Positions 1 to 64,000 of a DNA stretch of 64,000 nucleotides are shown piece after piece. Location of the stretch: contig CAYILI010000001.1 of the NCBI GenBank assembly GCA_964364105.1, positions 14,465 to 78,464 of the forward strand. The letters are read 5' to 3'. The translations under genes were made by a program, and so were the position numbers. Every line of letters begins with the position of its first letter. The first letter of the stretch is position 1. The notes under the pieces are model-generated. The model made no database searches. It saw only the letters and a program-made list of their open reading frames with translations, and had not been told where the DNA came from. The stretch is from an uncultured Gammaproteobacteria bacterium (GTDB lineage Bacteria > Patescibacteriota > Microgenomatia > Levybacterales > UBA12049).

Positions 1-792
1 GTTATTAAGTAATCCAATAACAGCAAGCGACGCTCCAAGAGACATCGAACCTACATCTCCCAGCCAGATTCTAGCTTTATAAATATTAAAGTATAAAAAT
101 GCAGCGACACTTCCAATAAGAATCGCGATAAATATTGCGAGAGTTGAATCAAGTGCGGTTGAAGAGATTGCTAAAAATGCACCAAGACAAATTAACAGTA
201 AGCCTGGAGCAAGGCCATCTAAACCATCTGCTATGTTAAATGCATTTACAAAAGAAACAATTGCAAACATTGAGAGGAAAATATAGAAAATTCCTAAATC
301 TAAAGTTCCGATTCCAGTAATAAAAATTGACTGATACCCTAGCGGGAAATAAAGAATTAGAGAAATTAATAATGCTAGCCCCCATTGAATTAAAAACTTA
401 TGGCGAAATCTAAGGCCGAAAAAAGCATGTTTCGTAGAATTATTTACAAGCTTTTTTAAATCATCATAAAGACCAAGTATTCCAAAGCTTATAAATGAAA
501 AGAGAAGTGCTACCACTTCCCAGATCTTTATGTCTACGCTAAAAATCCCATAACTCCAAAGAGAGAGAACTGTAACTACCCCAATAATTAAAGCGCCCCC
601 TCCAAAGGGGGTTCCAACTTTCCACTTATTAGACTTATCAAAAAAGGGCGTAGGTTTATTAAAAATATCCATCGTCTTCTGATTTTGACGTCTAAGTTTT
701 ATTTTATAGAGAAAATCTATGAAGGGAATTATGAGAATTCCGGTCGCGACAGTAGACAAGAGCATAAGTCCCAACAGTTTTGCTAAATCCAT
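1..792 (-). CDS. mraY: Phospho-N-acetylmuramoyl-pentapeptide transferase MraY. Partial: the ATG is at 792 and the C-terminus lies beyond the window start.
   Basis: My own translation of the reverse strand from 792 gives MDLAKLLGL..., with KVGTPFGGG (the K.GTPTMGG motif), GLYDDLKK and NAFNIADGLDGLA (the NA.N.TDGLDGL motif of MraY/WecA). The frame is open to position 1. It is missing from the ORF track because it is truncated. Confidence 0.85.
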   Translation of the reverse strand, partial: MDLAKLLGLMLLSTVATGILIIPFIDFLYKIKLRRQNQKTMDIFNKPTPFFDKSNKWKVGTPFGGGALIIGVVTVLSLWSYGIFSVDIKIWEVVALLFSFISFGILGLYDDLKKLVNNSTKHAFFGLRFRHKFLIQWGLALLISLILYFPLGYQSIFITGIGTLDLGIFYIFLSMFAIVSFVNAFNIADGLDGLAPGLLLICLGAFLAISSTALDSTLAIFIAILIGSVAAFLYFNIYKARIWLGDVGSMSLGASLAVIGLLNN

Positions 793-842
793 AGGATATA
801 ATTATATCTTTTGATACACTTTTATTCAAATTTTTGGAGTTT

Positions 843-1583
843 TTATGAATTAACTTTTTGGTAGAGCTTTTCAGCTTCAAGTAACTCTTCAGGGGTGTTT
901 ACACCTCTCCAAGCCATAAATCCGCCTTTTACAGCCTCACACCTCTCATTGTTTTTTTGCGCAAGCTCAATAAGACTAACCAAATAATATTCCCCCGTTA
1001 CTGGACTTTTCTCTACAATTGGCAAATACTTTCTAAGAAATGAGACACTAAAAATATAACATGCGGGATTTATTTCTTTAATTTCTTTTTCTATCTCTGT
1101 CGCATCTTTTTCTTCAACAATTTTTAATACATTTCCGTTTTCATCTCTAACGACTCTCCCAAGCCCGGTTGAGTTTGATAATTCAACCGTCAAAAAAGTT
1201 AATGCATTTCCATTGGTAAGATGCACGTCTATCATTTTTCTAAGAGCTTCTTCTTTATAAAATGCTGAATCATCCCCTTGAATAACCAAAATGTTTTCAA
1301 TACCTTCTGGCAACTCGGTAATTGCAGTTTGAACTGCATGCGCAGTCCCAAGTCTTTCTAGCTGTTCAGCATAAATTACATTTTTCGTTACGGCTTTCAT
1401 CACTGATTCTTTTGCAAAACCTACTACAATAACAACCGGATCAACATTTAAACGCTCGAGAAGTTCTAGCGCATGAACAATCATAGGTTTACCGGCAAGA
1501 GGAAGAGCTACTTTATTTACAGTAGTTGAGTTCATCCTCTTTCCTTTGCCCGCAGCCAAAATTACTCCGCCTACGTTATTCAT
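843..1583 (-). CDS. Sugar-1-phosphate nucleotidyltransferase (GlmU N-terminal-domain-like, 246 aa)
   Basis: N-terminal GGVILAAGKGKRM signature of sugar nucleotidyltransferases. Only the NTase domain is present. Overlaps murA by 8 nt. Confidence 0.6.
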   Translation of the reverse strand: MNNVGGVILAAGKGKRMNSTTVNKVALPLAGKPMIVHALELLERLNVDPVVIVVGFAKESVMKAVTKNVIYAEQLERLGTAHAVQTAITELPEGIENILVIQGDDSAFYKEEALRKMIDVHLTNGNALTFLTVELSNSTGLGRVVRDENGNVLKIVEEKDATEIEKEIKEINPACYIFSVSFLRKYLPIVEKSPVTGEYYLVSLIELAQKNNERCEAVKGGFMAWRGVNTPEELLEAEKLYQKVNS

Positions 1584-2907
1584 TTTCGCGAGTTACAGAT
1601 GCTCCCAGACTATTAAGTCTATCTTCAAATTTTTCATAACCTCTATCTAAATGGTGGACTTCTAAAATAACACTTTCCCCTTCTGCCGCAAGCGCAGCTA
1701 AAACTAAAGTGGCTCCTGCTCTAAGATCAGTTATTGAGACAACAGCGTTATGCAAGCCTACTGGTCCCGTTATTTTTGCTGCGTGCTTATTATCTTTCTT
1801 ATCATCCTCAATATTAAAATTGTAAAACTCTTCCGGATTTTCTACTTCTGGATTAAATAATTCTATGTCTGCTCCCATTTTTTTAAGCTCTCTAACATAA
1901 CTAAACCTACTTTCATAAATTCTCTCATGAATTATAGACTCTCCTTTTGCCTGAGTCATAAGAACTGCCCAAGGCGCCTGCCAATCAGTCATAAATCCTG
2001 GATAAACCCATGTCTCAATATTTGTAGCTCTAATTTCTCCTTTATAGAAAAATCTTATTCCATTATCTTTTATCTCAACTCCCCCGCCAATCTCATCAAG
2101 TTTTTTTACAAACTCCAAGATGTCAGTTTTCTTTATGTTTTCAATAAAAATATCCCCTTTTGTGATAATTGCTGCAATAGCCAGAGTCACTGCCTCATTT
2201 CTGTCGGGACCTATTTCAAAAGTCGCTCCATTCAATTTTTCTACTCCTGTAATTTCAATTGTTCTTTTATCCCTTTTTATAATTTGAGCTCCCATCTTAC
2301 TTAAGAAAGAAATTAATTCATCGATTTCTGGTTCTTCTGCTGCATTTCTTAAAGTCGTTACACCCTTTGCTAGAACTGCGGCCATGAGTAAAGTTTCTGT
2401 TCCTGTGTGTGTGCTTTTTTTAAATGTATAATCTGCGCCTGTTAGACCATTTGGGGCTTTCATGTAAAAGTATCCATCAGAACTTCTATATTCGATGTCA
2501 ACTCCCATAGCAGTTAACCCTTCAATAGTTCTGTCAATTGGTCTTGCGCCAATTCGGCATCCTCCTGGATTTGGAATTACTGCCTCTCCCATTCTTGCAA
2601 GAAGAGGAGACATAAAAAGAGCTGAAGTTCGAATTTCAGCACTATTCTCTAAATCTATTTTTGTTTTTGAAAAATTTGATAAATTAACAATGAGCCTGTG
2701 ATCATCTTTTTTTACTCTCCCCCCTAGTTCTTCAATAATATCCACCATCGTGAATAAATCTGAAATCAGTGGTACATTTTCGATTACTATTTCCTCATTT
2801 GTTAAACATGCAGCAACTAGCGCCTTTAAAGCAACATTTTTTGCCCCGCTTACCTGAGTTACACCAGAAAGCGCTTTTCCTCCTGTAATTATAAATTTAT
2901 CATCCAT
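1576..2907 (-). CDS. murA: UDP-N-acetylglucosamine 1-carboxyvinyltransferase
   Basis: GGKALSGVTQVSGAKNVALKAL N-terminus and the active-site Cys loop NPGGCRIGARPID are typical of MurA. 443 aa. Confidence 0.9.
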   Translation of the reverse strand: MDDKFIITGGKALSGVTQVSGAKNVALKALVAACLTNEEIVIENVPLISDLFTMVDIIEELGGRVKKDDHRLIVNLSNFSKTKIDLENSAEIRTSALFMSPLLARMGEAVIPNPGGCRIGARPIDRTIEGLTAMGVDIEYRSSDGYFYMKAPNGLTGADYTFKKSTHTGTETLLMAAVLAKGVTTLRNAAEEPEIDELISFLSKMGAQIIKRDKRTIEITGVEKLNGATFEIGPDRNEAVTLAIAAIITKGDIFIENIKKTDILEFVKKLDEIGGGVEIKDNGIRFFYKGEIRATNIETWVYPGFMTDWQAPWAVLMTQAKGESIIHERIYESRFSYVRELKKMGADIELFNPEVENPEEFYNFNIEDDKKDNKHAAKITGPVGLHNAVVSITDLRAGATLVLAALAAEGESVILEVHHLDRGYEKFEDRLNSLGASVTRENE

Positions 2908-4324
2908 TTAAAATTTCCTTTCCAATTTTATATACGTCTCCTGCTCCCATTGTAATTATAATAGTATTCTTATCAAATTTTTGGGAAGTCACGTATTTTA
3001 CCACATCATGAATGGTTGGGAAATAAAATGCATCTTTGCCGAATTTTTTAACTTCCTCAACTAGTAAACTTGAAGAAAAATTTTCATCGATTTTTTCTCT
3101 AAATGATGGAAATATTTCTGAGATTAAAACTTGGTCTGCGTCAGAAAATGAAGAAGCAAACTCTCTAAAAAGAGCTTTTGTACGTGAATACATATGCGGC
3201 TGAAAAATAGGAATTATCTTGTGCTTAGGATATGCTTTCCTAAATGCTAAAAGCGTACATTTAATTTCTACTGGATGATGCGCATAATCATCATATAGAA
3301 GACCGCCTGATGAAAGATTTCCCACAAACTCAGATCGTCTCTTTGTTCCTTTGAAGTGACTCAATCCATTTTTTATTTGCTCAATTGTAAGCCCTGCTTC
3401 AATTCCTGCGACAATTGCACCAAGTCCGTTTATTGCATTCTGTTCTCCGAAAACATTCATTGAGAATTGTCCCAGAGAGGCGTTGTGAGACTTTACCCAA
3501 AAAAACATTTTATCTTCACTAAAATTTGCTCGCTCTAAAACATAATCATTATCAGGGGACTGTCCATATGTAATTTTTCTAACGCTTACTCTTTTTAGAA
3601 AATCTCTATTTTCCGCTCCATCACCACAAGCAATTAGAACTCCGCCTGGGGTAATTTTTTTTGTAAAATCTATAAAAACTTTTTTTATTTCTTCTAAATC
3701 AGAGTAGATGTCTGGATGATCAAAATCAATATTTGTAACTACTAAGATTTCAGGATTCTGATATAAAAATTTTGGCACTTTGTCATCTGTTACATCAGCA
3801 AAATATTCATCAGACTCAGTTATAAAATATTCACCTTTTCCGTAATGCCCTGAAGAACCAAGTGACGGAATATCAGAGGTGCCAATTACGTAAGAAGGTT
3901 TTAGTCCTGCGTTTTCAAATACAGTTGCGATCATTGCAGATGTAGTTGTCTTCCCATGAGAACCTGCGACCGATACGCCTTTTAATTTCTTTCCGAAAAC
4001 TTCTCCTTTTTGAAAAGCGCCAAGCGCTTGGCCTTGATTTAAAACTGGAATTTCAAGCTCCTGAGCTTTTAAAACTTCAAGGTTTTCTGACCCCCCGTGT
4101 GCAGCAGTAGCAATTACTAAATCAACATTTTCAACATTTAATGTATTAAACTCTACAATTTTTTCGATTCCAGCTTTTTTTAATTCTCTGTCAGTAATAA
4201 AAACATCTGCTACATCTGAACCAGTAACTTGAAACCCTGCTTCTTTAGCGATTATCGCAAGAGGCGTCATGCCAACCCCTTTTATTCCCGTAAAATGTAT
4301 TTTCTTAATTTTCTTATAGTCCAT
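2900..4324 (-). CDS. murC: UDP-N-acetylmuramate--L-alanine ligase
   Basis: IHFTGIKGVGMTPLAIIAKEAGFQVTGSDV N-terminus, P-loop VAGSHGKTTTSAM, and the DDYAHHP motif. Confidence 0.85.
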   Translation of the reverse strand: MDYKKIKKIHFTGIKGVGMTPLAIIAKEAGFQVTGSDVADVFITDRELKKAGIEKIVEFNTLNVENVDLVIATAAHGGSENLEVLKAQELEIPVLNQGQALGAFQKGEVFGKKLKGVSVAGSHGKTTTSAMIATVFENAGLKPSYVIGTSDIPSLGSSGHYGKGEYFITESDEYFADVTDDKVPKFLYQNPEILVVTNIDFDHPDIYSDLEEIKKVFIDFTKKITPGGVLIACGDGAENRDFLKRVSVRKITYGQSPDNDYVLERANFSEDKMFFWVKSHNASLGQFSMNVFGEQNAINGLGAIVAGIEAGLTIEQIKNGLSHFKGTKRRSEFVGNLSSGGLLYDDYAHHPVEIKCTLLAFRKAYPKHKIIPIFQPHMYSRTKALFREFASSFSDADQVLISEIFPSFREKIDENFSSSLLVEEVKKFGKDAFYFPTIHDVVKYVTSQKFDKNTIIITMGAGDVYKIGKEILNG

Positions 4325-4329
4325 AAATA

Positions 4330-5517
4330 TTATTTTCTAGTTCTGATAGCCGCCTCTACCACTCCGTATTCATCCCATGGCAAATCCTTATTTCCGTATG
4401 TCATGGATTTCTCGTGTGCTTTTCCAGTTATAACCACTAAATCTCCTTTTCCGGCCATTTCAACTGCAGCATTAATAGCATCTTTTCGGTCCATTAGCTT
4501 AAACACTTTTGCATCTTTTTTCTTAATTCCGCTTGAAATCTCCTCAATAATTTTATCCACATCTTCACTTCTTGGATCTTCAGCTGTTAGAATTAAAATG
4601 TCTGCATGCTTTGAAGAAGTCTCTCCCATAAAGGGCCTTTTCGAATGATCCCGTTCTCCCGCTGAGCCGAAAACATGAATTATTCTACCTTTTGTTTGAA
4701 CGCGGAGTGAACCCAAAAGCTGATCAAAAGCATTTGGAGTATGAGCAAAGTCTATGATTACTGCAAACTCTTTATCATAAACAAAATCCACTCTTCCGAG
4801 TGGCAATTTAAAAGTTTTCATTGCATTTCTTATCTCTGCAGGATTAAGCCCTAGTGATTTGCAAACAGTTACTGCTGCCAAAACATTGTATTTATTAAAA
4901 CTTCCAATCATGACGCGTGATTCGAACGGAAAATTAATTAAATTTACATCTGCGCTTTCTGAAAACCCATAAGTTATCCAATTCTTATTCTCTTTAGTGT
5001 TCTTTGCTTCAGATAAAAGCGTATATGATCCATCATCTCTATTGACTATTGCTATCTTTGCCATTTTCAAGAGCTTTTCTTTCGCGTGAAGATAATTATC
5101 GAATGTCTTGTGATAATCTAAATGTTCGCTAGTTATATTTGTCAAAGCTCCTATCCTAAAAGGAACACCCCAGGTTCTATATTGATCTAATGCGTGCGAT
5201 GTAACTTCCAAAACAAAATACTCGGATTTAGACTGCACAGCTCGCCTTAAAAATTTCTGAAGAGCAAAAGGATTTGGAGTTGTAACATGAAACCCGGTTT
5301 CAAATTCAGTTTTACCCACAGATGCGCCAATACTTGTTAACATGGATACTTTTTTTCCGTTTGACTTTAATATGTGGTAAATAAGATTAACTGTCGTAGT
5401 TTTTCCATCAGTTCCGGTAACTCCAATTACGGTCAGCTTTCTTCCCGGAAATAGATAAATTAGGTTAGCAAAAAAGGCAACCACAAGATGATAAACGTTT
5501 TTTATTTTTTGAAACAT
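4330..5517 (-). CDS. murE: Mur ligase, MurE-like. Lacks the canonical N-terminal UDP-binding domain.
   Basis: P-loop GVTGTDGKTTT and the DFAHTPNA motif (compare D[YF]AHTPDA of MurE). Only 395 aa. Confidence 0.55.
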   Translation of the reverse strand: MFQKIKNVYHLVVAFFANLIYLFPGRKLTVIGVTGTDGKTTTVNLIYHILKSNGKKVSMLTSIGASVGKTEFETGFHVTTPNPFALQKFLRRAVQSKSEYFVLEVTSHALDQYRTWGVPFRIGALTNITSEHLDYHKTFDNYLHAKEKLLKMAKIAIVNRDDGSYTLLSEAKNTKENKNWITYGFSESADVNLINFPFESRVMIGSFNKYNVLAAVTVCKSLGLNPAEIRNAMKTFKLPLGRVDFVYDKEFAVIIDFAHTPNAFDQLLGSLRVQTKGRIIHVFGSAGERDHSKRPFMGETSSKHADILILTAEDPRSEDVDKIIEEISSGIKKKDAKVFKLMDRKDAINAAVEMAGKGDLVVITGKAHEKSMTYGNKDLPWDEYGVVEAAIRTRK

Positions 5518-5537
5518 AGTTTAATTATACAAATTAT

Positions 5538-6857
5538 CTACGCGCGGCGCTTTTTATTCCAAAAACTTCCCCGTCTTGGTAAAAATTCTTCATCAGATTT
5601 ATTTTTAAGAAGCATTTCTACGACGCGTTCAAGGAAAAGTGTATTTTGTGATCCTTTAACTAATACCAAATCTCCTTTATTTATTTCATTTACTAAAATT
5701 TCTTTTGCTTCTTTAAAAGTTTCAAACTTTTTAAATTTAAAATTATTTTTTTCTAAAATTGGAGCTACATATTCTCCAGTTAATGGTCCAATCAAAATTA
5801 CGAAATCTAAATTTTTCAAAATTACTTTTGCAAGCTCTTCATGCTGAACTCGCCCAAGCGTACCTAACTCTCTCATATCTCCTAAAATTCCTACTCTTCT
5901 GCCCGGCTTAATATCCTTTAATATTTCAATTGCGCCTTTTGCAGCAGTAAGCGAAGAGTTATATGAAGAATCAATAATAGTCGTATCCTTTATTCCTTCG
6001 AATACTGAAAATCTTCCTGGAGGAAAAGAAAAATTTTCTTCAATTAATCTTACTGCTTCATTGATACTAAACTTACAAACAAATGCAGTGGCTACTGTTT
6101 CTAAAAGAGAATATGCAAAATATTTAGGAAGAGGTTTTGGAATATTAAGACTATAACGATCTTTAAGAAATATGAAATTAACCGTGAAACTTTTTTCAGA
6201 TACTTGAATACTTGAAATATAAAAATCAGCACTCTTGTCCAAAGCAGAAATTGTTACAACTTTCGATTTCAATGGTAAAAGATCTTTTATATTACTATCA
6301 TCCAAATTAACTATCGATGTGCCATTTGAATCAATGGACTTAAGAAGTTTTCCTTCTTCTTTAGCTGTTAAATTTAATATTTGTTCGCGTCTTTTTAATT
6401 CATCCTCCTCATTTATTAGGTTATCAAAATTAAAACTATGCTCAATATCTATATTAGTTAAAAGCCCAACATTTGGAGTAACTATTGAGAGAAGATACTC
6501 CATGTTTTTTGGAGGCTTTGGACTATCAATTCCCATTTCCAAAACTAAAAACTCATATTTTTTATTATTTGTAATAATTTTTAGTGGCGCTAAAAATAAA
6601 ACCCTTAACCATTCTTTAATCGTGTAGTTGTCTACGTCAATGTCCAGTATGTTTAGGGGGATCCCTGTCTCACTATTTTTTCCTTTTCCTTCTTTTACTC
6701 TAAATTTAGATCCCAGAACTTTTCCTATCAAAAGCGCAGTCGATGTTTTTCCGCTTGCTCCTCCGATTCCAATTATTACTGGATTAATTTTTTTAAGCTG
6801 AATCTTAGCAAAGTATCTAATGTAAGAAAGATATAATTTTATTAATAAATTCTTCAT
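5538..6857 (-). CDS. Mur ligase, MurF-like
   Basis: GIGGASGKTSTA P-loop and a DSSYNSS block resembling the DDSYNANP motif of MurF. Confidence 0.5.
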   Translation of the reverse strand: MKNLLIKLYLSYIRYFAKIQLKKINPVIIGIGGASGKTSTALLIGKVLGSKFRVKEGKGKNSETGIPLNILDIDVDNYTIKEWLRVLFLAPLKIITNNKKYEFLVLEMGIDSPKPPKNMEYLLSIVTPNVGLLTNIDIEHSFNFDNLINEEDELKRREQILNLTAKEEGKLLKSIDSNGTSIVNLDDSNIKDLLPLKSKVVTISALDKSADFYISSIQVSEKSFTVNFIFLKDRYSLNIPKPLPKYFAYSLLETVATAFVCKFSINEAVRLIEENFSFPPGRFSVFEGIKDTTIIDSSYNSSLTAAKGAIEILKDIKPGRRVGILGDMRELGTLGRVQHEELAKVILKNLDFVILIGPLTGEYVAPILEKNNFKFKKFETFKEAKEILVNEINKGDLVLVKGSQNTLFLERVVEMLLKNKSDEEFLPRRGSFWNKKRRA

Positions 6858-6870
6858 AATTTAAATCAAT

Positions 6871-8553
6871 CTATTTTTCGGGAGCTATACCATAATACGT
6901 GAAAAGTCCCTGTGCAATCCCGAAAAAGACAGGAGCGGCTGTCTCTGCACCGTAGATTCTAGCAGTTGGCCTGTCTAAAATCACTAGCATAACGAATTTT
7001 GGCTCCGTTGCAGGCGCAAATCCTATAAATGACGCAATCGTTTTATTAGGATCATATTTTCCCTCTACTGGAATCGAGGCAGTTCCGGTTTTTCCAGCTA
7101 CCCTATATCCATCAATCTTTGCCCATCTAGCTTCTCCCTTATCCACTGCATTTACTAAAACTTCAGTCATAACCTTTGCAGTAGCCGGATTTATAGGTTT
7201 TCCAATTTCTTTTGGCGGAATTTTCGAAACCTGCCCATGGATATCTGTAACTGAAGAAACAATATGAGGTTCCATCATGGTGCCATTATTTGCAATTGAA
7301 GAAAAAGCTGTTAAAAGCTCAATCGGAGTAATTGAAATTCCCTGTCCAAAACCAGTAGTTGCGAGGTCTACTACATACCAATTTTCTTTTGGTTTTATTT
7401 GAGCTACTACTTCTCCTTGAAGATCTATTCCGGTTAGTTTTCCGATTCCGAACCGGTCAAGATATTTTAACATTCTATCTAGGCCCAATTTTTGTGCAGT
7501 ATAGATCATTCCTGTGTTGTCAGAATGCTGAATGACTTCAAGCATTGTCGCATTTGGGTAATACTCATCATTCCACGTGCGCAAATCATACCCTCCAACT
7601 GAAACAGGGCCCGAACAAATCGGACACTTACTCTGAGGGGTTAAAAGTTTTTCATTAAAAGCAGCGGACATAACAAGAGGCTTAAAAGTAGAACCTGGTT
7701 CATAAAGATTTGTAACAAAAGTATTTTTATATAGATCGCTTGAATATTCGCCGTATTTTGCTGGATCAAATGATGGATAGTTTGCCATTGCAATTATGGC
7801 GCCAGTTTTAGGATCCATAATTCCTACCATCCCTCCTTCTGCTCCATATCTCTCAATTCCTTCTTTAAGTTTTTTTTCTACCAAAAACTGGATTGACCTA
7901 TTTATATGAAGATTCAAACTGCTTCCATCAGTTCCAAAAGATTTTTCGTCATCTACTCGGGCTAAAATTGGCCTACCTATCGCGTCATGTATTTGAACTG
8001 CTGAGCCATTTTTTCCTTTTAGAAGCCTGTCGTAATAACCTTCAATCCCAGAATAGCCCTTACTGCTTCCATTCTCATCTTTTCCCACAAACCCAAGTAG
8101 ATTTGCGGCCATAGAAGCTTCTGGATAAAATCTTTCAAACTGTTTTTCAAATCCGAGACCTAATATTTCTTCTTTTTCTATTTGTTCCCGAATTTGTGGA
8201 TCAATTCCATGAGCAATTGGCACCCAGAAAAGATCCTGATCAAGCTGAGCACTTATTGAAGCCTCATAAATTCCCAAAGTCTGGGATAAAACTCGGGATA
8301 CCTGCGTTTTATTTTTTACTTCTTTAGGATTTGCATACAAAAGATATGAGATTTTATTTGCAGCAATTGGAAAACCGTCAGAAGTCATAATTTCCCCTCT
8401 GACTGGCTCAATTTTTAATGCCTTTCCGTATTGAATTTGCCCAAGCTCTGATAATTCTTCAGCCTTAACGACTTGCCAGTAAAAGAGACGAAGTAAAATG
8501 ACCCCGAAAATTATAGTAAAAAAAAGTAGTACTGTACGATATCTTAAAATCAT
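6871..8553 (-). CDS. ftsI: Penicillin-binding protein / peptidoglycan transpeptidase (FtsI-like)
   Basis: N-terminal TM segment, then the transpeptidase motifs STFKP (SxxK), HSDN (SxN) and KTGTA (KTG). Confidence 0.85.
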   Translation of the reverse strand: MILRYRTVLLFFTIIFGVILLRLFYWQVVKAEELSELGQIQYGKALKIEPVRGEIMTSDGFPIAANKISYLLYANPKEVKNKTQVSRVLSQTLGIYEASISAQLDQDLFWVPIAHGIDPQIREQIEKEEILGLGFEKQFERFYPEASMAANLLGFVGKDENGSSKGYSGIEGYYDRLLKGKNGSAVQIHDAIGRPILARVDDEKSFGTDGSSLNLHINRSIQFLVEKKLKEGIERYGAEGGMVGIMDPKTGAIIAMANYPSFDPAKYGEYSSDLYKNTFVTNLYEPGSTFKPLVMSAAFNEKLLTPQSKCPICSGPVSVGGYDLRTWNDEYYPNATMLEVIQHSDNTGMIYTAQKLGLDRMLKYLDRFGIGKLTGIDLQGEVVAQIKPKENWYVVDLATTGFGQGISITPIELLTAFSSIANNGTMMEPHIVSSVTDIHGQVSKIPPKEIGKPINPATAKVMTEVLVNAVDKGEARWAKIDGYRVAGKTGTASIPVEGKYDPNKTIASFIGFAPATEPKFVMLVILDRPTARIYGAETAAPVFFGIAQGLFTYYGIAPEK

Positions 8554-8834
8554 CTAAGAGATGCGATTGGCTTAGCTTTTGTAAGGGCAAAATTTGACTT
8601 ACTGTCAACAAACCCAATTCTTGCAGCCTCAGAAGCTACGTGAGTTAAGGAGCTTAAAGAATAAATTTTTTCTCTTATGATTACATTTTCTGTTCTAACT
8701 TTAACCAATTCATCCTGAGTTTTTCCTAAAGCAACTCCTTTGGTAGAAATTTTATTAGAAATTGCAGTTCTAGTTATAAAAAGTCCTACAATTACTAATA
8801 TTAAAATGGCTAAAACAAATATTGGTTTTTTCAT
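8550..8834 (-). CDS. FtsL-like small bitopic division protein
   Basis: 94 aa with a single N-terminal TM helix and a charged C-terminal segment, in the conserved position between rsmH and ftsI. Confidence 0.4.
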   Translation of the reverse strand: MKKPIFVLAILILVIVGLFITRTAISNKISTKGVALGKTQDELVKVRTENVIIREKIYSLSSLTHVASEAARIGFVDSKSNFALTKAKPIASLR

Positions 8835-9721
8835 AATTTTTGAAATATCCTAAGCTTTGCGCTTTTACTCCTGCCATTTTCCCTAACTTCTTCTTCTGTT
8901 GGTAATATCGGTTTGTCTGTTAGAATTTTACCTTTCCCGTTTTTTTCAAACTCTATAAATGCTCTTTTTACAATCCTATCTTCCAAAGAATGGAATGTAA
9001 TTATCGCTATTCTGCCATTCTCTTCAAGTAAATCTAATGCCTTAGGAAGCGCTTCTTTTAAACTTCCTAATTCGTCGTTAACTGCAATTCGGAGCGCTTG
9101 AAAAACTCTTTTTCCTGATGTTGCTCTTGCAAAATCGTTTACTGTTCTGAATCCGTAAGCTGTTGCTAATGTTAGTGTTAAATCGTCTGTTGTTTTAAAT
9201 GGCGCTATTTTTCTTCTCTTAATAATTAGGTCCGCAACTCTATTCGCATTCGTCTCTTCGCCAAAGTTTCTAAATAAATCTATGAGTTCGCTTTTACCTA
9301 AGGCATTTACTAGATCGCTTGCCGCTACAGTTAGACTCTTATCCATTCTCATGTCCAATGGTCCAGGTAAAATGTATGAGAATCCTCGCTCCGGCGTATC
9401 AATTTGGTGTGAAGAGATTCCTAAATCAAAAAGAATTCCCCATGCTTTTTCAAATCCGTAATCCTTCGCAATTATGTCAATATTCCTGAAATTTCCCTTC
9501 GCAAGTTTTAATTCTTGATTCTTGATTCTTGATTCTTGATTCTTCTTAACAAACTCAATTGCCTCTGAATCTGCATCAATTCCTAAAACCAAACCACCCT
9601 TTTCGAGTATCGCTTTAGCATGTCCGCCGCCACCAAGAGTCGCATCTATATATTTTCGACCCTTAGTAACATTCAGTGCGTTAATTCCTTCGTTTAAAAG
9701 TACAGATTTATGATATTTCAT
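8831..9721 (-). CDS. rsmH: 16S rRNA (cytosine1402-N4)-methyltransferase RsmH
   Basis: VLLNEGINAL...YIDATLGGGGHAKAIL signature. Contains an in-frame heptanucleotide repeat (KNQESRI/KNQELK). Confidence 0.9.
   Translation of the reverse strand: MKYHKSVLLNEGINALNVTKGRKYIDATLGGGGHAKAILEKGGLVLGIDADSEAIEFVKKNQESRIKNQELKLAKGNFRNIDIIAKDYGFEKAWGILFDLGISSHQIDTPERGFSYILPGPLDMRMDKSLTVAASDLVNALGKSELIDLFRNFGEETNANRVADLIIKRRKIAPFKTTDDLTLTLATAYGFRTVNDFARATSGKRVFQALRIAVNDELGSLKEALPKALDLLEENGRIAIITFHSLEDRIVKRAFIEFEKNGKGKILTDKPILPTEEEVRENGRSKSAKLRIFQKL
9521..9554. repeat. Heptanucleotide microsatellite (ATTCTTG)x4.9 inside rsmH
   Basis: Read directly: attcttgattcttgattcttgattcttgattctt. Confidence 0.9.
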
Positions 9722-10145
9722 TATTTTTTGTTAGCCTTTCAGTAATTGGTTCTATTTTTTTAATTAATTCTAAGTTGTGTGTTTCCCAACGTTTCTTATC
9801 CCAAATTTGCACATATCTAATTACCCCCAACATACTTACCTCTTCATTTAAGCTCGCATATTCCCTTAAATAGTTAGGCACTATGAATCTTCCTTTGTCA
9901 TCTAGTGAAACTTCTTCTGCACTTCCCAAGAGAAATCTTTCTATCTCTCGTGCGTTTTTATCAATAATTGGTTTTCCTCTTGTTCCTTCGAGAAGAAGTT
10001 CAAATTTACTAACCGATATAACTATCAAAGAGCCTTCGAATCCCTGAGTAACAATTAAATTGTCGCCCAGTTCACGTCTAAATTTAGCGGGTAATATAAT
10101 TCTATTTTTCTCATCAATTTTAGTATCTTGCCTGCCTATTAACAT
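9708..10145 (-). CDS. mraZ: Transcriptional regulator MraZ
   Basis: MLIGRQDTKIDEKNRIILPAKFRREL and a second DDKGRFIVPNYLR repeat give the duplicated MraZ fold. It is the first gene of the dcw block. Confidence 0.9.
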   Translation of the reverse strand: MLIGRQDTKIDEKNRIILPAKFRRELGDNLIVTQGFEGSLIVISVSKFELLLEGTRGKPIIDKNAREIERFLLGSAEEVSLDDKGRFIVPNYLREYASLNEEVSMLGVIRYVQIWDKKRWETHNLELIKKIEPITERLTKNNEIS

Positions 10146-10170
10146 ATTTTACTTCAAACCATATCATTTG

Positions 10171-10192
10171 TCCCACTTTTTCCCACTTTGAA
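10171..10192 (-). promoter_or_regulatory. Putative MraZ operator: two GTGGG boxes with 10-bp periodicity upstream of mraZ
   Basis: The minus strand reads AAAGTGGGAAAAAGTGGGACAAA about 30 nt upstream of the mraZ ATG (10145). The boxes are flanked by AACCATAT direct repeats at 10157-10164 and 10191-10198. Confidence 0.4.
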
Positions 10193-10314
10193 CCATATTC
10201 TTATTTTGCTTTTTTCGCTGAAAAGTGTCAAGGGGCATTTCACAAAAATAGTGTGGTTTGGCAAGCTAATACACTAGATAAAGTAGGCTTATAGGAATTT
10301 ACTCCAAAGAGGAA

Positions 10315-10812
10315 TTAGAGTTTTACGATTTCTTGAACTTGATATTCTTTTCCGTCTTTTTTAGTAACTTTTAAATTAATTGTGATATCAGAGATTACGT
10401 TGTCATAGCGGCATTTTCCAGCTGAACAAGTTCCAAATTCTCTAAAATCAGTATCTGTTCTTCCGTCTTTTCCAATTTCCATAACTCCAAATATTCCTTC
10501 ATTTGCGGTCTCGCCCTCAACCTCTTTTTCGTATTCGATGGTATATTCGACTAGTTCAATGTCCGAAGCTTTTGTGAGTTCAAACATAAGAGCCTTATTA
10601 TCCTGTCTTACTGTAACTTCCATGCCTATATCTTCCGGGGTAAGGGTAGGTAGATCTGACTGCGTAATTTCATCAGATGGACTTTCGCTCCGTGATCCTT
10701 GCCTTGACCAGAGAAAAGCAGCACCTGCTAAAGCCAGAATTAAAAATACAGCCACCGCTGCAATAATCTTTTTTCCTCCAATGGCGGATTGAAAATTTTT
10801 TAATATTTCCAC
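10315..10812 (-). CDS. Hypothetical membrane-anchored protein
   Basis: N-terminal hydrophobic helix (IIAAVAVFLILALAGAAFLW) followed by a Ser/Glu-rich linker. No recognisable domain. Confidence 0.4.
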   Translation of the reverse strand: MEILKNFQSAIGGKKIIAAVAVFLILALAGAAFLWSRQGSRSESPSDEITQSDLPTLTPEDIGMEVTVRQDNKALMFELTKASDIELVEYTIEYEKEVEGETANEGIFGVMEIGKDGRTDTDFREFGTCSAGKCRYDNVISDITINLKVTKKDGKEYQVQEIVKL

Positions 10813-10860
10813 TAGATTTAGAATAGCTAAAAATTTAATCTTTTGTCAAGACTTGCAATC

Positions 10861-10975
10861 AAAAAAAAAAAAAAGCCGAAGACCCGCCGATGATCGCTCG
10901 GTGACCTGCCTGCCGGCAGGCAGGGCCGTGTTCGAATAGAACTGAAAAGCCGAACGGAAAGACATGGCTGGGTCA
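10861..10975 (-). terminator. GC-rich structured element containing a perfect 20-nt palindrome and a T13 tract (minus-strand sense). Candidate intrinsic terminator or small structured RNA.
   Basis: CCTGCCTGCCGGCAGGCAGG lies in an approximately 115-nt island of high GC within AT-rich DNA. On the minus strand it is followed about 30 nt later by GGC+T13, just downstream of the stop at 10973. Confidence 0.4.
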
Positions 10976-11416
10976 AGCAACTTTAGCTACAGGAGGAAAA
11001 ATGTCTGGAAATGCATTTGGAATTTCTCGAAGCGCTTCTTCTCCCGTAATTGGTTCATCTTTCCCTTCCATCATGAGTTCAATATCTGCAATCTTTAAAT
11101 CTGGATTTGATGTGGATCTAGAAATTTGCATAAATAAACTACTTGGTCCTTCTTTAAGTGCAACAGCGTCAATTGGAATTATACCCGCGCGTTCGCGAAT
11201 ATCCCCAGAATAACCATAGCTTTTATTATTATGGTCAAAGAGAACTAAAGATGGATAAGGCTCACCTGTATTAACTCCATGCAAGGCATGTGCCATGATT
11301 TGCCCTTGCGCTTCTGGAATCATTTCAAGCCTGCTTCCTAATAAATCAATGGCCTCTTCTACCTGCTCCTGAAATGTTAATTGGGGTTTTTCTGCTACCG
11401 CAGTGCTTTCAGCCAT
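10973..11416 (-). CDS. Hypothetical protein (147 aa)
   Basis: ORF with GC and codon usage distinct from its AT-rich flanks. No recognisable motif. Confidence 0.4.
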   Translation of the reverse strand: MAESTAVAEKPQLTFQEQVEEAIDLLGSRLEMIPEAQGQIMAHALHGVNTGEPYPSLVLFDHNNKSYGYSGDIRERAGIIPIDAVALKEGPSSLFMQISRSTSNPDLKIADIELMMEGKDEPITGEEALREIPNAFPDIFPPVAKVA

Positions 11417-12756
11417 TATTTTATTTTTTCAAATATAAAATCGTGGAGTTTACTTATTTCGATTCTTTCCTGAGCTGCGGTATCGCGGTCTCTGATGGTC
11501 ACAGTATCGTTTTCAAGAGTCTCAAAGTCCACAGTTATACAATACGGTGTTCCTGCTTCATCCTGAGAAAGATAGCGCTTTCCAATATTTCCCCTATCAT
11601 CCCACGCCACCATAAAGCTAGGCTTCAAACTATCGTAAATTCCTTTAGCTTTTTCTACCAACTCTGGCTTATTGGGTAGAAGTGGAAAAATAGCAGCTTT
11701 ATATGGTGCTAATTTCGGATGCAAACTTAACCAAGTTCTTTTTTCATCTTGCTTATATGCATTTAATAAAAAGAATAAGGTTGATCTGTCTACACCGCCT
11801 GATGCTTCTATAACCCAAGGAGTATATTTTTGACCCTGATCATCAAGATATTGTTGTTTGTGTCTAGACAAATCCCAATCTCCTCTGTGATGAATTCCTT
11901 CAAACTCACTCCAACCAAAAGGAGCCTCGAATTCTATATCTTCTGCGTATTTTGCATAATGCGCTTTTTCATCGTCCTCGTGCTTTCTAAAACGCAGCTT
12001 TGCGCCGTCCATTCCAAGCGATTTATACCAGCTCATTCTTTGTTCTTTCCAATACTGGAACCATTTATCTCCCTCGCTATCTTCCGGGCGGACAAAAAAC
12101 TCAAGCTCCATTTGTTCAAATTCACGACTTCTATACACGAAGTTTCCAGGCGTAATCTCATTCCTAAATGCTTTTCCTATCTGAGCAATTCCAAATGGAA
12201 TTTTGACACGAGTTGAAGAAATTACATTCTCAAAATTTACGAATGCCCCCTGCGTTATCTCTCCTCTTAAATAAATTTTCTGTTTTTGTCCCTCAACTAC
12301 TCCTAATTCAGCTTCTACAAGAAGATTAAATTTCTTAGGTTCAGTCCATGTAATTTTTACAGTCTTTCCCTCAACCTTGTGACCAGCTTCTTCATGCTCT
12401 TTTATTTCTTCTGCTTTATCTGCTCTAAATCTTTTGTGGCAAATCAAACATTCAATCAATGGGTCCGTGAACGCCTCAAGGTGACCTGAAACCTGCCAAA
12501 CCTGAGGATTCATCATAATTGCGGCATCAATTCCGACCACATCCGATCGCAACTGAACCATAGATTTCCACCACTCATTCTTAATATTTCTTTTGAGCTC
12601 CGACCCGAGGGGTCCGTAGTCCCATGTTCCTGTTAAGCCAGAATATATATCTGACCCAGGAAAAATAATCCCACGACGCTTACATAAAGCCACTATTTTT
12701 TCCATTAAATTCCCGTCCATACCGCAATGATAGCAAAAAAAACGTTTTCTTGTCAT
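11416..12756 (-). CDS. glyQS: Glycine--tRNA ligase (alpha2 dimeric class II type)
   Basis: MEKIVALCKRRGIIFPGSDIYSGLTGTWDYGPLGSELKRNIKNEWW is the hallmark GlyRS N-terminus. Class II core follows. Confidence 0.85.
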   Translation of the reverse strand: MTRKRFFCYHCGMDGNLMEKIVALCKRRGIIFPGSDIYSGLTGTWDYGPLGSELKRNIKNEWWKSMVQLRSDVVGIDAAIMMNPQVWQVSGHLEAFTDPLIECLICHKRFRADKAEEIKEHEEAGHKVEGKTVKITWTEPKKFNLLVEAELGVVEGQKQKIYLRGEITQGAFVNFENVISSTRVKIPFGIAQIGKAFRNEITPGNFVYRSREFEQMELEFFVRPEDSEGDKWFQYWKEQRMSWYKSLGMDGAKLRFRKHEDDEKAHYAKYAEDIEFEAPFGWSEFEGIHHRGDWDLSRHKQQYLDDQGQKYTPWVIEASGGVDRSTLFFLLNAYKQDEKRTWLSLHPKLAPYKAAIFPLLPNKPELVEKAKGIYDSLKPSFMVAWDDRGNIGKRYLSQDEAGTPYCITVDFETLENDTVTIRDRDTAAQERIEISKLHDFIFEKIK

Positions 12757-12774
12757 CTTGAACTTGATTCAGGA

Positions 12775-12810
12775 TCTAAAAAACAAAAGATGCTGAAATA
12801 AATTCAGCAT
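12775..12810 (-). terminator. Putative Rho-independent terminator after recO
   Basis: Hairpin ATGCTGAA-ATAA-TTCAGCAT (8-bp stem) followed on the minus strand by CTTTTGTTTTTT. Confidence 0.45.
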
Positions 12811-12840
12811 GACAAACGAGACGAACGAGGAGGGGAAGGA

Positions 12841-13377
12841 TTAGAAGATTTGGGGGAGGATTCTTTTAGTCTTTATCTTTTTCTCCATGATTCCTTCTAT
12901 AAAACTTTCTGAATCTTCTAGAAAAAGCTGCTCCCTTGGCCAAAATCCAAGTAAAACAATGAGTTCTTCTTCGAATCTTTTTATTCTTTTTCGGGGATCT
13001 GGAGTTATTTCTAAATCATAGAAAACTTGCTGAAGAAGATGAAAAGCTGCGCGGTTTTCCTGATGCTCTGGGAGCAAACCATCAACTAATTCACAAACAT
13101 AAAAAGCATATCCTGCTCTTTCAAGATCAGATTTTAATCCTGAATGATGATTTAGAGTTTCTATTTCTGTAAGAATTGGCATGCGGCCATCGTGAAGATT
13201 AAAAATACTTAAGTTAAGAAGCTCTATGTGGGATGATCTGCGGCTTGAAATCTTTCTAACTCCTTTTGCAATAACTGAGATTTTTCCTCTATTTTTTGTT
13301 AAAACTGTAAGAATCCTATCAGCCTCTCCGTAATTTTTTCTTTTTATGACAATTCCCTCAGTCTTAAAAGATCTCAT
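12841..13377 (-). CDS. recO: DNA repair protein RecO (short form)
   Basis: N-terminal OB-fold signature GIVIKRKNYGEADRILTVLTKNRGKISVIAKGVRK. Confidence 0.7.
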   Translation of the reverse strand: MRSFKTEGIVIKRKNYGEADRILTVLTKNRGKISVIAKGVRKISSRRSSHIELLNLSIFNLHDGRMPILTEIETLNHHSGLKSDLERAGYAFYVCELVDGLLPEHQENRAAFHLLQQVFYDLEITPDPRKRIKRFEEELIVLLGFWPREQLFLEDSESFIEGIMEKKIKTKRILPQIF

Positions 13378-13457
13378 ATATTATTCTGTTGTCATCCTGA
13401 GCGAAACGAAGGATCTTATTCACTGGCTCAAGATTCTTCACAACGCTGCGAATGACA

Positions 13458-15425
13458 TTACAAGCTTAGTTCAATTTCTTTATCCTGATCCAGTATAAAC
13501 TTTTGCTTTTGTTTACCATTCAATTTAATCGTATATTCATCTTCAGCTGTCCCCGGCTGTTTTTGAATCATCACTGGAAGAGGTGAGCCTTTTTCTACTT
13601 TAAATGGAAGAGTATATTCAAGAGTAAGTTTTCCAATTCCCAGAGGCCTTACCGTTAAGAATCCTTCGAAAACTGTTTTTCCAAACTCTTCATAAGTTGT
13701 CATTTTTACTTCTGATCCAGAGGAATCTTTAAGCTTAGCGCCTTTTGGCACATAAACCCTGAACCAGTTTCTCCATGGAGCATTAAGACAAAGGCTGTTC
13801 TCGGCTTCTAGATTACAGTTAGAAGGTTTATGCGGATTTCTGTAGTTAACAGTAACTTTTTTAGTAATGACTCCATTTCCGCCAACTGTATACTCCTGTA
13901 AAACACTCTGGTCTACGAATAGGTTAGATTTCGCTCCTCCAAAGTTAGCTTCATTAAGATGGAAATAGTCACCTTCAAAATCTCTAATTTGCCCAGTCGC
14001 ATTTACTGCTGAAAGCCCTTCCATAGCATCTTTATTTTCTAGGCTAAATAGGATATGCTTCTGACCAATCTCTGAGAACATTGCCTGCATAAGCGGTCCC
14101 CAATATTGCTTTGGTGAAGATTGAAAAGCTTTATTCATAATCGCAAGCATAAGATCTCCTATGATACTTTTCCTGTCTGATCGAATATATTGGACTCTGA
14201 TTCCAGCAAATTCTTCCAGCTCATAAATAACTTGCGGACAATCGCATCTCTCGTCAATTTTGGTTGTGTAAGTCTGACCATTTACCTGAACGTCTCCTAG
14301 AATTTCCATTGCAGCGACCAATGCATGTGTATCTATTGCGATAATCCCATCTACATCTACATATTTATCTGCTTCTCCATAAAGATCTCTAAATTCTTTC
14401 ATAGACTCCTGGAAATCAGGAGAAAGATTGCTATCGCGAAGATTAAGCACTGGCACTTTTGGAAGATATTTTAAGATAGGCTCTGGGGCCTTTTCCTTAC
14501 CTGAGATTGAATTATCCAAAACATAAATATCTTCTGAAGAATCCACTTTAATTACACCTTTATTAATTCTAAATATGGCGTAGGCTGTAAGAAATCCTCC
14601 AGTAGGCCTGAGCTCTTTGTCATTCTGGAAAAGCACAAAGTATTTCTTTTCTTCTTTTTCTCCAAGAAGCTGCGGAAGAACTTTGATAAATGGACTTGCG
14701 TCTTCTATAAATTTAGTCCCGTCCGTTGCTAAGGTTCTCATAGTCGTCATGCCGTTTCTAACTTTTCCTCCTGCTATAAATGCCGGATAGTCATTTGGAT
14801 TAACGTGATCTATTTCTTTTTGGGCCAGTTTTAGAGACTTTGCAATATCATCAATTCTAGGAGTAACTTTTCCCATAGTTTGAACTGCTGTCTCAATTCG
14901 CTGCTCAGCTGATCCCCCAACAAAACTTCCCTGACCTTTAAGTCCTAAAACGTCTGCATAAGGTTCTACAGACTCTACGAAAACATCAGCTGCATCAAGT
15001 CCATAGAATCCAGCGTTAACCATGTGTCTTGCATCGTTATAGTAAATATTTGGTCCTGGAATAAATCTCATTACCATTAAAAGATTTAATTTCTTCTGAG
15101 TATCTTTTAAGGCTTCACGTGTTTTTTTAAGTTCTTTACCTGTCGCTTCTATGTCCTGCTTCTTAAGCGCATCAACTGTGGCATTAACCTGCGCGTAAGT
15201 TTTCTTAGCAGAAAGATAAGTCAAGAATCCTGGAATTATAATTAGAACGATAAAAAGCATGAAAACTACAAGAAGCCCAATTCCTACTTTTTTATTCTTA
15301 ACTTTGCCAAGTTTTAAAAACCTCGATTTCAATTCTAGGCGCGAAGTTTGGGATTTTGCTTCTGGGTTAGGAGTTGTTTTTACGGGTAAATCAGAGCTTA
15401 GCTCAATCTTTTCGAATCCATCCAT
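13458..15425 (-). CDS. Large membrane-anchored extracytoplasmic protein (655 aa), possibly DUF4012-like
   Basis: Single TM (IGLLVVFMLFIVLIIIPGF) and a long coiled-coil/soluble domain. Lies immediately upstream of the priming sugar transferase, the usual neighbourhood of DUF4012 proteins. The family assignment is not verifiable here. Confidence 0.4.
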   Translation of the reverse strand: MDGFEKIELSSDLPVKTTPNPEAKSQTSRLELKSRFLKLGKVKNKKVGIGLLVVFMLFIVLIIIPGFLTYLSAKKTYAQVNATVDALKKQDIEATGKELKKTREALKDTQKKLNLLMVMRFIPGPNIYYNDARHMVNAGFYGLDAADVFVESVEPYADVLGLKGQGSFVGGSAEQRIETAVQTMGKVTPRIDDIAKSLKLAQKEIDHVNPNDYPAFIAGGKVRNGMTTMRTLATDGTKFIEDASPFIKVLPQLLGEKEEKKYFVLFQNDKELRPTGGFLTAYAIFRINKGVIKVDSSEDIYVLDNSISGKEKAPEPILKYLPKVPVLNLRDSNLSPDFQESMKEFRDLYGEADKYVDVDGIIAIDTHALVAAMEILGDVQVNGQTYTTKIDERCDCPQVIYELEEFAGIRVQYIRSDRKSIIGDLMLAIMNKAFQSSPKQYWGPLMQAMFSEIGQKHILFSLENKDAMEGLSAVNATGQIRDFEGDYFHLNEANFGGAKSNLFVDQSVLQEYTVGGNGVITKKVTVNYRNPHKPSNCNLEAENSLCLNAPWRNWFRVYVPKGAKLKDSSGSEVKMTTYEEFGKTVFEGFLTVRPLGIGKLTLEYTLPFKVEKGSPLPVMIQKQPGTAEDEYTIKLNGKQKQKFILDQDKEIELSL

Positions 15426-15431
15426 TAATAT

Positions 15432-15468
15432 ATGATACTAGGTCACAAACTGTCATGTCAAATTGACA
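15432..15468 (-). promoter_or_regulatory. Candidate sigma70-type promoter (TTGACA-18 nt-TATCAT) giving a near-leaderless mRNA for the 13458-15425 gene
   Basis: The minus strand reads TTGACAtgacagtttgtgacctagTATCATatattaATG. The -35 sits inside the palindrome TGTCAAATTGACA. Confidence 0.3.
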
Positions 15469-15509
15469 AAATGTGATATGGGAGGTTATAAATCAAACTA
15501 AATTGAGAG

Positions 15510-16175
15510 TTAGAGGGCGCCTTTGCCGGAGACCATTGCACCTGGAGTTTTCATTATTATAGATATGTCATATGCAATTGATCTCTTTTTAACATATTCT
15601 GCGTCCATTTTAATTCTTTTATCAAAGTTTATTTCCGATCGCCCGGAAACCTGCCAATATCCAGTTACACCGGGTCTAACTGAAAGTACTATTTTTACAG
15701 GCTCCCGAGTTTCAGGATATCTTACCTGCTGGTCACGGAGCTCATCTGGATAGTATGCACGGGGTCCCACAAGACTCATATCACCTTTTAAAATATTAAA
15801 AAATTGTGGAACCTCATCGAGAGAATGCTTTCTGATGAAATGCCCGACATTTGTGATCCTTGGATCATCCTTTAACTTATAACTTCCTTTTTTGTAGTCT
15901 CTATAAAGCTCTGCAAATTTAGGGTTTTCGCGCAAAAGTTCATGAGCGTTTTCGATCATTGAACGGAATTTATACATCTTAAAAAGCTTACCGTTTTTTC
16001 CAACTCGCTCAGGTGTATCAGCCAAAACTGGCCCTTTAGAATCAAGCTTAATTGCAATAGCGACCAAAACAATTACGGGAGAGAAGATAACGATAAGAAC
16101 CAAAGACAAAACTATATCGATAAGTCTTTTAAATAACTCATACAAGACACTTTTTCTGACTTCAATAATTGGCAT
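15510..16175 (-). CDS. Polyprenyl-phosphate sugar phosphotransferase (bacterial sugar transferase, WbaP/PglC C-domain type)
   Basis: Single N-terminal TM, then KMYKFRSM...PGVTGYWQVSGRSEI. This is the PF02397 signature. Confidence 0.85.
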   Translation of the reverse strand: MPIIEVRKSVLYELFKRLIDIVLSLVLIVIFSPVIVLVAIAIKLDSKGPVLADTPERVGKNGKLFKMYKFRSMIENAHELLRENPKFAELYRDYKKGSYKLKDDPRITNVGHFIRKHSLDEVPQFFNILKGDMSLVGPRAYYPDELRDQQVRYPETREPVKIVLSVRPGVTGYWQVSGRSEINFDKRIKMDAEYVKKRSIAYDISIIMKTPGAMVSGKGAL

Positions 16176-16180
16176 ATTTT

Positions 16181-16249
16181 ATCCTGCACTTTCTATCTCA
16201 CTCCTCCCAAACAAAACCCAAACCCTGACTGTAAATAAAAGTGCAGGAT
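16181..16249 (-). promoter_or_regulatory. 12-bp perfect inverted repeat (ATCCTGCACTTT / AAAGTGCAGGAT) spanning the intercistronic gap from the manC-like stop to 6 nt before the sugar-transferase ATG
   Basis: Arms at 16181-16192 and 16238-16249 with a 45-nt loop. The 3' arm on the mRNA contains AGGA (a likely SD) 9 nt before the ATG at 16175. Confidence 0.4.
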
Positions 16250-17323
16250 TTAGGTAAGATGTTCGTGAGGAGTTCCTGCTAGACTCTCGACTAATTTTTT
16301 AATTTTAGGAACCGATGATTTAGGACAAACTAAAACAACATCTTCTGTGTTAATTACTAGCATTTCAGAAAGATCGATTCCTACAGTAAGCTGATTAGTG
16401 TAGTTAAAAACAAGACTATCTCTTGAATCTTCTACCATAACTTTTCCTTTCGTAACGTTCTCGTCAGCTTTCTCGCTCAATGCCTCCTTTAGCGCTTCCC
16501 ATGCTCCGATATCGCTCCACCCTATGTCAACTGAAATAACAGAAATCTTACTTGTTGTAAATTTCTCAAGTATTGCATCATCAAAGCTAATTTTTTCCAA
16601 CGCTGGATAAATCTCATCCAGTGATTTTTCAAAGCTTGATGAATCAACTATTTTCATAAGCTCGGTATACATTTGTGGCGCAAATCTTTCAAACTTTTCA
16701 ATTAAATATGCAGGAGTCGTGACGAAATATCCCAAGTTCCAAACATAGTGTTCGTCTTGGAAAAAATCTTCTGCTTGAGATAATTTGGGACGATATTTAA
16801 GCTTTTTAAATTCAAGCGATTTCAAACCTCCCTCTTCCCGCAATTCATCTCCGCAATAAATCCATCCCACATTCTGATTAGCAAATCTTGGTTTTTGCCC
16901 TATAAAAACGAAGTCAGATTTTCCTTCTGTTATAGATTTCTCAGCCATTCGGAGTGCCCTTTGGAAAATCTTAACTTCCCTAACCATGTGATCACTCCAA
17001 ATAATAGCCATCGGTTCATTTGGAAATCTTTTATTAATTATGGCCGTTGTTAGTCCAATCGCAGGCCCGACATCGCGCATTTCAGGCTCGAATATAAAAT
17101 TCTCCTGGGGTATATCTGGAAGCTGATCTATCACAATATCTTTGTATCTTTTTCCAGTTGCCACATAAATATCAGAAGGATCAAACTCGGGCTGAAGTCT
17201 GGCAACCGCTTCTTGAAGTGTTGATTTATCGCCAATTAATTTTCCAAACTGCTTTGGAGTATTTTTCCTCGAAAGAGGCCAAAGCCTTGTTCCTACTCCT
17301 CCTGCAAAAATAACTACCTTCAT
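16250..17323 (-). CDS. manC: Mannose-1-phosphate guanylyltransferase (GDP-mannose pyrophosphorylase, ManC/CpsB-like, without a PMI domain)
   Basis: MKVVIFAGGVGTRLWPLSRKNTPKQF N-terminus. Confidence 0.75.
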   Translation of the reverse strand: MKVVIFAGGVGTRLWPLSRKNTPKQFGKLIGDKSTLQEAVARLQPEFDPSDIYVATGKRYKDIVIDQLPDIPQENFIFEPEMRDVGPAIGLTTAIINKRFPNEPMAIIWSDHMVREVKIFQRALRMAEKSITEGKSDFVFIGQKPRFANQNVGWIYCGDELREEGGLKSLEFKKLKYRPKLSQAEDFFQDEHYVWNLGYFVTTPAYLIEKFERFAPQMYTELMKIVDSSSFEKSLDEIYPALEKISFDDAILEKFTTSKISVISVDIGWSDIGAWEALKEALSEKADENVTKGKVMVEDSRDSLVFNYTNQLTVGIDLSEMLVINTEDVVLVCPKSSVPKIKKLVESLAGTPHEHLT

Positions 17324-17401
17324 CCCGTTAGAAAACCTCCTTTTCGGCTTTACTATCTAACATATTAAACTTGCTGGTTAAAATAAATTTTCTAACGGGA
17401 T
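17322..17401 (-). repeat. Intercistronic inverted-repeat element J1 (14-bp perfect arms ATCCCGTTAGAAAA / TTTTCTAACGGGAT)
   Basis: mRNA sense: TGAATCCCGTTAGAAAA-(52 nt)-AAAGGAGGTTTTCTAACGGGATGAAGGTAG. The 5' arm abuts the stop of the GT4 gene (17402). The 3' arm carries the SD and ATG of manC (17323). Confidence 0.6.
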
Positions 17402-18553
17402 TCATAAATTTGTATTCTTTTCTAAGAATTCTTCCAAATTTTTCTTAAAGTTTTTATAAGAAAATCTCTCCGAATTCCTTACTATGTCAGCAGTATTATA
17501 TAGTCTTTCATCGAATCTTTCCAATACCCTATTTAACGATTCAGGGCTTTGTTCCGAGAAAAACTCACCAGTTACCCCTGTTATTACTATGTCTAGTGCC
17601 CCTCCATTTTTAAAAGCTATTACAGGTTTTCCAAACAATTGCGCTTCTGCCATTACGAGTCCGAAGTCTTCATTTCCTGGAAAAATTAAAGCTTTGCAAT
17701 TTTTATAGTAATACCTAAGCTTCTCGTCTGTCAATTCTCCAAGAAACTGAATATTCTTATTTGAGCGTTTTTTTAAAGCTGACATCATGGGTCCTCCTCC
17801 AATTATTTTTAAAGGAAGTCTATTCTGATTAAACGCTTCGACAGCTAAATCCACTCGTTTATAATTACTAAACCGGGACATTCTGGACACTAAAAGAAAA
17901 TAATCATTTTTTCTTTTTTTTATATTTTTTGGCTTATCTATCATTAAAGGCGGAAAAATTATTTCACTGTCTCGGTCATAATATTTTTTAATTCTATTTT
18001 TTACTTCTGAGGAAATTGCAATCATGTGATCTGGTCTTTGAGAAGCCATCCTGTCCCAGTTTTTTAAATATTTAATAGAACCCTGAGCCAAAAATCTAGT
18101 AATAGGATTTGGGAAATACTCATCATAACCACTCCACAAATATCTTGTAGGCGTAAGACAATAACAAATGTGGACTGTGCCTGGATTTGTAATTATTCCT
18201 TTTGCTGCTTCACTTGTAACTGAGATTACCAGGTCATATTCATCGAATGAAAAATGCTCAAAAGCTATTGGCATAAAAAGCGCCAAGAGCTCATTATACT
18301 TACGAAGAGCCGAAGCAGATTGAAGAAAAGAGGTATTCACCTCAAACTCTTTTGCCCAAGAACTCCCTTCCTTACTATAAACTGAGGTATACAAAGGAGC
18401 TTCTGGGAAAATTTTATGCAGTGCTAAAAGTACTCTTTCTGCCCCGCCCCACTTATTTACTCTGTCATAAACGAGCGCTACTCGTAATCTTCTCGAATGA
18501 CTCAAATTACTATCTAATCTATTCGAATTCATCATCCCTCTCCGATAAATCAA
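17402..18553 (-). CDS. Glycosyltransferase family 4 (GT-B)
   Basis: VNKWGGAERVLLALHKIF and the C-terminal E.FG..MAEA motif. Confidence 0.7.
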   Translation of the reverse strand: MIYRRGMMNSNRLDSNLSHSRRLRVALVYDRVNKWGGAERVLLALHKIFPEAPLYTSVYSKEGSSWAKEFEVNTSFLQSASALRKYNELLALFMPIAFEHFSFDEYDLVISVTSEAAKGIITNPGTVHICYCLTPTRYLWSGYDEYFPNPITRFLAQGSIKYLKNWDRMASQRPDHMIAISSEVKNRIKKYYDRDSEIIFPPLMIDKPKNIKKRKNDYFLLVSRMSRFSNYKRVDLAVEAFNQNRLPLKIIGGGPMMSALKKRSNKNIQFLGELTDEKLRYYYKNCKALIFPGNEDFGLVMAEAQLFGKPVIAFKNGGALDIVITGVTGEFFSEQSPESLNRVLERFDERLYNTADIVRNSERFSYKNFKKNLEEFLEKNTNL

Positions 18554-18932
18554 TGTCTTTGAAATTAGGATTGATTATTCTTCTATAGCGAATTTTAGTC
18601 CCTCGAAAATTAACAATAATTGCGAGCGGCAGATTGGTTTGTTTTAAATAGGACAATGCTTGTTTGAAAAATTTTGGAGAATAATGCTGCTGAGCTTTTA
18701 CTTCAAGAATTAATAAATCTTCTACTATGAAATCAAGAAAGTATCTCCCGATACTTTGACCATCATATTCAAGCTTAACTGGAACCTCCCTTTTAAATGA
18801 AAGGCTATTTATATTTAATTCCTTTTCTATCGCTCTCTGGTAGTATTTTTCTAAAAGAGCGGAACCCAGTTCGTTGTGAACTTTAAATAAAACCCCCATG
18901 GTCTTGTAGCTTAATTTCGGAAGAACCAGCAT
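18519..18932 (-). CDS. GxxExxY-family (PD-(D/E)XK-like) small protein
   Basis: LGSALLEKYYQRAIEKEL...FLDFIVEDLLILEVKA...LAIIVNF matches the GxxExxY family pattern. Overlaps the upstream GT4 gene by 35 nt. Confidence 0.55.
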   Translation of the reverse strand: MLVLPKLSYKTMGVLFKVHNELGSALLEKYYQRAIEKELNINSLSFKREVPVKLEYDGQSIGRYFLDFIVEDLLILEVKAQQHYSPKFFKQALSYLKQTNLPLAIIVNFRGTKIRYRRIINPNFKDIDLSERDDEFE

Positions 18933-18953
18933 ATTAGGATATATTCGATTTTA

Positions 18954-20066
18954 TTAGATACTATTCGAAAAAGTATTGTAGACCCGAAGGGTCTGCCGGG
19001 CAGTTTTTTCCCATGAATATTTTTTTACTTGCTCATATCCTTTTTTAATTAACTTCTCCTTTTCCGAAGTTGATAAATTTAAAACGTGTTTCATTTTTGA
19101 AAGTATATCATCACTTTTAAATTGATCAAAATAAATAATTGAATCTCCAAATACCTCTCTATGGACTGGAATATCTGAGGCTAAAACCAAACATTCATTT
19201 TCCAAAGCTTCAAGAGGCGGGAGACTAAAGCCCTCCATCAAGCTTGTTCTCACCAAAGCATTTGCTCCCCTGTAGAGCTCTGACAACTTTTCATCACTTA
19301 CATTTTCTAAGAAAATAACTTTATCATTTCCCATATTTTTCTTAACATGTTCTTTTAGTTTTTTATATAAAAAGTCATTACTCCCGACAAACACCAAACG
19401 AAGTGTTGGATCTTCCTTTACTAAAGATTTAAATGACTCCAGAAGAAGTCCTACATTCTTATGCTGAAAAACATTTCCAACATACAAGAAATAATTTTTT
19501 ATTTTCTCTTCTTTCTTATTGGAAACCTTCATATCATCAGCAGCTTCATAAATCACTTCAATCTTAGACCTATTAGTTTTCAAGGTGTCCATGATATCTT
19601 TTCGTGTAAAGTCAGAAACTGCAATTATTTTTTTCGATACTCGTGCTGCATTTGCGACAACAATTCTATATGCGATTACTTTAAATCCTAAAAGCCAAAG
19701 CGGAAGAGTAGATGAGGCACCGCTTACAAAATGATGAAAAATTAAATCATGAATTGTCACAACATATGGCTTCCTGTATAAAACAGGTATGCTGAAATAT
19801 GGAAAATGCATTAGATCTACTTTTTCTTTTTTTATGATTCCAGGAAATCTTAATTGTTCCTTAATCGAGTGCCATTTAAGATTTGCGGCTACAATCTTCC
19901 ATTCTTTGTTTTTTATTTTTTCTTCAACTTCTTTTTTATCAGACTTTAAAACAAACAAAACATAAGAATTATTTTTATCAATCTTTGATAAATTTATAGT
20001 TAAATTTCTTATGTATCTTCCAACCCCTGTTTGACTCCAAAGCCTTCCATCAATTCCTATTTTCAT
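18954..20066 (-). CDS. Glycosyltransferase family 4
   Basis: MKIGIDGRLWSQTGVGRYIRNL start and a C-terminal EGFSLPPLEALE motif. Confidence 0.75.
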   Translation of the reverse strand: MKIGIDGRLWSQTGVGRYIRNLTINLSKIDKNNSYVLFVLKSDKKEVEEKIKNKEWKIVAANLKWHSIKEQLRFPGIIKKEKVDLMHFPYFSIPVLYRKPYVVTIHDLIFHHFVSGASSTLPLWLLGFKVIAYRIVVANAARVSKKIIAVSDFTRKDIMDTLKTNRSKIEVIYEAADDMKVSNKKEEKIKNYFLYVGNVFQHKNVGLLLESFKSLVKEDPTLRLVFVGSNDFLYKKLKEHVKKNMGNDKVIFLENVSDEKLSELYRGANALVRTSLMEGFSLPPLEALENECLVLASDIPVHREVFGDSIIYFDQFKSDDILSKMKHVLNLSTSEKEKLIKKGYEQVKKYSWEKTARQTLRVYNTFSNSI

Positions 20067-20173
20067 GCTCCTTCGCTCCTTTTCAATATTATAAATCTAA
20101 ACATACCGTTAAAATAGCCGAAACAATTCTAGCTTCGGACGCATGACCCTTCCGTAATTTTAATGAAGGCGGG

Positions 20174-21079
20174 TCATACAGTTTTTTTTCTTTTTGCTAA
20201 AAATAATTTAGTATCAATTCCGAGATATACCAACCAATTAATAATAAAAGGATATTTTCTAGCGTAATGTTTTTTATAGAAAATCTTCATAGTTGAGTAA
20301 AAATATCCCAGTGATTTATTTTTCGTAGACTTATCTGCGCCAGAATTCTCCTGACTATGTTTTTTAATGCCAGAGGAAACTCCCTTAACATGCAATATTT
20401 TTACTTGTGGAACATACATAACTTTAAACCCGGCTTTTTTTGCGCGAAAACACAAATCAATATCTTCTCCATAAAGAAAATAATCTTCATCAAAATATCC
20501 AATTTTCTCAACCATTGATTTTCTAATAAACATAAACGCTCCCACCACACTGTCAACCTCATGGGTTTTTGACATATCTCTATCTGTCAAATGATAAAGT
20601 CTATCGTTTTTAAAAAAGAAATGTAAAAAAGATGCAAGTGGAGTTGGAAAACCCCTGTGAGATGCGGCGTCAATTGAGCCATCCGCCTTCTCAATCTTGG
20701 AGGATGAAATTCCAACGTCCGGGTTTTTTTCCATAAAATCATAAATATATGAAAGGGTCCCACGCGGAACTTCTGTGTCAGGATTTAATGTCAAAATATA
20801 CGGTGAGTCTGATTTTCTTAAAACTAAATTGTGTGCTTTTCCAAAACCTAAATTCTCTTTATTAAAAATAAAATTAAACTGCGGAAATTTTTTCTTAGCT
20901 TTTTCTGCGCTTCCATCAGATGAAGCATTATCGACAATATAAACTTCAAAATCTAATTCTTGCTTGATTTTTCTTAAACTCCCCAAACAGCTAATTAAAT
21001 ATTCGCTAGCATTATAGTTAACAATTGAAATTGTAAGTTTTTTCATATTTCTTATGACACTAGCGTTGCTCCTTTCCAA
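20174..21079 (-). CDS. Glycosyltransferase family 2
   Basis: ISIVNYNASEYLISCLGSL...VDNASSDGS, and a DxD region. Confidence 0.8.
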   Translation of the reverse strand: MERSNASVIRNMKKLTISIVNYNASEYLISCLGSLRKIKQELDFEVYIVDNASSDGSAEKAKKKFPQFNFIFNKENLGFGKAHNLVLRKSDSPYILTLNPDTEVPRGTLSYIYDFMEKNPDVGISSSKIEKADGSIDAASHRGFPTPLASFLHFFFKNDRLYHLTDRDMSKTHEVDSVVGAFMFIRKSMVEKIGYFDEDYFLYGEDIDLCFRAKKAGFKVMYVPQVKILHVKGVSSGIKKHSQENSGADKSTKNKSLGYFYSTMKIFYKKHYARKYPFIINWLVYLGIDTKLFLAKRKKTV

Positions 21080-22235
21080 CTTCAGAATAAACAGAGTCTA
21101 ACTTCGCTGCTATATTTTTCCAGTCAAAATTTTTCTCAATAAATTTTCTACCATTTCTCGAAATTTTTTCATACAGATAATCATCAGTTAAAAGTAATGA
21201 TGTTTTATTTGAAAATTCTTCAGGCTTATCACAAATAATTATTTCTTCGTTTTCTTTTGCTTTTATTCCTTCATTTCCAAGCGATGTTGTTACAACGGGA
21301 GTACCCGAGGACATGGATTCTAAGATTTTAAAATTAGTTCCCCCGCCTACCCTAATGGGTGATAACAAAACATCTGCTTCTTGAAAAATCCTCTCTGTTT
21401 CATTTGGCGCATTTTCATCAAAGATTATGGAATCATCCTTTAAATTTTTTATGCTATCTGGGATTTTCTTCCCAACAATCCAGAGAGTAGTATCGGGATT
21501 TTTTGCGTAAACCTTCGGCCAGATATTTTTAATAATATAAACTATAGAATCTCTGTTTTGGATCCATTTAAAGTCTCCTATAAACAAAACTTTAGTACGC
21601 TTTTCTTTTACATTTTTTTTCATTTTAAACTTCTCTATGTCTACTCCGTTCGGAATAATTTCAACATCTCTACTCATTTCCTTAGCTTCAATTTCTGATA
21701 CTGCAACTAGTCTCGTAGCTTTTTTCCAATATGCTTTTTCCGCTCTTTTTAATTTTAAAACATCAAGATATAAAAGCGGGCGAACGATAATTAAACTTTT
21801 TTTAACAAATTTCTCATAAACTTTATACTCTACATTATGCTCTACTAAAACTACCGGTAAACTTGTCTTGGGTAAATTCTGCATTACATAAAAAGTCTCA
21901 ACGTGGATTAAATTAAACTTTTCTTCGGCAAGTAGTTTTGAGATTATTTTTCTCATTTCCAAGTTTTTATGTCCAGTAATAAGAAACGGGTCTAAAGAAA
22001 AACCAGTCTTAATAATATTTTTTGCGCTCCACTGTTTTTTTCGCTCCGTCGTATAAATTCTTTCACAAATCTTTGAAACCTCATCAATGTCTCTTTGAGT
22101 TTGTGACTCTCTTTTTTCACATACTAAAGTTATTGAATGTTTTTCTGATAGATTTTTTATTAAATTATAAAGACGAATTTGCCCGCCAGAAAAAAGAGGA
22201 AAAGGCAGATATGAAGAAACAATTAATATTTTCAT
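21060..22235 (-). CDS. Glycosyltransferase family 4. The start is more likely the MKILIVSS Met at 22235 than the ORF-track start at 22265.
   Basis: GT4 C-terminal motifs. The Met at 22235 is supplied by the J2 element 3' arm (CTAACGGGATGAAAATATTA). Confidence 0.7.
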   Translation of the reverse strand: MKILIVSSYLPFPLFSGGQIRLYNLIKNLSEKHSITLVCEKRESQTQRDIDEVSKICERIYTTERKKQWSAKNIIKTGFSLDPFLITGHKNLEMRKIISKLLAEEKFNLIHVETFYVMQNLPKTSLPVVLVEHNVEYKVYEKFVKKSLIIVRPLLYLDVLKLKRAEKAYWKKATRLVAVSEIEAKEMSRDVEIIPNGVDIEKFKMKKNVKEKRTKVLFIGDFKWIQNRDSIVYIIKNIWPKVYAKNPDTTLWIVGKKIPDSIKNLKDDSIIFDENAPNETERIFQEADVLLSPIRVGGGTNFKILESMSSGTPVVTTSLGNEGIKAKENEEIIICDKPEEFSNKTSLLLTDDYLYEKISRNGRKFIEKNFDWKNIAAKLDSVYSEVGKEQR

Positions 22236-22299
22236 CCCGTTAGAATTTTCATTTTTCTCAATCATAATTAAATGCTCCCGTAGAAATTACTAACGGGAT
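22234..22299 (-). repeat. Intercistronic inverted-repeat element J2 (ATCCCGTTAG-AATTT / AAATT-A-CTAACGGGAT)
   Basis: mRNA sense: TGAATCCCGTTAGTAATTTC-(loop)-GAAAATTCTAACGGGATGAAAATA. Runs from the stop at 22300-22302 to the probable ATG at 22235. Confidence 0.55.
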
Positions 22300-23742
22300 T
22301 CATGGATTTTTTCTTAAATCAAAAATTATATATTCAGAAGTTTCTTCTAAAACTGTATAGTCCTTTTTAAAATAATCGTCTGCCGGTTTTGGATTAGCAA
22401 TCACCAGATAATCGGTCCCTAAGTTTCTAACCATTATATTTAAATCATCCTGATAACTAGACCATCCTCTTCTTTTAGTCTGGTATAAAAGGGATGTATC
22501 TCCTTCATAATTTGCGATGACTAAGCTGTCCTTAGGCGTTAATCTATCTACTGCCGAACCCGCTGTAATAATTGCACGATTATTTATATTAAAATAATCC
22601 CTAACCTGATACCAGCTGAACATAAATGCAAAACCTAATGTTCCTATAAGAACAATTGGCGCTAGATATTTGTTTGCTAAATTTTTTCCGAGTGTTAATA
22701 AAAAATCTCCTCCAAGTCCAGCAAAAATACAAAGAGTTGGAAGAATAAGTATTTGGTAATAGTCGTGCTGGATGTTTCCCCTAGCTATTACAGTCACATA
22801 AAGAATTGAAGAAACAAGAAACGAATAAAAGAATAAATAACTGGATTTAGTTTTAGCAACTAGTCCCAATACCACTAGAAAAACTCCCCAATATCCCAGT
22901 ATTAGTTTTGAAATTCTTTCAGCAAAAATCCAATTAAAAAATGCCCCTTTAAAACGCATTCCGCCTCCATTAAAAAGCCAATTAGAGCTCGGGATTCCTT
23001 CCGGAAACTGTGTCATCCATTGTCTCCAAAGCATCATAGGAAAAAGGGATGTTATAGCAAAAACCCAAAGATATGGATTCATAATCATTCTCATACCAAA
23101 TGATTGATAAGCAAGATATAGCATTGGGAGTGTAAAAAACATTGCGAATGGTTTTAGTAAAAATGAAGTTAGGGTAAATAAAATTGATAAAAAATAATAG
23201 ATGAATTTTTTATATCTCACTTTTTCCTTAACCCATAAATCAAAAAAATAAATTCCTGCAATAATTGTTGCAGCTGTTGAAGTATCCGGCAAAATTGTTC
23301 TTCCGTAATAAATACTATATGGCAGAAGTGTAAAAACAAATGCTCCCATTAGACCTGCTCTTTCGTTTTGATGTTTTTTTAATATTAGAAAAATAAGTAA
23401 AGCAGTAGAAATAGATGCAAATATTGTTATTAGTCTACCCCATTCTTCAAGCGTAATGACTGGAAATAGTTTATATAAACCTGCCTGGAAAAAATTATAT
23501 ATTGGGAATTCTACAAATCTGTATCCTTGTGGATTATTTAAACCTGACGGAACATTTGATAAATCGTGATATTTAGGATGTAGTAAATCAAATCCATTTT
23601 CTACGAAAATTCTTGAAACTGATGAAGTATCTGCTTGCCGCCAGGAATGCCAATCAGCAATTGGGCTATCTAATTTATAAAGTCTTAGAATAAATCCTAA
23701 AACGAGTATACCTACGAGAAGCACCAGGTGAATTCTTTTCAT
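22300..23742 (-). CDS. Polytopic GT-C-type membrane glycosyltransferase (ArnT/PMT-like)
   Basis: About 12 predicted TM segments, 480 aa, with the aromatic-rich loops typical of the family 39/83 fold. The assignment is by architecture. Confidence 0.5.
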   Translation of the reverse strand: MKRIHLVLLVGILVLGFILRLYKLDSPIADWHSWRQADTSSVSRIFVENGFDLLHPKYHDLSNVPSGLNNPQGYRFVEFPIYNFFQAGLYKLFPVITLEEWGRLITIFASISTALLIFLILKKHQNERAGLMGAFVFTLLPYSIYYGRTILPDTSTAATIIAGIYFFDLWVKEKVRYKKFIYYFLSILFTLTSFLLKPFAMFFTLPMLYLAYQSFGMRMIMNPYLWVFAITSLFPMMLWRQWMTQFPEGIPSSNWLFNGGGMRFKGAFFNWIFAERISKLILGYWGVFLVVLGLVAKTKSSYLFFYSFLVSSILYVTVIARGNIQHDYYQILILPTLCIFAGLGGDFLLTLGKNLANKYLAPIVLIGTLGFAFMFSWYQVRDYFNINNRAIITAGSAVDRLTPKDSLVIANYEGDTSLLYQTKRRGWSSYQDDLNIMVRNLGTDYLVIANPKPADDYFKKDYTVLEETSEYIIFDLRKNP

Positions 23743-23763
23743 TAAGTTTATTTTAATTTATCC

Positions 23764-26700
23764 CTAGGGCATTATCAAATCAGGAGGTGGACCGATTGGC
23801 CTCTCAATCTCAACAACGTTTCCGTCAGGTATAAACCTGAACACTGGATGCGAAAGAGAAAGTCCAGCGCTTTCAAGAGCTGCTTCATCCGATCCATGAA
23901 TAAACACCTTCGCATCGGGATTCTTAAATGCAAACCAGACCGCATCCGGTAGCCCTACTGGAAATACCCATGCTTGCCCATCTTTTGTTGGAACGTTTAC
24001 AAAGTGAATTTGTGTGTCTTTTTGTGACCAATATAATGTGTATTGAGACTCCATAGATATAAAGAATCTTTTTGTTTTATTTCCAGCCTCATGCCAATTA
24101 AATAAAGTGCTTTGAATTTGGATTATGTGAAATAATGCGAAAACCAATAGCGTAATACTCATAAATCCGGCTGAAATCTCCCTGCCGCTTTCTTCAAGAT
24201 ATCCATATGCCTTCTTAAATAGGATTACAAGAATAAAAACCACGCCCATAGATGAAAGGTAACTATATCGGGAAGTTATGTTGCCTAGACCTAAGAACGG
24301 TAAAAGTGAAATTACGAAGAACATAAGACCAAACACAATTATTCTCTTTTCCCATGAGCTAAATCTGTGAGCGAATAATTTGTAGACGACCCAGCCAACT
24401 AAAACAAAAACGGGAATCATGAAAAGAGAAATAATAATATTTTCCCTGGCAAAATTTCTAAGTGACTCGTATAGTGGAAATGACATCGGCCCCAAAATAC
24501 CCAATGAAAGATAACCAAAAATATTGCCCATCAAATTAAATGGAAGATTTAAGGGATCATAACTATAATCGCCGCTAAACCAATGACTCTTAGAAACTAC
24601 CCGAAGGATAAGATATCCTGAAATTGGAAGCCAGAGAATTAAATAATCAAACTTTTTAGGGAGCACTTTTACGCTATCCATAAATCCATCTTTAAACATT
24701 TTATATGCAAGAATTAGAAGTGGTGCTATTACTCCTAACTCATGAAATGTTAACGCAGCGCAAATGGACAATACAGAACCTGCTAAATAATATATTTTCT
24801 TTTTCTCTTCCCAATAGATAAACGCGAGGATCGCTAAAAGTGAAAATACACCGTTAAATAAATGCCCAATTGAAGAAATCCAAAATACATTTTCCAAAGG
24901 TCCGCTTAAAATCAGGAATGTGAAAGCGGCTAATGCCGCTAGCTTAACTTCGCCAAATATCTTTCTTGCTATTAAGAAGAACAATGATGCAGCCAAAAAA
25001 TGCAGGATCAAAGAAGAAAGATGATAAACGACTTGATTTAACCAGAACAATTGATACATCAGATAAAAATAAATTTTCATTCCGGGTCTATAGAAAAATC
25101 CATCTGAATTTGTAAAGTAATTAATAAATAAATTAGGAACAGAACAATTCGTACAATCTGCTGCCCACTTAAGCCATGTAAAATCATCAGCTACGAAATA
25201 ATTTCCGAGCATTGGGGCAAATAAAACAAGACAGAACACGAATAGATATGCTATTACTGCGTAACTCGAGGTAAGTGATTTTTTAATTTCGTTTAATAGA
25301 GTAAATGAATGCCTTCGGTACATTTCAAGGGTGGCAAATGAAATTCCGACTAAGATCCAAAGTATAAATGCTATTTTAGAAGCCTCAAAAACATCAATAA
25401 GTGTCGCATTTAAAAATAGCCCTATAATCCCTGCAGACAACCCAAGAATAAAGCTTTTTGCTAGAGGTGAATCGATATCAGGATATATTTTTCTGGTATA
25501 AATTCCAAGAATCAGGAATAAAAGAAGAAATGAGATAAATCCTAAAATCCCAGTTTCGCCTAATATTCTTAAGTAATTGTTATCAACTGCAAGACTTACC
25601 GATCCATAACCGCTTCCTACAAGCAAGTTTCTTTTAAAAGCATCGATTGCCCTTGGCCATTCACCCTGAAATCTTGTTGTGAAGGACAAATCGTAGGCAG
25701 ATGCCCGCTTTACTATAAAGTTACCCCGGAATATTAAAGCCTGAGCAGAAACCGAAGATTTAAGATCAGTAGGTAATTCTATAAAAAAACTATTTGATCT
25801 TTTTATAACAGGCGACAAATATAAATTCGTATACCCTGTCCCTTGTGGAAGATTTTCCCCATTCGATACATTTACAGCAGTTAATATTACCGGCTCTGGC
25901 GGAATATATTTATATGGTAAAACTATAGTTGAATCGGCAGTAGCAATCTCTTTCTTGCTGTTTTTAATAGCCTCCGCAAGTTGAATTTGATCCTTAACTG
26001 TTCCCTGAAGAACAACTTTTTCTTTAAAGAAATCTTTTTTAACAAATCGCACATGTCCAATTGACTCTCCTGTTATAGCGTCTACCAACACATCAGCCTC
26101 TGAAACAGTACTTTTAAATCTATCAAAAAGAGAAGATTGAAGAATTAGAAATAAGATTCCTCCAACCAAAACTACTGGAATAAGAGCAAAGAGTAATTTC
26201 TTTTTTTGGAAAAGTAAAACAAAACCCAGTGAAATAAATAAAACAAAAAAAGAAACGCGAGACACAGTCATGAGAAGTAGTGCAACTCCCGCAAGAGAAA
26301 TAACAATTAAGGCTATTCTTACAAACCAATTCTTAAGTCCGAAGGCTAAGCTAATAAGAATTGGGATTACCAAGACTAAATATGCAGCCAGGTCGTAATG
26401 GCCCGCAAAAGTTGAAGGAACCCGGGAAAGCGCTGAAAGAGTAATGGGAGTTCCTTTCGCAAACTCCTCGTTCATAGTTAAGAATGCTGGGAAACCTAAA
26501 TATTTTTGACCAAACCCATAAAAAATAACTCCTACCAAAGCTATGATCATAGCTGACACTACATATGGCAAATACTTCTTGTCTTTCATACCATGATAGC
26601 CGATGAAAAATAAACTCATATATTCAATGTGACGAACCAAACTTAAGAAAGCGACATTCGCAAAAGCGTTTGAAATAGTGGGAAAAATAAGAAGAATTCC

Positions 26701-26997
26701 GTGAATCGTAGCTATTGCTCCAATAATCCAGAATATTAAGATAGGAATAGTTAGCGGAGTTTTTAAAGTAATTTTTTTTCTGACAAGTAAAGTTAGCCAC
26801 GAAAGAATCACAAAAAATACTAAAAAGTCCTCAACTCTTATGTAAACCCATGTATTTTGAATATCTAAAAGAGGCAGTTTTGGATAGAGCGGAATAAAAA
26901 TTAGCAAAAAGAGACTCTCGAGAAGTAAAATATTTTCCCAAGTCCATTTAAATATTTTTTTTGTCTTGTTATTTAAAAAGTTCGAGAGCTTGCCCAT
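23764..26997 (-). CDS. 1077-aa polytopic fusion protein: an O-antigen ligase/Wzy_C-like N-terminal half and a GT-C-like C-terminal half
   Basis: The N-half ends with AVDNNYLRILGETGILGFISFLLLF, which matches the H-N-x-YL...E.G..G end of the Wzy_C/O-antigen ligase domain. The C-half has many TM helices and a VADDFTW loop. Confidence 0.45.
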   Translation of the reverse strand: MGKLSNFLNNKTKKIFKWTWENILLLESLFLLIFIPLYPKLPLLDIQNTWVYIRVEDFLVFFVILSWLTLLVRKKITLKTPLTIPILIFWIIGAIATIHGILLIFPTISNAFANVAFLSLVRHIEYMSLFFIGYHGMKDKKYLPYVVSAMIIALVGVIFYGFGQKYLGFPAFLTMNEEFAKGTPITLSALSRVPSTFAGHYDLAAYLVLVIPILISLAFGLKNWFVRIALIVISLAGVALLLMTVSRVSFFVLFISLGFVLLFQKKKLLFALIPVVLVGGILFLILQSSLFDRFKSTVSEADVLVDAITGESIGHVRFVKKDFFKEKVVLQGTVKDQIQLAEAIKNSKKEIATADSTIVLPYKYIPPEPVILTAVNVSNGENLPQGTGYTNLYLSPVIKRSNSFFIELPTDLKSSVSAQALIFRGNFIVKRASAYDLSFTTRFQGEWPRAIDAFKRNLLVGSGYGSVSLAVDNNYLRILGETGILGFISFLLLFLILGIYTRKIYPDIDSPLAKSFILGLSAGIIGLFLNATLIDVFEASKIAFILWILVGISFATLEMYRRHSFTLLNEIKKSLTSSYAVIAYLFVFCLVLFAPMLGNYFVADDFTWLKWAADCTNCSVPNLFINYFTNSDGFFYRPGMKIYFYLMYQLFWLNQVVYHLSSLILHFLAASLFFLIARKIFGEVKLAALAAFTFLILSGPLENVFWISSIGHLFNGVFSLLAILAFIYWEEKKKIYYLAGSVLSICAALTFHELGVIAPLLILAYKMFKDGFMDSVKVLPKKFDYLILWLPISGYLILRVVSKSHWFSGDYSYDPLNLPFNLMGNIFGYLSLGILGPMSFPLYESLRNFARENIIISLFMIPVFVLVGWVVYKLFAHRFSSWEKRIIVFGLMFFVISLLPFLGLGNITSRYSYLSSMGVVFILVILFKKAYGYLEESGREISAGFMSITLLVFALFHIIQIQSTLFNWHEAGNKTKRFFISMESQYTLYWSQKDTQIHFVNVPTKDGQAWVFPVGLPDAVWFAFKNPDAKVFIHGSDEAALESAGLSLSHPVFRFIPDGNVVEIERPIGPPPDLIMP

Positions 26998-27847
26998 AAG
27001 TACTTATGTAATAACTATTATTAGTGATCTTTCCTAATAAGTAAACACTTTTTGCTTTAGTAAAGAGAACTGTTCTAACTATTTTATAACTAATCTGACT
27101 TTTATGTTTTTTATAAAAATAAAGAATTCCTTTATAAATATTTACAATCGCAAAGTTTCTATTACTACTTCCTTGCTCTTTGTGCATTACCAAAATATCC
27201 GGGAAAAAATATGTATCAAATCCGTTCTTCTTAGCTCTATAAGAAATTTCCATATCCTCCATATACATAAAAATGTTTTTATCAAATCCGCCAATCTGCT
27301 CATATACATTTCTAGAAATCATCAAACACGCCCCTGCTACCCAATCAACTTTTGAAATCTTATCTGGACTGCTTTTTAAAAGCCCAAGTCTTTCTCCACC
27401 AAGTATAAGAAGGAAAAAATTAAAAAGATTATAAAATTTTCCAGCTGAAGCCTGAGGAGTACCATCTGGATTCATAAGTCTTCCCCCGAGAATTCCGGTC
27501 TTAGGATTTTCTTTAAGAAAGTCAGCCATCTTAAGAAATCCCCTGTCTTCAACTTTAGTATCTGAATTCAAGAACAATATATAGTCACCTTTAGAATTTT
27601 GGGCGCCTAAATTACACCCACGGCCAAAACCTAGATTTTCTTTGCTCTTAACTAGCTTTATGTGGCTTTTACCTGAAAGATATTTTTCAATGCCTGTTAC
27701 CACTTCTTTTCCTGAGGCATTATCAACAACGACTATTTCAACAACTTCTTCTTTTAGTTCCTGAGCAAATTGCTCTCTAAGTGAATCCAGGCAATCAACA
27801 ATCAAATCCAGCGTGTTATAGCTTAATATTACAATTGAAAGTGTCAT
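26969..27847 (-). CDS. Glycosyltransferase family 2
   Basis: LSIVILSYNTLDLIVDCLDSL...VVDNASGK. Confidence 0.8.
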   Translation of the reverse strand: MTLSIVILSYNTLDLIVDCLDSLREQFAQELKEEVVEIVVVDNASGKEVVTGIEKYLSGKSHIKLVKSKENLGFGRGCNLGAQNSKGDYILFLNSDTKVEDRGFLKMADFLKENPKTGILGGRLMNPDGTPQASAGKFYNLFNFFLLILGGERLGLLKSSPDKISKVDWVAGACLMISRNVYEQIGGFDKNIFMYMEDMEISYRAKKNGFDTYFFPDILVMHKEQGSSNRNFAIVNIYKGILYFYKKHKSQISYKIVRTVLFTKAKSVYLLGKITNNSYYISTYGQALELFK

Positions 27848-28401
27848 TATCTAAACCAAGCAGCTCTACCTAATTTATATTGAGGATCTTTATTTGTACG
27901 AATCCCAATCTCTTTTGCGGGAATTCCACCCACTATCTTAAACTCGCCAACATCTTTGGTAACTACTGCTCCTGCAGCGATAATTGCTCCCTTTCCAATC
28001 TTAACCCCGGGCAAAATTATTGCGCGGGGTCCGATAAAAACATAATCTTCGACTTCTACGGGAGCTGTGACAGCTTTAAATTTTTCATCATTTATGTCGT
28101 GCTCTGAATTATAAATCATGACTCCGGTCGCGATATCTACATGATTTCCAATTTTAAGCTTATCTCTTCCATCCAAAACTGCCCACTCACCAACAATCGT
28201 GTCGTTACCAATCTCAATACCACGAGGATTATATATAGAAAGGGCCATATGAATAGTAGAACTTCGCCCTATTTTCATTCCAAAAACTCTATAAGAAAAG
28301 CGTCTTAAATGGTGACTTGGAATAAATCCAACTATCCAAATTAAAAATCCATTAATAAATTCCAAGATTATCGCATTCATTCTTCTGTTCATCTTATCCA
28401 C
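27847..28401 (-). CDS. Hexapeptide-repeat (LbH) sugar O-acetyltransferase
   Basis: IGNDTIVGEWAVLDGRDKLKIGNHVDIATGVMIY...IGPRAIILPGVKIGKGAIIAAGAVV gives left-handed beta-helix repeats. Confidence 0.75.
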   Translation of the reverse strand: MDKMNRRMNAIILEFINGFLIWIVGFIPSHHLRRFSYRVFGMKIGRSSTIHMALSIYNPRGIEIGNDTIVGEWAVLDGRDKLKIGNHVDIATGVMIYNSEHDINDEKFKAVTAPVEVEDYVFIGPRAIILPGVKIGKGAIIAAGAVVTKDVGEFKIVGGIPAKEIGIRTNKDPQYKLGRAAWFR

Positions 28402-29530
28402 GTCCTACCTCCTCTAAAACCGCTAAAGTCTCCCTAGTAGATTTTTCCCAGGAAAACTTTTCTACTTGCTTCTTACCTTTTTCAATAAGCTGCTTCTTAA
28501 GATTATCATCTTCTAATAATTTTTTCATTTTTTCCGATATGTCACTTACGCTATTTGGATCTACATAAAGCGCTGCGTCTCCTCCCGCCTCAGGAAGACT
28601 TGAAACATTACTGGTTATTACTGGCGTTCCATAATTCATGGCTTCAAGAACTGGGATTCCAAATCCTTCATAAAGACTTGGAAGAATAAAAAATTCTGCG
28701 TTTTTATATAAAACTGGAAGCTCTTCGTCCGTTACATTTTCTAAAAACAAAACTTTGTCTTTTACATTATATTTTTCAGGAGCGTTAAGTATTTCCTCAT
28801 ATTTCCATCCCCGTCTTCCAACGATAATCAAACTAACGTCAGTCTCAATTTTTGAATATGCTTCAATAAGACGAGTAATATTTTTTCTTGGTTGAAGAGT
28901 CCCAACAAATAATATGTATTTTCCATTAATTCCAAACTTCTTTCCTAATTTGTCCATACTTAATACACGATACTTACTACTTGATACTTTATTGATTCCC
29001 GGGTAAATTACCTCTACTTTTTCCTCTTTTACTCCGTATTCTTTAATTATATCATTCTTACTTGACTCACTAATTGTTAAGATTTTCATAGATTTTTTTG
29101 CAGAGTAACTAGTCCATTTCTTAAGCTGAATTAAGTCTTTTTTCTTAAAAAGCTCTGGAAAATATAAGTAAGAAACGTCTAAAATTGAAACGACAGATTT
29201 CTTAGGTGCGAAGATTGGTAAATAATGAGTTGGGGTAAAAAAAACATCAAGCGATCTATCTTTTAATAAATTTAAAGATAGAGAAGTAATTGTCCACATT
29301 TTTCTAGAAGGGAGAATTCTGTATTTCCATGTGTCAGTTGCTTTAGGTAAATCATTCGTAGGGCTTTGAGGTAAAAATATTTCGTAGTTATTTTTAACAT
29401 CAATTTTTGCAAGATTTTTTAATAGCTCAAAACAATAGACACTACTCCCAACTCTATTTGGAAGATTTGTAGTTTTGTTATAACCAAATCTCGGAACTAC
29501 CGCTTCGTAACCATTAATTCCAATTTTCAC
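28394..29530 (-). CDS. Glycosyltransferase family 4. Its GTG start is supplied by the end of GIY-YIG element copy 1.
   Basis: EGFGIPVLEAMNYGTPVITSNVSSLPE. The first codon is GTG at 29528-29530, which overlaps the stop of the GIY-YIG ORF. Confidence 0.75.
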   Translation of the reverse strand: MKIGINGYEAVVPRFGYNKTTNLPNRVGSSVYCFELLKNLAKIDVKNNYEIFLPQSPTNDLPKATDTWKYRILPSRKMWTITSLSLNLLKDRSLDVFFTPTHYLPIFAPKKSVVSILDVSYLYFPELFKKKDLIQLKKWTSYSAKKSMKILTISESSKNDIIKEYGVKEEKVEVIYPGINKVSSSKYRVLSMDKLGKKFGINGKYILFVGTLQPRKNITRLIEAYSKIETDVSLIIVGRRGWKYEEILNAPEKYNVKDKVLFLENVTDEELPVLYKNAEFFILPSLYEGFGIPVLEAMNYGTPVITSNVSSLPEAGGDAALYVDPNSVSDISEKMKKLLEDDNLKKQLIEKGKKQVEKFSWEKSTRETLAVLEEVGRG

Positions 29531-29784
29531 CCTGTTAAATAAGATTTAAGTCTATTTCTTAAAAACATCTTTCCATGATATGTTTTAAGATATTTTTCTC
29601 TATGAGTGGCATCTTGCTGATTTAGACAAGCTTCATAGTAAATGAGCTTAAACTTCCCCCTTTCTTTAGTGGATGCAACTTGTTTATTTTCATGCTGCTT
29701 AAATCTTAATTTTAAATCCTTGGTATAACCAGTATAAAACATTTTATCTTTGTCGGATCTAAGAATATAAATGTAGTAAAACAT
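29527..29784 (-). CDS. Stand-alone GIY-YIG nuclease (85 aa), copy 1
   Basis: MFYYIYILRSDKDKMFYTGYTKDLKLRFKQHENKQ contains the GIY-x(10)-YIG core. The C-terminal YLTG is encoded by the TIR. The ORF-track 126-aa version adds an unlikely N-extension. Confidence 0.8.
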   Translation of the reverse strand: MFYYIYILRSDKDKMFYTGYTKDLKLRFKQHENKQVASTKERGKFKLIYYEACLNQQDATHREKYLKTYHGKMFLRNRLKSYLTG

Positions 29785-29811
29785 TCTGGATTTAAAATTA
29801 TTTAACAGGGT
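29529..29811 (-). mobile_element. Miniature TIR element copy 1 (283 bp) encoding a GIY-YIG nuclease
   Basis: Perfect 14-bp terminal inverted repeats: ACCCTGTTAAATAA at 29529-29542 and TTATTTAACAGGGT at 29798-29811. A second copy lies 1.8 kb away. Confidence 0.75.
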
Positions 29812-30346
29812 AAACTGCAGGATAAATAACTTTAACTTTAGATGCTTCAATACCCAAAATTTCTTCAATATCTTTTTTACTCGACTCAGAAATCGTAAAA
29901 ATAACATCTGACTCTTTTTTGAGCCATTTAATTTTCCTTTTTTGTGTATCTATTATTTTCCTGGCAGTTTCTTCTGGATTCTTGTAAACAATAAGGTCAT
30001 ATATAATGGTCGCCTTCTTAGCTTTTTTTGTGGGTGGCTCTGTCCAGTCAGATGTAATAAATAAATCAACCGGACCAATCAGCCATTCGATAGGTAAAAT
30101 GTGCAGCCTGTTCCAGAGTAAATCTAATAATAATGGCGGGAATTTAAATTGTTTAATTTTTACATTTTTAGGAATTGAATGAAAATTGAAAATTGAAAAT
30201 TGAAAATTTCTTCTCATTGATGAGAAGAATAGAATATATTCATTTTTTTTGTCTTCTTTAAGTAAATTTTCAACTAAATTTATCAGGTAGTTTGATACAC
30301 CAGTTTTTGAATAGACAACCTGACTAACATCAATTCCAATTCTCAT
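29798..30346 (-). pseudogene. N-terminal half of a GT4 glycosyltransferase, truncated after ...KVKVIYPAV by a stop inside the TIR of GIY-YIG element copy 1
   Basis: MRIGIDVSQVVYSKTGVSNYLINL is a typical GT4 start. The reading frame ends YPVK-TAA inside the TIR at 29798-29812. The C-terminal catalytic domain is absent. Contains a (GAAAATT)x4 repeat. Confidence 0.6.
30181..30208. repeat. Heptanucleotide microsatellite (GAAAATT)x4 inside the truncated GT4 fragment
   Basis: Read directly: gaaaattgaaaattgaaaattgaaaatt, preceded by a degenerate unit. Confidence 0.9.
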
Positions 30347-31119
30347 AAATTAATTCTAGCAGTATTTAGCTTTCTCGCGTCCACCCGCTCCATAAATTTT
30401 CCTTTTAGAAATTCTGGTAAATCAGAAGGATCACCGCTAAATCCTAACCTCTCTGAAAATTCTCTGCCAATTCTATCCCCAACTTCTCTTTGAATTTCAT
30501 ACAAAGACCTGCCTCCAAACTTTGGTTTATAACTATTACTAAAACCCGCATTTCTTTTAGCCCTTTCTGGATCCTCCTTATTTCCATCCCATCCTCTTTC
30601 TAAATTATCAAAACGCTCGCTAATTCTAACTGGCTTAGTATCCGAAAGCATCGCATCCACAAACCATACGATTTTTTGCTCGTCATCAATTGGCCCTGAA
30701 ACATCATCTGGAACATTTGCACCCGTGAGCTGGATCGTTGCCTCATCTATTCCTAACTCTCTTAAAAGTTGGAAATCTCTATCTCTAATATCATCAAAAG
30801 TTTGCAAACTTAGTGTTCCTGATTCTGCTGCCGCTCTTTGGGCAGTCTGTTCATGCTTTTTATACCAATCATGTAAGATTGCAGCGTGTACGACTCTTTT
30901 CCTTTTTTCTGGCAATAGGTCTAACTGTGCAGCTAAAATATCTGCAAACACACCCGCACCCAAGCAATGCGACGAAACATTTCTCCAGACCTCGGGCCTC
31001 CTACCTAGTGTTTCACCGGTTTTATGAGGCTTAAATGCACTGAGGTGAGAAGCTGCAAATTCAGCCATATATGCTACTTTCGCCCTATCTAAATTTTGCG
31101 GTTCAGTACTATTTTCCAT
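30343..31119 (-). CDS. HD-domain phosphohydrolase-like protein
   Basis: H...HD metal-binding pattern (SSHCLGAGVFADIL ... VHAAILHDWYKKH). The gene is clearly GC-richer (about 42%) than its flanks. Confidence 0.55.
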   Translation of the reverse strand: MENSTEPQNLDRAKVAYMAEFAASHLSAFKPHKTGETLGRRPEVWRNVSSHCLGAGVFADILAAQLDLLPEKRKRVVHAAILHDWYKKHEQTAQRAAAESGTLSLQTFDDIRDRDFQLLRELGIDEATIQLTGANVPDDVSGPIDDEQKIVWFVDAMLSDTKPVRISERFDNLERGWDGNKEDPERAKRNAGFSNSYKPKFGGRSLYEIQREVGDRIGREFSERLGFSGDPSDLPEFLKGKFMERVDARKLNTARINL

Positions 31120-31345
31120 GCTTAAATCTTGAATCTTTGATAATCGATAATAAAACAGCGATTACGAAAAAAACAAAAGAAAACCAAACTAAGCGCTGGG
31201 CTGTAAAAAATATCCATTGGGCAAATAAAGGAATTGAAAGAACCAAACACGAAAGCCCTGCAATCACAAAAAATTTAGGATCTCTTTTTATCAAGAGCAA
31301 AAGAAAAACAATTATAAACAATAAATCCTGTGGTTTAAAATCCAT
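31109..31345 (-). CDS. Small membrane protein (78 aa, 2-3 TM)
   Basis: Hydrophobic ORF. Its ATG is 2 nt downstream of the GIY-YIG copy 2 TIR. Confidence 0.35.
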   Translation of the reverse strand: MDFKPQDLLFIIVFLLLLIKRDPKFFVIAGLSCLVLSIPLFAQWIFFTAQRLVWFSFVFFVIAVLLSIIKDSRFKHGK

Positions 31346-31603
31346 TTACCCTGTTAAATAAGATTTAAGCCTATTTCTTAAAAACATCTTTCCTAAGTAT
31401 GTTTTAAGATACTTTTCTCTATGAGTTGCATCTTGTTGGTTTAAACAAGCTTCATAGTATATAAGCTTAAATGGCCCCCTTTCTTTAGTTGATTGAACCT
31501 GCTTATTCTCATGCTGCTTAAATCTTAATTTTAAATCTTTTGTGTAGCCAGTATAAAACATTTTGTCCTTATCTGATCTTAGTACATATACGTAGTAAAA
31601 CAT
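31346..31603 (-). CDS. Stand-alone GIY-YIG nuclease (85 aa), copy 2
   Basis: MFYYVYVLRSDKDKMFYTGYTKDLKLRFKQHENKQVQSTKERGPFKLIYYEA.... Differs from copy 1 at 5 of 85 residues. Confidence 0.8.
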   Translation of the reverse strand: MFYYVYVLRSDKDKMFYTGYTKDLKLRFKQHENKQVQSTKERGPFKLIYYEACLNQQDATHREKYLKTYLGKMFLRNRLKSYLTG

Positions 31604-31629
31604 ACTAATTTAAAATTATTTAACAGGGT
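31348..31629 (-). mobile_element. Miniature TIR element copy 2 (282 bp) encoding a GIY-YIG nuclease
   Basis: The same 14-bp TIRs, at 31348-31361 and 31616-31629. About 85% nt identity to copy 1. Confidence 0.75.
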
Positions 31630-31633
31630 GAAT

Positions 31634-32560
31634 CTAGCTGGAATATTTTAATAGAATTTTAGATTCGTTTTCGCTTTTACTTGAGATATTGAGAACTAAA
31701 TCCGCGATAAGACCAGTAAGTCCGACTTGGAGCCCAGCTATGATAAGAAGCATTCCTAAAACCAGCAAAGGCCTTGTCCCAATCGCCTCACCCAAAAAAT
31801 GCAGGATTGATAGATATAAGGAAATCAAAATCCCCAAACCAAATAAGATAGCTCCTATAAATCCGAAAAAATGAAGTGGTCGCTTACCGTATTTGCTTAA
31901 AAAAATCATGGTCATCATATCAGGCATCTGCGTTAATACTTTAAGAGCTCCATATTTACTCTTACCCCAGCGTCTTTCATCATGAACGACTGCAACTTCT
32001 GTTACCCTAAATCCTTCCTGTGCTACTAAAAGCGGTATGAATCTATGCATTCCACCATATAAATTTACCGACTTTGCTGCATCACTGGTGTAAAGTTTTA
32101 GTCCGCAATTATAATCATGAAGTCTTACTCCCCAAAACATTGAAGCGACTAAGTTAAATGCTTTTGAAAATATAATCTTGGCAAAAGAATCTTTTCTTTC
32201 TTTTCTCCATCCGGAAACCATGTCATATCCTTCTTTATGTTTCTCGATCAATTTGTGGACTTCTGAAGGCTTGTCCTGAAGATCAGCATCCATTGTAACT
32301 ATCAAATCCCCCTTGGCTTTTTGGAAACCAAAAGTTAAAGCTTCTGCTTTACCATGATTTCTTCGGAAAGAGTAAACCCTAATATTTGAATCTTTCTTCT
32401 CAAGATCCCTGATCAAACTCAATGTATTATCAAATGACCCATCATCAATAAAAATTATTTCGTATTCCTTTGATAGAATTTTTGCGTGCTTTAGGAGCTC
32501 TTCATAGAAATGAAGAATACTCTCCTCCTCATTAAAAACTGGCACTACATAACTAATCAT
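31634..32560 (-). CDS. GT2 polyprenyl-phosphate glycosyltransferase (DPM1/GtrB/ArnC-like, with C-terminal TM helices)
   Basis: ISYVVPVFNEEESILHFYEELL...EIIFIDDGSFDNT and a two-helix C-terminal anchor. Confidence 0.8.
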   Translation of the reverse strand: MISYVVPVFNEEESILHFYEELLKHAKILSKEYEIIFIDDGSFDNTLSLIRDLEKKDSNIRVYSFRRNHGKAEALTFGFQKAKGDLIVTMDADLQDKPSEVHKLIEKHKEGYDMVSGWRKERKDSFAKIIFSKAFNLVASMFWGVRLHDYNCGLKLYTSDAAKSVNLYGGMHRFIPLLVAQEGFRVTEVAVVHDERRWGKSKYGALKVLTQMPDMMTMIFLSKYGKRPLHFFGFIGAILFGLGILISLYLSILHFLGEAIGTRPLLVLGMLLIIAGLQVGLTGLIADLVLNISSKSENESKILLKYSS

Positions 32561-32587
32561 GAATTGCGGAATCTAAACCTAATTTTA

Positions 32588-34630
32588 TCATTTCCTCACT
32601 CTTTTTGCTAAATTCACAATTAGAAAAAGAATAATTACTACAAAAGCTGACAGACTCACTATAATCCCTTTATTCACCCAGTCTTGAGGCTTGTAGTAGA
32701 CTTTTAGGTCATAGATACCATCTCTGGGCAGGATAAAGCTATTGATTTTATTTTTATATATAGCACTACCAATCACCACGTCCCCATCTACTGCAACCCA
32801 GCCAGGGTCATAATTTTCAGAAAAAATAACTGAATCTCCTCTCTTGCCTCCTTCAATATTAATTCTGTATTCAACAGGACTAATGTATTGATAATTTATT
32901 TTTGCATCGATATTTTCAGAACCAGTACCAGAATTAAAAATATAAAAACGACTTTTTGGTTGCTTAACCTCAAATAAAACTATTTTCCCGAATTTACTTT
33001 TTTCTTCTAAAAAACTCGATTTTCTAAGACTATTAATTGTATTTTCGTATAAAGCTATATCGGGATTACCATCATTTACAAAAATTTGGTTATTGATATC
33101 ATCTGCAACTACTATATATTTAACTGAAGAAAGATCCACTAATTCCCTATCTAAACTAACTTGGTTAACTAATTTTTTGTTGTCGTAAATTTCATACAAT
33201 GCACGAGCAGGAATAATTGGATTTGTAGGGGAATAGTAGGAATAAGGAGTAAAATTCGGAACCCAAAGAGTTCGATAATAATCTTTATCTTTAATTAGAT
33301 AGTTTGTCAACTCAACATAGTTTTTAGGAACACTCCTTGATGCAAATGTCCCTGTTAATCCTCCTGTAAACGCTTGATGAATCAATAAGCTCCAAATTAT
33401 AATAAAAATTAACATTATGATTTCTTGATTTAAAGGTTTTGACTTAATCTTTATTAGCTTTGCGAGCAGGAAAATACTATATGGTATAAGAACTGAATAA
33501 GCGATAGATATTAAGCCATACCATTTTGTAGGATCTCGAAACATCAGGAATCCAGGAATATTATTAAACATCCACAGGTATATGTTTCCGAACGGAGTCG
33601 TTGAACCCTTTGCCAAAAAAATACCCAAAATCCCAATAATTGAAAATGTTACAACGATTCTCTTTTCAAATAAATTTCTGGTGTTAAGTAAAAATAAGCC
33701 CAAAAATCCAATCAGGGGAATTATCAAAAATTCTGGACGCATAAAGTGTGTTTTGCCAAAAATATTTTCAGGCCAATTAGGATGAAGTAACGATATAGTA
33801 TTCTCCAGTCGCGCAAAGCTTAAATAATCAACCATACCTTGATTTGTATAAGATTCCCCTAAATTACTTAAAGGATTCTGTCCTATAAAAACGAATGGGA
33901 CAATCCAAAAGAAATTTAAAAACACAATTACAGTTCCAGGAATAATCAAAAAGGAAACTAGAGTTTCTCTTAAGCTTTTAAAAAAATTATTGCTCAAGAG
34001 AAAAGTAACGTAATAAATCCCTACTATAAATAATGATATATAGCCAATTCTGGGATCAATCATCAACTGGACAGAATATATAATCCCAGCGATAATTGAA
34101 ATATTTATAATCTGTTTTGAAGCTAAGTTTTTTAAAATGTTCGCAAAACTAAATAAAACTAGGGGGATTAGTGAGTATGCTACCCCAACACCTATTTGAC
34201 CACCTCCAATCGTCATCAAAATATATGTATTTGTTGTAAATATCAGAACAGATAGTACAGCAAGAACATTGTTATTTATAATTATTTTTTTAAAAAAAGC
34301 GAATGATCCAATAAGCGAGAGCAATAAAAATGGAAAATACCAAACTATTTTTTCTGAAATATTCCATTCGAATCCTGCCAGTCTTAAAAGAATTGCCGGA
34401 GCAAACTGTGCATAGGTGCTTAAGGGAAGTAAAAATGTTATATTGTTACCCATTCCATTAGAAAAGTTAGCATCCCATGCATAAAAATAAAGCGGAGAAG
34501 CAAGGATAGCTTGGGGAAATTTAAAAGTCCAATCGCCTGTAGACAAAGACTCTAATGAAAACCAATCTTTAAATATAAAAATAAAAACAATAATGACTGT
34601 GAAGAAGATTAATCTATTAATATTTAGCAT
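32588..34630 (-). CDS. Polytopic GT-C-like membrane protein (680 aa)
   Basis: About 13 TM helices plus a large C-terminal extracytoplasmic domain. Family not assignable from sequence alone. Confidence 0.4.
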   Translation of the reverse strand: MLNINRLIFFTVIIVFIFIFKDWFSLESLSTGDWTFKFPQAILASPLYFYAWDANFSNGMGNNITFLLPLSTYAQFAPAILLRLAGFEWNISEKIVWYFPFLLLSLIGSFAFFKKIIINNNVLAVLSVLIFTTNTYILMTIGGGQIGVGVAYSLIPLVLFSFANILKNLASKQIINISIIAGIIYSVQLMIDPRIGYISLFIVGIYYVTFLLSNNFFKSLRETLVSFLIIPGTVIVFLNFFWIVPFVFIGQNPLSNLGESYTNQGMVDYLSFARLENTISLLHPNWPENIFGKTHFMRPEFLIIPLIGFLGLFLLNTRNLFEKRIVVTFSIIGILGIFLAKGSTTPFGNIYLWMFNNIPGFLMFRDPTKWYGLISIAYSVLIPYSIFLLAKLIKIKSKPLNQEIIMLIFIIIWSLLIHQAFTGGLTGTFASRSVPKNYVELTNYLIKDKDYYRTLWVPNFTPYSYYSPTNPIIPARALYEIYDNKKLVNQVSLDRELVDLSSVKYIVVADDINNQIFVNDGNPDIALYENTINSLRKSSFLEEKSKFGKIVLFEVKQPKSRFYIFNSGTGSENIDAKINYQYISPVEYRINIEGGKRGDSVIFSENYDPGWVAVDGDVVIGSAIYKNKINSFILPRDGIYDLKVYYKPQDWVNKGIIVSLSAFVVIILFLIVNLAKRVRK

Positions 34631-34668
34631 AAACTTCTAATGTTATAATGTAAGAAATTTAAATCCTG

Positions 34669-36519
34669 ATGAACAAAAAAACGTTATTATTATTCTTAAT
34701 ATTTGCATTTATCTTCTCCGTTCAATTTATCTTTAATCCTAATTTTTTTGTTAACAATGATCTTAACGGAAATATTGTACCACTTCTACACTTTAAACAA
34801 TCAATATTAACCTACCATCAATTTCCTTTATGGAACACTTATATTAATCAGGGGATTCCAAGTGTCGCTGATCCACTTTATGGAATTTATAATCCCCTTG
34901 TTAGCATTCCAATACTATTATTGCCTTATGAAATTGCAATTAAAATAATGTACCTGCTCGCAATATTTTTATCCTGCATTTCAATGTACATGCTTTTAAA
35001 GCTTTACAAAGTATCAAGCTTAGTTTCTTCTATCATAGCAATTACATACGCAAGCGGAACCTACATATCCTCAAGGATTAACGCTGGACATTTAGAAAAA
35101 ATAATTTCTTTCCCACTTCTTCCACTATTACTATTTAGCTTGATAAAATTAACTCAAGAAAAAAATATTTTGTGGTCAGGAATAACTGCAATTATCCTCT
35201 CTTTAATTCTCTTTAGTGGCGATATTTATAATGCACAATATTATCTTTATTCTATAGCTAGTATATTTTTATTATTCTTATTTAAAGATAGGAAAACATC
35301 TTTATACTTGATGCTCTCAGTTATTTTGTTTTTCCTATTTTCCTCGATAAAAATTCTTCCAATGCTGCAGTTACCAGATTATATTTCAAAAATAAAAGAA
35401 CCCTTTGTTGGAGGATTAAACTTAATAAGTCTAACATATAATTTATTCCTTCCAGTAGATCCTATATTTTTAAATTTATTTTCAACAAGCGACTATTCTA
35501 CTGGTTTTGGGTGGTGGGAAAGTCTTTCGTTTATTGGTCCTTTCTCTGCGCTTGGATTACTATACATTTTAAAATCATCTTTCTCTAAAATTGATACTGA
35601 AAAGTTAATTATAATCATATTATCAATTTTATTCCTACTTCTCTCTGCTCCTGATTCCTTACTCAATCCATATCACTATCTTATTAGTAATGTAGAAACA
35701 TTAAAGTTTTTTCATGTCCCAAGTAGAATCTTAGCTTTATGGGGAATGATTATTCTATTGTTTTTCGGTATTTTCCTTGATAAATTTAAAGATAAAAAGC
35801 TTGCAATTGCTATTTTATTAATAAACTTTTTGATAGTTTTTATTTACTCGCAAAATATTTTAAGAGAAAAACAATTTGTTAAAATTGACCAGGACTACAT
35901 TGCTCCATTGAATTGGATAGCAAGCAATAATAATGATAATTATCTTACTGTTCATGAATATGATCAAGGTAAAATCCCCCAAGATAAATTGTATTTAGCT
36001 AACATTCGTCCACTACTTTCAAATTATGGTTTTATTCTAAAAAATAGTCTGAGTGAAAAGTATAATTTCAAAGGAAATAATAAATATAACGATGTAAAGC
36101 CTGGTTTTGTGATTACGGATAAGATAAAAAATGATGCTAGTCTTAAAGAAATAAAGAAATTTAATAATAAAATTTATATATATAAAGACCTGAAAGCATT
36201 ACCATATGCTAGTATAGACGGAAAGCCACAGCAAGTATTTTTTTATCCAAATAAAATTTCCGTTATAGGGGACTCTGAAGAAAATAGTCGTCTTAAATTA
36301 TTGGAAAGTACATATCCCGGCTGGACAGTATTTATAGATGATAAAGAATCAAGAATTATTAGCGGGAGATTTTTGGAAGCTGAAACCCTCAAGGGAATTC
36401 ATAAATATGAATTTATTTATTTTTCAAAACTTTTTAATCTTGGTTTATTTGTCTCTAGTATTTCTATTCTTGTATGGGTATTCTATTTGATAAGAAAAAT
36501 AAAAATTAAACCACATTAA
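34669..36519 (+). CDS. Polytopic YfhO-like GT-C membrane protein (616 aa)
   Basis: Early YHQFPLWNTYINQGIPSVADP motif resembling the YfhO-family N-terminus, with multi-TM and a C-terminal soluble domain. One of only two plus-strand genes in the window. Confidence 0.4.
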   Translation: MNKKTLLLFLIFAFIFSVQFIFNPNFFVNNDLNGNIVPLLHFKQSILTYHQFPLWNTYINQGIPSVADPLYGIYNPLVSIPILLLPYEIAIKIMYLLAIFLSCISMYMLLKLYKVSSLVSSIIAITYASGTYISSRINAGHLEKIISFPLLPLLLFSLIKLTQEKNILWSGITAIILSLILFSGDIYNAQYYLYSIASIFLLFLFKDRKTSLYLMLSVILFFLFSSIKILPMLQLPDYISKIKEPFVGGLNLISLTYNLFLPVDPIFLNLFSTSDYSTGFGWWESLSFIGPFSALGLLYILKSSFSKIDTEKLIIIILSILFLLLSAPDSLLNPYHYLISNVETLKFFHVPSRILALWGMIILLFFGIFLDKFKDKKLAIAILLINFLIVFIYSQNILREKQFVKIDQDYIAPLNWIASNNNDNYLTVHEYDQGKIPQDKLYLANIRPLLSNYGFILKNSLSEKYNFKGNNKYNDVKPGFVITDKIKNDASLKEIKKFNNKIYIYKDLKALPYASIDGKPQQVFFYPNKISVIGDSEENSRLKLLESTYPGWTVFIDDKESRIISGRFLEAETLKGIHKYEFIYFSKLFNLGLFVSSISILVWVFYLIRKIKIKPH

Positions 36520-36525
36520 TAGGAT

Positions 36526-37239
36526 TTACTTTTTATTCTTTATAATAGCCGCATTGTAAGAAAAGAAGGAGCGAAGAAAAGTCATGCCACTTATTAATCT
36601 TTCGATTTTTATAACAAATTTATAAATTATCATTGGAAATCGAAATGGAGGATAGGCTTCGAAACTCATGTATTTACTATTGGGGAAATATTTGGAAATT
36701 AAATTTTTAAATTCTTTTTGAGTTAAATGATCATGTCCTCTTACTGTAGTCACGTAGAAATAAAATATAGGGTTATATCTATTACCCTCAAGTATTATAA
36801 TATCTCCTCCTGTTTTTGTTACTCTTAGAACCTCTTTTAGCATTCTATCCATATCCTTAAGATGATGCAAAACATCTTTTATGAAAACTCCATCAAACGT
36901 GCTATCTTTAAAGGGAAGTCTTCCGGTGCTTGTTTTTTTAAAAGAAACATTTTTAGTCTTTAAGGAATCCCATTCCTTATATTTAACAATATCAGTCCCA
37001 ATTACTGATTTTGCAAACTCACCGATGACCACAGAACCAGTTCCAAAACCACATCCTAAATCCAAAATCTTCTTATTAGAGAATAACTTTTTAACACCTA
37101 TGCGGTCGTTATAATCTTTGATAAATAGTTTACTTTCTTTTTCGAAGATATATTCATATTTATACTCCTTGCTTAATTTTCTTTTTCTCATCCTATTTTT
37201 TTTATTGATTTTACTTGCTCGTAAAGTAATTGTAAACAT
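36526..37239 (-). CDS. Class I SAM-dependent methyltransferase
   Basis: Motif I ILDLGCGFGTGSVVIG, then DIV and FDGVF motifs. Confidence 0.7.
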   Translation of the reverse strand: MFTITLRASKINKKNRMRKRKLSKEYKYEYIFEKESKLFIKDYNDRIGVKKLFSNKKILDLGCGFGTGSVVIGEFAKSVIGTDIVKYKEWDSLKTKNVSFKKTSTGRLPFKDSTFDGVFIKDVLHHLKDMDRMLKEVLRVTKTGGDIIILEGNRYNPIFYFYVTTVRGHDHLTQKEFKNLISKYFPNSKYMSFEAYPPFRFPMIIYKFVIKIERLISGMTFLRSFFSYNAAIIKNKK

Positions 37240-38252
37240 CCAAATATAAAAAGGGCGTAAACTAATTCATTAGCAATTTTCTGCACACTATTAAAACCAA
37301 ATGGAATTATAGCAATCCAAAAAATTACAATAATTAAACTTACTTTAAATGAAACAATACTCTTTAATTTGAAATAATAAACAAAACAAGTCCAGGAAAA
37401 TAAAACAATCATGAACTCATTTAGAATCAGATTTTTTGGCGAAATAATTATTAAAAGAATTATAAAAATATATATCTTTAAATATTTTCTTTTAAATGGC
37501 ACAACTATATGCTTTGCATTTATTGGAAAACGTTTAAAAAATAAGAATAAAATAAATGGCACAACTATATGCTTTGCATTTATTGGAAAACGTTTAAAAA
37601 ATAAGAATAAAATAGAATATAAAATCAGTGGAATAAGATAAATTGAAGATTTAATCAATAATTCTAAATCAGTAATTAACCCAAAAATCTTATTTGAAGC
37701 AAATTCTATTGTTTTTAACCCTCTTCCCATTATTTCAGATTTTGAATATTGATAACCTGTAATAAACACTAAAGGTGATTTTAATTTTATAGGATTATTA
37801 CTATCGCCTCTTGTAGAAGATAACTCAAACTGATAAATTTTATTTTTGGAATTAGAAATTACCGGAATTCCAAATGGAAAATGTGACTGGCTATCAAAAA
37901 GAAATGAGGAATATTCCATCTTGTAGTCCCAATCAATTCTACCTTTCTCTTTAAACTTAAAAATTAATATATCTTCGTTTCCAGCTTTTTGTCTCTTGTA
38001 ATCGTCGATGCTTATAATCAAAATTCCCAAGTTATTATCTTTTGCTTTAAACTCCCACTTGTAAGTCTTATTCTTAGATAAATTAAATTCATTATTACTA
38101 GAATTTACTAAATTTTTCGTTTGATAAGTTAATACAGAAAAGCTAACCCTATTCAACAATAAAACTGATGCAATAAGCCAGAATAATATTAATAAGGGAA
38201 ATATAACCAACGCTAAATTACTTAGAAAATTATTTTTTATCTTTATCTTCAT
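37188..38252 (-). CDS. Membrane protein, paralog A of 41745-42815. Contains a perfect 60-bp tandem duplication.
   Basis: N-terminal TM, an extracytoplasmic domain (LGILIISIDDYKRQKAGNEDILIFKFKE...FPFGIPVI) and a C-terminal multi-TM region. Homologous along its length to 41745-42815. Confidence 0.4.
   Translation of the reverse strand: MKIKIKNNFLSNLALVIFPLLILFWLIASVLLLNRVSFSVLTYQTKNLVNSSNNEFNLSKNKTYKWEFKAKDNNLGILIISIDDYKRQKAGNEDILIFKFKEKGRIDWDYKMEYSSFLFDSQSHFPFGIPVISNSKNKIYQFELSSTRGDSNNPIKLKSPLVFITGYQYSKSEIMGRGLKTIEFASNKIFGLITDLELLIKSSIYLIPLILYSILFLFFKRFPINAKHIVVPFILFLFFKRFPINAKHIVVPFKRKYLKIYIFIILLIIISPKNLILNEFMIVLFSWTCFVYYFKLKSIVSFKVSLIIVIFWIAIIPFGFNSVQKIANELVYALFIFGCLQLLYEQVKSIKKIG
37495..37614. 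repeat. Perfect 2 x 60-bp tandem duplication inside a CDS (in frame, duplicating 20 aa: LFLFFKRFPINAKHIVVPFI)
   Basis: aatggcacaactatatgctttgcatttattggaaaacgtttaaaaaataagaataaaata occurs twice consecutively with 100% identity. Confidence 0.9.
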
Positions 38253-40600
38253 TTTCTCTTACTTAAGATGATAGCAATTAAAATCAAAAATACAATTATG
38301 GTTATCGTTATTCCTATATAAAAATAAACTTGAGATTTATAATAAAGGACTAATTCTAAATCAATTGAACCATCTTCATTAATTTCATAATAATCTTTAC
38401 TTAAGTTATTTATTATCCAATCAAAATCAATTGTCCATTTGTTTGAAAAATTATTATTCACAACATGAGAGGACCTAAATAAATCTTTTGACCAAAGATA
38501 ATTTAGATCTCCTAATTCAAAAAATATTATTTCCGGGGCGCATTCGACAGTTTTAAGATTGTCTAATCTCCTGGGACTATTGCATGTAAAATTATTAGTT
38601 AGATGACTTGGATAAAGTTCCCATTGCTCATGAAATGAATCATTAAATAAAATTTCTTGATCTTGTTTAATATTTTCGATTCTTATTTTGTATTTGACCC
38701 TATTTAATTTTTTATATGTTGTGTTATGAGACGTGATTATAAAATTTTGTCTTTTTGTACTATAAAGTTCATAATTGCCCTCTGAACTCGAAATAATTTT
38801 CTCATTAGTAATATTTGAAATAAATTTGCTATCTTGAGCACTAATCGCATCTGGTAAATATAAAACTGATTTTTTTATTTCTTCTGGGATATTTTTCGTT
38901 AATAATACGTAATTTATATTATCTATAAACAAAACATTATTTAACGTATTGTAATCTCTATTAATTATTGAATTTTCTACTATCTTAGCTTGTGGAGAAA
39001 AATTAAATGAAAGATTGCCGGATATATCGTTTACGCCACTAAAAATTACCACAGGAGATACTCCAGCATATACATTATCTGAATCTACATCCTTAATAAT
39101 TGTATATAAAGCAATTCCATATGGAATACTAAGTATATTATTCGTCGAAGGAACAGTTTCTTTAATATCAGTCATAAAATCTAAATACTCGTCAGGAATA
39201 GTAATATTTTTATATATGTTTTCAGATGCAGCATACAAAGGTGAGATTATTATTTTCTTAATCGGAAGAATATTTACAACAATTGTCACTAAAAAAAGAA
39301 AATATACAACTAAGACTAGTTTATTTTTCGATTTATACTTCCGTCTAAATATAACAAGAGAACATGTAATTAAAAGTGAATAAATCAGCACATATCCCAT
39401 TGCAAATTTATCCACAGGAATTCTAAACATAACAAATCCAGGAATATGACCGAAAAGAATATATAAATTAAGAAGTGGTCCAATGTTTACCGTAAAAAAA
39501 TAAATTGAGAGAGAAAAAGCAATTAGAATAATGATAAATATTTTTTTCTCCCAAATGTTGGTATATTTTTTGAAATTAAAAATTCCTAAGAAAACAATTA
39601 CAGGATAAAGCAAATTTATAAAATAAGTTTTATCATAAAAGGATTCATATATATTCTTTAAATTCCATCCGAAATCAAAAGCAATTTGTCTAGGATAAAG
39701 GTTTAATAATGGGTAGATAATACTCCCCCTTGAAGTTGCAAGTACAGATCGCGAGAAATCCTCAGCCATGCTCTCAGATAATACTTTTGCAGTAAAATTA
39801 CTCGAGCTTGGAACTATGAGATTCATCAAGAAAACAAATAACCAAAAAGACTGAGATAGTAAAATAATTGAAAAAAATAGAATAAATCTTTTTATAAATA
39901 AATAAATATTTTGTTTTTTAAATAAACATGAACTTATAATTAGCGATATAGATATAGGTAAAATAAATCCCATAGCCCATGGAGAATTATGAGCTCCGAA
40001 AGAAAAAACTGTGACAAGAATTGCTGCTTTAAAAATATTGCTAATTCTTCCCGATTTAACAAATCTTAAAAAATAATAACAAACTGCGGGAATTAAACCT
40101 ATCAACCAAATCGGTATTAAAGGATTAACAAAATGATTATTAATTAAAATCGGAGAAAATATATAGAAAAGTGAGCCTAAGATTGCCTCAGATTTATATT
40201 TATAAGAATCAATAATAATTAATTCTTTTACAAATAATTGAAAATAGACAAGCCCGAAGATAAAAGGAAGTGAAAAAGAAAAATACCCCAAGACTATTTT
40301 TGATTTAATTATTTCTGCTAGAATGGTCCAGATGAAAACAAATGGAATGAATGATTGATATGAAAAATTCCACCCCACAGATGATAAATTAATCCAAGAA
40401 AAAAACTGTGTATTTATTAAATACTCTTTTGGATATACATAAAATAATCTTGTGTCGTCTCCCCCCAAAGAAATCTTTCCCTCAAACAAAAAATAAGGAA
40501 ACAATAATAAGAAAATGACAACTATTACATTTAAACTTTGGGAATAGTGATTTTTAAAAAATACGAATAAATTATTTATAATATGATTAATTCTTGTCAT
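38249..40600 (-). CDS. Large polytopic GT-C-like membrane protein (783 aa), paralog A of 42808-45078
   Basis: LFEGKISLGGDDTRLFYVYP motif shared with the paralog (LFDGRLFLGGDDTRFYYYYP). More than 12 TM helices plus a C-terminal soluble domain and a terminal TM. Confidence 0.45.
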   Translation of the reverse strand: MTRINHIINNLFVFFKNHYSQSLNVIVVIFLLLFPYFLFEGKISLGGDDTRLFYVYPKEYLINTQFFSWINLSSVGWNFSYQSFIPFVFIWTILAEIIKSKIVLGYFSFSLPFIFGLVYFQLFVKELIIIDSYKYKSEAILGSLFYIFSPILINNHFVNPLIPIWLIGLIPAVCYYFLRFVKSGRISNIFKAAILVTVFSFGAHNSPWAMGFILPISISLIISSCLFKKQNIYLFIKRFILFFSIILLSQSFWLFVFLMNLIVPSSSNFTAKVLSESMAEDFSRSVLATSRGSIIYPLLNLYPRQIAFDFGWNLKNIYESFYDKTYFINLLYPVIVFLGIFNFKKYTNIWEKKIFIIILIAFSLSIYFFTVNIGPLLNLYILFGHIPGFVMFRIPVDKFAMGYVLIYSLLITCSLVIFRRKYKSKNKLVLVVYFLFLVTIVVNILPIKKIIISPLYAASENIYKNITIPDEYLDFMTDIKETVPSTNNILSIPYGIALYTIIKDVDSDNVYAGVSPVVIFSGVNDISGNLSFNFSPQAKIVENSIINRDYNTLNNVLFIDNINYVLLTKNIPEEIKKSVLYLPDAISAQDSKFISNITNEKIISSSEGNYELYSTKRQNFIITSHNTTYKKLNRVKYKIRIENIKQDQEILFNDSFHEQWELYPSHLTNNFTCNSPRRLDNLKTVECAPEIIFFELGDLNYLWSKDLFRSSHVVNNNFSNKWTIDFDWIINNLSKDYYEINEDGSIDLELVLYYKSQVYFYIGITITIIVFLILIAIILSKRK

Positions 40601-40682
40601 TAACCCAAATCACTATATCAGTAAGTTATTTTTTTGTAAACCTTAAAATAGCCGCATATCAATTGAGTCTTAATACAATTTA

Positions 40683-40712
40683 TTGTTACACTGTATTTAG
40701 TGATGATATAAT
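40683..40712 (+). promoter_or_regulatory. Candidate sigma70 promoter for the SGNH hydrolase gene (TTGTTA-18 nt-TATAAT)
   Basis: -35 at 40683-40688 and -10 at 40707-40712, about 17 nt upstream of the ATG at 40729. Confidence 0.35.
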
Positions 40713-40728
40713 TAACAACATATAAAAT

Positions 40729-41715
40729 ATGGAAAATATTACGGGTTTAAGGAAAGTCTTTTTTTTATTTTTAGTTTTAATAATTTTTTTCCTAACCATC
40801 TATTTAGTTAAAAGTGACTCGAATAAAAATATTCTTGGTGACACTAACATAAACACTGGCAATGGGTGGAAAAATTATCAAAGTTATTACTCAGGAAGTG
40901 AGATTAGTTTTAGCTTCAAAAATAGCAATGAGATTTCATTTACCGTTGAAACAGATTCAAATTCAGATCAGGGTATTGAAATCTTTATTGATAACGAAAA
41001 ATATATTCTTTCATCTCCAAATTTAAATAATCAAAAACTTTCAATAACTGTGGACAAAAATAAACCCCACACAGTTGCAATTCGACATTTTTGTAGCTTC
41101 TTCAATAACCCATGTCAAATTAAATTATCGGGTATATTTCTTGAATCAAGTGCAGTTATTACGCCATACCAAAAACACAGCAAGGTTCTCTCTGTACTTG
41201 GCGATTCTATTTCAACGATTTACGGGAGATATAATTATTCTCAAATTTTAGCCGATAATCTAGGCTATGAACTTCATAATGCAAGCATCATGGGTTCAAC
41301 ATTATCCAATACGGAAAGGGCTGATGATGGAATTGATCGCTATAAAAAGGACCTTATGCAATCAAATTCCGATGCAATAATAATTTTTATGGGTTCTAAC
41401 GATATTAAAGGAGGAATCAGTCTATCTGACTTCAGTAAAGATTATTCAAAGATTGTTACTGATGTTAAAACTTTTAATTCAAAAAGCAAAATATTTTTAG
41501 TAGGAATTTTGCATAGAAAAGACTTAAATGACGCCATTATTTATAAGTATAACGAAATTATTAAAGACATTGCGAAAATTAATAAGGCTTATTATATTGA
41601 TACCAACAGTTGGCTTGAAGAGAATGATTACGCCGATGAAATTCATCCCTCTATTGAAGGTCAGAAAAAAATATTAGATAATTTTGGAAATTTTTTATAT
41701 CCAATATTAAAATGA
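40729..41715 (+). CDS. Secreted/membrane-anchored SGNH (GDSL-like) hydrolase with an N-terminal accessory domain. Probable glycan O-acetyl esterase.
   Basis: Block I VLGDSIS, block III MGSNDI, block V DEIHPS. N-terminal TM/signal. Confidence 0.65.
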   Translation: MENITGLRKVFFLFLVLIIFFLTIYLVKSDSNKNILGDTNINTGNGWKNYQSYYSGSEISFSFKNSNEISFTVETDSNSDQGIEIFIDNEKYILSSPNLNNQKLSITVDKNKPHTVAIRHFCSFFNNPCQIKLSGIFLESSAVITPYQKHSKVLSVLGDSISTIYGRYNYSQILADNLGYELHNASIMGSTLSNTERADDGIDRYKKDLMQSNSDAIIIFMGSNDIKGGISLSDFSKDYSKIVTDVKTFNSKSKIFLVGILHRKDLNDAIIYKYNEIIKDIAKINKAYYIDTNSWLEENDYADEIHPSIEGQKKILDNFGNFLYPILK

Positions 41716-41744
41716 ATATTTAATTTCTGAGTATATAAATATAA

Positions 41745-42815
41745 TTATTTCTTTCTTTTATTTTTTTTAAATTCTAACAAATCCTGAAATAAGCCAATTA
41801 ATAAAATCATGTATCCAAATGCTGACACATCATCAACAAATAGGCTCCAATTAAAATATGTAGCAATTACTGATATACAAATTATCACAAGCGCCAATAA
41901 ATAAGTTATCTTTGAACTAAATTTATTTATATATACTGCTATAATCCATAACCCTAATAAACCTAGTGTTAATCCAGTTGTAATTATATCAATGGCAAAT
42001 AAATAAACTAATATCAGCGTTAAACACAATAAAGCGTAAGAATATTTTTTCTTGCTCAAGAATTGCTCTTTCAATCGTTTAATGACCCCAGAAACAAGCT
42101 TATTTTTTTTTATAAAACTAGATAATGTATTTTCCTGAACAAAAATAATATATACAATGTAAAAAATAAAAGGCAATAAAAAGAACGAACTGTCAAGCAA
42201 ATAATCTTTATTTGTAAAAATCGCTATGATCTTGCTGATAGTAAAGTCGACGAATTCATTTTTTTCTTTTAAAATTTCTCCTTTGCTGAATTTGTATTTG
42301 GTTGTGAATTTTAAATTCGAACCATGTATTTGTATAGCATTAGATGGATCTCCATTTAGTGAAGAGATTTCAAACACATAACTTTTATCTTTAGAATCTT
42401 CAATTATTCCAAATCCAAAAGGAAAATACGAATCAGGCTTCATTTGTCCTGATCTATACTTATTTGTATAAAGCCACTCATCCATACCCTCTTCTTTAAT
42501 CCTAAATATCAAAATATCCTCTTGCTTATAGTCAACCCTTGTTACATCCTCGATCTTAACTGTTACTATTCCTAAATTGTTTTTCTTTGCTAAAAATTTA
42601 CCACTAATTTTCTCATTTTTTAAAATTTTACCATCAATAGGATTCTTTGCAATTTCTTGGCTATGTAAATACTCTAATACAGAGGGACTCTCATACGATC
42701 CGTTAATTAGAGATGGGAAGAACCATAAAAACAATAGAAGAAATGGAATAAGTATCCACTTAACTAGCTTAAACGATATAATTACTTTAAATGATTTTGA
42801 AAGATTTTTATGCAT
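41745..42815 (-). CDS. Membrane protein, paralog B of 37188-38252
   Basis: LGIVTVKIEDVTRVDYKQEDILIFRIKEEG...FPFGFGII, collinear with the paralog A partner. Confidence 0.4.
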   Translation of the reverse strand: MHKNLSKSFKVIISFKLVKWILIPFLLLFLWFFPSLINGSYESPSVLEYLHSQEIAKNPIDGKILKNEKISGKFLAKKNNLGIVTVKIEDVTRVDYKQEDILIFRIKEEGMDEWLYTNKYRSGQMKPDSYFPFGFGIIEDSKDKSYVFEISSLNGDPSNAIQIHGSNLKFTTKYKFSKGEILKEKNEFVDFTISKIIAIFTNKDYLLDSSFFLLPFIFYIVYIIFVQENTLSSFIKKNKLVSGVIKRLKEQFLSKKKYSYALLCLTLILVYLFAIDIITTGLTLGLLGLWIIAVYINKFSSKITYLLALVIICISVIATYFNWSLFVDDVSAFGYMILLIGLFQDLLEFKKNKRKK

Positions 42816-45078
42816 TTTTATTTTTCTTAATCTTTTTGATTAAAACAAATGTAAAAATTAGAAAAAACACAGATAGCATCACCCCTAAATAAAAGTATAC
42901 CTGAGGAAGAAAATATAATGTTAAAACAATGTCAATATCTCCATTCTTATTTTCTACAAAATAAGAATTTTGTAATTTACTTTTAACTTCATCTTCACTT
43001 ATTATCCATTCATTACCATATACTTTAATCGGCCTATGAGACTCATCAAATATTGGCTTCTTAAATAGATATAAAATATCACCAATATTGCTAGACATTG
43101 TGTTTTCGTAAGTTTTATCCCCTGAAAAAATCTTCCATCCTGAATTGTAAGTTTCATGAAAGTATAGAAATTCTTGTTGATTTAAATTTTTTATTGTGAC
43201 TTTATATTTAACTGGACTTATCTTTTCATATGATACATTTCCTGTTGAATCGATAACCTCTGGAGAGTTCTTTAATTTATATATTACATATTTTCCTGAA
43301 TCACTTTGAACTAACTCCCGGTCTGAGATTGACCTGATTAATTCATCATCTTGAAATTTCAAATAATCATGATCAAATAAATACGATTTCTTGACTTCCT
43401 TAGGAATGTTTTTTGTCACCATGACATAACCTACATTAACTTGTTCGAGAACATTTAAAAGCTTGTTGTAGTCTCTTTTCGTCACTGATTCAACAACTAA
43501 ATTAGAGATGCTGCTAGGATACGAGGCGGTTCCGCTCAGGTCATTCACGCCTGTTAAAAATTTGAATGGGGATGTTCCTACATATGCATTTTTCCCATTT
43601 TCTTCTGTTATTATTGCGTAAGATGCAATATTTTGCGGAAATCCAATCACATTCTCAGTCTTAGGTAACTTGTTACCTGTTTCTCTTGCAAAAGATAAAT
43701 ATTCATCAGGAAAATGAACAGTTTGATAAATATTGTTAGTTCTCCAAACTGGCCTATTAATTACTTGTTTTACGGGAATAAAATTAATTATAACCACTAA
43801 AATAACTAAAGCTAAAAAAAGAGAATAAAATCTGAAAAATTTCTTTATTACAAATAAACATTGTGTCAGGAAAATTGCGTAAATAAAAATGTAACCTAAT
43901 GAAAATTTATCAATAAAATTTCTAAATACAGAAAACCCTGGGATGTTACCAAGAAATAAAAAAATGTTTTTCAGTACTCCTACATTAATAGTAAAGAAAT
44001 AAAGTGCTGCTAAAAATGCTATAAAGAAAAATATAAACTTATTTTTCTCATCCTTCTTTAATACTTGTTTGTATTTAACTAGCCCCAAGAACAAAACTAC
44101 AACAAAAACTAAGCTGAGAGGCAGAACATAATCATAATAATTAAGAAAGACATTTTTTAATTGACCATCGAAATCAAACAAAATCTGTCTATGATAAAAA
44201 GTTAAGAGAGGATTAATGATATTTCCAGTTGCAATAGAAAGAACTGTGGGCGCAAAGCTATCAACAATTTCCTTAGAAACCGGCCTTACGCCAAGACCAC
44301 CATCACCTACATTTCTTAAAGACATCACGAATGGGAATAACCAAAATAATTGACTAGAGAAAATAGAAAAAATAAAAATTGAAGTCTTTCTTGCTCTGTT
44401 TTTAAGTGGATTTTTAATAAAAACGAGGAAAATAATAAAAGCACTCAATAAAGGTAATAATAATCCTGCTATCCATACAACCGCATAAAATGCTAATGAA
44501 AGAAATATGCACCAGAGCACAACTTTAAAAACATCTTGGGTCTCACCTCTATGAAGGAAGCATAAGTAATAGTAGAAAATGATCGGCACCAAACATACTA
44601 ACCAAACAGGGCTTAAAAAATAAGCAAGATGACTTGCGGCAATTATAGGCGAGAATATATAAAACACAGCCCCTACTATGGAAATTAAATATTCCTTACC
44701 AATAATCTCTCTAACCAATTTTTGGAAATAAATAAAACCTAAAACCAAAACCATTGAAAATGATGAATAAGAAAGTATGATTTTTGAATTTAATAAATTA
44801 TCAAAAAACGCAGAAGCAAGTAAAAAGGGGATGTACTGATGATTTGGAATATATAGCGGAAGCGATGAGATATTATTCCAGGAAAATAAGGACAAACTTT
44901 TTAACAAGGCTGATGGATAATAATAATAAAATCTAGTGTCGTCCCCTCCCAAAAAAAGCCTACCGTCGAACAAATAATAAGGAAGATATATTAGATATCC
45001 AACAATAATTGAATTTATTATTACAATTGCTACAAAGTAAGCTTTTTTACTATTAAATAAGTTAAGATTAAACCCCAT
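42808..45078 (-). CDS. Large polytopic GT-C-like membrane protein (756 aa), paralog B
   Basis: GGDDTRFYYYYP motif and global collinearity with 38249-40600. Confidence 0.45.
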   Translation of the reverse strand: MGFNLNLFNSKKAYFVAIVIINSIIVGYLIYLPYYLFDGRLFLGGDDTRFYYYYPSALLKSLSLFSWNNISSLPLYIPNHQYIPFLLASAFFDNLLNSKIILSYSSFSMVLVLGFIYFQKLVREIIGKEYLISIVGAVFYIFSPIIAASHLAYFLSPVWLVCLVPIIFYYYLCFLHRGETQDVFKVVLWCIFLSLAFYAVVWIAGLLLPLLSAFIIFLVFIKNPLKNRARKTSIFIFSIFSSQLFWLFPFVMSLRNVGDGGLGVRPVSKEIVDSFAPTVLSIATGNIINPLLTFYHRQILFDFDGQLKNVFLNYYDYVLPLSLVFVVVLFLGLVKYKQVLKKDEKNKFIFFFIAFLAALYFFTINVGVLKNIFLFLGNIPGFSVFRNFIDKFSLGYIFIYAIFLTQCLFVIKKFFRFYSLFLALVILVVIINFIPVKQVINRPVWRTNNIYQTVHFPDEYLSFARETGNKLPKTENVIGFPQNIASYAIITEENGKNAYVGTSPFKFLTGVNDLSGTASYPSSISNLVVESVTKRDYNKLLNVLEQVNVGYVMVTKNIPKEVKKSYLFDHDYLKFQDDELIRSISDRELVQSDSGKYVIYKLKNSPEVIDSTGNVSYEKISPVKYKVTIKNLNQQEFLYFHETYNSGWKIFSGDKTYENTMSSNIGDILYLFKKPIFDESHRPIKVYGNEWIISEDEVKSKLQNSYFVENKNGDIDIVLTLYFLPQVYFYLGVMLSVFFLIFTFVLIKKIKKNKNA

Positions 45079-45113
45079 AAATTAATTTTTGCTTTGTAAA
45101 ACTTGCGAAGTAT

Positions 45114-45719
45114 TTAGATTTGCTTTATTACTTTTGCCGGGTTTCCAACTGCAATTGAATTGCTTGGTATATTCTTCGTAACTATCGAACCTGCACCAAT
45201 TACTACTCTATCTCCTATTACTACGCCTGGCAATACCACAGAGTGCGTACCAATCCACACATCTTCTCCGATTGACACTGGACTAGTTTCATATCCTTGC
45301 TTATCGATAGGAAGAGATTTATTTTGAAATTTATGATTAAAATCAGTAACAAAACAAAAAGCAGCAATCTTAGTATTTCTACCGATTGAAATAGATTCGT
45401 GAGCCATTATAAAAGTATTATCATCAATTAATGAATTTTCCCCTATAAATATTTTTCCGTTATCCCCGCAGGTTATCCTTGTCTCTTTACCAAGTATCGT
45501 ATGATTTGAAATTTCAACAGCGTGTTTAGTGCTTTGAAAAAAATGATTATGCCCTCTTAAAACCACAGACTTACTTATTTTGTAACCCCTAATATTCAGA
45601 AAGAAAATCTTAATCAAGGAACAAATATGAAGCAAAATATGCTTAATGATCTGAACCGTTGTTTCAGCAGATCCTCTTTTTTTAAATGATTTTAAAATTA
45701 AATTAAGATTTTTCAACAT
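45114..45719 (-). CDS. Hexapeptide-repeat acetyltransferase (maltose/galactoside O-acetyltransferase-like)
   Basis: IGENSLIDDNTFIMAHESISIGRNTKIAAFCFV...VWIGTHSVVLPGVVIGDRVVIGAGSIV. Confidence 0.75.
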   Translation of the reverse strand: MLKNLNLILKSFKKRGSAETTVQIIKHILLHICSLIKIFFLNIRGYKISKSVVLRGHNHFFQSTKHAVEISNHTILGKETRITCGDNGKIFIGENSLIDDNTFIMAHESISIGRNTKIAAFCFVTDFNHKFQNKSLPIDKQGYETSPVSIGEDVWIGTHSVVLPGVVIGDRVVIGAGSIVTKNIPSNSIAVGNPAKVIKQI

Positions 45720-45728
45720 ACTTACTAT

Positions 45729-47003
45729 TTATTTTCTCTTATTCATTTGTCTAAAGGCACCTGCAAATGAATTTTCCCATGTATTATGCTTTGCAAATTC
45801 CATAGCATTTTTTCTAAGCCTCAAGTAAAGTTTTTTATCTGAGAATATATTCATAACAGCATCTGCAAAACTTTTCGGATCATCATGCACCCTCAAGGCA
45901 GCTCCTCTATCTGCCGCATCAATACCCAATGGTGGAACTTGTGAACTAACAATAGAAATTCCAGCCGCCGCATATACACGAATTTTACCAGCATCCGCAT
46001 AATATCTCAGAGACCCAGGTATATCCCTATAAGGAGCTAATCCTACAGTACAATTTTTAATTAGATCAGACATATCTGAACTCTTTTCAACAAAACCATG
46101 CACATAAACAGACTCTTTAAGTCCTTTTTTTTGAACAATTTTCCTAAGCCATTCAAAATCTTGCTCTGTGCCACCTATCATATGCAATTTAGCATCTGGG
46201 AATTTTTTTAACACCAAATCCAGTGCTAAAATTGCTACATCAGGACCATTCTCGCGTCCTAAAGTTCCCATATATACCATTGAATGATTTTCAATTTTCG
46301 AGACGGGATTTGCCTTAATTTGATCTGGATACAAACCATTCGGTACGTGTATGACTGATGCAGATTTATTTGAATTAAGACCAACACTTATTCTTGCTGG
46401 TTGCATTGCCTTAGAAACATCCCAAATGTAATCAGCGTGCATCGCACAAAAACGATCCAGCAAAAGATATACAGTATTAAACCATTTACTTGGGTATCTA
46501 TTTGGGGAATAATCTGAAACGTAATAAACTACAACTTTAACACGCCGAATTTTTCTCAAAAAAATAGCAGCCAGCGTATTTATACTTTCGAGACATATAC
46601 AATAATCAAATGAAGTCTTATCTCTTAATGACCAATCAATTACTGAGAGGAAATCTCTAATTTTAAATATTGGCTGAGTAGTACTCTTATTAAACTTATT
46701 AAGGAGTGGCTTCAGTAAATATAAAATTTTAGAACTTTTATAAGATTTAAAGTTCTTATTATTCCTAGAATAGACTTCTATCTTAGGCATGACTTCATCG
46801 CTTCCCGGATGAGCCTGATCAATAAGGACAAACTTCTTTACTCGTGGTACAAGAAAATCTCTCATAGGCTCAATACTTCCATTAGTGGGCATACGACTAC
46901 CATTAATCCATTTGGAGAAGCTAACAAAAAGAACGGTTTTATCTTCTAATAATTCACCAATCTCTTTTTTAGCCATTTTTAAGTTTTTTTCTAGCTTCGG
47001 CAA
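45729..47003 (-). CDS. GT-B glycosyltransferase (GT4/GT1-like)
   Basis: C-terminal Rossmann half with HMIGGTEQDFEWLRKIV...HGFVE pattern. Confidence 0.5.
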   Translation of the reverse strand: MPKLEKNLKMAKKEIGELLEDKTVLFVSFSKWINGSRMPTNGSIEPMRDFLVPRVKKFVLIDQAHPGSDEVMPKIEVYSRNNKNFKSYKSSKILYLLKPLLNKFNKSTTQPIFKIRDFLSVIDWSLRDKTSFDYCICLESINTLAAIFLRKIRRVKVVVYYVSDYSPNRYPSKWFNTVYLLLDRFCAMHADYIWDVSKAMQPARISVGLNSNKSASVIHVPNGLYPDQIKANPVSKIENHSMVYMGTLGRENGPDVAILALDLVLKKFPDAKLHMIGGTEQDFEWLRKIVQKKGLKESVYVHGFVEKSSDMSDLIKNCTVGLAPYRDIPGSLRYYADAGKIRVYAAAGISIVSSQVPPLGIDAADRGAALRVHDDPKSFADAVMNIFSDKKLYLRLRKNAMEFAKHNTWENSFAGAFRQMNKRK

Positions 47004-47781
47004 TCATCTGCTCTAACCCTTCCTCCAACGACACCTGAGGCAACCAACCAGGTATCCTTCCCATATTATCTGAGGGGAGCGGATCTCTTCCTTTAAGTTT
47101 TCCGGGGTAGCACTTAGCTCCTGTCATTTTAGATATCATTGTAGCTATATCGATTATCCTTACCCATTCATAACTGCTTGCATCATATACAGTTTTTCTT
47201 AAATTATTTGAATTTAAAGCCAAATAAAACGCGCTACTCAGATCATTTATATGGGTGAACTGCCTCCACTCTTCACCATTTGTCATCATTTCTATCTTTT
47301 TTGTTTTAAGTGCCTGATATATAAAGTCTGATATAACATGACTTTTTACACTCTCTTCCTCCATAACTCCATACGCATTCCAAACCCTCACGCATTTTCC
47401 TCCCAACTGATCCGTCCATACTTCACCTAGTCTTTTGGTAACTCCATAAACAGTATCCACCTCTTCTGATAACTGACTTGAAATAAACAGAAAATCTTTC
47501 TTTCCATGAAGCTGATCAAATACATTCCTCATGAGGTCCAAATTCCATTTAAGCTGTGACATCTGTCGATTTGGGTCATATAAATATTTTGATCCCCCTA
47601 CATCCCATGCTAAAAAATATATTTTGTCTACTTCATTAAAACTGAATTTATAAGTTCTCCCGTCCTCGTTTTTACTTCTTTTAATATCGAAACGTATTAC
47701 TTTTTCTCCTTTGTCTTCAAGAAATTTTGAGAATGGTTTTCCAATAAAACCCTCAGATCCAATAACTAAATTTTTTGTCAT
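46969..47781 (-). CDS. Short NAD(P)-dependent epimerase/reductase (SDR superfamily, 270 aa)
   Basis: N-terminal VIGSEGFIGKPF Rossmann motif. YGVTK (YxxxK). Confidence 0.5.
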   Translation of the reverse strand: MTKNLVIGSEGFIGKPFSKFLEDKGEKVIRFDIKRSKNEDGRTYKFSFNEVDKIYFLAWDVGGSKYLYDPNRQMSQLKWNLDLMRNVFDQLHGKKDFLFISSQLSEEVDTVYGVTKRLGEVWTDQLGGKCVRVWNAYGVMEEESVKSHVISDFIYQALKTKKIEMMTNGEEWRQFTHINDLSSAFYLALNSNNLRKTVYDASSYEWVRIIDIATMISKMTGAKCYPGKLKGRDPLPSDNMGRIPGWLPQVSLEEGLEQMIAEARKKLKNG

Positions 47782-47795
47782 AATTTCAATTAGTT

Positions 47796-48788
47796 TTACT
47801 TCTTGGACTTATCAACTTGCTCAAGAATCCACGAATAAGTCTTAGTTAAACCATCTACTAGCGGAGCATCTGGAGCCCAACCTAACTTCTTTTTAATCAA
47901 TTTATTATCTGATTTTCTTCCTCTAACGCCAAGAGGACCAGGGATATGTTTTATTTTCACTTTTTTCCCAGCAATCTTCATCACCATTCCTGCTAATTCA
48001 TTAAGGGTTACCATCTCTTCTGATCCAATATTAACGGGGCCTGTAAAGTCACTATCCATCAGCCTTCTAACTCCTTTTAAGCATTCATCTATATACAAAA
48101 ATGTTCTTGTTTGCTTTCCATCTCCCCACATATCTATCACTCCACCTTCTTTTGTTTCAGCTACCTTCCTACACATCGCTGCTGGAGCTTTTTCTTTGCC
48201 ACCCTTCCATGTACCCTCTGGACCGAATATATTATGGAACCTAGCAATTCTTACTTCTAATCCATAGTTTCTATAGTACGAAAGATATAATCTTTCTGAG
48301 AATAACTTCTCCCAACCATATTCGCTGTCTGGTGCCGCTGGATACGCTGATTCTTCTGATAATTTTGGATTTTTAGGATCTAGCTGATTATAAGCTGGGT
48401 AAATACAGGCTGAGGAAGAATAGAATATTTTTTTTGATTTCGTCTCTAAGGCTTTTTGCAAAACGTTTAAATTAATCAGAGCAGAATTTGTCATTATGTT
48501 TGCGTCATTTTCACCTGTAAAAATATATCCAGCTCCTCCCATATCTGCTGCAAGCTGATAGATCTCATCATATTTTCGATCAAAGATCTTTTTGACTACC
48601 TTTTGATCCGTTAAATTTCCGATAACGAATTTTTCCGCTTCTGTTTTACTATATTCAGGCTTCTTAAGATCAACGCCAACTACGAAAAATCCTTCTTTTT
48701 TTAATTTCTTAACTAAGTGGCTACCTATAAATCCACCAGCTCCACAAACCAGTGCTGTTTTATTTAATTTCTTTACTTCTCTATTCAT
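47796..48788 (-). CDS. GDP-mannose 3,5-epimerase-like NAD-dependent epimerase (GME family)
   Basis: CGAGGFIGSHL Rossmann motif. The blocks LAADMGGAGYI, SSSACIYP, RFHNIFGPEGTWKGGKEKAPAAMCRK, MWGDGKQTRTFLYIDEC, HIPGPLGVRGRKSDN and KLGWAP match my recollection of GDP-mannose 3,5-epimerase block by block. Confidence 0.6.
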   Translation of the reverse strand: MNREVKKLNKTALVCGAGGFIGSHLVKKLKKEGFFVVGVDLKKPEYSKTEAEKFVIGNLTDQKVVKKIFDRKYDEIYQLAADMGGAGYIFTGENDANIMTNSALINLNVLQKALETKSKKIFYSSSACIYPAYNQLDPKNPKLSEESAYPAAPDSEYGWEKLFSERLYLSYYRNYGLEVRIARFHNIFGPEGTWKGGKEKAPAAMCRKVAETKEGGVIDMWGDGKQTRTFLYIDECLKGVRRLMDSDFTGPVNIGSEEMVTLNELAGMVMKIAGKKVKIKHIPGPLGVRGRKSDNKLIKKKLGWAPDAPLVDGLTKTYSWILEQVDKSKK

Positions 48789-48870
48789 TTCGGATTACTT
48801 GGTATAATTTAGCATATTTATTTGAAACTTTAAAGTGTTTCCAAATTTAATTCATGTTCAATAGAACTAA

Positions 48871-49734
48871 TCAGTTCAAATTAATATTTTTATATAAAAA
48901 ATCTCCCAGTGGCAGTCTCCCTTGACTCACATCAGCATAGTTCCTGAATCCAACTAGCTGAAAATTATAACTCTGACTATACAGCATTGAATTTATTTCA
49001 CTAAAAGTATAGTTTTTATTTCCTTCAATCGTAATTTCGATTAATAAATATCTTGTCTTCATTAAGGTTTTCTTTGCACCTTTCAAAACCTGCTTTTCAA
49101 ACGATTCAACATCAATTTTCAAAATATCTATAATTGAAAACTTTGATACTAATAAATCCAGCGGCAAAACCTTCACCCTCTCAACGATAAGTTTTCCACT
49201 TTTTTTGCCTCGTGTTAAACCCCTCAATGAGCTTATAGCTGAGGATTGCGTATCAATTGTAAGCCTAGCAAATCCACTCCGGTCAGAAGCTGCTTTTTTG
49301 ACTAAAAAAACATTTTTATCTTTATTAAGGTTCATAAACAATGCCTTATAAGTCTGCTCTGCGGGTTCGACTGCGATAATCTTGCATCTTGGGAATAGCT
49401 CTCTCATCAGTAAAGAGAAAAATCCAACATTCGCTCCCACATCAACAACATATTTTACATTACGAATATTTGCTATCTTAATTAAATTATTGTGCCTTGT
49501 TAAAATGCTTTGATATCCGCTAATACCAAGATGAGAATCGTAATAAATATCTTTGCCAAAAAGTGAAACAAAACTTTCGCCTAATCTGAAATTCTTCAGC
49601 CTCAAAATATATTTTAATATCTCTATATATTTCTTAATTAAAAACGTAAATTTCCATTTATATGACCAGGAACATACTTTTAAGAAAATTAAATCTAAAA
49701 TAATGGATTTCTTAACAAACCAATAGAAACTCAT
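48871..49734 (-). CDS. FkbM-family methyltransferase
   Basis: VVDVGANVGFFSLLM...KIIAVEPAEQTYKAL. Confidence 0.7.
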   Translation of the reverse strand: MSFYWFVKKSIILDLIFLKVCSWSYKWKFTFLIKKYIEILKYILRLKNFRLGESFVSLFGKDIYYDSHLGISGYQSILTRHNNLIKIANIRNVKYVVDVGANVGFFSLLMRELFPRCKIIAVEPAEQTYKALFMNLNKDKNVFLVKKAASDRSGFARLTIDTQSSAISSLRGLTRGKKSGKLIVERVKVLPLDLLVSKFSIIDILKIDVESFEKQVLKGAKKTLMKTRYLLIEITIEGNKNYTFSEINSMLYSQSYNFQLVGFRNYADVSQGRLPLGDFLYKNINLN

Positions 49735-49737
49735 CCC

Positions 49738-50904
49738 TTATTTCCTCCTTGAATACTCGATGGAAATTCTTTCAAAAGTTTTATTTAGAATTTTTTCTAT
49801 ATCTCTCTCTGATGCAAGCTCTAATGCATTAGCTCTAAGCTCTAAGTATAATTTTTTATTTTCTACTATTTTTTTAATTGCTGATATAAGTTCTTTTTCA
49901 TTGGCTTTTATATTAATCCCAGCATGGCTTTCAACTATATCATCTGCTGTCCCATTGTCCCCCGAAATTATAACTGGTAATCCCAAAGCTAAATAATCTC
50001 TTGCCTTCATTGAATCCATATAATATTCCCCGGAGTAGCTGTTAACATAGAACGCTAAACCAATTCCATGACTTGCTATTATTTTGAAAAGCTCATCATG
50101 TGACATTGATCCAAGGAATAAAATATTTTTTTGTAATTTTTTTTTCTTAACTAAAGCTTTTATTTTTTTTTCCATCAACGGCAAACAAACAAATGTTAAT
50201 CTTATTCGCGGAATGTCCTTTATTAATATCTCCATAGCATTTAGGAGCATGATAAATTCACTAACTGATTTTCTAGCTGATACCACAATTAGCTTATTGG
50301 GATTACCTGACTTTAAAACTAATTTTTTTGTACGTGAAATTGCCGGAGAATTTGGAATCCAAACTAATTTTTCACTTGGAATCCCATCTCTTCTTCTAAT
50401 ATCCAATATGCGTTTGGAAACAGCTAAAATTATGTCTGAGTTTTTATTTGTTAGCTTATCTAAAAAATGATAAAAAATATTTAATAAATAATTAGGGTAT
50501 CTCGTCTTTGTATAGTCAGGATTAAAGGTGATAAAAATACGCACCTTATTCATTTTTTTTAATATAAGTCCCCAAAATGCATTCAAAGGATCTTCACCTA
50601 TATAAACTATCTCTGACTTCTTGAAAAACATAAAGACCGCTGTAAATGTTATCCATCCCTCTAAAAGTCTTATTCCCAATTCTCCAAAATAGGGCTTATG
50701 CTCAATAATTTTTTCAATTCTGTTTATCCCATCAAAAAAAGTAATAAATGTAATTCCTTCATTGTAGATAGAGTGTCTTATGAATAAATAAGGCTGTTTT
50801 TCTCTTTCTAAATGGTACGCGAGGGAGTGTCCTGGACCGGGATTATCAGTTTTATTTTTTCCAATCGCCGTATGCGATACTACACAATAATTAATTTTCT
50901 TCAT
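49738..50904 (-). CDS. GT-B glycosyltransferase (GT4-like)
   Basis: Two-Rossmann architecture with a C-terminal E...LGLPVIISGDNGTADDIV motif. Confidence 0.5.
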   Translation of the reverse strand: MKKINYCVVSHTAIGKNKTDNPGPGHSLAYHLEREKQPYLFIRHSIYNEGITFITFFDGINRIEKIIEHKPYFGELGIRLLEGWITFTAVFMFFKKSEIVYIGEDPLNAFWGLILKKMNKVRIFITFNPDYTKTRYPNYLLNIFYHFLDKLTNKNSDIILAVSKRILDIRRRDGIPSEKLVWIPNSPAISRTKKLVLKSGNPNKLIVVSARKSVSEFIMLLNAMEILIKDIPRIRLTFVCLPLMEKKIKALVKKKKLQKNILFLGSMSHDELFKIIASHGIGLAFYVNSYSGEYYMDSMKARDYLALGLPVIISGDNGTADDIVESHAGINIKANEKELISAIKKIVENKKLYLELRANALELASERDIEKILNKTFERISIEYSRRK

Positions 50905-51802
50905 TTTTCATCAATCTTAAGCCATCTTTAACAGAAACAGGATCCACATCTAAAAGCCTCTTTATTTTTGTTATGTTAAGATATGTGTTCTTAGGTCTAG
51001 GTGTAATGTTTGGAAAATAATCACTTGAAACAGGGACCAACAATTCACTTCTAAATCCAAACACTGATGATAATTTTTTTGCAAATTCATAACGACTAAT
51101 ACATTCTGATCCTGCGACATTATATATACTTTTATTTTCTAATTTATTTTTTTTATTCAATAAAATCTCCCATATAATTTTCGCTGCATCATTTGCATAG
51201 ATAAAATTATTATAAATATCATCAACTACCTTAATTTCTCTTTCTTTTCTTAGCTCTTCTATCATCCATGTTGCAAGATTAGATCTTTCATATTTATTAT
51301 TCCAACCATACATCGTCATTAATCGTATAATTGAGTAAACATTAAGCCCGTTTTTTACCAACTCTTCAGCTTCCAATTTTGTCTTACCGTAATATCCCAC
51401 CGGAGATGGTTTGCTTTTTTCAGAAAATGGATGTCCGATCCCATTAAATACTGCGTTTGATGAAATATATAGGATTGATGAGTTTATCTTCTTAGCTTCA
51501 TCTATAATATTTTTTGTTCCTCCTACATTAATCTTCCATGCTTCTTTTTTATGAGACTCACAATAATCTACATTTCCCATTGAGGCTGCATGAACAATTA
51601 AATCTGGTTTATATTCGCGAAATATTTTTTTTACATCTCTCTTTTTCGTAATATCTAGTTGGATATATTTTATGTTTTTATTTTTTAATTGGTCTTTTTT
51701 ATTATTTAAAAATGTAGCAAAAACAAACTGGTCTTCAGGTATTTCTTTTAAGAAATATTTTCCCAGTAAACCTTTTCCGCCTGTAAAAAGAATTTTTTTC
51801 AT
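50891..51802 (-). CDS. SDR-family sugar-nucleotide 4-reductase (RmlD-like)
   Basis: KKILFTGGKGLLGKYF, LDITK, HAAS and YGKTK (YxxxK). Length and order are RmlD-like. Confidence 0.55.
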   Translation of the reverse strand: MKKILFTGGKGLLGKYFLKEIPEDQFVFATFLNNKKDQLKNKNIKYIQLDITKKRDVKKIFREYKPDLIVHAASMGNVDYCESHKKEAWKINVGGTKNIIDEAKKINSSILYISSNAVFNGIGHPFSEKSKPSPVGYYGKTKLEAEELVKNGLNVYSIIRLMTMYGWNNKYERSNLATWMIEELRKEREIKVVDDIYNNFIYANDAAKIIWEILLNKKNKLENKSIYNVAGSECISRYEFAKKLSSVFGFRSELLVPVSSDYFPNITPRPKNTYLNITKIKRLLDVDPVSVKDGLRLMKNEEN

Positions 51803-51814
51803 TAAATACGATAC

Positions 51815-52570
51815 TTATCTTTTCTTAAAAACAATTTCCCAATCATAATATCCCAATATCGGAATACTTATTCTTCTGATTTGTCTTAGCAAACTATTAT
51901 TATTAAAAAAATTTGTATTATTAATTGACATTCTCCTCAAAGCGAAATCCATAATCGGAAACCAGATCTGCTGTTTGTTAGTTTCTAAAATTTTGAATTT
52001 CTTACTATCTATTAAGCCTAAAAGCTCCTCATCCTTTTTGTATTCCCTTAAATGAGTTACATCTAAAACCCATTTTCCGCTTCTCCTATAAAAATACCAT
52101 CCATACCATTTCTTAAATACTGTCGTAACATATGCAGTTCCATCTTTTTTAAGCACTCTATCTATGGAATTCAGCATTTTTTTATCGTCAACATGTTCTA
52201 TTACTTGCGTGGAAATAAAGAAATCGATAGATTTATCCTTAATTGTAACCAAATCCTCAGCACTATCTATGAATGCGTTTATAGATTTATTTAATTTCCT
52301 TATATTCTCAATTCTTTTTCTAGACAAATCAACGGCAATAATCTTCTTATTTAGTAGATATTTATTTCTTATTAGGGCATCAAGAAGAATACCATCACCA
52401 CAACCACAATCCATTATTGTATTAAATTTTGTTTTTTTTAAATATTTTGCTAAAAGAGCTGGAACATCGATACCATAATACTGAACAAATTTTTCTGAAT
52501 GTATTTCCAGATTTCTGCTAGTCGAAATCTTTCTGACATTTTTCTTAACGCTTAAGTTATTTTTTTTCAT
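51815..52570 (-). CDS. Class I SAM-dependent methyltransferase
   Basis: Motif I IMDCGCGDGILLDAL, then IIAVDLS. Confidence 0.7.
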   Translation of the reverse strand: MKKNNLSVKKNVRKISTSRNLEIHSEKFVQYYGIDVPALLAKYLKKTKFNTIMDCGCGDGILLDALIRNKYLLNKKIIAVDLSRKRIENIRKLNKSINAFIDSAEDLVTIKDKSIDFFISTQVIEHVDDKKMLNSIDRVLKKDGTAYVTTVFKKWYGWYFYRRSGKWVLDVTHLREYKKDEELLGLIDSKKFKILETNKQQIWFPIMDFALRRMSINNTNFFNNNSLLRQIRRISIPILGYYDWEIVFKKR

Positions 52571-53417
52571 ATTTATTCTGAATATAATTTAAGATCATTC
52601 CACAGAATCCTGCGAAGTATTCAATAATACGCATTACTATAAAACAAATGGCAACTACTGGCTCCCTAGCGAACAACCTCCAATTTCTTATATAGGAGGC
52701 TTTAATCGGATTATAACTTGAAATCCATGACTTTGGTCTTTTGTTGAAATAATTTACCATTTCTTTTCCGTACATAAAACGCTTCTTGAATAACTTTACA
52801 ATCGACAGATTACCTTCATTATGCATAACAATACTTTTTGCTCTCCCAATGCTATAGTTTTTTTCCTTTAATTTTTGAGACAAATCAATATCATCTCCAC
52901 CTGCCCCTAAAGATAAATCAAATCCGCCTATACTAAACCAGACACTTTTTTTAAAAAAACGCGGACTCTCAACAGTATCATCTCCCCAATAACAGCGCCT
53001 CTCTAATTGTTTTGCCTTAGCCCAAATCCCCACCCCGAATGAATCCTCTCGCAAAATAACAGAATCTACTCCCTTCTCACATATACCTACAGCTTCCTTA
53101 ATAAGATTCTTGGACAACTCCATATCAGCATCTAACCAGTAGACAAATTCTCCTTTTGCCTTTTTCATCCCAAAATTTCTCTTATGAGGCGCATCAAAAA
53201 TACCACTCTTAACCCTTGGTACGTATGTATAAAATTCACACTTATATTTTTCAGCTAACTCCTTAACATTATCTGTAGATTTTCCATCAATTATAAGTAT
53301 TTCTATATTGGGATATGACTGAGATCTAATATGCCTCAGGCAGCTATCGAGAAATGCAGCTGAATTTCTGGTTGGAATTATTATGGAAACTAGTTTGTGA
53401 TTATCGCTTGTTTTCAT
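52557..53417 (-). CDS. Glycosyltransferase family 2
   Basis: VSIIIPTRNSAAFLDSCLRHIRSQSYPNIEILIIDGKSTDN. Confidence 0.8.
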   Translation of the reverse strand: MKTSDNHKLVSIIIPTRNSAAFLDSCLRHIRSQSYPNIEILIIDGKSTDNVKELAEKYKCEFYTYVPRVKSGIFDAPHKRNFGMKKAKGEFVYWLDADMELSKNLIKEAVGICEKGVDSVILREDSFGVGIWAKAKQLERRCYWGDDTVESPRFFKKSVWFSIGGFDLSLGAGGDDIDLSQKLKEKNYSIGRAKSIVMHNEGNLSIVKLFKKRFMYGKEMVNYFNKRPKSWISSYNPIKASYIRNWRLFAREPVVAICFIVMRIIEYFAGFCGMILNYIQNKYEKK

Positions 53418-53512
53418 TTATTTAGTATGGACAATATTATTGCATAAAAAGCTTTTTCCTAAAAGAATTAATTCAACACTTTTAAAATAACTCATATAGT
53501 CTTTACTAAATG

Positions 53513-54769
53513 TCATGACAGTATACGAATTATCTTATTAATTTCTCTCTTAGTTAACTCAGGATTGTTTCCAACGTAGAACCCTTGATCATGCGCGATT
53601 CCTGAATTCTTATTATTAAGATGCGTTTTAATATATTTCCTAAAGAAAGGTTGTCTTGTTAAATCACCACCCACGATTGGCCTAGTTTCAATTACGCTTT
53701 CACATTTTCCCAATAACTCATCTCTTATCTTGCTTGACTTACAAATTATAGGAATAGCAAAATTAGATACAAAATCTATGTGATCATATTTAAGTGGAAA
53801 ATAATTTTTATTGTTATAAATAGCTTTCGCAATGGTTAGGAAATTACAATTTCTTTTTTTATTAATCTCATCAATATATTTTATTCCGATATTACCCACG
53901 AAACCATTTATCTCAGTTGGCCTTAAATTGAATCCTAAATCATAAAATGTGTATCTTGAGTAAAAAGTTGAATTAACTTTAAATTTTTTCCTAATCTGAT
54001 CTTGTTTTGCAAAATTAAGATTTCTATCCCATCCATGCGCTCTAACCATAGAAAGCATATTCATTAGCTCTTCGTCATCAGTGCTGATAACTCCCCCTTC
54101 AATTGTTGAAAGGTGATGCCCAACATAAAAAGAGCATGTACTTGCTAAACCAAAATTACCGAGTTTTCTACCTTTATAAACTGTCCCTAAAGATTCACAA
54201 TTATCTTCAATAAGTATTATTTTGTTTTTTTTGCAAATCTTTTGAATATTTTCCAAATCACTACAAAACCCTAGCGCATTTGTAACAAACAGTGCTTTTA
54301 ACTTTTTTTTATTAATTATTGCGCCAAGCTTTTGACTCGAAATGTTTAGTGTCTCAATTTCAATATCAATAGGGACGGGGTTTAAACCTAGCTGGATTAA
54401 TGGCATAACATTTGTACTCCAAGATAGAGCAGAAAATCCCACACTATCTCCTTTTCTTAGTCTTTTTAAATTTAAAAGGGATTGAATCAGTGCTAAATTT
54501 GCGGAACTTCCACTATTTACAAATACACAATACTTTCGCTCTTGATATTTTGCAAAATTTTTTTCAAACTTCTCACACTCAACTCCAAAGCTTAATTTTT
54601 TTGATCTTTTTATGAATTTTTGCAGATCATTTTTTACATTCTCTTCCCTATAGAATGTCGACTTAATTAACGGAATCATATAATTTTCTAAACCTAAAGA
54701 AACTATATCGAATTCATGGCAGAAGTGAACCTGATATTGCCTTACTATTCTTAATCTATATATTAACAC
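53513..54769 (-). CDS. DegT/DnrJ/EryC1/StrS-family PLP/PMP enzyme with His in the Schiff-base Lys position. Likely a sugar 3-dehydratase (ColD/E1-like). The real start is probably the MIPLIKS Met near 54679.
   Basis: The motif SFYVGHHLSTIEGG aligns to the family consensus SFHxxKxxxxGEGG. H replaces K at the PLP-binding position, which is the known hallmark of ColD-type and E1-type 3-dehydratases. Confidence 0.65.
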   Translation of the reverse strand: MLIYRLRIVRQYQVHFCHEFDIVSLGLENYMIPLIKSTFYREENVKNDLQKFIKRSKKLSFGVECEKFEKNFAKYQERKYCVFVNSGSSANLALIQSLLNLKRLRKGDSVGFSALSWSTNVMPLIQLGLNPVPIDIEIETLNISSQKLGAIINKKKLKALFVTNALGFCSDLENIQKICKKNKIILIEDNCESLGTVYKGRKLGNFGLASTCSFYVGHHLSTIEGGVISTDDEELMNMLSMVRAHGWDRNLNFAKQDQIRKKFKVNSTFYSRYTFYDLGFNLRPTEINGFVGNIGIKYIDEINKKRNCNFLTIAKAIYNNKNYFPLKYDHIDFVSNFAIPIICKSSKIRDELLGKCESVIETRPIVGGDLTRQPFFRKYIKTHLNNKNSGIAHDQGFYVGNNPELTKREINKIIRILS

Positions 54770-54827
54770 AAGAAATTAATTTTTACAGAGCAGCTTTACA
54801 ATTTAGTTTGTTATCAAGTTTTGAATC

Positions 54828-55940
54828 TTAGATTAACGCAAATTCTAAAAATTTACCTGCAGTATTAGACCATGTATGTTTCTTTCTTTCACTTACTGCG
54901 CCCTTCTGTAATTTAGCGTAAAAATTATCATCCTGTAAAATTTTTTGTATATTATCTGAAAGACTTTCAGGACTATTTTCTTGACAAATTATTCCATTAA
55001 CATTATCCTTTACGATGTCTCTAAGACCTGGAACGTTATAAACTACCGCTGGGGTCCCCCTAGCTCCTGCCTCATGCACAGTTAACCCCCACCCCTCCTT
55101 AACTGATGGAGCAATAAGAATATGCGCTCTAGTTAATAATTCTTCCTTCTTTTCTTCGGTAACATAATCAAAAAACTTAATATTTTCACTAAGATCTAAA
55201 TCTTTGACAAGTTTCTGAAGCTCAATTACAAACTCACCCTCTCCCCGGCCAATTATCCATAGTTTAATATCTGGAATAATTTTCTTGATAATTTCTACTG
55301 CTTTAATTGCGTCAATTACTCCTTTTGTTTTAGAAAGACGTGACACAAAAATTAATGTTTTTTCTTTTTCTTTTTTTGGAAGATTACTTACTATTTTTGA
55401 ATTTGAACCCATAGGAATTACTTTTACTTGTGAGTTTGAAAAACCGTTCTTTTCGATTTCTTTTTTTGAAGATTCTGAAATAGTTATTATTGGAATATTT
55501 TTATATAAATTTGGATATATTTTTTCAATTATTTTTCCAAATATATTAAATGGAAAACCTACTGCAATATTCCAAAGGTCACCAGCAATTTCGCAAATTA
55601 AAGCAACCTTTTTTTCCTTAACATAAAGGGTTGTAAAAAAAGGTATTCCATGCACTTCATCAATTACTAAGTCAACTTTTCCTTGAAAATTCTTTTTATA
55701 TAATCTGTATGCAGCAAAATGAACTGATTTAAATAGTCTTCTCGCATCCGGATCTCCAGACCTAATTATTCTAACTCCATCTATAATTTCTTCATTTCTT
55801 GAACCTTTAAAATGAGCGCTGATTTGAGTTACAACGTGTCCTTTTTTAACAAATCCTGATGCTAATTCCTGAGTCAGTATTTCTGCGCCCCCAGATGAAG
55901 GGTTTTTAATATCTCTCCAATTTAAAATTAATATTTTCAT
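54828..55940 (-). CDS. Glycosyltransferase family 4
   Basis: MKILILNWRDIKNPSSGGAEI... start and EGWGLTVHEAGARGTPAVV. Confidence 0.8.
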   Translation of the reverse strand: MKILILNWRDIKNPSSGGAEILTQELASGFVKKGHVVTQISAHFKGSRNEEIIDGVRIIRSGDPDARRLFKSVHFAAYRLYKKNFQGKVDLVIDEVHGIPFFTTLYVKEKKVALICEIAGDLWNIAVGFPFNIFGKIIEKIYPNLYKNIPIITISESSKKEIEKNGFSNSQVKVIPMGSNSKIVSNLPKKEKEKTLIFVSRLSKTKGVIDAIKAVEIIKKIIPDIKLWIIGRGEGEFVIELQKLVKDLDLSENIKFFDYVTEEKKEELLTRAHILIAPSVKEGWGLTVHEAGARGTPAVVYNVPGLRDIVKDNVNGIICQENSPESLSDNIQKILQDDNFYAKLQKGAVSERKKHTWSNTAGKFLEFALI

Positions 55941-57271
55941 AAATCTCTATAAAGAATAACAGCCAGAAAACTTAATGAAAAAATTCCAATTAAAAATAAA
56001 TAGTTGAGAGAAAATATTTGTTTTTTAAATTTAATGTTTGGAAAAAATAATGGTAAAAGAGTTAAGCTAGACAGAATTAAAAATCCTCTAAAAGCAGCAA
56101 ATGAAAATCCAAACATATTAGTCCACGTAAGTTCCAGGAGCGAAAGACTTAAAAATAAAATAAATAAGAATGTAAGAAGTATATTTTTATTAAAGTATTC
56201 CCTTATAAAAATTGCTAAAGAAATTGCCAGAAACGGATAAAATGGATATCTATACCAACCATGTCCCGGCTCGTTTGGAATAGCAAAAATGAATACTCCA
56301 AGGTAAGCAAATAATCCCAAAATAATAACAAAATTTTTTTTAAAATCTTTAGCTAAAAGAAGAAAGAAAGATATCCATCCGAAATATATCCACCCGTCAA
56401 TCATGTGCCTATCGACTAAGAAAGGCTCTTTAAAAAGCGCGTATACACTATTAAATGTCAGATCATATCTTTCTATCTGAAGCTTCCATAAACTCACGAA
56501 CAAATCCCAATCATAATAATATCCGTAAGCAATATATCCTAGGAAAAAAGCCAAAACTATTCCAAAAACAGCAATCGACTCTTTATATTTTTTAGAATAA
56601 ACTAAAATAGAAATTACAGCTACGCTTGCAGCGATCCAAGGAACTTTAGAAATAATAAGAAGACCACACAAAAGGGAAACTATTACAATATAAATTCTTT
56701 TCTTATTCTTTATATATTTTATCGTAAATAAAAGCGCAGTTAAGAATCCCGGAATGAAAAAATTCTCGTTCTGAACGATCCTGGATCCAATCGCAACAGT
56801 TGGAATAATCGCATAAATAAAACTTGCAAGAAGAGCGGTTTGTTTATCATAAATTTCTTTTACCAGAAAAAATAAAACTCCTATTGATATTACACCAAGA
56901 AGAATTGCAAGCGGACGAATCCTTCCAACATCAACATCATACATATCATCTACCCCATTTAAAAGAGCAAATGAACCTGCTACGATTCCAAAAAATGGTG
57001 GATGCTCTAGATATGGTTTTACAATCCAGAAAGCTGCACCTTTATAAATTAGATGTTCTCTTTCAGAATCTATATACTGCGGATGCGAAGACCAGGACTT
57101 AGGAGTCCCCTCCTGAATCAGATTTATTCCAAGCCATGTCCAGGCAAACTCATCCATGGTAGCACCAAAACGGGGCGTTATCGAATAATTATGAACTCGT
57201 AAAACTAGCCCTATCAATAAAATTGATGCAAGAATAATAATTGTTTTTCTTTTTAAAATTTCAGTCACCAT
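55937..57271 (-). CDS. Polytopic GT-C-type membrane glycosyltransferase (ArnT/PMT-like, 444 aa)
   Basis: About 12 TM helices. The first extracytoplasmic loop is rich in D/E and aromatic residues. Confidence 0.45.
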   Translation of the reverse strand: MVTEILKRKTIIILASILLIGLVLRVHNYSITPRFGATMDEFAWTWLGINLIQEGTPKSWSSHPQYIDSEREHLIYKGAAFWIVKPYLEHPPFFGIVAGSFALLNGVDDMYDVDVGRIRPLAILLGVISIGVLFFLVKEIYDKQTALLASFIYAIIPTVAIGSRIVQNENFFIPGFLTALLFTIKYIKNKKRIYIVIVSLLCGLLIISKVPWIAASVAVISILVYSKKYKESIAVFGIVLAFFLGYIAYGYYYDWDLFVSLWKLQIERYDLTFNSVYALFKEPFLVDRHMIDGWIYFGWISFFLLLAKDFKKNFVIILGLFAYLGVFIFAIPNEPGHGWYRYPFYPFLAISLAIFIREYFNKNILLTFLFILFLSLSLLELTWTNMFGFSFAAFRGFLILSSLTLLPLFFPNIKFKKQIFSLNYLFLIGIFSLSFLAVILYRDL

Positions 57272-58002
57272 TATTTATAATAATTTAGAAATCTTAATCT
57301 ATAAAATACCGCTAATGTATCGACAAGCGTCAAAAAGGATATTTTCCAGAAGTTAGTACTAGTTACACTTCCTTGTTTAAAAGTTAATTTTATAGGAGCC
57401 TCTATTATTTTCGTATAACCTAACATCCTTGCTACAGCAAGAACTTCAACATCGAACGCAAACGCTTTAACAATTATTTTTGGGAATACTTCCTTCGCTG
57501 TTTTTCTTCTAAAGAATTTAAGCCCAACCTGAGTATCTCTAACACTAAGCCTGAAAAGTAGCTTAATAAGACTTCTATATCCCCAGGATAATATTTTTCT
57601 ACTTAACGGATACTGAATAATAGAGTCCGGATGAAGCTTACTTCCTATGACTATATCTGCCTTATTCCATTCCATCATATTTAACATGAGCGATATTTCT
57701 GAAGGACTTAGATCCATACCAGCATCTATAAATCCGATTACGTCTCCCTTTGCCTTTTCCACACCAAGCTTTATCGCAAATCCTTTACCTTTATTTAATT
57801 CGTAGCCGAGAGGAATAACCTTACTGTTTTTAATGTGCTTTAATTTTTCAAATGTTTGATCTAAAAATCCATCAACAACAACTATTATTTCATACTCAGA
57901 TGTTATCGAACTCAATGCTAAATTAAGACTTTTTACATCCTCTGTTATTGTTTTTTCCTGTTTGTAAGCAGGAACTATTAAAGAAATAAAATTAGCAGAC
58001 AT
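57271..58002 (-). CDS. GT2 glycosyltransferase (polyprenyl-phosphate sugar synthase-like)
   Basis: ISLIVPAYKQEKTI...YEIIVVVDGFLDQT. Confidence 0.8.
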   Translation of the reverse strand: MSANFISLIVPAYKQEKTITEDVKSLNLALSSITSEYEIIVVVDGFLDQTFEKLKHIKNSKVIPLGYELNKGKGFAIKLGVEKAKGDVIGFIDAGMDLSPSEISLMLNMMEWNKADIVIGSKLHPDSIIQYPLSRKILSWGYRSLIKLLFRLSVRDTQVGLKFFRRKTAKEVFPKIIVKAFAFDVEVLAVARMLGYTKIIEAPIKLTFKQGSVTSTNFWKISFLTLVDTLAVFYRLRFLNYYK

Positions 58003-58007
58003 AAACG

Positions 58008-58277
58008 TTATTTAAGGCTAAATTTGAACTCATTTATTTTTAAATAATACAGTACTAAAGAAATCATTAGCAATACCGACGAGAAAATTGAAACATAGAT
58101 AATCTGACTGAAAGTTGAGTGGAAAATCCACATTAAAATTATCTGAACAAACGCAAATAAAAGCGTGATTAAAAATACTTTTGTTTTTTTAATAGAGAGA
58201 AAAAAGCTGATGAACACATTATTAACGCTATAGATTGTAAGAAATATTCCGAAGAGTCCTAGATATGGGGCAATCAT
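58008..58277 (-). CDS. C-terminal 2-3 TM segment that probably belongs to the upstream Wzx-like flippase (split ORF)
   Basis: The 89-aa hydrophobic ORF starts at ATG 58275-58277, which shares nt 58277 with the TAA stop (58277-58279) of the flippase ORF in a TAATG junction. Confidence 0.4.
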   Translation of the reverse strand: MIAPYLGLFGIFLTIYSVNNVFISFFLSIKKTKVFLITLLFAFVQIILMWIFHSTFSQIIYVSIFSSVLLMISLVLYYLKINEFKFSLK

Positions 58278-59368
58278 TAAGTAATCCCCTCTCCTAAAAA
58301 CAGTGAAACGGTAAAGTTGGAAAACAGGAAGTAAAAACCTGTCATAAAAATTGATGGTACAAGAACAAGAGCAAGGGCAATATAAAAAAGATTGTTATAG
58401 TTTTCTTTATTTGTATGGCGCTTAACAATTAATGGAAACATAGCAATTGGAATTGGTCCAGTAAAATAGAAAATTACTTTTCCAATTAAAGAAAGTCCTC
58501 CGTAAAATCCTGCATCATGTGAATTAAAGAAATGTTTAACAATTAAAACATCCGTTGAAATAAAGGATGATAAAGAAAAGATTGCGATCGACGTAGGAAC
58601 TGCATATAGAGCTATGTCTGACCTACCTATATTTACTTTTTTACTTGCTCCACGAATTACCTTTCTTAGAACCACCAAACTGATCATAAACCCTATTATT
58701 GAAGAGATAATAACAGCGCCTAATGCTCCAAAAACCTTAAATCCTAAAACTATAAAAAGTACGCCAAATGCAAGCTTTCCTATTCCCCCCAACAGATAAA
58801 GGATGCCTAAAAGTTTAAATCTTAACATACTTTGAACAAATGCCATATTTAAAGTCGCAATGTAAAAAATTGCTATTGAAAATCCAACCATAATAACTAG
58901 TCCAATCTCATCAATTCTTAAGAATGACATAATTAGCCCAGACACTAAAACAATCCCAATATTAAGAACTGCACTGAAGATCAGTATGTATTTAAATGCT
59001 TTAATGTAAAATGCTCCAGCTCTTTCATTTTCATTTTTAGAGAAAAATTGCGCCGCGTATCTAACGATTACTGATGACAACGAACTTGCAGGAATTGTTA
59101 CGAGAGTTATTAAAGACATTAGGCTCGCAAATGTTCCGTAGTCTGAATAGCTTAAGCTTCTTGCAAAATAAACATTTAGGATAAATGCAAGAAAACTTGA
59201 TGCAGTAGTTCCAATAAGCACAAAAAAACTCCCAGAAATTAAATCATGCTTTATGCTTCTTCTTATTATTTTTTTTATTTTATCCATTACTTGTTTCAGA
59301 AATCTTTTTGTATACTTCATAAGTTTCCATTGCTGTTTTTTCCCATGTGAATTTTTTAGCATTTTCAA
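58277..59368 (-). CDS. Wzx-like polysaccharide flippase (MOP superfamily). Appears truncated at about 10 TM and continues in the next ORF. The real start is probably the internal Met (MDKIKK) near 59287.
   Basis: The SGSFFVLIGTTASSFLAFILNVYFARSLSYSDYGTFASLMSLI pattern is typical of Wzx/PST-family N-termini. Confidence 0.55.
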   Translation of the reverse strand: MKMLKNSHGKKQQWKLMKYTKRFLKQVMDKIKKIIRRSIKHDLISGSFFVLIGTTASSFLAFILNVYFARSLSYSDYGTFASLMSLITLVTIPASSLSSVIVRYAAQFFSKNENERAGAFYIKAFKYILIFSAVLNIGIVLVSGLIMSFLRIDEIGLVIMVGFSIAIFYIATLNMAFVQSMLRFKLLGILYLLGGIGKLAFGVLFIVLGFKVFGALGAVIISSIIGFMISLVVLRKVIRGASKKVNIGRSDIALYAVPTSIAIFSLSSFISTDVLIVKHFFNSHDAGFYGGLSLIGKVIFYFTGPIPIAMFPLIVKRHTNKENYNNLFYIALALVLVPSIFMTGFYFLFSNFTVSLFLGEGIT

Positions 59369-60347
59369 ATCCCATCTTAATTAGCTTATCTCGTAGATCA
59401 TGGTCTTCAAGAACTTTTTCAATTCCATCTTTAATTGAGTCGATGCTAAGCGGATCAACATAATAAGCCGCTTTCCCCGCTACTTCTGGGAGTGAACCTG
59501 ATTTCGAAGTAATAACTGGACAACCTGACTGCATTGCTTCGAGAATTGGCAGCCCAAACCCTTCATACAGAGACGGCATACAAAGAGCTATGGCTGCATT
59601 ATAAAGTCCTACAAGATCTTCATTTTCAACAAATCCCAGTGAAATAATATTTTTGTTTCTAGCGGCTAATTCTTGAGATTTCTTAAGGTCTTTATTCCAT
59701 AAATTACTTTTGTCATAATCCTCATTTTCAAAAGCTTGTCCCACAATTACAAGCGGATAACTAGTCCGATTTACTGCCTCAATTAACCTTGGGAGATTTT
59801 TATTTGATGTAACATCGCCTACATAAAGCGCAAACTTCTGTGGAAGATTAAATTTCCTTATAATCTCCCGCTTTTTTTCATCTGAAACTGGTCTAAAATG
59901 CTTTCCTGCTGCGAGATATATCACTTTTATCTTAGATTCATTATAATTTGTGACCTTAACAATATCTTTCTTCGAGGACTCTGAGTCGGTAATAATAAAA
60001 TCTGAATTTTTAAGAATTTGTTTTTGAATTTGCCACTTCACTTCGCCTTTTAATCCTGATGGAAAATCATCCCTAAAAACTATTGGAGTTAAATCGTGAA
60101 CTGTAATTATTGTTTTAACAGGCTTTCTTAAAGAAAGTGTTAAAAAAAATGGTTCAAAATATGGATAATGAATTAGATCAATTTTCTTATCTAATTTATC
60201 CCCTCTTTTTGTGAAGACAAACTCATCTTCACCATATTTGTCCAGAAGAGCCTCTTTTAGGTTATTTAGATAAAATCCTGTTCCTCTTACTCTATGCTGA
60301 AGAAAATGACCTGATGTAATAGGAGATATATCAATTGCTACCTTCAT
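59280..60347 (-). CDS. Glycosyltransferase family 4
   Basis: [15 protein letters not shown]...[27 protein letters not shown]. The ATG is supplied by the J3 element. Confidence 0.75.
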
Positions 60348-60411
60348 CCCGTTAGAAAAGCCTCCTTCTGTGATATTTCAAATTTGGAATATATTATTTT
60401 TCTAATAGGAC
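60346..60411 (-). repeat. Intercistronic inverted-repeat element J3 (a diverged copy of J1)
   Basis: mRNA sense: TGAGTCCTATTAGAAAAA-(loop)-GAAGGAGGCTTTTCTAACGGGATGAAGGTAG. The 3' 35 nt are nearly identical to J1. The 5' arm differs at 3 positions, 2 of which keep pairing as G-U. Confidence 0.55.
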
Positions 60412-62061
60412 TCATTTCTTAATTTTAATGTATTTATCCCACATAAACAAACAAAATAAAGTGAGTGCGGAAAAAATAGTAATGACAAGTGAGATAGTCT
60501 GGAGTTTGGTACTTTTCAAAACTACTTCAAGAATGTGTTCGCCACTTGGGACTCTTACCTTAAAGATTCCGTCCTTTGTGATTACTGCGGGAACGGTGGC
60601 TCCATCAATCTTTACTATCCAGCCAGGGAAATGGGCTATATTTATTAAAACTTCCCCTTCCCTACTCCCCTTCAAAATAAATTTTTCTTTTGTTACGTTG
60701 CTTGAAATTGGGTTAATCTTAAAACTATTCGATAATACTCTTTCTTTTGCTGTAGGGAGTTTTGCGTTGAAATTAAGCGTGTTAAAAACATTCCCAGGAC
60801 TATTTGTACCATAAATGAAGTTCTCTCTTTTTAGGTAGTACTGATCATCTCTAATGTGGTGGAATGGTGCCTTAATGTAATTTATTGAAAACCCGATAGA
60901 AAACACTATCAGCGATATTGAGATAATTATCCTCAAGTGTTTACTTTTTATTAATTTTTCAGATACTATAAATCCCGCTAAAAAGGATGAAGCTAAAATC
61001 ACAACGCTTAAAAGTCTCCATGGAAATTGAATATAAGAAACAAAAGGAACATTTTTCCAGACAAATTCAGACAAAGGTGTTATTAAAAAAACCGTAAAAA
61101 TAAATATGAACAAGAAGTACCCAATTATATTAATTCTTTTTTTTAAGATAAAAATAAGTAAACAAACTATGACTACTAAAATATTTGCAATACCAATTTG
61201 AAATGACATTTGATCTGGAACATTTATCCCCGAAAAACCATATCCCCAGGAAGAATAAATTAATTTATAGATAACCGGAAAATGCTGGGTTGGATCAAAA
61301 ATTTGAAGCCCTCTGACGTATTTAGTTTCGAGAATTGCAGGCAGCCAAAAAATTGCTGAAAGTCCAGTTCCCAAAACTGAAATAAAAATCGCAGAACTAA
61401 ATTCCTTTAATTTATTTCGAGCATTTTGTTTTTTAATAAAAGACTGAAAAAATGCATATGAAAGAAAAAAAGCAAAAAATACAACCGCCAGGATATTATG
61501 CGCAAGAACGATAAGAGCCATCGAGAATGATGAAAACACAAAATATTTTATTTTTCTTGATTCGAAATATGATTGATATCCCCATAAAAGGATTGGAGCT
61601 AAACCAAGACTCCACACTTCCCCTACAGAACCCCTAACATATATATCTAGGAGATGGTAAGGTGAGTAAGCATAAAAAACAGTGCTAACCAATGCCCCCC
61701 ATTCGCCCCAAAACTTTTTAGTCCATAGATAAAAGAAAATTGACCCTATAATTGTCGCAAAAATCATATTTAACTTTAAAGATTCTATAAAACTAAATCC
61801 CAGTAAATGAGTAAATGCTGCTACATAATTAGGCAGCGGATAAACATAATTAAAAAGTGGAATTCCGTAGCCATTATTAAAGTCTTGTGCCCATCTGGGA
61901 TAGAGTGTTCCTTCGTTTATAGACTTAAAAAACTGCTCAAATCTAAGAACATGGAACTCTCCATCATGAGTTGGCGGAAGTCCGGGTTTCAGAAGAGAAA
62001 TTACAGAAAACAACGATATGAATATTGAAGCAATTAAAAATTTATAATTACTTATTTTCAT
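60412..62061 (-). CDS. Polytopic GT-C-like membrane protein (549 aa)
   Basis: N-terminal PTHDGEFHVLRFEQF...LYPRWAQDFNNGYGIPLFNYVYPLPNY motif followed by about 12 TM helices and a C-terminal extracytoplasmic domain. Confidence 0.4.
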   Translation of the reverse strand: MKISNYKFLIASIFISLFSVISLLKPGLPPTHDGEFHVLRFEQFFKSINEGTLYPRWAQDFNNGYGIPLFNYVYPLPNYVAAFTHLLGFSFIESLKLNMIFATIIGSIFFYLWTKKFWGEWGALVSTVFYAYSPYHLLDIYVRGSVGEVWSLGLAPILLWGYQSYFESRKIKYFVFSSFSMALIVLAHNILAVVFFAFFLSYAFFQSFIKKQNARNKLKEFSSAIFISVLGTGLSAIFWLPAILETKYVRGLQIFDPTQHFPVIYKLIYSSWGYGFSGINVPDQMSFQIGIANILVVIVCLLIFILKKRINIIGYFLFIFIFTVFLITPLSEFVWKNVPFVSYIQFPWRLLSVVILASSFLAGFIVSEKLIKSKHLRIIISISLIVFSIGFSINYIKAPFHHIRDDQYYLKRENFIYGTNSPGNVFNTLNFNAKLPTAKERVLSNSFKINPISSNVTKEKFILKGSREGEVLINIAHFPGWIVKIDGATVPAVITKDGIFKVRVPSGEHILEVVLKSTKLQTISLVITIFSALTLFCLFMWDKYIKIKK

Positions 62062-63175
62062 TTCTTAAGATTTTTTTTGAAATATTTTTAAAATCTTTTA
62101 ATAAATATAATAAGAATCCAATTATTGGTGTGTAAGTTGCAAGAATTTTAATTAAAGGTGTTATTCCAAAATGAGTTCCTAGATACATAAAAGGCACATA
62201 TCTAAGCATCAAACCAAAGGATAGCACAAAACCCAATATCTTAAGTTTCTTATTGTTTGTTAGGGCAATAAAAGTAAAAAACCATATTCCATACCATGGA
62301 TATATTTCTTCTCTTATTGGAGAGAGTAATAACACGATAAGCATTAAAAGTGCACTAGATATGTAAATTTTTTCCCAGTTAATTTTTCTTTTTTTAATTT
62401 TCTGAAAAATATAATAAACAAAAACTGGAATAAGAAATATTGTGGCGTATTTTATAAAAATCGAGATAATTAAAAAACCAAGCGCTAGATAGACTTTTTC
62501 TTTTTTTAAAAAATAAATTGAAAGAATCGCAAAAAACATCATGGAAACATCATTATGTCCTGAAACAAATGTTTCAATTAAAACTAACGGGCTTAAAGCA
62601 AAATATGCTACGTTTTCAGTTTTCCCGGTCAATTTATAAATCAAATATAATATTCCAAAATAAAAAGCCACTACAAAAAGCTTTAAGTTAAATAAAGTGA
62701 AAATAAAATTATTAAATCCCAGTAAATAAGGAAGGCCTGTCATGATCACCCATGAAGGACCATATAATGCCACTTTATTCGCTGCATGGGTAAAGCTTAA
62801 ATATGGATCTCCTAAAAATTCAATTGGCATCACTATAAATGGATTCTCCTGGTACCAGACTAAAATTTTAGCTGTGAAAATATAATTAAAAATGTCATAT
62901 GACAAAATCGCAGGATAAGATAAGAATAAGAAAACCACAGAAAGAATAATGAGATTCATTAGAATTTTTTGATTAATATTTCTTAAGAAGAAAAAATAAA
63001 AGAGAAAAAATACAGAAATAAAAACCACATAAATAATACTTACCAACTCTCTATTGTGATTTGCAAAACCAGTATAGATACTTTCCATGTAAATCAAATT
63101 TAGATCTACAAATAAATATGTAAAAAGAGTAAATCCTAAGAGAAATATCCCGTAGCCTAAAATCAATACTTTCAT
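62048..63175 (-). CDS. Polytopic membrane protein (375 aa), possibly a DUF2029/GT-C-like mannosyltransferase
   Basis: About 10-11 TM helices. No soluble catalytic domain. Context only. Confidence 0.3.
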   Translation of the reverse strand: MKVLILGYGIFLLGFTLFTYLFVDLNLIYMESIYTGFANHNRELVSIIYVVFISVFFLFYFFFLRNINQKILMNLIILSVVFLFLSYPAILSYDIFNYIFTAKILVWYQENPFIVMPIEFLGDPYLSFTHAANKVALYGPSWVIMTGLPYLLGFNNFIFTLFNLKLFVVAFYFGILYLIYKLTGKTENVAYFALSPLVLIETFVSGHNDVSMMFFAILSIYFLKKEKVYLALGFLIISIFIKYATIFLIPVFVYYIFQKIKKRKINWEKIYISSALLMLIVLLLSPIREEIYPWYGIWFFTFIALTNNKKLKILGFVLSFGLMLRYVPFMYLGTHFGITPLIKILATYTPIIGFLLYLLKDFKNISKKILRNENK

Positions 63176-63702
63176 AAAACGCTATTTCTTGTGTTTATCG
63201 AACTTTCTATTATTTCTTTTAATTTTAAATTTGTACGAGTTGAATCTTCCGGATTCCAATCTACCTCCTCTGGCAAATGTTCCCCCAAATGCCCCAGTGT
63301 TTCCATGTGTTTTCTGGAAGCTTCCTTGAGCTTTAGTTCTCGTTCTGAAATATCTTTTCCATTTCTCTTAGCATTTTCAAGGTTAGGATAAATTTTCCCA
63401 AAATATTCATCTGATTTTTTAAGGGCATTTGTCGCAAGTAAATACTGCTTATAATCAAATAATATTTTTGCTTCTACTAAATAATGATCTGATTCCTTAA
63501 GATTGTAGTCGTACTTACCGAAGTCTCCAAAGTAAATATATTTACTTATTTTAGAGATAATTAGCCTAGGCTGATAAAAAAAATTACCCGGCATGTAGGA
63601 AGGGTAAGGAAGTACATAACTTGATTCAGCAAATACAAATCGTGGGATTGTTAAGTTAAGAGAGAAGATTACAAGAAAAATTAAAAGTATTTTCTTAACC
63701 AT
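63172..63702 (-). CDS. Secreted hypothetical protein (signal peptide, 176 aa)
   Basis: MVKKILLIFLVIFSLNLTIPRFVFA signal-like N-terminus. Confidence 0.35.
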   Translation of the reverse strand: MVKKILLIFLVIFSLNLTIPRFVFAESSYVLPYPSYMPGNFFYQPRLIISKISKYIYFGDFGKYDYNLKESDHYLVEAKILFDYKQYLLATNALKKSDEYFGKIYPNLENAKRNGKDISERELKLKEASRKHMETLGHLGEHLPEEVDWNPEDSTRTNLKLKEIIESSINTRNSVL

Positions 63703-64000
63703 TTTTACTATGCCACTGCCAAGCGGTTTTTACAATTGTTTCAATATCTGAATATTTTGCTTCAAAACCTAATTCCCCCCTAATCCTTGATGGATCTGCA
63801 ATAAGTCTGTCTGCGTCCCCGGGTCTTCTTGGACAAGCTTCTACATCGGTAGTTAAACCACTTATATTCATCACTGTCTCAATCACTTCTTTGTTAGATA
63901 CCCCTTTTCCAGTGCCTACATTATAAAAATACCCGCCACTATTATTTAAAACTTTATTAAGAGCTAAAATATGAGCTTCTACTAGATCTAATACATGTAT
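63695..64000 (-). CDS. galE: UDP-glucose 4-epimerase GalE, C-terminal part only. The N-terminus lies beyond the window end.
   Basis: Translated through the window end with no stop: IHVLDLVEAHILALNK...YNVGTGKGVSNKEVIETVMNISGL...CPRRPGDADRLIADPSRIRGELGFEAKY...AWQWHSKN. This matches the GalE C-terminus. Confidence 0.8.
   Translation of the reverse strand: MHVLDLVEAHILALNKVLNNSGGYFYNVGTGKGVSNKEVIETVMNISGLTTDVEACPRRPGDADRLIADPSRIRGELGFEAKYSDIETIVKTAWQWHSKNG

Follow-up and report, generated by a model that had tools for sequence, protein, structure and literature searches.

Miniature inverted-repeat insertions on start codons in an uncultured Patescibacteria genome and their putative parent element encoding a small GIY-YIG nuclease

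Three inverted-repeat elements at gene junctions

The window analyzed here (the whole stretch of 64,000 nucleotides) contains genes encoding GT4 glycosyltransferases, a ManC-like nucleotidyltransferase, a PMT_2 membrane glycosyltransferase, and a YfhO/PTPS-related membrane protein. At three stop/start junctions among these genes, in the places where the initial annotation had put them, lie minus-strand elements of 64 to 78 nt with the ends TCCCGTTAGAA...TTCTAACGGGA, here called J1, J2, and J3 (Table 1). Each 5' arm adjoins the TGA stop of the upstream open reading frame (ORF), and each 3' arm includes the ATG of the downstream one; the junctions read TGA-ATCCCGTTAGAAAA...TTTTCTAACGGG-ATG (J1), TGA-ATCCCGTTAGTAAT...AATTCTAACGGG-ATG (J2), and TGA-GTCCTATTAGAAAA...TTTTCTAACGGG-ATG (J3). 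The symmetric element is T-CCCGTTAGAA...TTCTAACGGG-A, standing between 4-bp direct repeats (TGAA). In J1, the last base of the element is the A of the ManC ATG, and the left TGAA provides the stop of the upstream GT4 gene and, with the preceding A (17405), the original ATG.

The arms pair as had been described: J1 is perfect, J2 is interrupted after 10 bp, and J3 has a 5' arm altered by three transitions. The inverted arms stand, except that their outermost A...T pair is formed by the last base of the left direct repeat and the first base of the right one. The GGTAG that J1 and J3 share after ATGAA belongs to the host and not to the element, as empty sites in relatives read ATGAAGGTAG in both genes (L124 and L130). 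Exact CTAACGGGAT occurs five times in the window, and six times with at most one mismatch (1.96 expected); what is decisive is the arrangement rather than the count, namely, three inverted pairs, each exactly on a stop/start junction.

Predicted RNA folds weaken from J1 (-23.3 kcal/mol; z, -3.3) to J2 (-18.0 kcal/mol; z, -2.3) and J3 (-13.7 kcal/mol; z, -1.1), and a scan of window positions 16000 to 24000 against Rfam 15 (E ≤ 10) returned no match on J1 or J2. The elements are MITE-like in size and lack a transposase gene, containing only a mini-ORF of 12 to 26 codons. The J1 mini-ORF stops at a TAA within the 3' repeat, 4 nt ahead of the ManC ATG, and is probably translated, judging from the frame-specific depletion of stops across copies (see below). 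In J2, an ATG 2 nt past the mini-ORF (22265) is in frame with the GT4 gene (MIEKNENSNG-MKILIV...).

Table 1. Positions of the junction elements, their duplications and mini-ORFs, and two sister full-length elements in the window
Feature	Position	Strand	Remarks
J1 element, TIR to TIR TCCCGTTAGAAAATTT...AAGGAGGTTTTCTAACGGGA	17323..17400	-	78 nt
J1 neighbors	17402-18553; 16250-17323		GT4 upstream; ManC-like nucleotidyltransferase downstream (start 17323)
J1 left target-site duplication TGAA	17401..17404	-	Single ATGAA in empty orthologous sites
J1 right target-site duplication TGAA	17319..17322	-	TG completes regenerated ATG (17323-17321)
J1 mini-ORF, MNPVRKFILTSKFNMLDSKAEKEVF and stop	17328..17405	-	Opens at original ATG, overlapping upstream TGA
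J2 element	22235..22298	-	64 nt; between PMT_2 membrane glycosyltransferase (22300-23742) and GT4 (true start 22235)
J2 left duplication TGAA	22299..22302	-	TGA is the PMT_2 gene stop
J2 right duplication TGAA	22231..22234	-	
J2 mini-ORF, MNPVSNFYGSI and stop	22268..22303	-	Premature end
J3 element, decayed 5' repeat TCCTATTAGAA	60347..60410	-	64 nt
J3 neighbors	60412-62061; 59280-60347		YfhO/PTPS-related membrane protein upstream; GT4 downstream (start 60347)
J3 left duplication, now TGAG	60411..60414	-	A>G, common to L128; TGA is the upstream gene stop
J3 right duplication TGAA	60343..60346	-	
J3 mini-ORF	60344..60415	-	Its TGA overlaps the GT4 ATG (ATGA)
Sister full-length element A, ends TACCCTGTTAAATAA...TTATTTAACAGGGTG	29527..29812	-	PF01541, E 2.3e-15
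Sister full-length element B, ends CACCCTGTTAAATAA...TTATTTAACAGGGTA	31346..31630	-	PF01541, E 1.2e-15

Insertion into start codons and dispersal of the family

Syntenic relatives carry a single ATGAA at all three sites, usually as an ATGA stop/start overlap, whereas the window carries an element and a doubled TGAA, which identifies the elements as insertions rather than conserved regulatory RNAs. The J1 site is empty in L121 and L122 (ATATGAAAGTAG, with the ATGA overlap) and in L124 and L125; in L120 it holds a different, 116-nt family member (in the 94% relative, the occupant is of a different subfamily). The J2 site is empty in L120, L121, L122, L124, and L126, and in a MAFFT alignment with L120 J2 appears as a 68-nt insertion (64 + 4). 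The J3 site is empty in L130 and L131 (AAGAAATGAAGGTAGCAAT), and L128 and L129 hold an orthologous copy whose arms have decayed independently. In the L128 copy, arm-to-arm pairing is lost (MFE, -10.1; z, +1.27) though gene order persists, and the mini-ORF is still open, with the same length as in the window, despite ~10 substitutions; the SD-to-ATG part is identical between the two copies, and the 5' half is ~20% diverged.

Elements are present or absent among 65 to 94% relatives, and the orthologous junctions are not conserved but polymorphic (empty or filled). The downstream genes do start at the ATG in the 3' arm, as initially annotated, with orthologues lacking the element using the same ATG. 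Similarity between copies stops at the duplicated ATGAA and does not extend into the coding sequence, unlike what a recent local duplication of gene starts would leave.

The three elements belong to a true repeat family, as had been suspected, and many further copies were found outside the window. Two scans recovered at least 118 loci from genomes and at least 120 from metagenomes, in Patescibacteria, Omnitrophota, and Planctomycetota (the taxon names are those given to metagenome-assembled genomes, and binning errors may lie behind some of them, e.g., “Gammaproteobacteria”). Density reaches three copies per 64 kb in the window, and several contigs per MAG carry copies. Within one genome, copies can share an interior and differ in their flanks (L005/L072/L078 and L006/L018). 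The genes downstream of 92 copies are unrelated, matching 110 Pfam families (e.g., MreB, TopA, tRNA synthetases, and L4), contrary to a device dedicated to glycan genes.

Insertion duplicates 4 bp of the target, which in most cases read TGAA and more broadly follow TGNN. Without the flanks being forced to match, the 4 nt on the two sides are identical in 83 of the 125 metagenomic copies listed and match at three of four positions in 14 more; the duplications among these copies include TGAA (55), TGGA (7), TGAG (7), TAAA (5), and TGTA (3), and some copies have a 3- or 5-bp duplication or none. At the genome-derived loci, variant duplications also match left and right within one copy. The target, in ~70% of the copies listed, is the “TG + 2 nt” of a gene's start codon: an ORF of at least 80 to 100 aa opens at the regenerated ATG in 92/127 and 82/122 copies listed, and an A precedes the left TGAA in 93/100, against 31% genome-wide. 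Left pentamers among the metagenomic copies listed are ATGAA, ATGAG, ATGGA, ATGTA, and GTGAA. In tight operons, the targeted start is often an ATGA stop/start overlap, and the left copy of the duplication retains both the upstream stop and the original start codon; in ~70% of the copies listed, no upstream cistron ends on the TGA. The bias toward start codons could reflect survivorship as much as targeting.

The terminal inverted repeat (TIR) is 13 bp long, with positions 1 to 13 in Watson-Crick pairing in 86 to 95 of the 89 to 95 copies scored per position. The two positions after ATCCCGTTAGAA vary (AT, GT, AG, GC, AC, AA, and others) and yet are complementary in 104/113 copies. The repeats show a construction that would keep translation from derailing. 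Read from the original ATG, the 5' repeat has no stop (M-N-P-V-R), and its other two frames run into TGA and TAG. The 3' repeat offers three outcomes, namely, a TAA 4 nt ahead of the ATG, a TGA that overlaps it, or an in-frame fusion (..SNGM..). As the terminal base of the element is A, or sometimes G, its junction with the duplicated TG recreates an ATG (or GTG) before an intact gene.

Full-length relatives, translation, and explanations of the family

The same ends and duplications also bound longer versions, ~290 nt in length, in which an Slx1/YhbQ-like GIY-YIG nuclease of 86 aa is encoded. In L218, L177, L246, and L252, GIY-YIG ORFs (PF01541, E 1e-15 to 1e-17) lie between J1-J3-type repeats and duplications; L246 additionally has a mini element nested within the GIY-YIG gene. 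The 3' repeat supplies the last codons of the full-length ORF, whose stop overlaps the ATG of the host gene. Of 665 homologue clusters, the best 120 include 42 that start with M[NS]PVR and ~100 that end in (S/T)LTG, SQTG, or FRTG, and hence both protein termini are encoded by the repeats. The protein is a bare domain without a DNA-binding domain; its nearest solved structures are the UPF0213 proteins 1zg2 and 1ywl, and it has a weak match to SLX1, which is a structure-specific nuclease.

The window itself has two sister full-length elements, A and B, which share a 271-nt repeat (85% identical). Each has an 85-aa GIY-YIG ORF, that of A running from an ATG at 29784 to ...SYLTG and a TGA overlapping the GTG start of a GT4 gene (28394-29530), and that of B (31603-31346, MFYYVYVLRSDKDK...SYLTG and stop) lying directly after the stop of a GT2 gene (31634-32560). 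Their repeat is related but different (ACCCTGTTAAATAA), with no clear duplication; GIY-YIG partners with the exact J1-J3 ends were seen only in other genomes.

The element interiors also bear traces of translation. Read on from the original ATG, the interior of 57/95 copies meets no stop, compared with 17 and 26 copies for the two alternative frames (~25 expected from shuffles; Fisher p, 8e-10); a second set gave 35/60, compared with 12 and 14. The excess over the other frames is ~2.5-fold. This bias suggests a translated mini-ORF that would hand ribosomes over to the host gene. Mini-ORFs end prematurely in 38/95 and 25/60 copies, and such a relay is thus not obligatory. Ahead of the left ATG, Shine-Dalgarno (SD)-like sequence is hardly more frequent than in the background (14/94 versus 9/94).

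We consider it probable that J1-J3 are non-autonomous miniatures of a TIR-bounded mobile element whose ~290-bp full form encodes only the 86-aa Slx1/YhbQ-type nuclease. The parent is apparently a widespread, selfish, and undescribed element; neither Rfam nor the literature searched yielded a description of it. Ribosomes starting at the original ATG, or re-initiating there after an overlapping upstream stop, would translate the mini-ORF across the element or, in full-length copies, the nuclease itself; in doing so they would melt the hairpin and pass to the host ATG by termination-reinitiation. Such a hand-over would make the insertion nearly neutral and would let the nuclease be expressed from the initiation signals of the host gene. 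The nuclease may in turn mobilize both full-length and mini forms, probably recognizing their ends as a hairpin or cruciform; the free variation of the two innermost repeat positions under kept complementarity looks like a constraint on structure. We know of no GIY-YIG enzyme acting as a transposase, and the 86-aa nuclease could instead be cargo or a co-resident selfish gene.

A broader reading is possible, and we put it forward tentatively: a stand-alone Slx1/YhbQ-type nuclease may mobilize a new class of prokaryotic transposons and their MITEs, with hairpin/cruciform ends, integration at start codons with a 4-bp duplication, and parasitism of host initiation, with the nuclease translated from the ATG of the host and a restart at the ATGA overlap for the host gene. 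Spread across Patescibacteria, Omnitrophota, and Planctomycetota, such a class would, if real, explain the long-noted odd GIY-YIG fusions and insertions and the purpose of many “UPF0213” genes.

Alternatively, the family may consist of ordinary MITEs moved in trans by a DDE transposase (e.g., of IS1380/piggyBac type), the GIY-YIG ORF being a passenger or an independent homing-endonuclease-like gene. TIRs with a target-site duplication are the classic DDE signature, nested insertions exist (L246), and both the 4-bp duplication of T-N-A-A form and the repeats (T/C)CCCGTTAGAAAG resemble those of piggyBac (TTAA; CCCTAGAAAGATA; “CCC” ends), for which rare duplication variants such as TAAA and TCAA have been reported. 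We nevertheless regard this as unlikely. No transposase was found in the window, no DDE transposase partner was seen in the window or in ~2 Mb of loci, and no repeat pairs surround a longer ORF in those ~2 Mb. The GIY-YIG ORF is, moreover, not randomly placed, its N-terminal extension and last five codons being the repeats in hundreds of homologue clusters, which points to long co-evolution of ORF and ends, and other small GIY-YIG genes have their own family-specific inverted repeats. Finally, a protein binding each end separately needs no complementarity at repeat positions that are free in sequence.

Less probable still is a domesticated “portable initiation cassette,” kept by the host for its supply of SD and ATG (e.g., GTG to ATG) and for insulation from out-of-frame read-through. 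In its favor, 24 copies have an SD-like motif immediately before the 3' repeat, compared with 6 at the mirrored position; in four copies, the left flank is GTGAA and the right one ATGAA; and the stops in two frames of the repeats and the unchanged SD-to-ATG part of J3 would fit. However, ~80% of copies lack the motif, the GGAGG-to-ATG spacing of ~12 nt is longer than optimal, and close relatives differ in whether a site is filled, with nothing to suggest that the element is required; a cassette would account for the persistence of some copies but leave the duplication, the dispersal, and the forms with a nuclease unexplained. The suggestion of the initial annotation that a MITE-like repeat donates translation-initiation signals nonetheless comes close to the evidence, given the TIRs, target-site duplications, empty orthologous sites, hundreds of dispersed copies, regenerated ATG, and SD-like GGAGG, oriented so as to function, in ~20% of copies.

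Its other suggestion, a host-selected RNA device in which a hairpin hides the SD and AUG, a conserved coupler or attenuator for glycan genes that lets the downstream cistron be translated only once ribosomes finish the upstream one, is very improbable: stable folds with the AUG in the stem (J1, and L120 at -33.4 kcal/mol; z, -4.3), a 5' arm beginning right after the stop, inside the footprint of the terminating ribosome, and covarying inner repeat positions speak for it, but orthologous junctions wholly lack the element, the old J3 orthologue is unpaired, G.U mispairs (28) are not in excess over A.C (22), host genes come from every functional class, most copies follow no cistron stopping at the TGA, Rfam has no match on J1 or J2, and in full-length relatives the repeats lie ~260 nt apart, with positions 12 and 13 covarying equally. 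These results largely refute it as an explanation of the element's existence, and the G-U wobbles of J3, once taken to indicate selection, reflect the ordinary decay of an old copy by transitions. A cis-regulatory structured RNA is rejected in the same way, there being no orthologous conservation, no gene class, and no compensatory upkeep (L128). The host does not keep the elements as an RNA structure, and they are not confined to glycan genes.

The family accounts for a very abundant unannotated feature of candidate-phyla genomes. Its hundreds of copies lengthen intergenic regions and give rise to spurious N-terminal extensions and small ORFs (“MNPVR...”), and they will mislead start-codon calling and RNA-motif searches. 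Through a rebuilt ATG, frame-specific stops in its ends, and a putative translated relay, a selfish insertion survives in the most sensitive 5 nt of a gene, making the element a natural, portable “bicistronic design” module. If the GIY-YIG nuclease does mobilize it, this nuclease family would join the short list of transposase chemistries, and the widespread stand-alone UPF0213/YhbQ domain would gain a function. The presence or absence of copies among 80 to 94% relatives, and different subfamilies at one site, provide uncultivated groundwater bacteria with markers at strain level and with a clock.

Relation to known mobile elements

The J1-J3 family has the hallmarks of MITEs: short, transposase-free, dispersed copies with TIRs and a target-site duplication at sites found empty elsewhere. 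Bacterial MITEs without a known transposase, co-transcribed with neighboring genes, include the Correia elements (CREE) of Neisseria and ERIC/IRU of enterobacteria. Like the J1-J3 family, Correia and ERIC elements are <160 bp long, have TIRs, a short duplication, and many dispersed copies in transcribed intergenic DNA, form mRNA hairpins, and can provide expression signals; Correia elements differ in their TA duplication and 26-bp repeats. To our knowledge, no MITE of the Correia/ERIC type has been reported on start codons, rebuilding an ATG from its terminal base, or with frame-specific stops in its ends. The likeness to piggyBac/IS1380, a 4-bp T..A-type duplication and similar repeats, is a resemblance only, as the J1-J3 family has one extra terminal base before CCC and the target TGNN rather than TTAA. 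PATEs, derived from IS200/IS605, have separate subterminal hairpins at each end and insert 3' of a fixed tetranucleotide without duplication; here, the ends pair with each other, and the flanking tetranucleotide varies but matches left and right. Integron attC sites, with R'' (RYYYAAC) at the 5' end and R' (GTTRRRY) at the 3' end, have the reverse of the order seen here (GTTAGAA...TTCTAAC). Unlike Correia and ERIC, the J1-J3 family also has a candidate partner gene, GIY-YIG, with the same ends (for Correia/ERIC-type MITEs, see also PMC3184786 and PMC2229807).

A pairing of that kind is described for the REPIN/RAYT system, where hairpin miniatures accompany a small nuclease-type gene between the same palindromic ends (PMC3116915, PMC3337134), and recognition in both systems is apparently structure dependent. 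RAYTs, however, are HUH/Y1 (IS200-like) enzymes, and REPs have GTAG/CGTC tags, no target duplication, and positions after genes rather than on starts; the J1-J3 family, with no tag, a duplication, and a GIY-YIG partner, is not REP/REPIN-RAYT. Selfish insertions into expressed sequence that leave the host product functional are covered in PMC4227781, Rickettsia palindromic elements (RPEs) surviving by in-frame translation and IStrons by self-splicing. The in-frame fusion class of the J1-J3 family (..MNPVR...SNGM-protein) is RPE-like; in general, the family would be rendered harmless by start-codon regeneration and termination-reinitiation rather than by splicing or obligate in-frame insertion, and its enzyme class differs.

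The partner ORF has the GIY-YIG catalytic domain (PF01541) found in I-TevI, I-BmoI, T4 Seg proteins, and stand-alone Slx1/YhbQ (UPF0213), the last of which was noted in a 2006 survey for unexplained insertions and fusions that raised the question of a molecular parasite (PMC1564403). GIY-YIG homing endonucleases have appended DNA-binding domains and home into a single cognate allele, intron-less or HEG-less; they use recombinational repair to spread, and neither repeats nor duplications are involved. The full-length relatives, unlike J1-J3 themselves, share the catalytic domain but not the DNA-binding domain or the single cognate allele, and we do not assign them to that class; instead, they carry a bare 86-aa domain, bounded by TIRs and a target-site duplication, into hundreds of unrelated gene sites.

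Insertion of the elements at start codons

The elements J1, J2 and J3 have near-identical ends and unrelated interiors and lie at three minus-strand gene junctions, where the final base of the upstream TGA is the first base of the 5' arm and the downstream ATG is inside the 3' arm. The initial annotation had described these arms, their position at stop/start junctions and their pairing as RNA accurately; its description did not include the ATGA(A) that both sides of each element carry. Native 4-nt ATGA stop/start overlaps are numerous in this genome. We consider it likely that J1 to J3 are non-autonomous mini elements (short repeat-bounded insertions without a nuclease gene) of a selfish GIY-YIG element that lands on start codons.

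Features in the window and full-length elements at other loci
Feature	Position	Strand	Length	Description
J1	17323-17400	minus	78 nt	GT4 glycosyltransferase / ManC-like nucleotidyltransferase junction; RNA fold with arms paired, -23.3 kcal/mol, z -3.3
J2	22235-22298	minus	64 nt	PMT_2-type membrane glycosyltransferase / GT4 junction; RNA fold with arms paired, -18.0 kcal/mol, z -2.3
J3	60347-60410	minus	64 nt	YfhO/PTPS-related membrane protein / GT4 junction; RNA fold with arms paired, -13.7 kcal/mol, z -1.1
Sister full-length copy A	~29527-29812	minus		Repeat ACCCTGTTAAATAA; ORF ending ...SYLTG*, PF01541
Second sister full-length copy	31346-31630	minus		Repeat ACCCTGTTAAATAA; ORF ending ...SYLTG*, PF01541
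Second MITE family	16179-16251			Missing in L120; repeats TCCTGCACTTT/AAAGTGCAGGA, TAAA duplication
GT2-to-GT4 junction insertion	20067-20177		111 nt	Insertion relative to L120; ATGA at both flanks
Junction insertion	13380-13458			Absent from L120; ends TGTCAT...ATGACA (TGTCATTCGCAGCG...CGCTCAGGATGACA type)
Junction insertion	12751-12835			Absent from L120; same type of ends
Nuclease-gene insertion	18523-18988 (ORF 18519-18932)		466 nt	Insertion relative to L120; 137-aa PD-(D/E)XK nuclease (PF13366 PDDEXK_3, E 1.5e-30)
Palindrome insertion	10852-10978		127 nt	Insertion relative to L120; GC-rich palindrome (CCTGCCTGCCGGCAGGCAGG), then long T run
Tandem duplication	37493-37612			Perfect 60-nt duplication within ORF 37188-38252
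Full-length element, L218			~290 nt	Same repeats and duplications; ORF MYYTYILKSKKSGRFYTGSTNDLQKRLKLHNDGK...RRFLTLTG*
Full-length element, L177			~290 nt	Same repeats and duplications; ~86-aa ORF
Full-length element, L246	L246:1121-1462			Mini element nested in frame within the GIY-YIG gene (..YTGFSV-DPVRSK...TSNGM-DLRKRL..)

Syntenic loci with ManC orthologues (94, 86, 84 and 80% identity) and, for J3, with orthologues of its GT4 (84, 74 and 65% identity) were used for comparison. The J2 site is empty in the 94% relative (L120), which reads ...AAAAAGCCCATGAAAATATTAATTG where the window has ...AAAAAATCC[ATGAA]TCCCGTTAG...CTAACGGG[ATGAA]AATATTAATTG, and it is also empty in four further relatives; alignment with L120 in MAFFT gives an insertion of 68 nt, that is, 64 + 4. 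At the J3 site, two relatives (L130 and L131) have AAGAAATGAAGGTAGCAAT with one ATGAA only, and the element is common to the window and relatives L128 and L129. The J1 site is empty in L121/L122 and L124/L125, and in L120 (positions 9882-9997) a 116-nt member of a different subfamily (GCCGCGATCGC) sits exactly at the ATGAA site upstream of ManC; this subfamily has 22-nt repeats containing GCGATCGC and is also found in L006, L060 and L004. The L120 case means that the target was hit independently or that one element replaced another. The resulting layout is symmetric, [TGAA] T-CCCGTTAGAA...TTCTAACGGG-A [TGAA], with a 4-bp duplication and repeats made up of an 11-nt conserved part and two variable, complementary positions.

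With each species represented by one genome, a pattern scan recovered at least 118 mini-element loci. Those listed come from Omnitrophota, Planctomycetota and many classes of Patescibacteria; a few carry other labels, possibly through binning errors. Scanning metagenome contigs with the two repeats only, flanks unspecified, yielded at least 120 loci. Among the metagenome copies listed, the 4-nt flanks are identical in 83 of 125 and match at three of four positions in 14 more; the duplications are TGAA (55), TGGA (7), TGAG (7), TAAA (5), TGTA (3) and a few others, and 3- or 5-bp duplications fit some copies. Variant duplications also agree between left and right in the one-genome-per-species set. 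The same pattern scan gave no matches in viral contigs, and phage was rejected as a vector.

Among the matches listed, an ORF of at least 80 to 100 aa opens at the regenerated ATG in 92/127 and 82/122 copies of two sets, and the 92 proteins encoded downstream match 110 Pfam families, among them MreB, topoisomerase I, pyruvate kinase, tRNA synthetases, ribosomal protein L4 and NDK. Because a long upstream ORF ends at the left TGA in only 34 of the 127 listed copies, the left ATGA is not an invariable stop of an upstream gene and the general target is the start codon; the stop/start overlap seen in the window's operon is therefore a special case. Further, an A precedes the left TGAA in 93 of 100 listed copies, versus 31% of all TGAA sites, and the left pentamers, with flanks unforced, are ATGAA (41), ATGAG (8), ATGGA (5), ATGTA (4) and GTGAA (4) among those listed. 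We regard the insertion, duplication, dispersal and start-codon position of the mini-element family as firmly shown, and the initial proposal of a MITE-like repeat was essentially right.

Other insertions lie nearby (see the table). The second MITE sits on the ManC stop codon, as cc[TAAA]TCCTGCAC...GTGCAGGA[TAAA]atatg. The GT2-to-GT4 junction insertion has its own hairpin at its start (ATGACCCGCCTTC...GGAAGGGTCAT) and contains the 3'-arm-like TTTTAACGGTATG; its ends differ, so it was not counted as a fourth, degenerate copy, and it is perhaps another element or a composite one. GC-rich palindromes resembling the ends of the two TGTCAT...ATGACA insertions flank other small GIY-YIG genes at unrelated loci (L052, L090 and L154). 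The PDDEXK_3 gene looks like another small selfish gene within the glycan operon, and the palindrome insertion looks like a terminator. The tandem duplication falls in a low-GC region (26 to 29%, ~34-45 kb) with several large ORFs without a Pfam match.

Hairpin pairing and translation through the element

The hairpin had also been read as a conserved regulatory RNA for glycan genes, with the G-U wobbles of J3 as its mark. The arms fold together in all three elements, and repeat positions 1 to 13 are paired in nearly all copies listed. However, the downstream genes span the 110 Pfam families, arm-to-arm folding is lost in the L128 orthologue of J3 (-10.1 kcal/mol, z +1.27), and G.U and A.C mispairs are equally common among the matches listed (28 versus 22), so the J3 wobbles represent decay by transitions. 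The mispairs give no sign of RNA-strand selection, and the hairpin is not maintained by the host, contrary to the regulatory-RNA reading; an Rfam scan of the J1/J2 region returned nothing relevant and no matching family. The two innermost repeat positions vary among the copies listed (AT 54, GT 22, AG 10, GC 9, AC 9, AA 5 and others) and yet are complementary in 104 of 113, which points to ends that are recognised as a structure during propagation, the pairing constraint being a need of the element itself.

Since the element's last base is A, it recreates an ATG together with the duplicated TG. In the frame of the original (left) host ATG, the 5' end, ATGAATCCCGTTAGAA, reads without a stop (M-N-P-V-R); the remaining two frames have TGA and TAG. 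According to the length of the element, the 3' end, TTCTAACGGGATGA, provides a TAA 4 nt before the ATG, a TGA that overlaps the ATG or a fusion in frame (...SNGM). Of the 95 listed copies with a left ATGA, the short frame opened by the original ATG, here termed the mini-ORF, runs to the TAA in 29 and to the overlapping TGA in 15; it fuses in frame in 13 and ends early in 38. Interiors are stop-free in this frame in 57 of these 95 copies, versus 17 and 26 for the two alternative frames and ~25 expected from shuffles (Fisher p 8e-10), and the bias is replicated in the metagenome copies listed (35/60 versus 12 and 14). The mini-ORF is complete in J1 and J3; in J2 it ends early, with an ATG in the GT4 frame 2 nt further on. 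The J3 mini-ORF is open and of unchanged length in L128 despite ~10 substitutions, and the SD-to-ATG segment is identical to that in the window. SD-like motifs lie immediately 5' of the 3' repeat in 24 listed copies, versus 6 in the mirrored position.

From the frame-specific stop depletion, the mini-ORF layouts, the open J3 frame in L128 and the placement of SD-like motifs, we infer a translation relay with statistical support, in which ribosomes would initiate or re-initiate at the original ATG, melt the hairpin as they traverse the element, and start again at the host ATG. Conservation of "MNPVR" as a leader peptide was rejected because the nucleotides are invariant, with synonymous variation absent, the lengths of the elements are spread over all three phases and an early stop ends 40% of the mini-ORFs.

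Full-length GIY-YIG versions and known systems

Versions of ~290 nt in three loci (L218, L177 and L246) have the same repeats and duplications, each around an ORF of ~86 aa encoding a GIY-YIG catalytic domain (PF01541, E 1e-15 to 1e-17); removing the mini element nested in L246 restores a normal domain (E 2.7e-17). The ORF is read in the same frame as the original host ATG (MNPVR-VLKV-MYYTY...), and the 3' repeat forms its final codons (L-T-L-T-G), with its TGA overlapping the host ATG. A database search gave 665 clusters of homologues, and among the best 120, 42 are called from M[NS]PVR and ~100 end in (S/T)LTG, SQTG or FRTG. Loci L252 to L254 have the same full-length layout with TGAA at either side, and family-specific inverted repeats of their own accompany further small GIY-YIG genes in the fetched loci. 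One identical protein found in many samples (P0280) was dropped as multi-context evidence, since it occurs in one genomic context throughout and hence gives no evidence of recent jumps.

The two sister copies in the window are 85% identical and share a 271-nt repeat (29526-29796 and 31345-31615, minus strand). With flanks included, their outer ends (31619-31632 and 29526-29539) are perfect inverted repeats of each other over 14 nt, and the inner ends are likewise; this suggests a past rearrangement between the two copies. ORF 29798-30346, a truncated GT4 N-terminal part, extends into the 5' repeat of copy A.

That the GIY-YIG nuclease would be the mobilising enzyme is inferred from architecture only. 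A DDE transposase partner is considered unlikely, as none was found among the window ORFs and no repeat pairs 0.5 to 6 kb apart were found in the fetched loci. Integron attC (core order wrong), a tRNA-like T-arm (acceptor and T stems absent), programmed ribosomal bypassing (each flanking gene encodes a complete protein of its own) and an invertible RBS switch (the 30- to 60-bp interior is too short and never seen inverted) were dropped on sequence grounds.

A literature text search for the arm sequences returned only cloning primers, a coincidental match. The literature searched, which lay largely outside subscription journals, holds no description of a GIY-YIG element with terminal inverted repeats and target-site duplications or of start-codon-specific MITEs, and an earlier description is possible. 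A relationship to piggyBac/IS1380 is retained as a resemblance only. Among solved structures, the GIY-YIG ORFs come closest to the UPF0213 proteins 1zg2 and 1ywl, and they match the structure-specific nuclease SLX1 weakly. A 2006 survey described puzzling insertions and fusions of the stand-alone GIY-YIG domain and asked whether it is a molecular parasite (PMC1564403).

Follow-up and report, generated by a model that had tools for sequence, protein, structure and literature searches.

WaaL and Wzy enzymes are classed as GT-C glycosyltransferases of subclass B, and the GT66 oligosaccharyltransferases are recognized by their WWDYG motif. For comparison with the protein described here, one of the closest known enzymes is the O-antigen ligase WaaL (CAZy GT121; PF04932) from Cupriavidus metallidurans (Cm; PDB 7TPG/7TPJ), which uses a catalytic His. 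Its R191 (R215 in the Escherichia coli enzyme, Ec) binds the phosphate of undecaprenyl-PP, with R265 as the second conserved Arg at the diphosphate, and an Asp in place of the WaaL His is the state of Wzy-type polymerases (clan GT-C1, GT125-129) and of the SEDS proteins RodA/FtsW (GT119), not of O-antigen ligases (PMC10920833). The GT-C_A group comprises ArnT (GT83), PMT/PMT_2 (GT39), ALG3/9/12, AftA/AftD/Emb and the GT-C component of GtrA/GtrB/GT-C systems (PMC11127046). An O-antigen-ligase-type membrane domain that shares a single polypeptide with a glycosyltransferase of the same pathway, as in our case, is known from Brucella WadA, described as a 'bifunctional O-antigen ligase' (PMC9938171). 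In WadA, however, the partner is an N-terminal, soluble cytoplasmic glycosyltransferase, which puts its active site across the membrane from that of the ligase domain, whereas the fusion analyzed here carries a C-terminal integral-membrane GT-C with both sites predicted to face outward. As fusions, the two share no homology. Our literature search found no publication on the combination of Wzy_C and PMT_2, or on O-antigen glycosyltransferases of CPR bacteria.

Architecture of the two-module protein

Within the 64,000-nt stretch of DNA that was analyzed (the window), the complete fusion gene spans positions 23764..26997 on the minus strand, as do all features of this gene and its operon given below. 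According to the ORF list of the window, it runs from an ATG start to a stop codon at 23764-23766 without internal stops and encodes 1077 aa; conservation over the full length agrees with this reading. The product is one conserved polypeptide in which a 12-TM WaaL/Wzy-fold (GT-C_B) module is followed by an 11-TM GT-C_A module. The two-domain fusion claimed in the initial annotation is therefore real, being a single intact ORF that is conserved in relatives. As WaaL/Wzy enzymes themselves belong to GT-C_B, it is a tandem of both GT-C subclasses rather than a 'ligase plus GT'. Hydropathy and positive-inside analysis gave approximately 23 TM helices for the whole protein, with the N-terminus inside and the C-terminus outside, and the AF2 model reached a pLDDT of 79 and a pTM of 0.78. 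Both modules are connected by a short, basic, cytoplasmic linker (residues 560-577, 25267..25320; YRRHSFTLLNEIKKSLTS), which lies between TM12 and TM13, contains four K/R and is conserved. The polar residues conserved throughout the family are located in outer loops: R247, R442, D472, D604/D605, R637, H659 and E702 are all outside by the positive-inside pattern and are kept in at least 93% of the fused members, down to 32% identity. An NCBIfam scan of the protein returned no match, and PDB sequence searches with the full-length profile or with a distant fused member (P0126) gave nothing relevant; for this family, such searches were uninformative, and only the comparison of folds led to relevant matches.

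The N-half (residues 1-559, 25321..26997) folds like WaaL, with 12 TM helices and a large outer loop close to its C-terminal end. Structurally, it is far nearer to WaaL than to the SEDS proteins, and no Wzy polymerase structure was among the top structural matches. Its proposed assignment to Wzy_C turned out to be borderline: unlike WaaL, the fusion scores below the Pfam cutoff (PF04932; 18.8 bits, E=0.0015, gathering cutoff 31.7 bits), and the match covers residues 430-491 only. The fused relative P0126 passes this cutoff with 35.8 bits over the whole model, as does a split orthologue (L086) with 32.3 bits, and many members of a more divergent clade had been annotated with PF04932 in advance.

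The N-half had been described as ending in a characteristic WaaL-type motif. The motif is indeed present, beginning at residue 470 (AVDNNYLRILGETGILGF), and is followed by three further TM helices, which places the end of the N-half at approximately residue 559; it is not canonical, as an Asp replaces the catalytic His. In the hmmsearch alignment of this element (D472-NNYLRILGETGILG486, 25540..25584), the model string DndylRllgetGilG was aligned to HNDIVEAASTTGIPG, and hhalign placed D472 on Ec H338 (Cm H313). The spacing from the D/H to the GxxG is 11 residues in the fusion and in both the Cm and Ec WaaL. D472 is invariant in the fused family and also retained in an unfused orthologue (L087). 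Moreover, comparison with the WaaL of E. coli and C. metallidurans by hhalign and hmmsearch identified equivalents of both conserved WaaL arginines, albeit with weak alignment scores. R247 (T244-V-S-R247, 26257..26268), at the outer end of TM7/8, aligns to Cm R191/Ec R215. R442, in a second conserved helix (T440-T-R442-F-Q-G-E-W447, 25657..25680), corresponds approximately to Cm R265/Ec R288; W447 aligns to Cm W269, by which R442 is one residue off register with R265. These equivalences come from low-scoring local alignments with single-comparison E values of about 1e-3. A profile of residues 432-565 was misaligned against full-length E. coli WaaL, and the alignment worked with the motif regions and the C. 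metallidurans segment.

Where O-antigen ligases proper (GT121) have their catalytic His, the N-half has D472, and D472, R247 and R442 together present the combination of Wzy-type polymerases, namely an Asp/Glu at the WaaL His position with one or two Arg (PMC10920833). His versus Asp is no strict divide between ligases and polymerases. Nevertheless, 'O-antigen ligase' is a misnomer for the N-half, given the Asp at the catalytic position and the gene complement of the host group, which is reported to be Gram-positive-like, with families shared with Gram-positives (PMC6744442). O-antigen ligases proper act on a lipid A-core acceptor, which implies an LPS-producing diderm host; no LPS genes were seen in the window. 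In view of the invariant His-to-Asp change, hundreds of CPR proteins probably carry a misleading name in the databases, 'O-antigen ligase family protein'.

The annotated outer-loop insertion of about 170 aa was recovered as well. The large outer loop comprises residues 287-473 (187 aa), of which approximately 125-150 aa are extra compared to WaaL. This surplus corresponds to a beta-rich insertion (residues 294-441, 25675..26118) between R293 and the R442 helix, which WaaL does not possess. The distance from R293 to R442 is 149 aa in the fusion and varies from 97 to 165 aa across the fused family.

The C-terminal 500 aa or so had been proposed as a separate multi-TM module, and the best reading of this part is now 11 TM helices and a tail of 111 aa. 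The membrane part, the C-half (residues 578-966, 24100..25266), has the arrangement of the conserved N-terminal TM module of GT-C_A enzymes and is distantly related to ArnT/PMT/PMT_2. At the start of its first outer loop, an acidic pair (A603-D604-D605-F-T-W608, 25174..25191) is situated outside, 6-7 residues past TM13, and is invariant in two sets of relatives (A1 and A2) and in the divergent fused set; the DDF.W motif also occurs in genuine standalone relatives of the C-half. We take this to be where GT-C_A enzymes carry their catalytic or metal-binding acidic residues, and by analogy D604/D605 are putatively catalytic. The tail (residues 967-1077, 23767..24099) is a small alpha/beta domain by AF2 secondary structure, predicted outside the membrane with a pLDDT of approximately 85-90, and has conserved W968, P1003, W1010, PVG1013-1015 and W1021. 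The GT66 enzymes PglB/AglB/STT3 instead carry a large C-terminal domain, compared to approximately 110 aa here, and no sequence similarity of the fusion to GT66 was detected.

In contrast to the known GT-C_A enzymes, the C-half and its close family are fused to a WaaL-like module and possess motifs of their own, DDF(T)W and FFYRPG; nothing in Pfam or the PDB, PMT_2 and ArnT included, matches them by sequence. PMT_2 (PF13231; gathering threshold 26.1 bits) did not match the fusion, nor any of 18 C-halves of the family, which yielded noise only when scanned one by one against Pfam at E<=5, and a PDB search with the C-half profile gave no sequence match. The relatives of the C-half are very numerous, filling about 39,000 representative clusters with a cutoff of E<=1e-3, and the close ones escape Pfam. 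Only one remote standalone relative (P0244) passes PMT_2, with 29.6 bits. The C-half as a paralogue of the adjacent PMT_2 gene was rejected, their similarity being undetectable (BLASTP best E 0.48); furthermore, neither half matched any other ORF of the window by phmmer.

The surrounding glycan operon

The fusion gene belongs to a same-strand glycan operon of 16 genes (13458..32560), delineated by Pfam scans and by synteny in 80 species genomes and the clade at approximately 32% identity, down to which it is conserved. Its position is fixed, adjoining recO. The operon opens with an ArnC-like GT2, an ORF with a GT4 N-domain, a GT4, a membrane hexapeptide acetyltransferase, a GT2, the fusion and a PMT_2 gene, followed by GT4, GT2, GT4, GT4, a ManC-like NTP transferase, Bac_transf and DUF4012. 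In total, it holds seven cytoplasmic GT4/GT2 genes and further GT-C genes beside the fusion. Directly upstream of the fusion, a soluble GT2 glycosyltransferase (26969..27847; Pfam Glycos_transf_2, 9e-26) is found in 67 of 74 loci; its stop and the start of the fusion gene share 29 nt, as in the closest relative. The directly downstream gene encodes a 480-aa GT-C of the PMT_2 family (22300..23742; 31.8 bits, above the Pfam cutoff), and PMT_2 holds this place in 72 of 73 loci.

Two further genes bear on the lipid carrier. The Bac_transf initiating phosphoglycosyltransferase (15510..16175; Pfam 3e-63), which is kept in the operon, presumably makes the undecaprenyl-PP-sugar primer. The membrane-anchored GT2 (31634..32560) is of the ArnC/GtrB type of polyprenyl-phosphate sugar synthases, matching ArnC (2e-42) and GtrB (1.5e-31) over nearly the full length by phmmer against the PDB, and has two C-terminal TM helices. 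Of the 80 loci, 33 have it, with the upstream flank too short at many. This enzyme is a candidate supplier of a lipid-P-sugar donor, and it could serve other GT-C genes of the locus instead of the C-half. Of the parts of a three-component (GtrA/GtrB/GT-C) system, the ArnC/GtrB homologue and GT-C genes are present, and no GtrA-like flippase gene was identified among the ORFs of at least 100 aa at the locus. A Wzx-like gene lies in the window (58277-59368) but outside the conserved operon. Wzy-type polymerases make a repeat-unit polymer and work with a Wzx flippase and a chain-length regulator (Wzz/PCP). The operon showed no Wzz-like co-polymerase, Pfam gave no Wzz match in any window ORF of at least 100 aa, and a search of the window for an LCP-type partner was negative, so that neither the polymerase nor the ligase route is documented here as complete.

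Proposed function and competing readings

Judging from the sequence, we consider it fairly likely that the fusion is a bifunctional integral-membrane glycosyltransferase with both active sites facing outward, acting late in a lipid-carrier-dependent surface-glycan pathway of Microgenomates (CPR/Patescibacteria). Cytoplasmic enzymes would assemble an undecaprenyl-PP-linked oligosaccharide, which would then be flipped outward. The N-half would bind the undecaprenyl-PP-glycan through R247 and R442, with D472 as the base that activates the hydroxyl of the acceptor sugar, and the outcome would be either polymerization of repeat units or transfer of the glycan en bloc; the Asp in place of His speaks for a reaction of the Wzy type, with a sugar as the acceptor. 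Through its D604/D605 loop, the C-half may add a single sugar from a polyprenyl-monophosphate-sugar to the same glycan or its acceptor. Systems of a GT-C and a polyprenyl-P GT that work outside the membrane provide a precedent (PMC11127046). The fusion would hold both outer-face steps together at a 1:1 stoichiometry. The coupling of polymer transfer and elongation suggested previously is plausible as a predicted consequence of the fusion, with the refinement that single-sugar addition from a polyprenyl-monophosphate donor is more likely for the C-half than elongation of a polymer.

The eukaryotic ALG/OST logic consists of cytoplasmic GT4 steps, a flip, GT-C steps that depend on lipid-P-sugars, and transfer en bloc. 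On this model, the N-half might be a true ligase/O-oligosaccharyltransferase like WaaL, PglL or WsaB, which transfers the finished undecaprenyl-PP-glycan en bloc to an S-layer protein, pilin or lipid after the C-half, the PMT_2 protein and the other GT-C enzymes have decorated the flipped glycan. Overall, we regard this alternative as possible but rather doubtful. A bolder version, to which we assign a small chance, sees the fusion as the terminal assembly enzyme of an envelope glycoconjugate that is conserved in structure and defines the Microgenomates lineage: the C-half and other GT-C enzymes that depend on lipid-P-sugars would extend the flipped glycan, the Asp-dependent WaaL-fold module would receive it within the same polypeptide and transfer it en bloc to protein, lipid or wall, and the beta-rich insertion, specific to the family, would bind the acceptor or the glycan. 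If true, this would be a physically channeled two-site GT-C machine of a type without earlier description.

It seems quite improbable, in contrast, that only one half is catalytic while the other has degenerated into a scaffold that holds the substrate, for example by binding the carrier lipid or in a chaperone-like manner. An Asp at the His position is the normal catalytic state in the Wzy and SEDS families (PMC10920833). The complete sets of charged outer-face residues of both halves (R247, R442 and D472; D604/D605, R637 and E702) are kept, where catalytic residues are expected, down to 32% identity, and the unfused orthologue L087 retains both genes with both motifs.

Returning to the favored reading of two active modules, the natural tandem of GT-C subclasses offers a ready hypothesis on which outer-face steps are coupled, and the fusion makes a cryo-EM target in which a WaaL/Wzy-type enzyme and its partner form a single chain. 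CPR/Patescibacteria account for a large share of bacterial diversity, and to our knowledge their envelope chemistry is essentially unknown. The class-wide conservation of the protein and its operon down to approximately 32% identity and the fixed place beside recO speak for a core surface glycan of conserved structure and against a variable antigen.

Spread of the fusion and its split versions

Homologs with the same fusion are widespread. Of 80 species-level genomes from Levy-, Roizman- and Gottesmanbacteria, 76 encode the fusion as one ORF of 1040 aa or longer; at the remaining four loci, contig ends interrupt three, and the last is split. Full-length versions (1049-1080 aa) at 55-87% identity make up more than 120 protein clusters, which derive from different projects and assemblers, and a second, more divergent clade (32-48% identity) is likewise fused at approximately 1000 aa. 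The initial annotation called the fusion unusual, which applies to the literature only; Microgenomates have it as a rule, in at least 226 species genomes.

Split versions do exist, with lengths of 120+920 aa (L074), 528+516 aa (L086, whose parts overlap by 11 nt within an A-rich run), 191+836 aa (L088) and 526+467 aa (L087). Even so, it can be practically dismissed that the long ORF arose by faulty assembly or sequencing, that it is a pseudo-fusion of adjacent genes, or that a frameshift joined two ORFs, the refuting case named in the initial annotation, in view of the 76 intact loci from independent species genomes, the full-length clusters of varied origin, the conserved linker, and the fact that the L088 split is itself a frameshift within a conserved loop, for which it was rejected as an unfused state. 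Six apparent standalone C-halves (P0121, P0125, P0128, P0129, P0140 and P0162) were rejected as truncated gene calls, since they start inside the last helices of the N-half.

Judged by its sequence, L087 is the only split version that looks like a genuine two-gene state. In this distant relative, the 526-aa Wzy_C-like gene and the 467-aa GT-C gene are separate, translationally coupled genes of the same operon that overlap by ATGA. Both motifs are kept, the equivalent of D472 lying within VDSSYI, and the break point falls exactly at the linker of the fusion. The operon is ancient, and the fusion unites a WaaL/Wzy-like and an ArnT/PMT-like surface-sugar enzyme, for which other relatives have neighboring genes.

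Two GT-C modules in one polypeptide

The fusion gene (23764-26997, minus strand) is a single open reading frame of 1077 codons with an ATG start and uniform base composition. The first 29 nt of the frame coincide with the last 29 nt, stop included, of the GT2 gene upstream, as they do in the closest relative. According to hydropathy, the positive-inside rule and AF2 secondary structure, the protein is predicted to run from 12 TM helices through a short, basic, cytoplasmic linker (residues 560-577) to 11 further TM helices and a 111-aa, extracytoplasmic C-terminal domain. The N-half also has a predicted outer loop of 187 aa (residues 287-473).

Sequence methods were nearly blind to both halves. 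In the Pfam scan of the fusion, Wzy_C matched residues 430-491 only and scored 18.8 bits, below the 31.7-bit cutoff; Pfam gave no match for the C-half, NCBIfam gave none for the fusion, the family profiles found none among PDB sequences, and 0 of 18 C-halves of the family matched any Pfam model. In the fold comparison, by contrast, the next block of matches consisted of GT-C_A enzymes (ALG12 18.1, STT3B 17.0, Pmt4 16.8, Pmt2 16.6, AglB 16.1, ArnT 15.7, PglB 15.3, AftA 15.2 and AftD 14.7), with which Foldseek agreed. Two sequence bridges support the domain assignments: Wzy_C was passed by the distant fused member P0126 (35.8 bits, entire model covered) and by the split orthologue in locus L086 (32.3 bits), and PMT_2 by P0244, a standalone relative of the C-half (29.6 bits). 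The Wzy_C assignment of the initial annotation is supported through relatives that pass the cutoff; the query's own score stays below it. In the terminology of Alexander and Locher, as cited by PMC10920833, the fusion places a GT-C_B and a GT-C_A module in tandem.

Active sites and proposed mechanism

The query was aligned with 30 fused members at identities down to 32%. All polar residues conserved in at least 93% of this alignment lie in outer loops, namely K40, R54, D57, N176, E177, E178, K181, R192, H200, Y201, D202, T244, S246, R247, R293, D436, T440, T441, R442, W447, G461, G463, D472, R477, E481, N530, D535, E538 and K541 in the N-half, and D604, D605, W608, R637, P638, H659, E702, W706, R799, N821, N825 and Y911 in the C-half. 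WaaL, the closest described system for the N-half, served as a ruler, with R191/R265/H313 of the C. metallidurans enzyme corresponding to R215/R288/H338 in E. coli. In the family profiles, R247 aligns on R191, while W447 aligns on W269, which leaves a one-residue register shift between R442 and R265. Furthermore, DNNYLRILGETGILG aligns on HNDIVEAASTTGIPG, which puts D472 at the catalytic His position, and the spacing from this residue to GxxG is 11 residues in the fusion and in both WaaL proteins. The scores are low (E about 1e-3 for a single comparison), yet the alignments are collinear and motif-exact.

The two arginines of WaaL bind the diphosphate of undecaprenyl-PP, and His is the O-antigen ligase state of the catalytic position, with Asp or Glu found in SEDS and in Wzy-type polymerase families of the same clan (PMC10920833). 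With D472 in the place of His, the N-half is WaaL-like in fold and Wzy/SEDS-like at the catalytic residue. The motif beginning at residue 470, which had been called a characteristic signature of Wzy_C/WaaL-type domains, has the right shape but the wrong key residue.

In the C-half, for which ArnT/PMT/ALG-type GT-C_A enzymes are the closest described systems, D604 and D605 are invariant and lie 6-7 residues past the first helix. This is where GT-C_A enzymes such as ArnT, PMT and PglB have their acidic residues for catalysis or metal binding, and by analogy D604/D605 may have the same role.

The analysis establishes the folds, conserved residues, topology, operon and Rosetta-stone state, whereas the substrates, step order and acceptor are inferred. 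The best-supported model, which we consider probable, is a lipid-PP-oligosaccharide route with two outer-face steps carried out by the fusion. Cytoplasmic enzymes would assemble an undecaprenyl-PP-linked oligosaccharide, which would then be flipped outward. The N-half would bind the lipid-PP-glycan via R247 and R442, and D472 would activate a hydroxyl of the acceptor sugar for polymerisation or en bloc transfer. The ArnC-like GT2 would supply a polyprenyl-P-sugar donor, from which the C-half would add a sugar. Three-component GtrB/GT-C systems are the functional analogue of the C-half (PMC11127046). Fusion of the two modules would enforce proximity and 1:1 stoichiometry. The main rival, a distinctly less likely reading in which the N-half acts as a genuine ligase or O-oligosaccharyltransferase on an ALG/OST-like route, is favoured by the large fixed set of glycosyltransferases and by the absence of Wzz (the window yielded neither an LCP ligase nor Wzz nor a second Wzy_C gene); the missing catalytic His speaks against it. 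That one domain is dead is quite improbable, as both sites are conserved.

Origin and conservation of the fusion

Comparison across clusters and loci refutes the idea that the long frame is an artefact, which we regard as barely conceivable. More than 120 protein clusters with 55-87% identity are all full length, in 76 of the best 80 loci a single ORF reaches at least 1040 aa (of the other four, three run off their contigs and one has a split gene), and a second clade of ~1000-aa proteins with 32-48% identity is also fused. The single polypeptide proposed initially is thus genuine, and joining of two ORFs by a frameshift is excluded. Relatives were present in at least 226 genomes in a scan of species-representative genomes, the named ones being Roizman-, Levy- and Gottesmanbacteria. 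In some relatives (L088, 7420-10511; L074) the gene is broken by frameshifts, reflecting either assembly errors or pseudogenes.

At E<=1e-3 the C-half profile matched 38,895 representatives, of which 9,076 remained at E<=1e-10 and 134 at E<=1e-30; the top 150 matches were a mixture of fused and shorter proteins. Some short ones were rejected as unfused genes, because these gene calls are truncated and begin within the last helices of the N-half. In others the N-terminus is genuine and leads into TM1, and the DDF.W and FYRP motifs recur. The closest unfused cases lie in the same operon, directly behind a separate Wzy_C-like gene. In locus L087, the upstream protein (526 aa) terminates just past TM12, and the GT-C gene (467 aa) begins with an ATGA overlap, preceded by a ribosome-binding-like site, GGAGAGAGG, and has a normal Met-Lys-Lys-Arg N-terminus. 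Their identity to the N-half and C-half is 37% and 32%, respectively, and VDSSYI and DDFIW are retained. These features point to a genuine two-gene, translationally coupled state. L086 is ambiguous, its split falling within an A-rich run; the split in L088 was discarded as a two-gene state, being a frameshift inside the conserved NEEFAKG...GHYD loop. Because the unfused halves adjoin in the same operon, the fusion is derived from adjacent operon partners, which is classical evidence that both activities work together.

A literature search found no published description of a WaaL/Wzy-GT-C_A tandem, and database labels read 'O-antigen ligase family protein' or 'hypothetical'. The only bifunctional O-antigen ligase found in the literature, Brucella WadA, combines a cytoplasmic GT with a ligase domain and is unlike the fusion in architecture (PMC9938171). 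Mechanistically, joining the two domains is no surprise in itself. The interest of the fusion lies in class-wide conservation, the His-to-Asp state, an orphan insertion domain and a fixed operon, which together mark a core, unstudied envelope glycan pathway of the CPR.

A conserved glycan operon

The operon spans about 13.4-32.6 kb (13458-32560, minus strand) and comprises 16 genes. It starts with an ArnC/GtrB-like polyprenyl-phosphate sugar synthase (ArnC E=2e-42, nearly full length), followed by a stand-alone GT4 N-domain ORF, a GT4, a membrane-anchored hexapeptide acetyltransferase and a GT2 (genes 2-5), the fusion and a PMT_2 GT-C (6-7), GT4, GT2, GT4 and GT4 (8-11), and a ManC-like nucleotidyltransferase, a Bac_transf initiating phosphoglycosyltransferase and a DUF4012 protein (12-14). 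Past the operon lie recO and a class II tRNA synthetase gene, then a mraZ-mraW-PBP-mur cluster. The order is retained in essentially all 80 loci and in the ~32%-identity clade, with PMT_2 directly downstream of the fusion in 72/73 loci and GT2 directly upstream in 67/74. The whole recO-adjoining 16-gene operon keeps its order across Levy-, Roizman- and Gottesmanbacteria (window; L004-L085), and such conservation is unusual for a surface-glycan locus. In one sub-clade (L011-L014, L020, L024), the two soluble GT2 genes orthologous to 26969-27847 and 20174-21079 are absent together, which suggests that they act on the same optional decoration.

Three minus-strand ORFs within the operon are missing from most relatives and are likely selfish or mobile insertions: a GIY-YIG nuclease (29527-29907, Pfam 2.3e-15), a PD-(D/E)XK ORF (18519-18932, 1.5e-30, also in L064) and an HD-like ORF (30343-31119, weak Pfam match below cutoff). 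The GT4 N-domain ORF (29798-30346, minus strand, 182 aa) holds only the N-terminal Glyco_transf_4 domain; it is separate in nearly all loci, mostly 166-208 aa long and upstream of the full GT4, and may represent a split GT4. The DUF4012 gene (13458-15425, minus strand, 655 aa, one N-terminal TM helix) is always last, behind Bac_transf, and a Wzz-like or attachment function was considered. CPR and Gram-positives are enriched in DUF4012, which also occurs in a Bifidobacterium CPS/EPS cluster (PMC6744442). The divergent relative L085 carries a LytR_C-domain gene (10098-10796, minus) on the opposite strand in mid-operon, which may hint that the product is attached to the wall.

Glycan synthesis occupies about 50 kb of the 64-kb window, with a Wzx-like flippase and additional GT-C genes in its variable, lower-GC part. 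In the variable region (32588-45078), GC falls to 26-28% (34-44 kb), and four large multi-TM ORFs (680, 616, 783 and 756 aa) gave no significant Pfam match; two showed weak AftD-type GT-C similarity, and all four are probably further uncatalogued GT-C enzymes. A second PMT_2 GT-C (55937-57271), the Wzx-like flippase (58277-59368, Polysacc_synt_3) and a YfhO/PTPS_related GT-C (60412-62061) lie towards the far end of the window (55937-62061), all on the minus strand.

Many GenBank TPA MAG records with this CPR operon (L004-L012 and others, CAY*/CAZ*) are titled 'uncultured Gammaproteobacteria bacterium'. Since gene content and the nearest named relatives, Levy- and Roizmanbacteria, do not fit it, this title looks like a placeholder or a wrong label.

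Follow-up and report, generated by a model that had tools for sequence, protein, structure and literature searches.

Two copies of a very small GIY-YIG nuclease element with a three-way junction, probable members of a widespread selfish family

Two copies of a very small DNA element were found between genes of a sugar-transferase operon in the window, which here means the whole 64,000-nucleotide stretch of DNA that was analysed. They are probably two members of a widespread family of selfish elements that are mobilised through a DNA junction of their own. The results directly show insertion polymorphism, near-identical copies at multiple sites, a junction conserved through the family with compensatory changes, and ORF-less miniatures. 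They also show the boundaries of the miniatures, which comprise the core and two further nucleotides without a duplication, an intact protein under purifying selection and the similarity of this protein to Slx1. The family occurs in many uncultivated bacteria, and no description of it was found in the literature searched.

Copy 1 lies on the minus strand at 29527–29811. It consists of a 283-bp core that extends from stem to stem (29529–29811) and of the two nucleotides GA at its 3' side in gene sense (29527–29528). The copy was recognised by the repeat, by the inverted repeat and by the empty site in relatives, and its core-plus-two boundary was inferred from the clean filled and empty pairs of the miniatures. 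Copy 2, at 31348–31631 of the same strand, has a 282-bp core (31348–31629) with TC at its 5' side in gene sense (31630–31631), and relatives are empty at this site as well. The two cores are 85% identical, and the coordinates and the identity given for them in the earlier note were reproduced; an ungapped repeat of 271 nt (29526–29796 and 31345–31615) also shows 85% identity. Both copies are bounded by an identical, exact 14-bp inverted repeat and each contains an intact 85-aa GIY-YIG ORF on the minus strand. The repeat ACCCTGTTAAATAA was matched exactly four times in the window, at 29529–29542 and 31348–31361 on the plus strand and at 29798–29811 and 31616–31629 on the minus strand. When up to two mismatches were allowed, seven matches were observed against 1.2 expected, a number reached in none of 100 shuffles. 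The spacing between the copies is 1.8 kb.

With the GT2 gene of the operon (31634–32560, minus strand) as the query, relatives with empty sites were found. The four closest syntenic relatives (L082, L083, L086 and L091), whose GT2 is 83–86% identical, have the same operon without either copy, showing that both window copies are insertions. When TC and the core are removed from copy 2, the remaining sequence TAGATAAATGG and its counterpart TAAATAAATGG at this junction in L083 have all but one of 11 bases in common. Filled and empty states were seen at both window sites and at several others. Copies of P0016 that are 99–100% identical were present at three different sites in one population, two of them in an operon of the window type, and the same protein was found at three unrelated junctions. 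Overall, 91 distinct flanking contexts were collected. Full-length elements measure about 282–295 bp, several copies occur per genome at variable sites, and contigs frequently end inside the element. Some insertions split genes and cause adjacent deletions.

A motif scan that covered one genome of each species yielded 402 stretches that were confirmed, in Patescibacteria, Bacteroidota and some archaeal bins. About 95 distinct copies from CPR/Patescibacteria, Bacteroidota and some archaeal bins were examined and essentially all share the inverted termini. The earlier claim of a mobile unit bounded by terminal inverted repeats (TIR) was borne out, since the unit is repeated elsewhere, is polymorphic for filled and empty sites and has near-identical copies at different sites; each of the conditions named in the earlier note for its refutation was checked, and none held. 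The autonomy ascribed to the unit in that note is putative. For the same reasons a local duplication with coincidental inverted termini, for which nothing but the proximity of the two copies speaks, is refuted.

The TIR is better understood as part of a perfect three-way junction, whose outer stem of 12 bp it forms. In copy 1 (minus strand throughout) the 5' arm ACCCTGTTAAAT at 29800–29811 pairs with the 3' arm ATTTAACAGGGT at 29529–29540, as seen by covariation and in the MFE fold. The inner helices are formed when a 10-nt 5' and a 7-nt 3' subterminal segment, termed S5 and S3, pair with adjacent segments in codons 23–28 of the ORF (29701–29717). S5 (AATTTTAAAT, 29790–29799) pairs with I1 (ATTTAAAATT, 29708–29717), and S3 (AAATCTT, 29541–29547) with I2 (AAGATTT, 29701–29707). 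In copy 2, also on the minus strand, the arms at 31618–31629 and 31348–31359 pair with each other, S5 (31608–31617) pairs with I1 (31527–31536) and S3 (31360–31366) with I2 (31520–31526), the internal segment being 31520–31536. Of the perfect 14-bp TIR described earlier, the exact repeat is present at all ends, but the pairing terminal stem is 12 bp because repeat positions 13 and 14 belong to the internal helices. Likewise, the final residues YLTG of the nuclease are encoded by the 3' arm, as had been noted, but of the stop codon just one base, the initial T, lies there and the other two are flank.

Across the family alignment 98.0% of the cells of the junction were paired, with compensatory pairs at 13 of 29 positions. 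On four of the five measures used, the real junction was equalled by none of 500 shuffles; controls with slid segments were paired to 27–57%. For S5/I1, nine distinct and perfectly complementary sequence pairs cover 35 of the 47 distinct rows, and this helix 2 has compensatory changes in seven of its 10 pairs. The I2/S3 variants AAGATTT/AAATCTT, ACGATTT/AAATCGT and AAGACTT/AAGTCTT are each complementary. Folding by energy only recovered the junction in both window copies (z = −5.1 and −5.2). In a diverged subfamily with an 86-aa protein the terminal stem is kept and the two inner helices are not obviously kept. The loops of the full-length junction are about 75 and 150 nt, and therefore extrusion from duplex DNA is impossible and a single-stranded phase is needed.

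The outer stem is shared by ORF-less miniatures of 41–58 nt, and thus ORF-bearing and ORF-less copies have common terminal inverted repeats, as tested for an insertion sequence and its MITEs. Two short hairpins are present in 11 of 12 miniatures and a single one in the miniature nested in L068. When miniatures were folded, nine of 10 gave three-way junctions with the same outer stem (z from −5.3 to −8.2). Their loops are mostly of 3 nt and closed by C:G, for example GCGAAGC, which is a signature of stable DNA hairpins.

Three clean filled and empty pairs, all of miniatures, showed that the inserted unit is the stem-to-stem DNA plus two nucleotides (TC), placed at T^NAA. No target-site duplication was observed in these pairs; the flanks TTN...NAA are inverted, not direct. 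The boundaries were seen in L103/L105 compared with L107, in L104/L022 compared with L102 and in the nested copy of L068, as well as in head-to-tail GGGT-GA-ACCC junctions of L017 and L076. Among the full-length copies no nucleotide-clean empty site was found, and at window site 1, at the bAvd site and at the site of the 86-aa element a simple core-plus-two insertion does not fit without extra steps. The TC flank asymmetry is as frequent in one orientation to the ORF as in the other (36 and 35), and by a near-perfect rule every copy combines a TTC-arm with a TTT-arm. Either orientation is possible, and both are seen even at one orthologous site. There, some lineages have the flank class C..A and others T..G, for which the model proposed below gives no account.

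In the window, copy 1 supplies the GTG start of the 378-aa GT4 glycosyltransferase gene (28394–29530, minus strand), as the earlier note had stated and as is seen in GGGTGAAAATT. This codon consists of the last two bases of the copy 1 core and one further base; it is overlapped by the TGA stop of the copy 1 nuclease ORF (29527–29784, minus strand). Relatives carry ATG AAA ATA at this position. On the other side, the end of the 182-aa GT4 N-domain gene (29798–30346, minus strand), namely four codons (YPVK) and the stop, is provided by the 5' arm of the element and the first two S5 bases, the TAA at 29798–29800 beginning at the last base of the arm and reaching two bases into S5. We rejected the idea that this ORF had been truncated by the element, as it is a normal separate gene of 176–191 aa in relatives. 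The GT2 gene stops 4 nt upstream of copy 2. Copy 2 also adjoins a start, as claimed before: TAAATG directly follows, where the TAA stop of its nuclease ORF (31346–31603, minus strand) stands 0 nt before the ATG of a 78-aa membrane ORF (31109–31345, minus strand), 2 nt past the core. In relatives this ORF has 75–78 aa and comes directly after GT2. Among the 91 sites, a downstream host start was located within 6 nt of the element in 41, and an upstream host stop inside its 5' end (arm or first subterminal bases) in 29. About 80–85% of the identifiable neighbour genes share the orientation of the element. One copy splits a bAvd gene, of which both halves are still conserved and from which removal of the core would be in frame.

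These contexts bear on whether the junction works in DNA or in RNA. If it worked in RNA, which we consider unlikely, the element would be a free-standing homing-endonuclease gene spread by double-strand-break repair, and the fold of the transcript would insulate it in the operon, for example by host RNase processing, by control of nuclease translation or even by removal from the mRNA. The co-orientation with host genes, the embedding in operons and the retained bAvd copy with its conserved halves and in-frame core all agree with this. RNA parameters predict the junction equally well, and covariation alone does not discriminate between DNA and RNA structure. The first helix of the junction encloses the nuclease start codon, and homing endonucleases such as I-TevI restrict their own translation through RNA structure. 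However, the miniatures have nothing to express and yet retain the outer stem and, in nearly all cases, the complete architecture of the junction. The pairs are almost all Watson-Crick, with rare wobbles that show no sense-strand bias (21 and 13), and the equal TC asymmetry in both ORF orientations fits a strand-symmetric DNA feature. No match to the Rfam 15 covariance models was obtained over elements or miniatures with E up to 1, and the insertion sites are non-homologous, unlike in allelic homing. We infer from this that the junction acts as DNA rather than RNA.

The nuclease was recognised by the Pfam GIY-YIG profile (PF01541), with 58 bits for both ORFs against a cut-off of 22.6 (E ~1e-15). 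The two proteins differ at five of 85 residues, the same count as before. Invariant in 32 sequences are the GIY-YIG core residues Y6, Y17, G19, R27, H31, E51, E63 and N77, whose single roles in catalysis would be those assigned by analogy. An AF2 model of the copy 2 protein (pLDDT 86) has the order beta-beta-alpha-beta-alpha of the GIY-YIG fold. All significant or best matches in the structure search were GIY-YIG domains. Foldseek ranked 1zg2 (UPF0213) first, followed by Slx1 (TM 0.6–0.66), ahead of I-TevI and UvrC. The same PDB entry 1zg2 was matched in sequence by the copy 2 protein (E 2.6e-8), and the best solved matches after UPF0213 are Slx1 complexes with branched DNA. The protein is therefore a prokaryotic Slx1-like/UPF0213 minimal GIY-YIG nuclease, nearer to UPF0213 and Slx1 than to UvrC or I-TevI. 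Its 85 residues are catalytic core throughout, with no C-terminal DNA-binding module, and TIGR01453 was matched below threshold (25 bits, cut-off 56). In the family alignment residues are conserved and synonymous sites are free to vary, except for low synonymous variation at codons 23–29, so the protein is under purifying selection.

Such strong conservation is also compatible with a host-useful role. The system could be domesticated like REP and RAYT, the nuclease being kept for a cellular role at structured repeats such as the resolution of branched DNA; a repair role has been predicted for prokaryotic Slx1-like proteins (PMC1564403), and the layout, a nuclease gene between inverted structured repeats with ORF-less structured repeats nearby, is RAYT-like. 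We hold this to be improbable, since the closest relatives do well without either copy, the copies are multiple and variable in site, and insertions have interrupted genes and led to deletions beside them. The nuclease is matched by more than 5000 protein clusters, of which the best 120, those listed, are 75–95% identical to the query across distant phyla, which points to horizontal spread.

The nuclease is the only ORF of the element, and no DDE, HUH, Ser, Tyr or Cas1 transposase was found in profile searches. To our knowledge, GIY-YIG enzymes are hydrolytic and cannot join DNA or perform strand transfer by themselves. The nuclease might thus be a passenger or retention factor, with element and miniatures moved by an enzyme encoded elsewhere or by host recombination or replication slippage at hairpins. 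A deletion from arm to arm that involved a full copy and a miniature was observed, and therefore host recombination does act on the arms. Nevertheless, this explanation has very little probability: no other gene lies between the arms in about 95 copies from very different hosts, and the sequence of the terminal stem, unlike that of the variable inner hairpins, is conserved between phyla, a pattern that speaks for a cognate protein travelling with the stem.

We favour mobilisation by the nuclease itself. The nuclease gene is part of a DNA of which each strand is able to fold into the perfect three-way junction. The nuclease may be structure-selective and recognise the conserved terminal stem on the junction, probably in single-stranded DNA. 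It would cut at the base of the stem and release or expose the stem-to-stem DNA with two nucleotides (TC), which host enzymes would then join to short AT-rich targets (T^NAA), leaving no duplication. The ORF-less miniatures, which have the same stem, would be mobilised in trans. Surviving copies would be mostly those co-oriented within operons at gene boundaries, where the 5' end of the element gives a TAA stop to the upstream ORF and the 3' end gives or abuts the downstream start (GTGA or TAAATG). Host expression would be preserved and the nuclease translated by read-through and coupling. Tentatively, the family may represent a new class of transposable elements in prokaryotes and, with about 284 bp, the smallest protein-coding mobile element known. 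Its "transposase" would be a structure-selective GIY-YIG nuclease of the bare domain, and a three-way DNA junction made of the element's ends and coding sequence would be what it recognises. If so, the junction also defines a family of miniature non-autonomous elements, and the TTC-arm/TTT-arm rule is the footprint of a strand-symmetric joining mechanism.

Among known systems, REP/REPIN with RAYT (TnpA-REP) likewise has one small gene of nuclease type between inverted structured repeats, dispersed ORF-less structured repeats in the same genomes, presumably acted on in trans, and an expected recognition of folded DNA. RAYT, however, is an HUH/Y1 enzyme that cleaves and rejoins DNA, and profile searches found no such protein in the element, which encodes a hydrolytic 85-aa GIY-YIG domain. 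RAYT genes are single-copy and vertically inherited, whereas the elements occur in multiple copies at varying positions and have spread horizontally, and they fold into a three-way junction to which part of the ORF contributes. The IS200/IS605 elements (e.g. IS608) also lack a target-site duplication, insert at a very short AT-rich motif, have asymmetric ends and need folded single-stranded DNA at these ends, as the element probably does. They differ in their HUH TnpA, in an insertion 3' of a fixed tetranucleotide, in separate left and right hairpins and in a size of 0.7–2 kb, against one stem joining both ends and 0.28 kb, and the 2-nt asymmetry described here has no strand or orientation bias. 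Membership was rejected, as an HUH protein is absent and both ends share one stem, and only the short target and the missing duplication are similar.

Free-standing GIY-YIG homing endonucleases (T4 Seg family, I-TevI relatives) are also selfish nuclease genes between host genes, co-oriented and often overlapping starts and stops. They have about 200–250 aa, a DNA-binding domain and one conserved allelic site, with no inverted termini and no miniatures. This assignment was rejected because the element's protein has no binding domain, TIGR01453 stays below its cut-off and the sites are many and unrelated. A classical DNA transposon was rejected as well, there being no target-site duplication and no transposase of a known class. 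Operon-embedded bacterial MITEs (Correia elements, RUP, ERIC) are short inverted-repeat elements that can add expression signals, and the miniatures fit this description. The known MITEs, however, originate from insertion sequences of the DDE type and duplicate their targets, whereas here there is no duplication, the parent is a GIY-YIG element and the three-way junction is conserved.

The best match in sequence and structure is to the minimal GIY-YIG core of Slx1/UPF0213 (BH0048, PDB 1zg2). For UPF0213 proteins, no mobile-element context or flanking structure was reported in the literature searched; all that PMC1564403 mentions is a GIY-YIG domain whose insertion into an HsdR gene was recent. 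Slx1 acts together with Slx4 and carries a RING domain, whereas the 85-aa nuclease is the core only. Slx1 cuts branched DNA, and this matches the junction-forming DNA around the nuclease gene of the element.

The earlier note had described two homologous copies with shared inverted termini, each filled by a small nuclease gene, and direct reading of the sequence confirmed this. Copy 1 (29529-29811, 283 bp) and copy 2 (31348-31629, 282 bp) align without gaps at 85% identity, and an identical 14-mer is found, inverted, at both ends of each. The 14-mer occurs exactly four times in the 64 kb, always at the ends of the copies and nowhere else in the window. When up to 2 mismatches were allowed, 7 matches were observed against 1.2 expected, a number reached by none of 100 shuffles. 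The 85-aa ORFs (29527-29784 and 31346-31603) each matched the Pfam GIY-YIG family at about 1e-15, and their products differ at 5 residues. The genes in this region are read from the minus strand. The downstream start codons, GTG after copy 1 and ATG after copy 2, were correctly assigned. The nuclease stop codon had been placed inside the repeat, which holds for its first base; the remaining stop bases lie outside.

Empty sites were reached through homologues of the GT2 gene, 83-86% identical, that were located on their contigs. These contigs have a common gene order of membrane protein, GT2, 75-77-aa ORF, GT4-N, GT4, hexapeptide transferase and GT2. In the empty-site check proposed in the earlier note, no GIY-YIG gene was present at site 1 or site 2 in the compared syntenic relatives. 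At site 2, the window reads CTAGATTC, element, AAATGGATTTT, and the relatives L083 and L086 read CCAGTAAATAAATGGATTTT and TAATAGTTAAATGGATTTT. At site 1, the window reads GCAGTTT, element, GAAAATTGG, and the relative L082 reads GCAGTTTAAATATGAAAATAGG. Both window copies are insertions. The best match to the window nuclease in the protein collection was 95% identical, and a 1-kb contig from Hainich groundwater was 99.5% identical to window 31789-32759.

The 182-aa GT4-N ORF was considered as a gene truncated by copy 1. In the relatives the GT4 N-domain gene is equally short (176-191 aa, followed by a GT4 of 377-380 aa), and the ORF is therefore the normal gene. Its natural TAA was swapped for four codons followed by a TAA, all supplied by the 5' end of copy 1, and the natural ATG of GT4 for a GTG built from the 3' end of the copy.

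An HD-domain gene (258 aa, 30343-31119, minus strand) lies between the two copies. It is missing from all four closest syntenic relatives and has a G+C content of 0.38-0.43, compared to about 0.29-0.35 in its neighbours. Its product had no exact-protein match in the protein collection, and a metagenome scan returned a sole relative with 43% identity. In L096, a more distant relative, an element copy is located at exactly the junction of the 78-aa ORF and GT4-N, where the window has the HD-domain gene. Elsewhere in the window, a perfect 60-nt tandem duplication with two identical copies was seen at 37493-37612.

Copies in other genomes, which the earlier note had suggested looking for, were found by scanning one genome per species for the motif. 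This yielded 402 confirmed stretches, and the 80 that were fetched belong to Patescibacteria, Bacteroidota and a small number of archaeal bins. The nuclease has more than 5000 cluster-level relatives. The best 120 listed are 75-95% identical, nearly all 84-85 aa long, and belong to Levy-, Davies-, Falkow-, Staskawicz- and other CPR bacteria and beyond. In essentially every locus TTC, TTT or TTA followed by ACCCTGTTAAATAATTTTAAAT stands 3-25 nt 5' of the ATG and mirrors the gene end AAATCTTATTTAACAGGGT(G/A)A.

The 14-bp repeat was 97% paired in 86 distinct copies. Compensatory changes affected 6 of its 14 positions, and odd G.T and A.G combinations occurred at positions 13 and 14. In most of the ORF synonymous sites vary freely, and the conserved amino-acid sequence therefore reflects purifying selection at the protein level. 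Two stretches are synonymously frozen, codons 79-85, which form the 3' arm, and codons 23-29. An internal sequence, ATTTAAAATT-AAGATTT, is exactly complementary to the subterminal segments AATTTTAAAT (S5, 5' side) and AAATCTT (S3, 3' side). Every variant of S5 covaries with its internal partner I1 (AATTTCAAAT/ATTTGAAATT, GATTTTAAAT/ATTTAAAATC, AATTCAATAT/ATATTGAATT, AATTTCAGGT/ACCTGAAATT, AGCTTTAAAT/ATTTAAAGCT and others), and the same was observed for I2 and S3 (ACGATTT/AAATCGT, AAGACTT/AAGTCTT). The three helices of 12, 10 and 7 bp meet with zero unpaired bases. Among 44 distinct rows, 98.0% of the cells were paired and 13 of the 29 pairs had changed on both sides; none of 500 shuffles matched this on four of five measures, and slid controls were 27-57% paired. 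Folding by energy only recovered the same junction in both window copies (z about -5). Since positions 13 and 14 truly pair within the inner helices, the presumed terminal inverted repeat is the 12-bp outer stem of a three-way junction.

The fetched DNA, about 707 kb, also contained 12 units that have the same outer stem but no ORF and are 41-58 nt long; the window contains none of these miniatures. Two short hairpins of unrelated sequence are present in 11 of the 12, mostly closed by C:G and with 3-nt loops such as GAA, AAA and GTA. We take these loops to be of the DNA-hairpin type. Nine of the ten folded miniatures were perfect three-way junctions (z -5.3 to -8.2 across the ten), and the miniature nested in the L068 element, which has one hairpin only, formed the outer stem plus that hairpin. 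No Rfam family matched the full element or the miniatures. Wobble pairs are nearly absent from the junction, and a sense-strand bias of wobbles, tested as a sign of RNA, was not found. The scarce wobbles without strand bias, the loop type of the miniatures and the branched-DNA cleavage by the closest solved relatives of the nuclease suggest that the junction acts as DNA.

The flanks were then aligned for 95 distinct full copies. Position -3 was T in 92 and -2 in all 95, whereas -1 was C (40), T (42) or A (13) and never G; on the other side +1 was A (52) or G (40), +2 was A in 91 and +3 in 89. The -1 and +1 bases combined as C..A in 36, T..G in 35 and A..A in 12 copies, and as Watson-Crick pairs in only 8. 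In each copy one arm is TTC and the other TTT, in either orientation relative to the ORF, and because the miniatures follow the same rule the stop codon is not its cause.

Three clean comparisons showed what is inserted. Between L103/L105 and L107, GGATAT^GAAAAT becomes GGATAT-TC-core-GAAAAT with a 48-nt core, and between L104/L022 and L102, AACCATTT^ATCTATTT becomes AACCATTT-core-GA-ATCTATTT. In L068 a miniature lies within the 3' arm of the element, and there the family consensus TTATTTAACAGGG was restored only by removing TC together with the 41-nt core. The inserted unit is therefore the core with 2 extra nucleotides at one side, TC or, on the other strand, GA. Head-to-tail junctions in L017 and L076 read GGGT-GA-ACCC. 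The flank alignment called for in the earlier note thus defined a target, T^NAA, and the target-site duplication that it had considered was not present in the three clean comparisons; nothing is duplicated and nothing is lost. The C..A and T..G classes are one arrangement viewed from opposite strands. Insertion of the core only, an element containing the whole TTN...NAA, insertion into the centre of TTAA and a 2-nt target duplication were all ruled out by the clean miniature pairs. Staggered-cut and overhang models, worked through by hand, did not reproduce the C..A/T..G rule. The sole model that did so is a heteroduplex with C.A mismatches at both junctions, which is speculative and has no justification for its origin.

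For copy 2, the core-plus-2 rule predicts the empty site TAGATAAATGG, and L083 has TAAATAAATGG, one base different. For copy 1 the same rule would require a second step after insertion. Integration at TTT^AAATATGAAAAT would give GAAAAT-AT-GAAAAT, and the loss of one GAAAAT repeat would then lead to the observed sequence with GTG in place of ATG.

Copies encoding the protein P0016, 99-100% identical in nucleotide sequence, occupy three distinct gene junctions, of which two lie in an operon of the window type (GT4-N/GT4, as for copy 1, and 78-aa ORF/GT4-N). Many contigs break off about 120 nt inside the element, as is expected of a repeat. A look-up of P0195 gave no empty alleles and solely contigs that break off in the element. 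Beyond one miniature, nothing matched in plasmid records, phage records or viral contigs, the element being nearly absent from the last of these. Rearranged loci were also seen. In L118 (2094-3271), compared to L113 (4675-7017), the first element is directly followed by a long GT4-type ORF, without GT4-N and the second element. This reflects either a deletion of the DNA between two direct copies or a collapse of the two copies in the assembly. Solo 5' ends, consisting of an arm and subterminal segment, adjoin full copies in L036 (2932-2990), L017 (3259-3290) and L076 (3259-3280) and are left over from tandem copies or from copies that were partly deleted. In L022 (about 320-640) the 19 nt flanking a full element on either side are mutually reverse-complementary (TGGAAACATTTTTAGATTT ... 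GAATCTAAAAAAGTTTCCA), which points to either an inverted rearrangement or an assembly that is chimeric through the element.

The elements supply starts and stops to host genes. At 41 of 91 distinct sites a same-strand host ORF starts within 6 nt of the element 3' end, with G/ATG overlapping GGGTGA in 14 and TAAATG in 13 of them. An upstream host ORF ends at a TAA in the element 5' end (arm or first subterminal bases) at 29 of the 91, and about 80-85% of the identifiable neighbour genes are co-oriented. In the P0119 lineage (Bacteroidota, 109 collection blocks) a full element lies inside bAvd of a diversity-generating retroelement (L100, L101, L106 and L107; for example L106 1861-2488). It splits bAvd into ORFs of 71 and 47 aa, both conserved among diverged carriers; intact 114-aa homologues are 91-92% identical (P0241, L110). 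Just 3' of this 85-aa element, 45 nt of host DNA and a miniature are lost in L102, L104 and L109 compared to L103, L105 and L107, the deletion having run from the 3' arm of the full copy to the identical 3' arm of the downstream miniature. The C-terminal bAvd fragment became 15 codons shorter with a new GTG start, a documented secondary event comparable to the step proposed for copy 1.

The same retroelement region also contains two miniatures and a diverged 86-aa element, which is present or absent beside an identical bAvd protein. In L107 (1766-2036) its arms are ACCCCGTTAGAT/ATCTAACGGGGT, with compensated changes, and the arm is immediately followed by the ATG; the pair of inner helices typical of the main family could not be recognised in the fold of this subfamily. 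Its orthologous insertion between Lcl_C and bAvd, in the same orientation, is flanked by TTC...AAA in L104 and L124-L133 and by TTT...GAA in L107. The two coupled transitions keep the -1/+1 pair non-complementary, and none of the mechanisms tried explains the switch. At single-base level, no simple insertion model fits the bAvd site or the site of the 86-aa element. In L130 the 86-aa element is missing, and its place (about 470-545) is taken by a different insert, about 75 nt long, that has a long inverted repeat of its own (GCAGAGTCAAGC/GCTTGAACTCTGC). Insertions seem to accumulate at this intergenic position of the retroelement.

Stand-alone prokaryotic GIY-YIG proteins (UPF0213/Slx1-like) are very common and often mis-named 'excinuclease ABC subunit C'; to our knowledge they have no known function. 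The catalytic-core residues were invariant among the compared nuclease sequences. The predicted structure (pLDDT 86) best matched UPF0213 BH0048, followed by the Slx1 nuclease domain in branched-DNA complexes (TM 0.60-0.66), with I-TevI and UvrC lower; the sequence matched 1zg2 at 2.6e-8. Stand-alone prokaryotic members have been assigned to the Slx1 cluster, and an HsdR gene that recently gained a GIY-YIG domain by insertion was mentioned (PMC1564403). Another GIY-YIG nuclease, ANKLE1, is specific for branched DNA (PMC7610144), and GIY-YIG genes are among the groundwater transfers out of Patescibacteria (PMC12455944).

The data show that the element is mobile, that its junction is conserved and that miniatures and a boundary rule exist; we class it among selfish mobile elements that encode a nuclease and have miniature derivatives. 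The nuclease probably mobilises the unit, as it is the sole gene ever seen between the arms and the stem is conserved across phyla while the inner hairpins vary. The nuclease itself is hydrolytic, and we assume that joining would be left to host ligation or to copying coupled to replication. The chance that the element represents a new transposon class is substantial. No such element was described in the full text of literature outside subscription journals, in Rfam or in NCBIfam; an earlier description may exist. We know of no case in which a GIY-YIG nuclease drives DNA transposition in prokaryotes. If our reading is true, this nuclease class would be new to the process, at least one large branch of the stand-alone proteins would gain a role as mobile-element nucleases, and an 85-aa protein with a substrate of about 50 nt would offer a very small testable system for structure-guided DNA recognition. 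The elements split genes such as the retroelement bAvd, make new starts and stops, cause deletions and break CPR assemblies, and annotation pipelines ought to recognise them. In its working the element most resembles REP/RAYT and IS200/IS605, which likewise have folded DNA ends, no target duplication and ORF-less partners, but it is without their defining HUH enzyme. With free-standing homing endonucleases it has the enzyme fold in common, but not their binding domain and single target.
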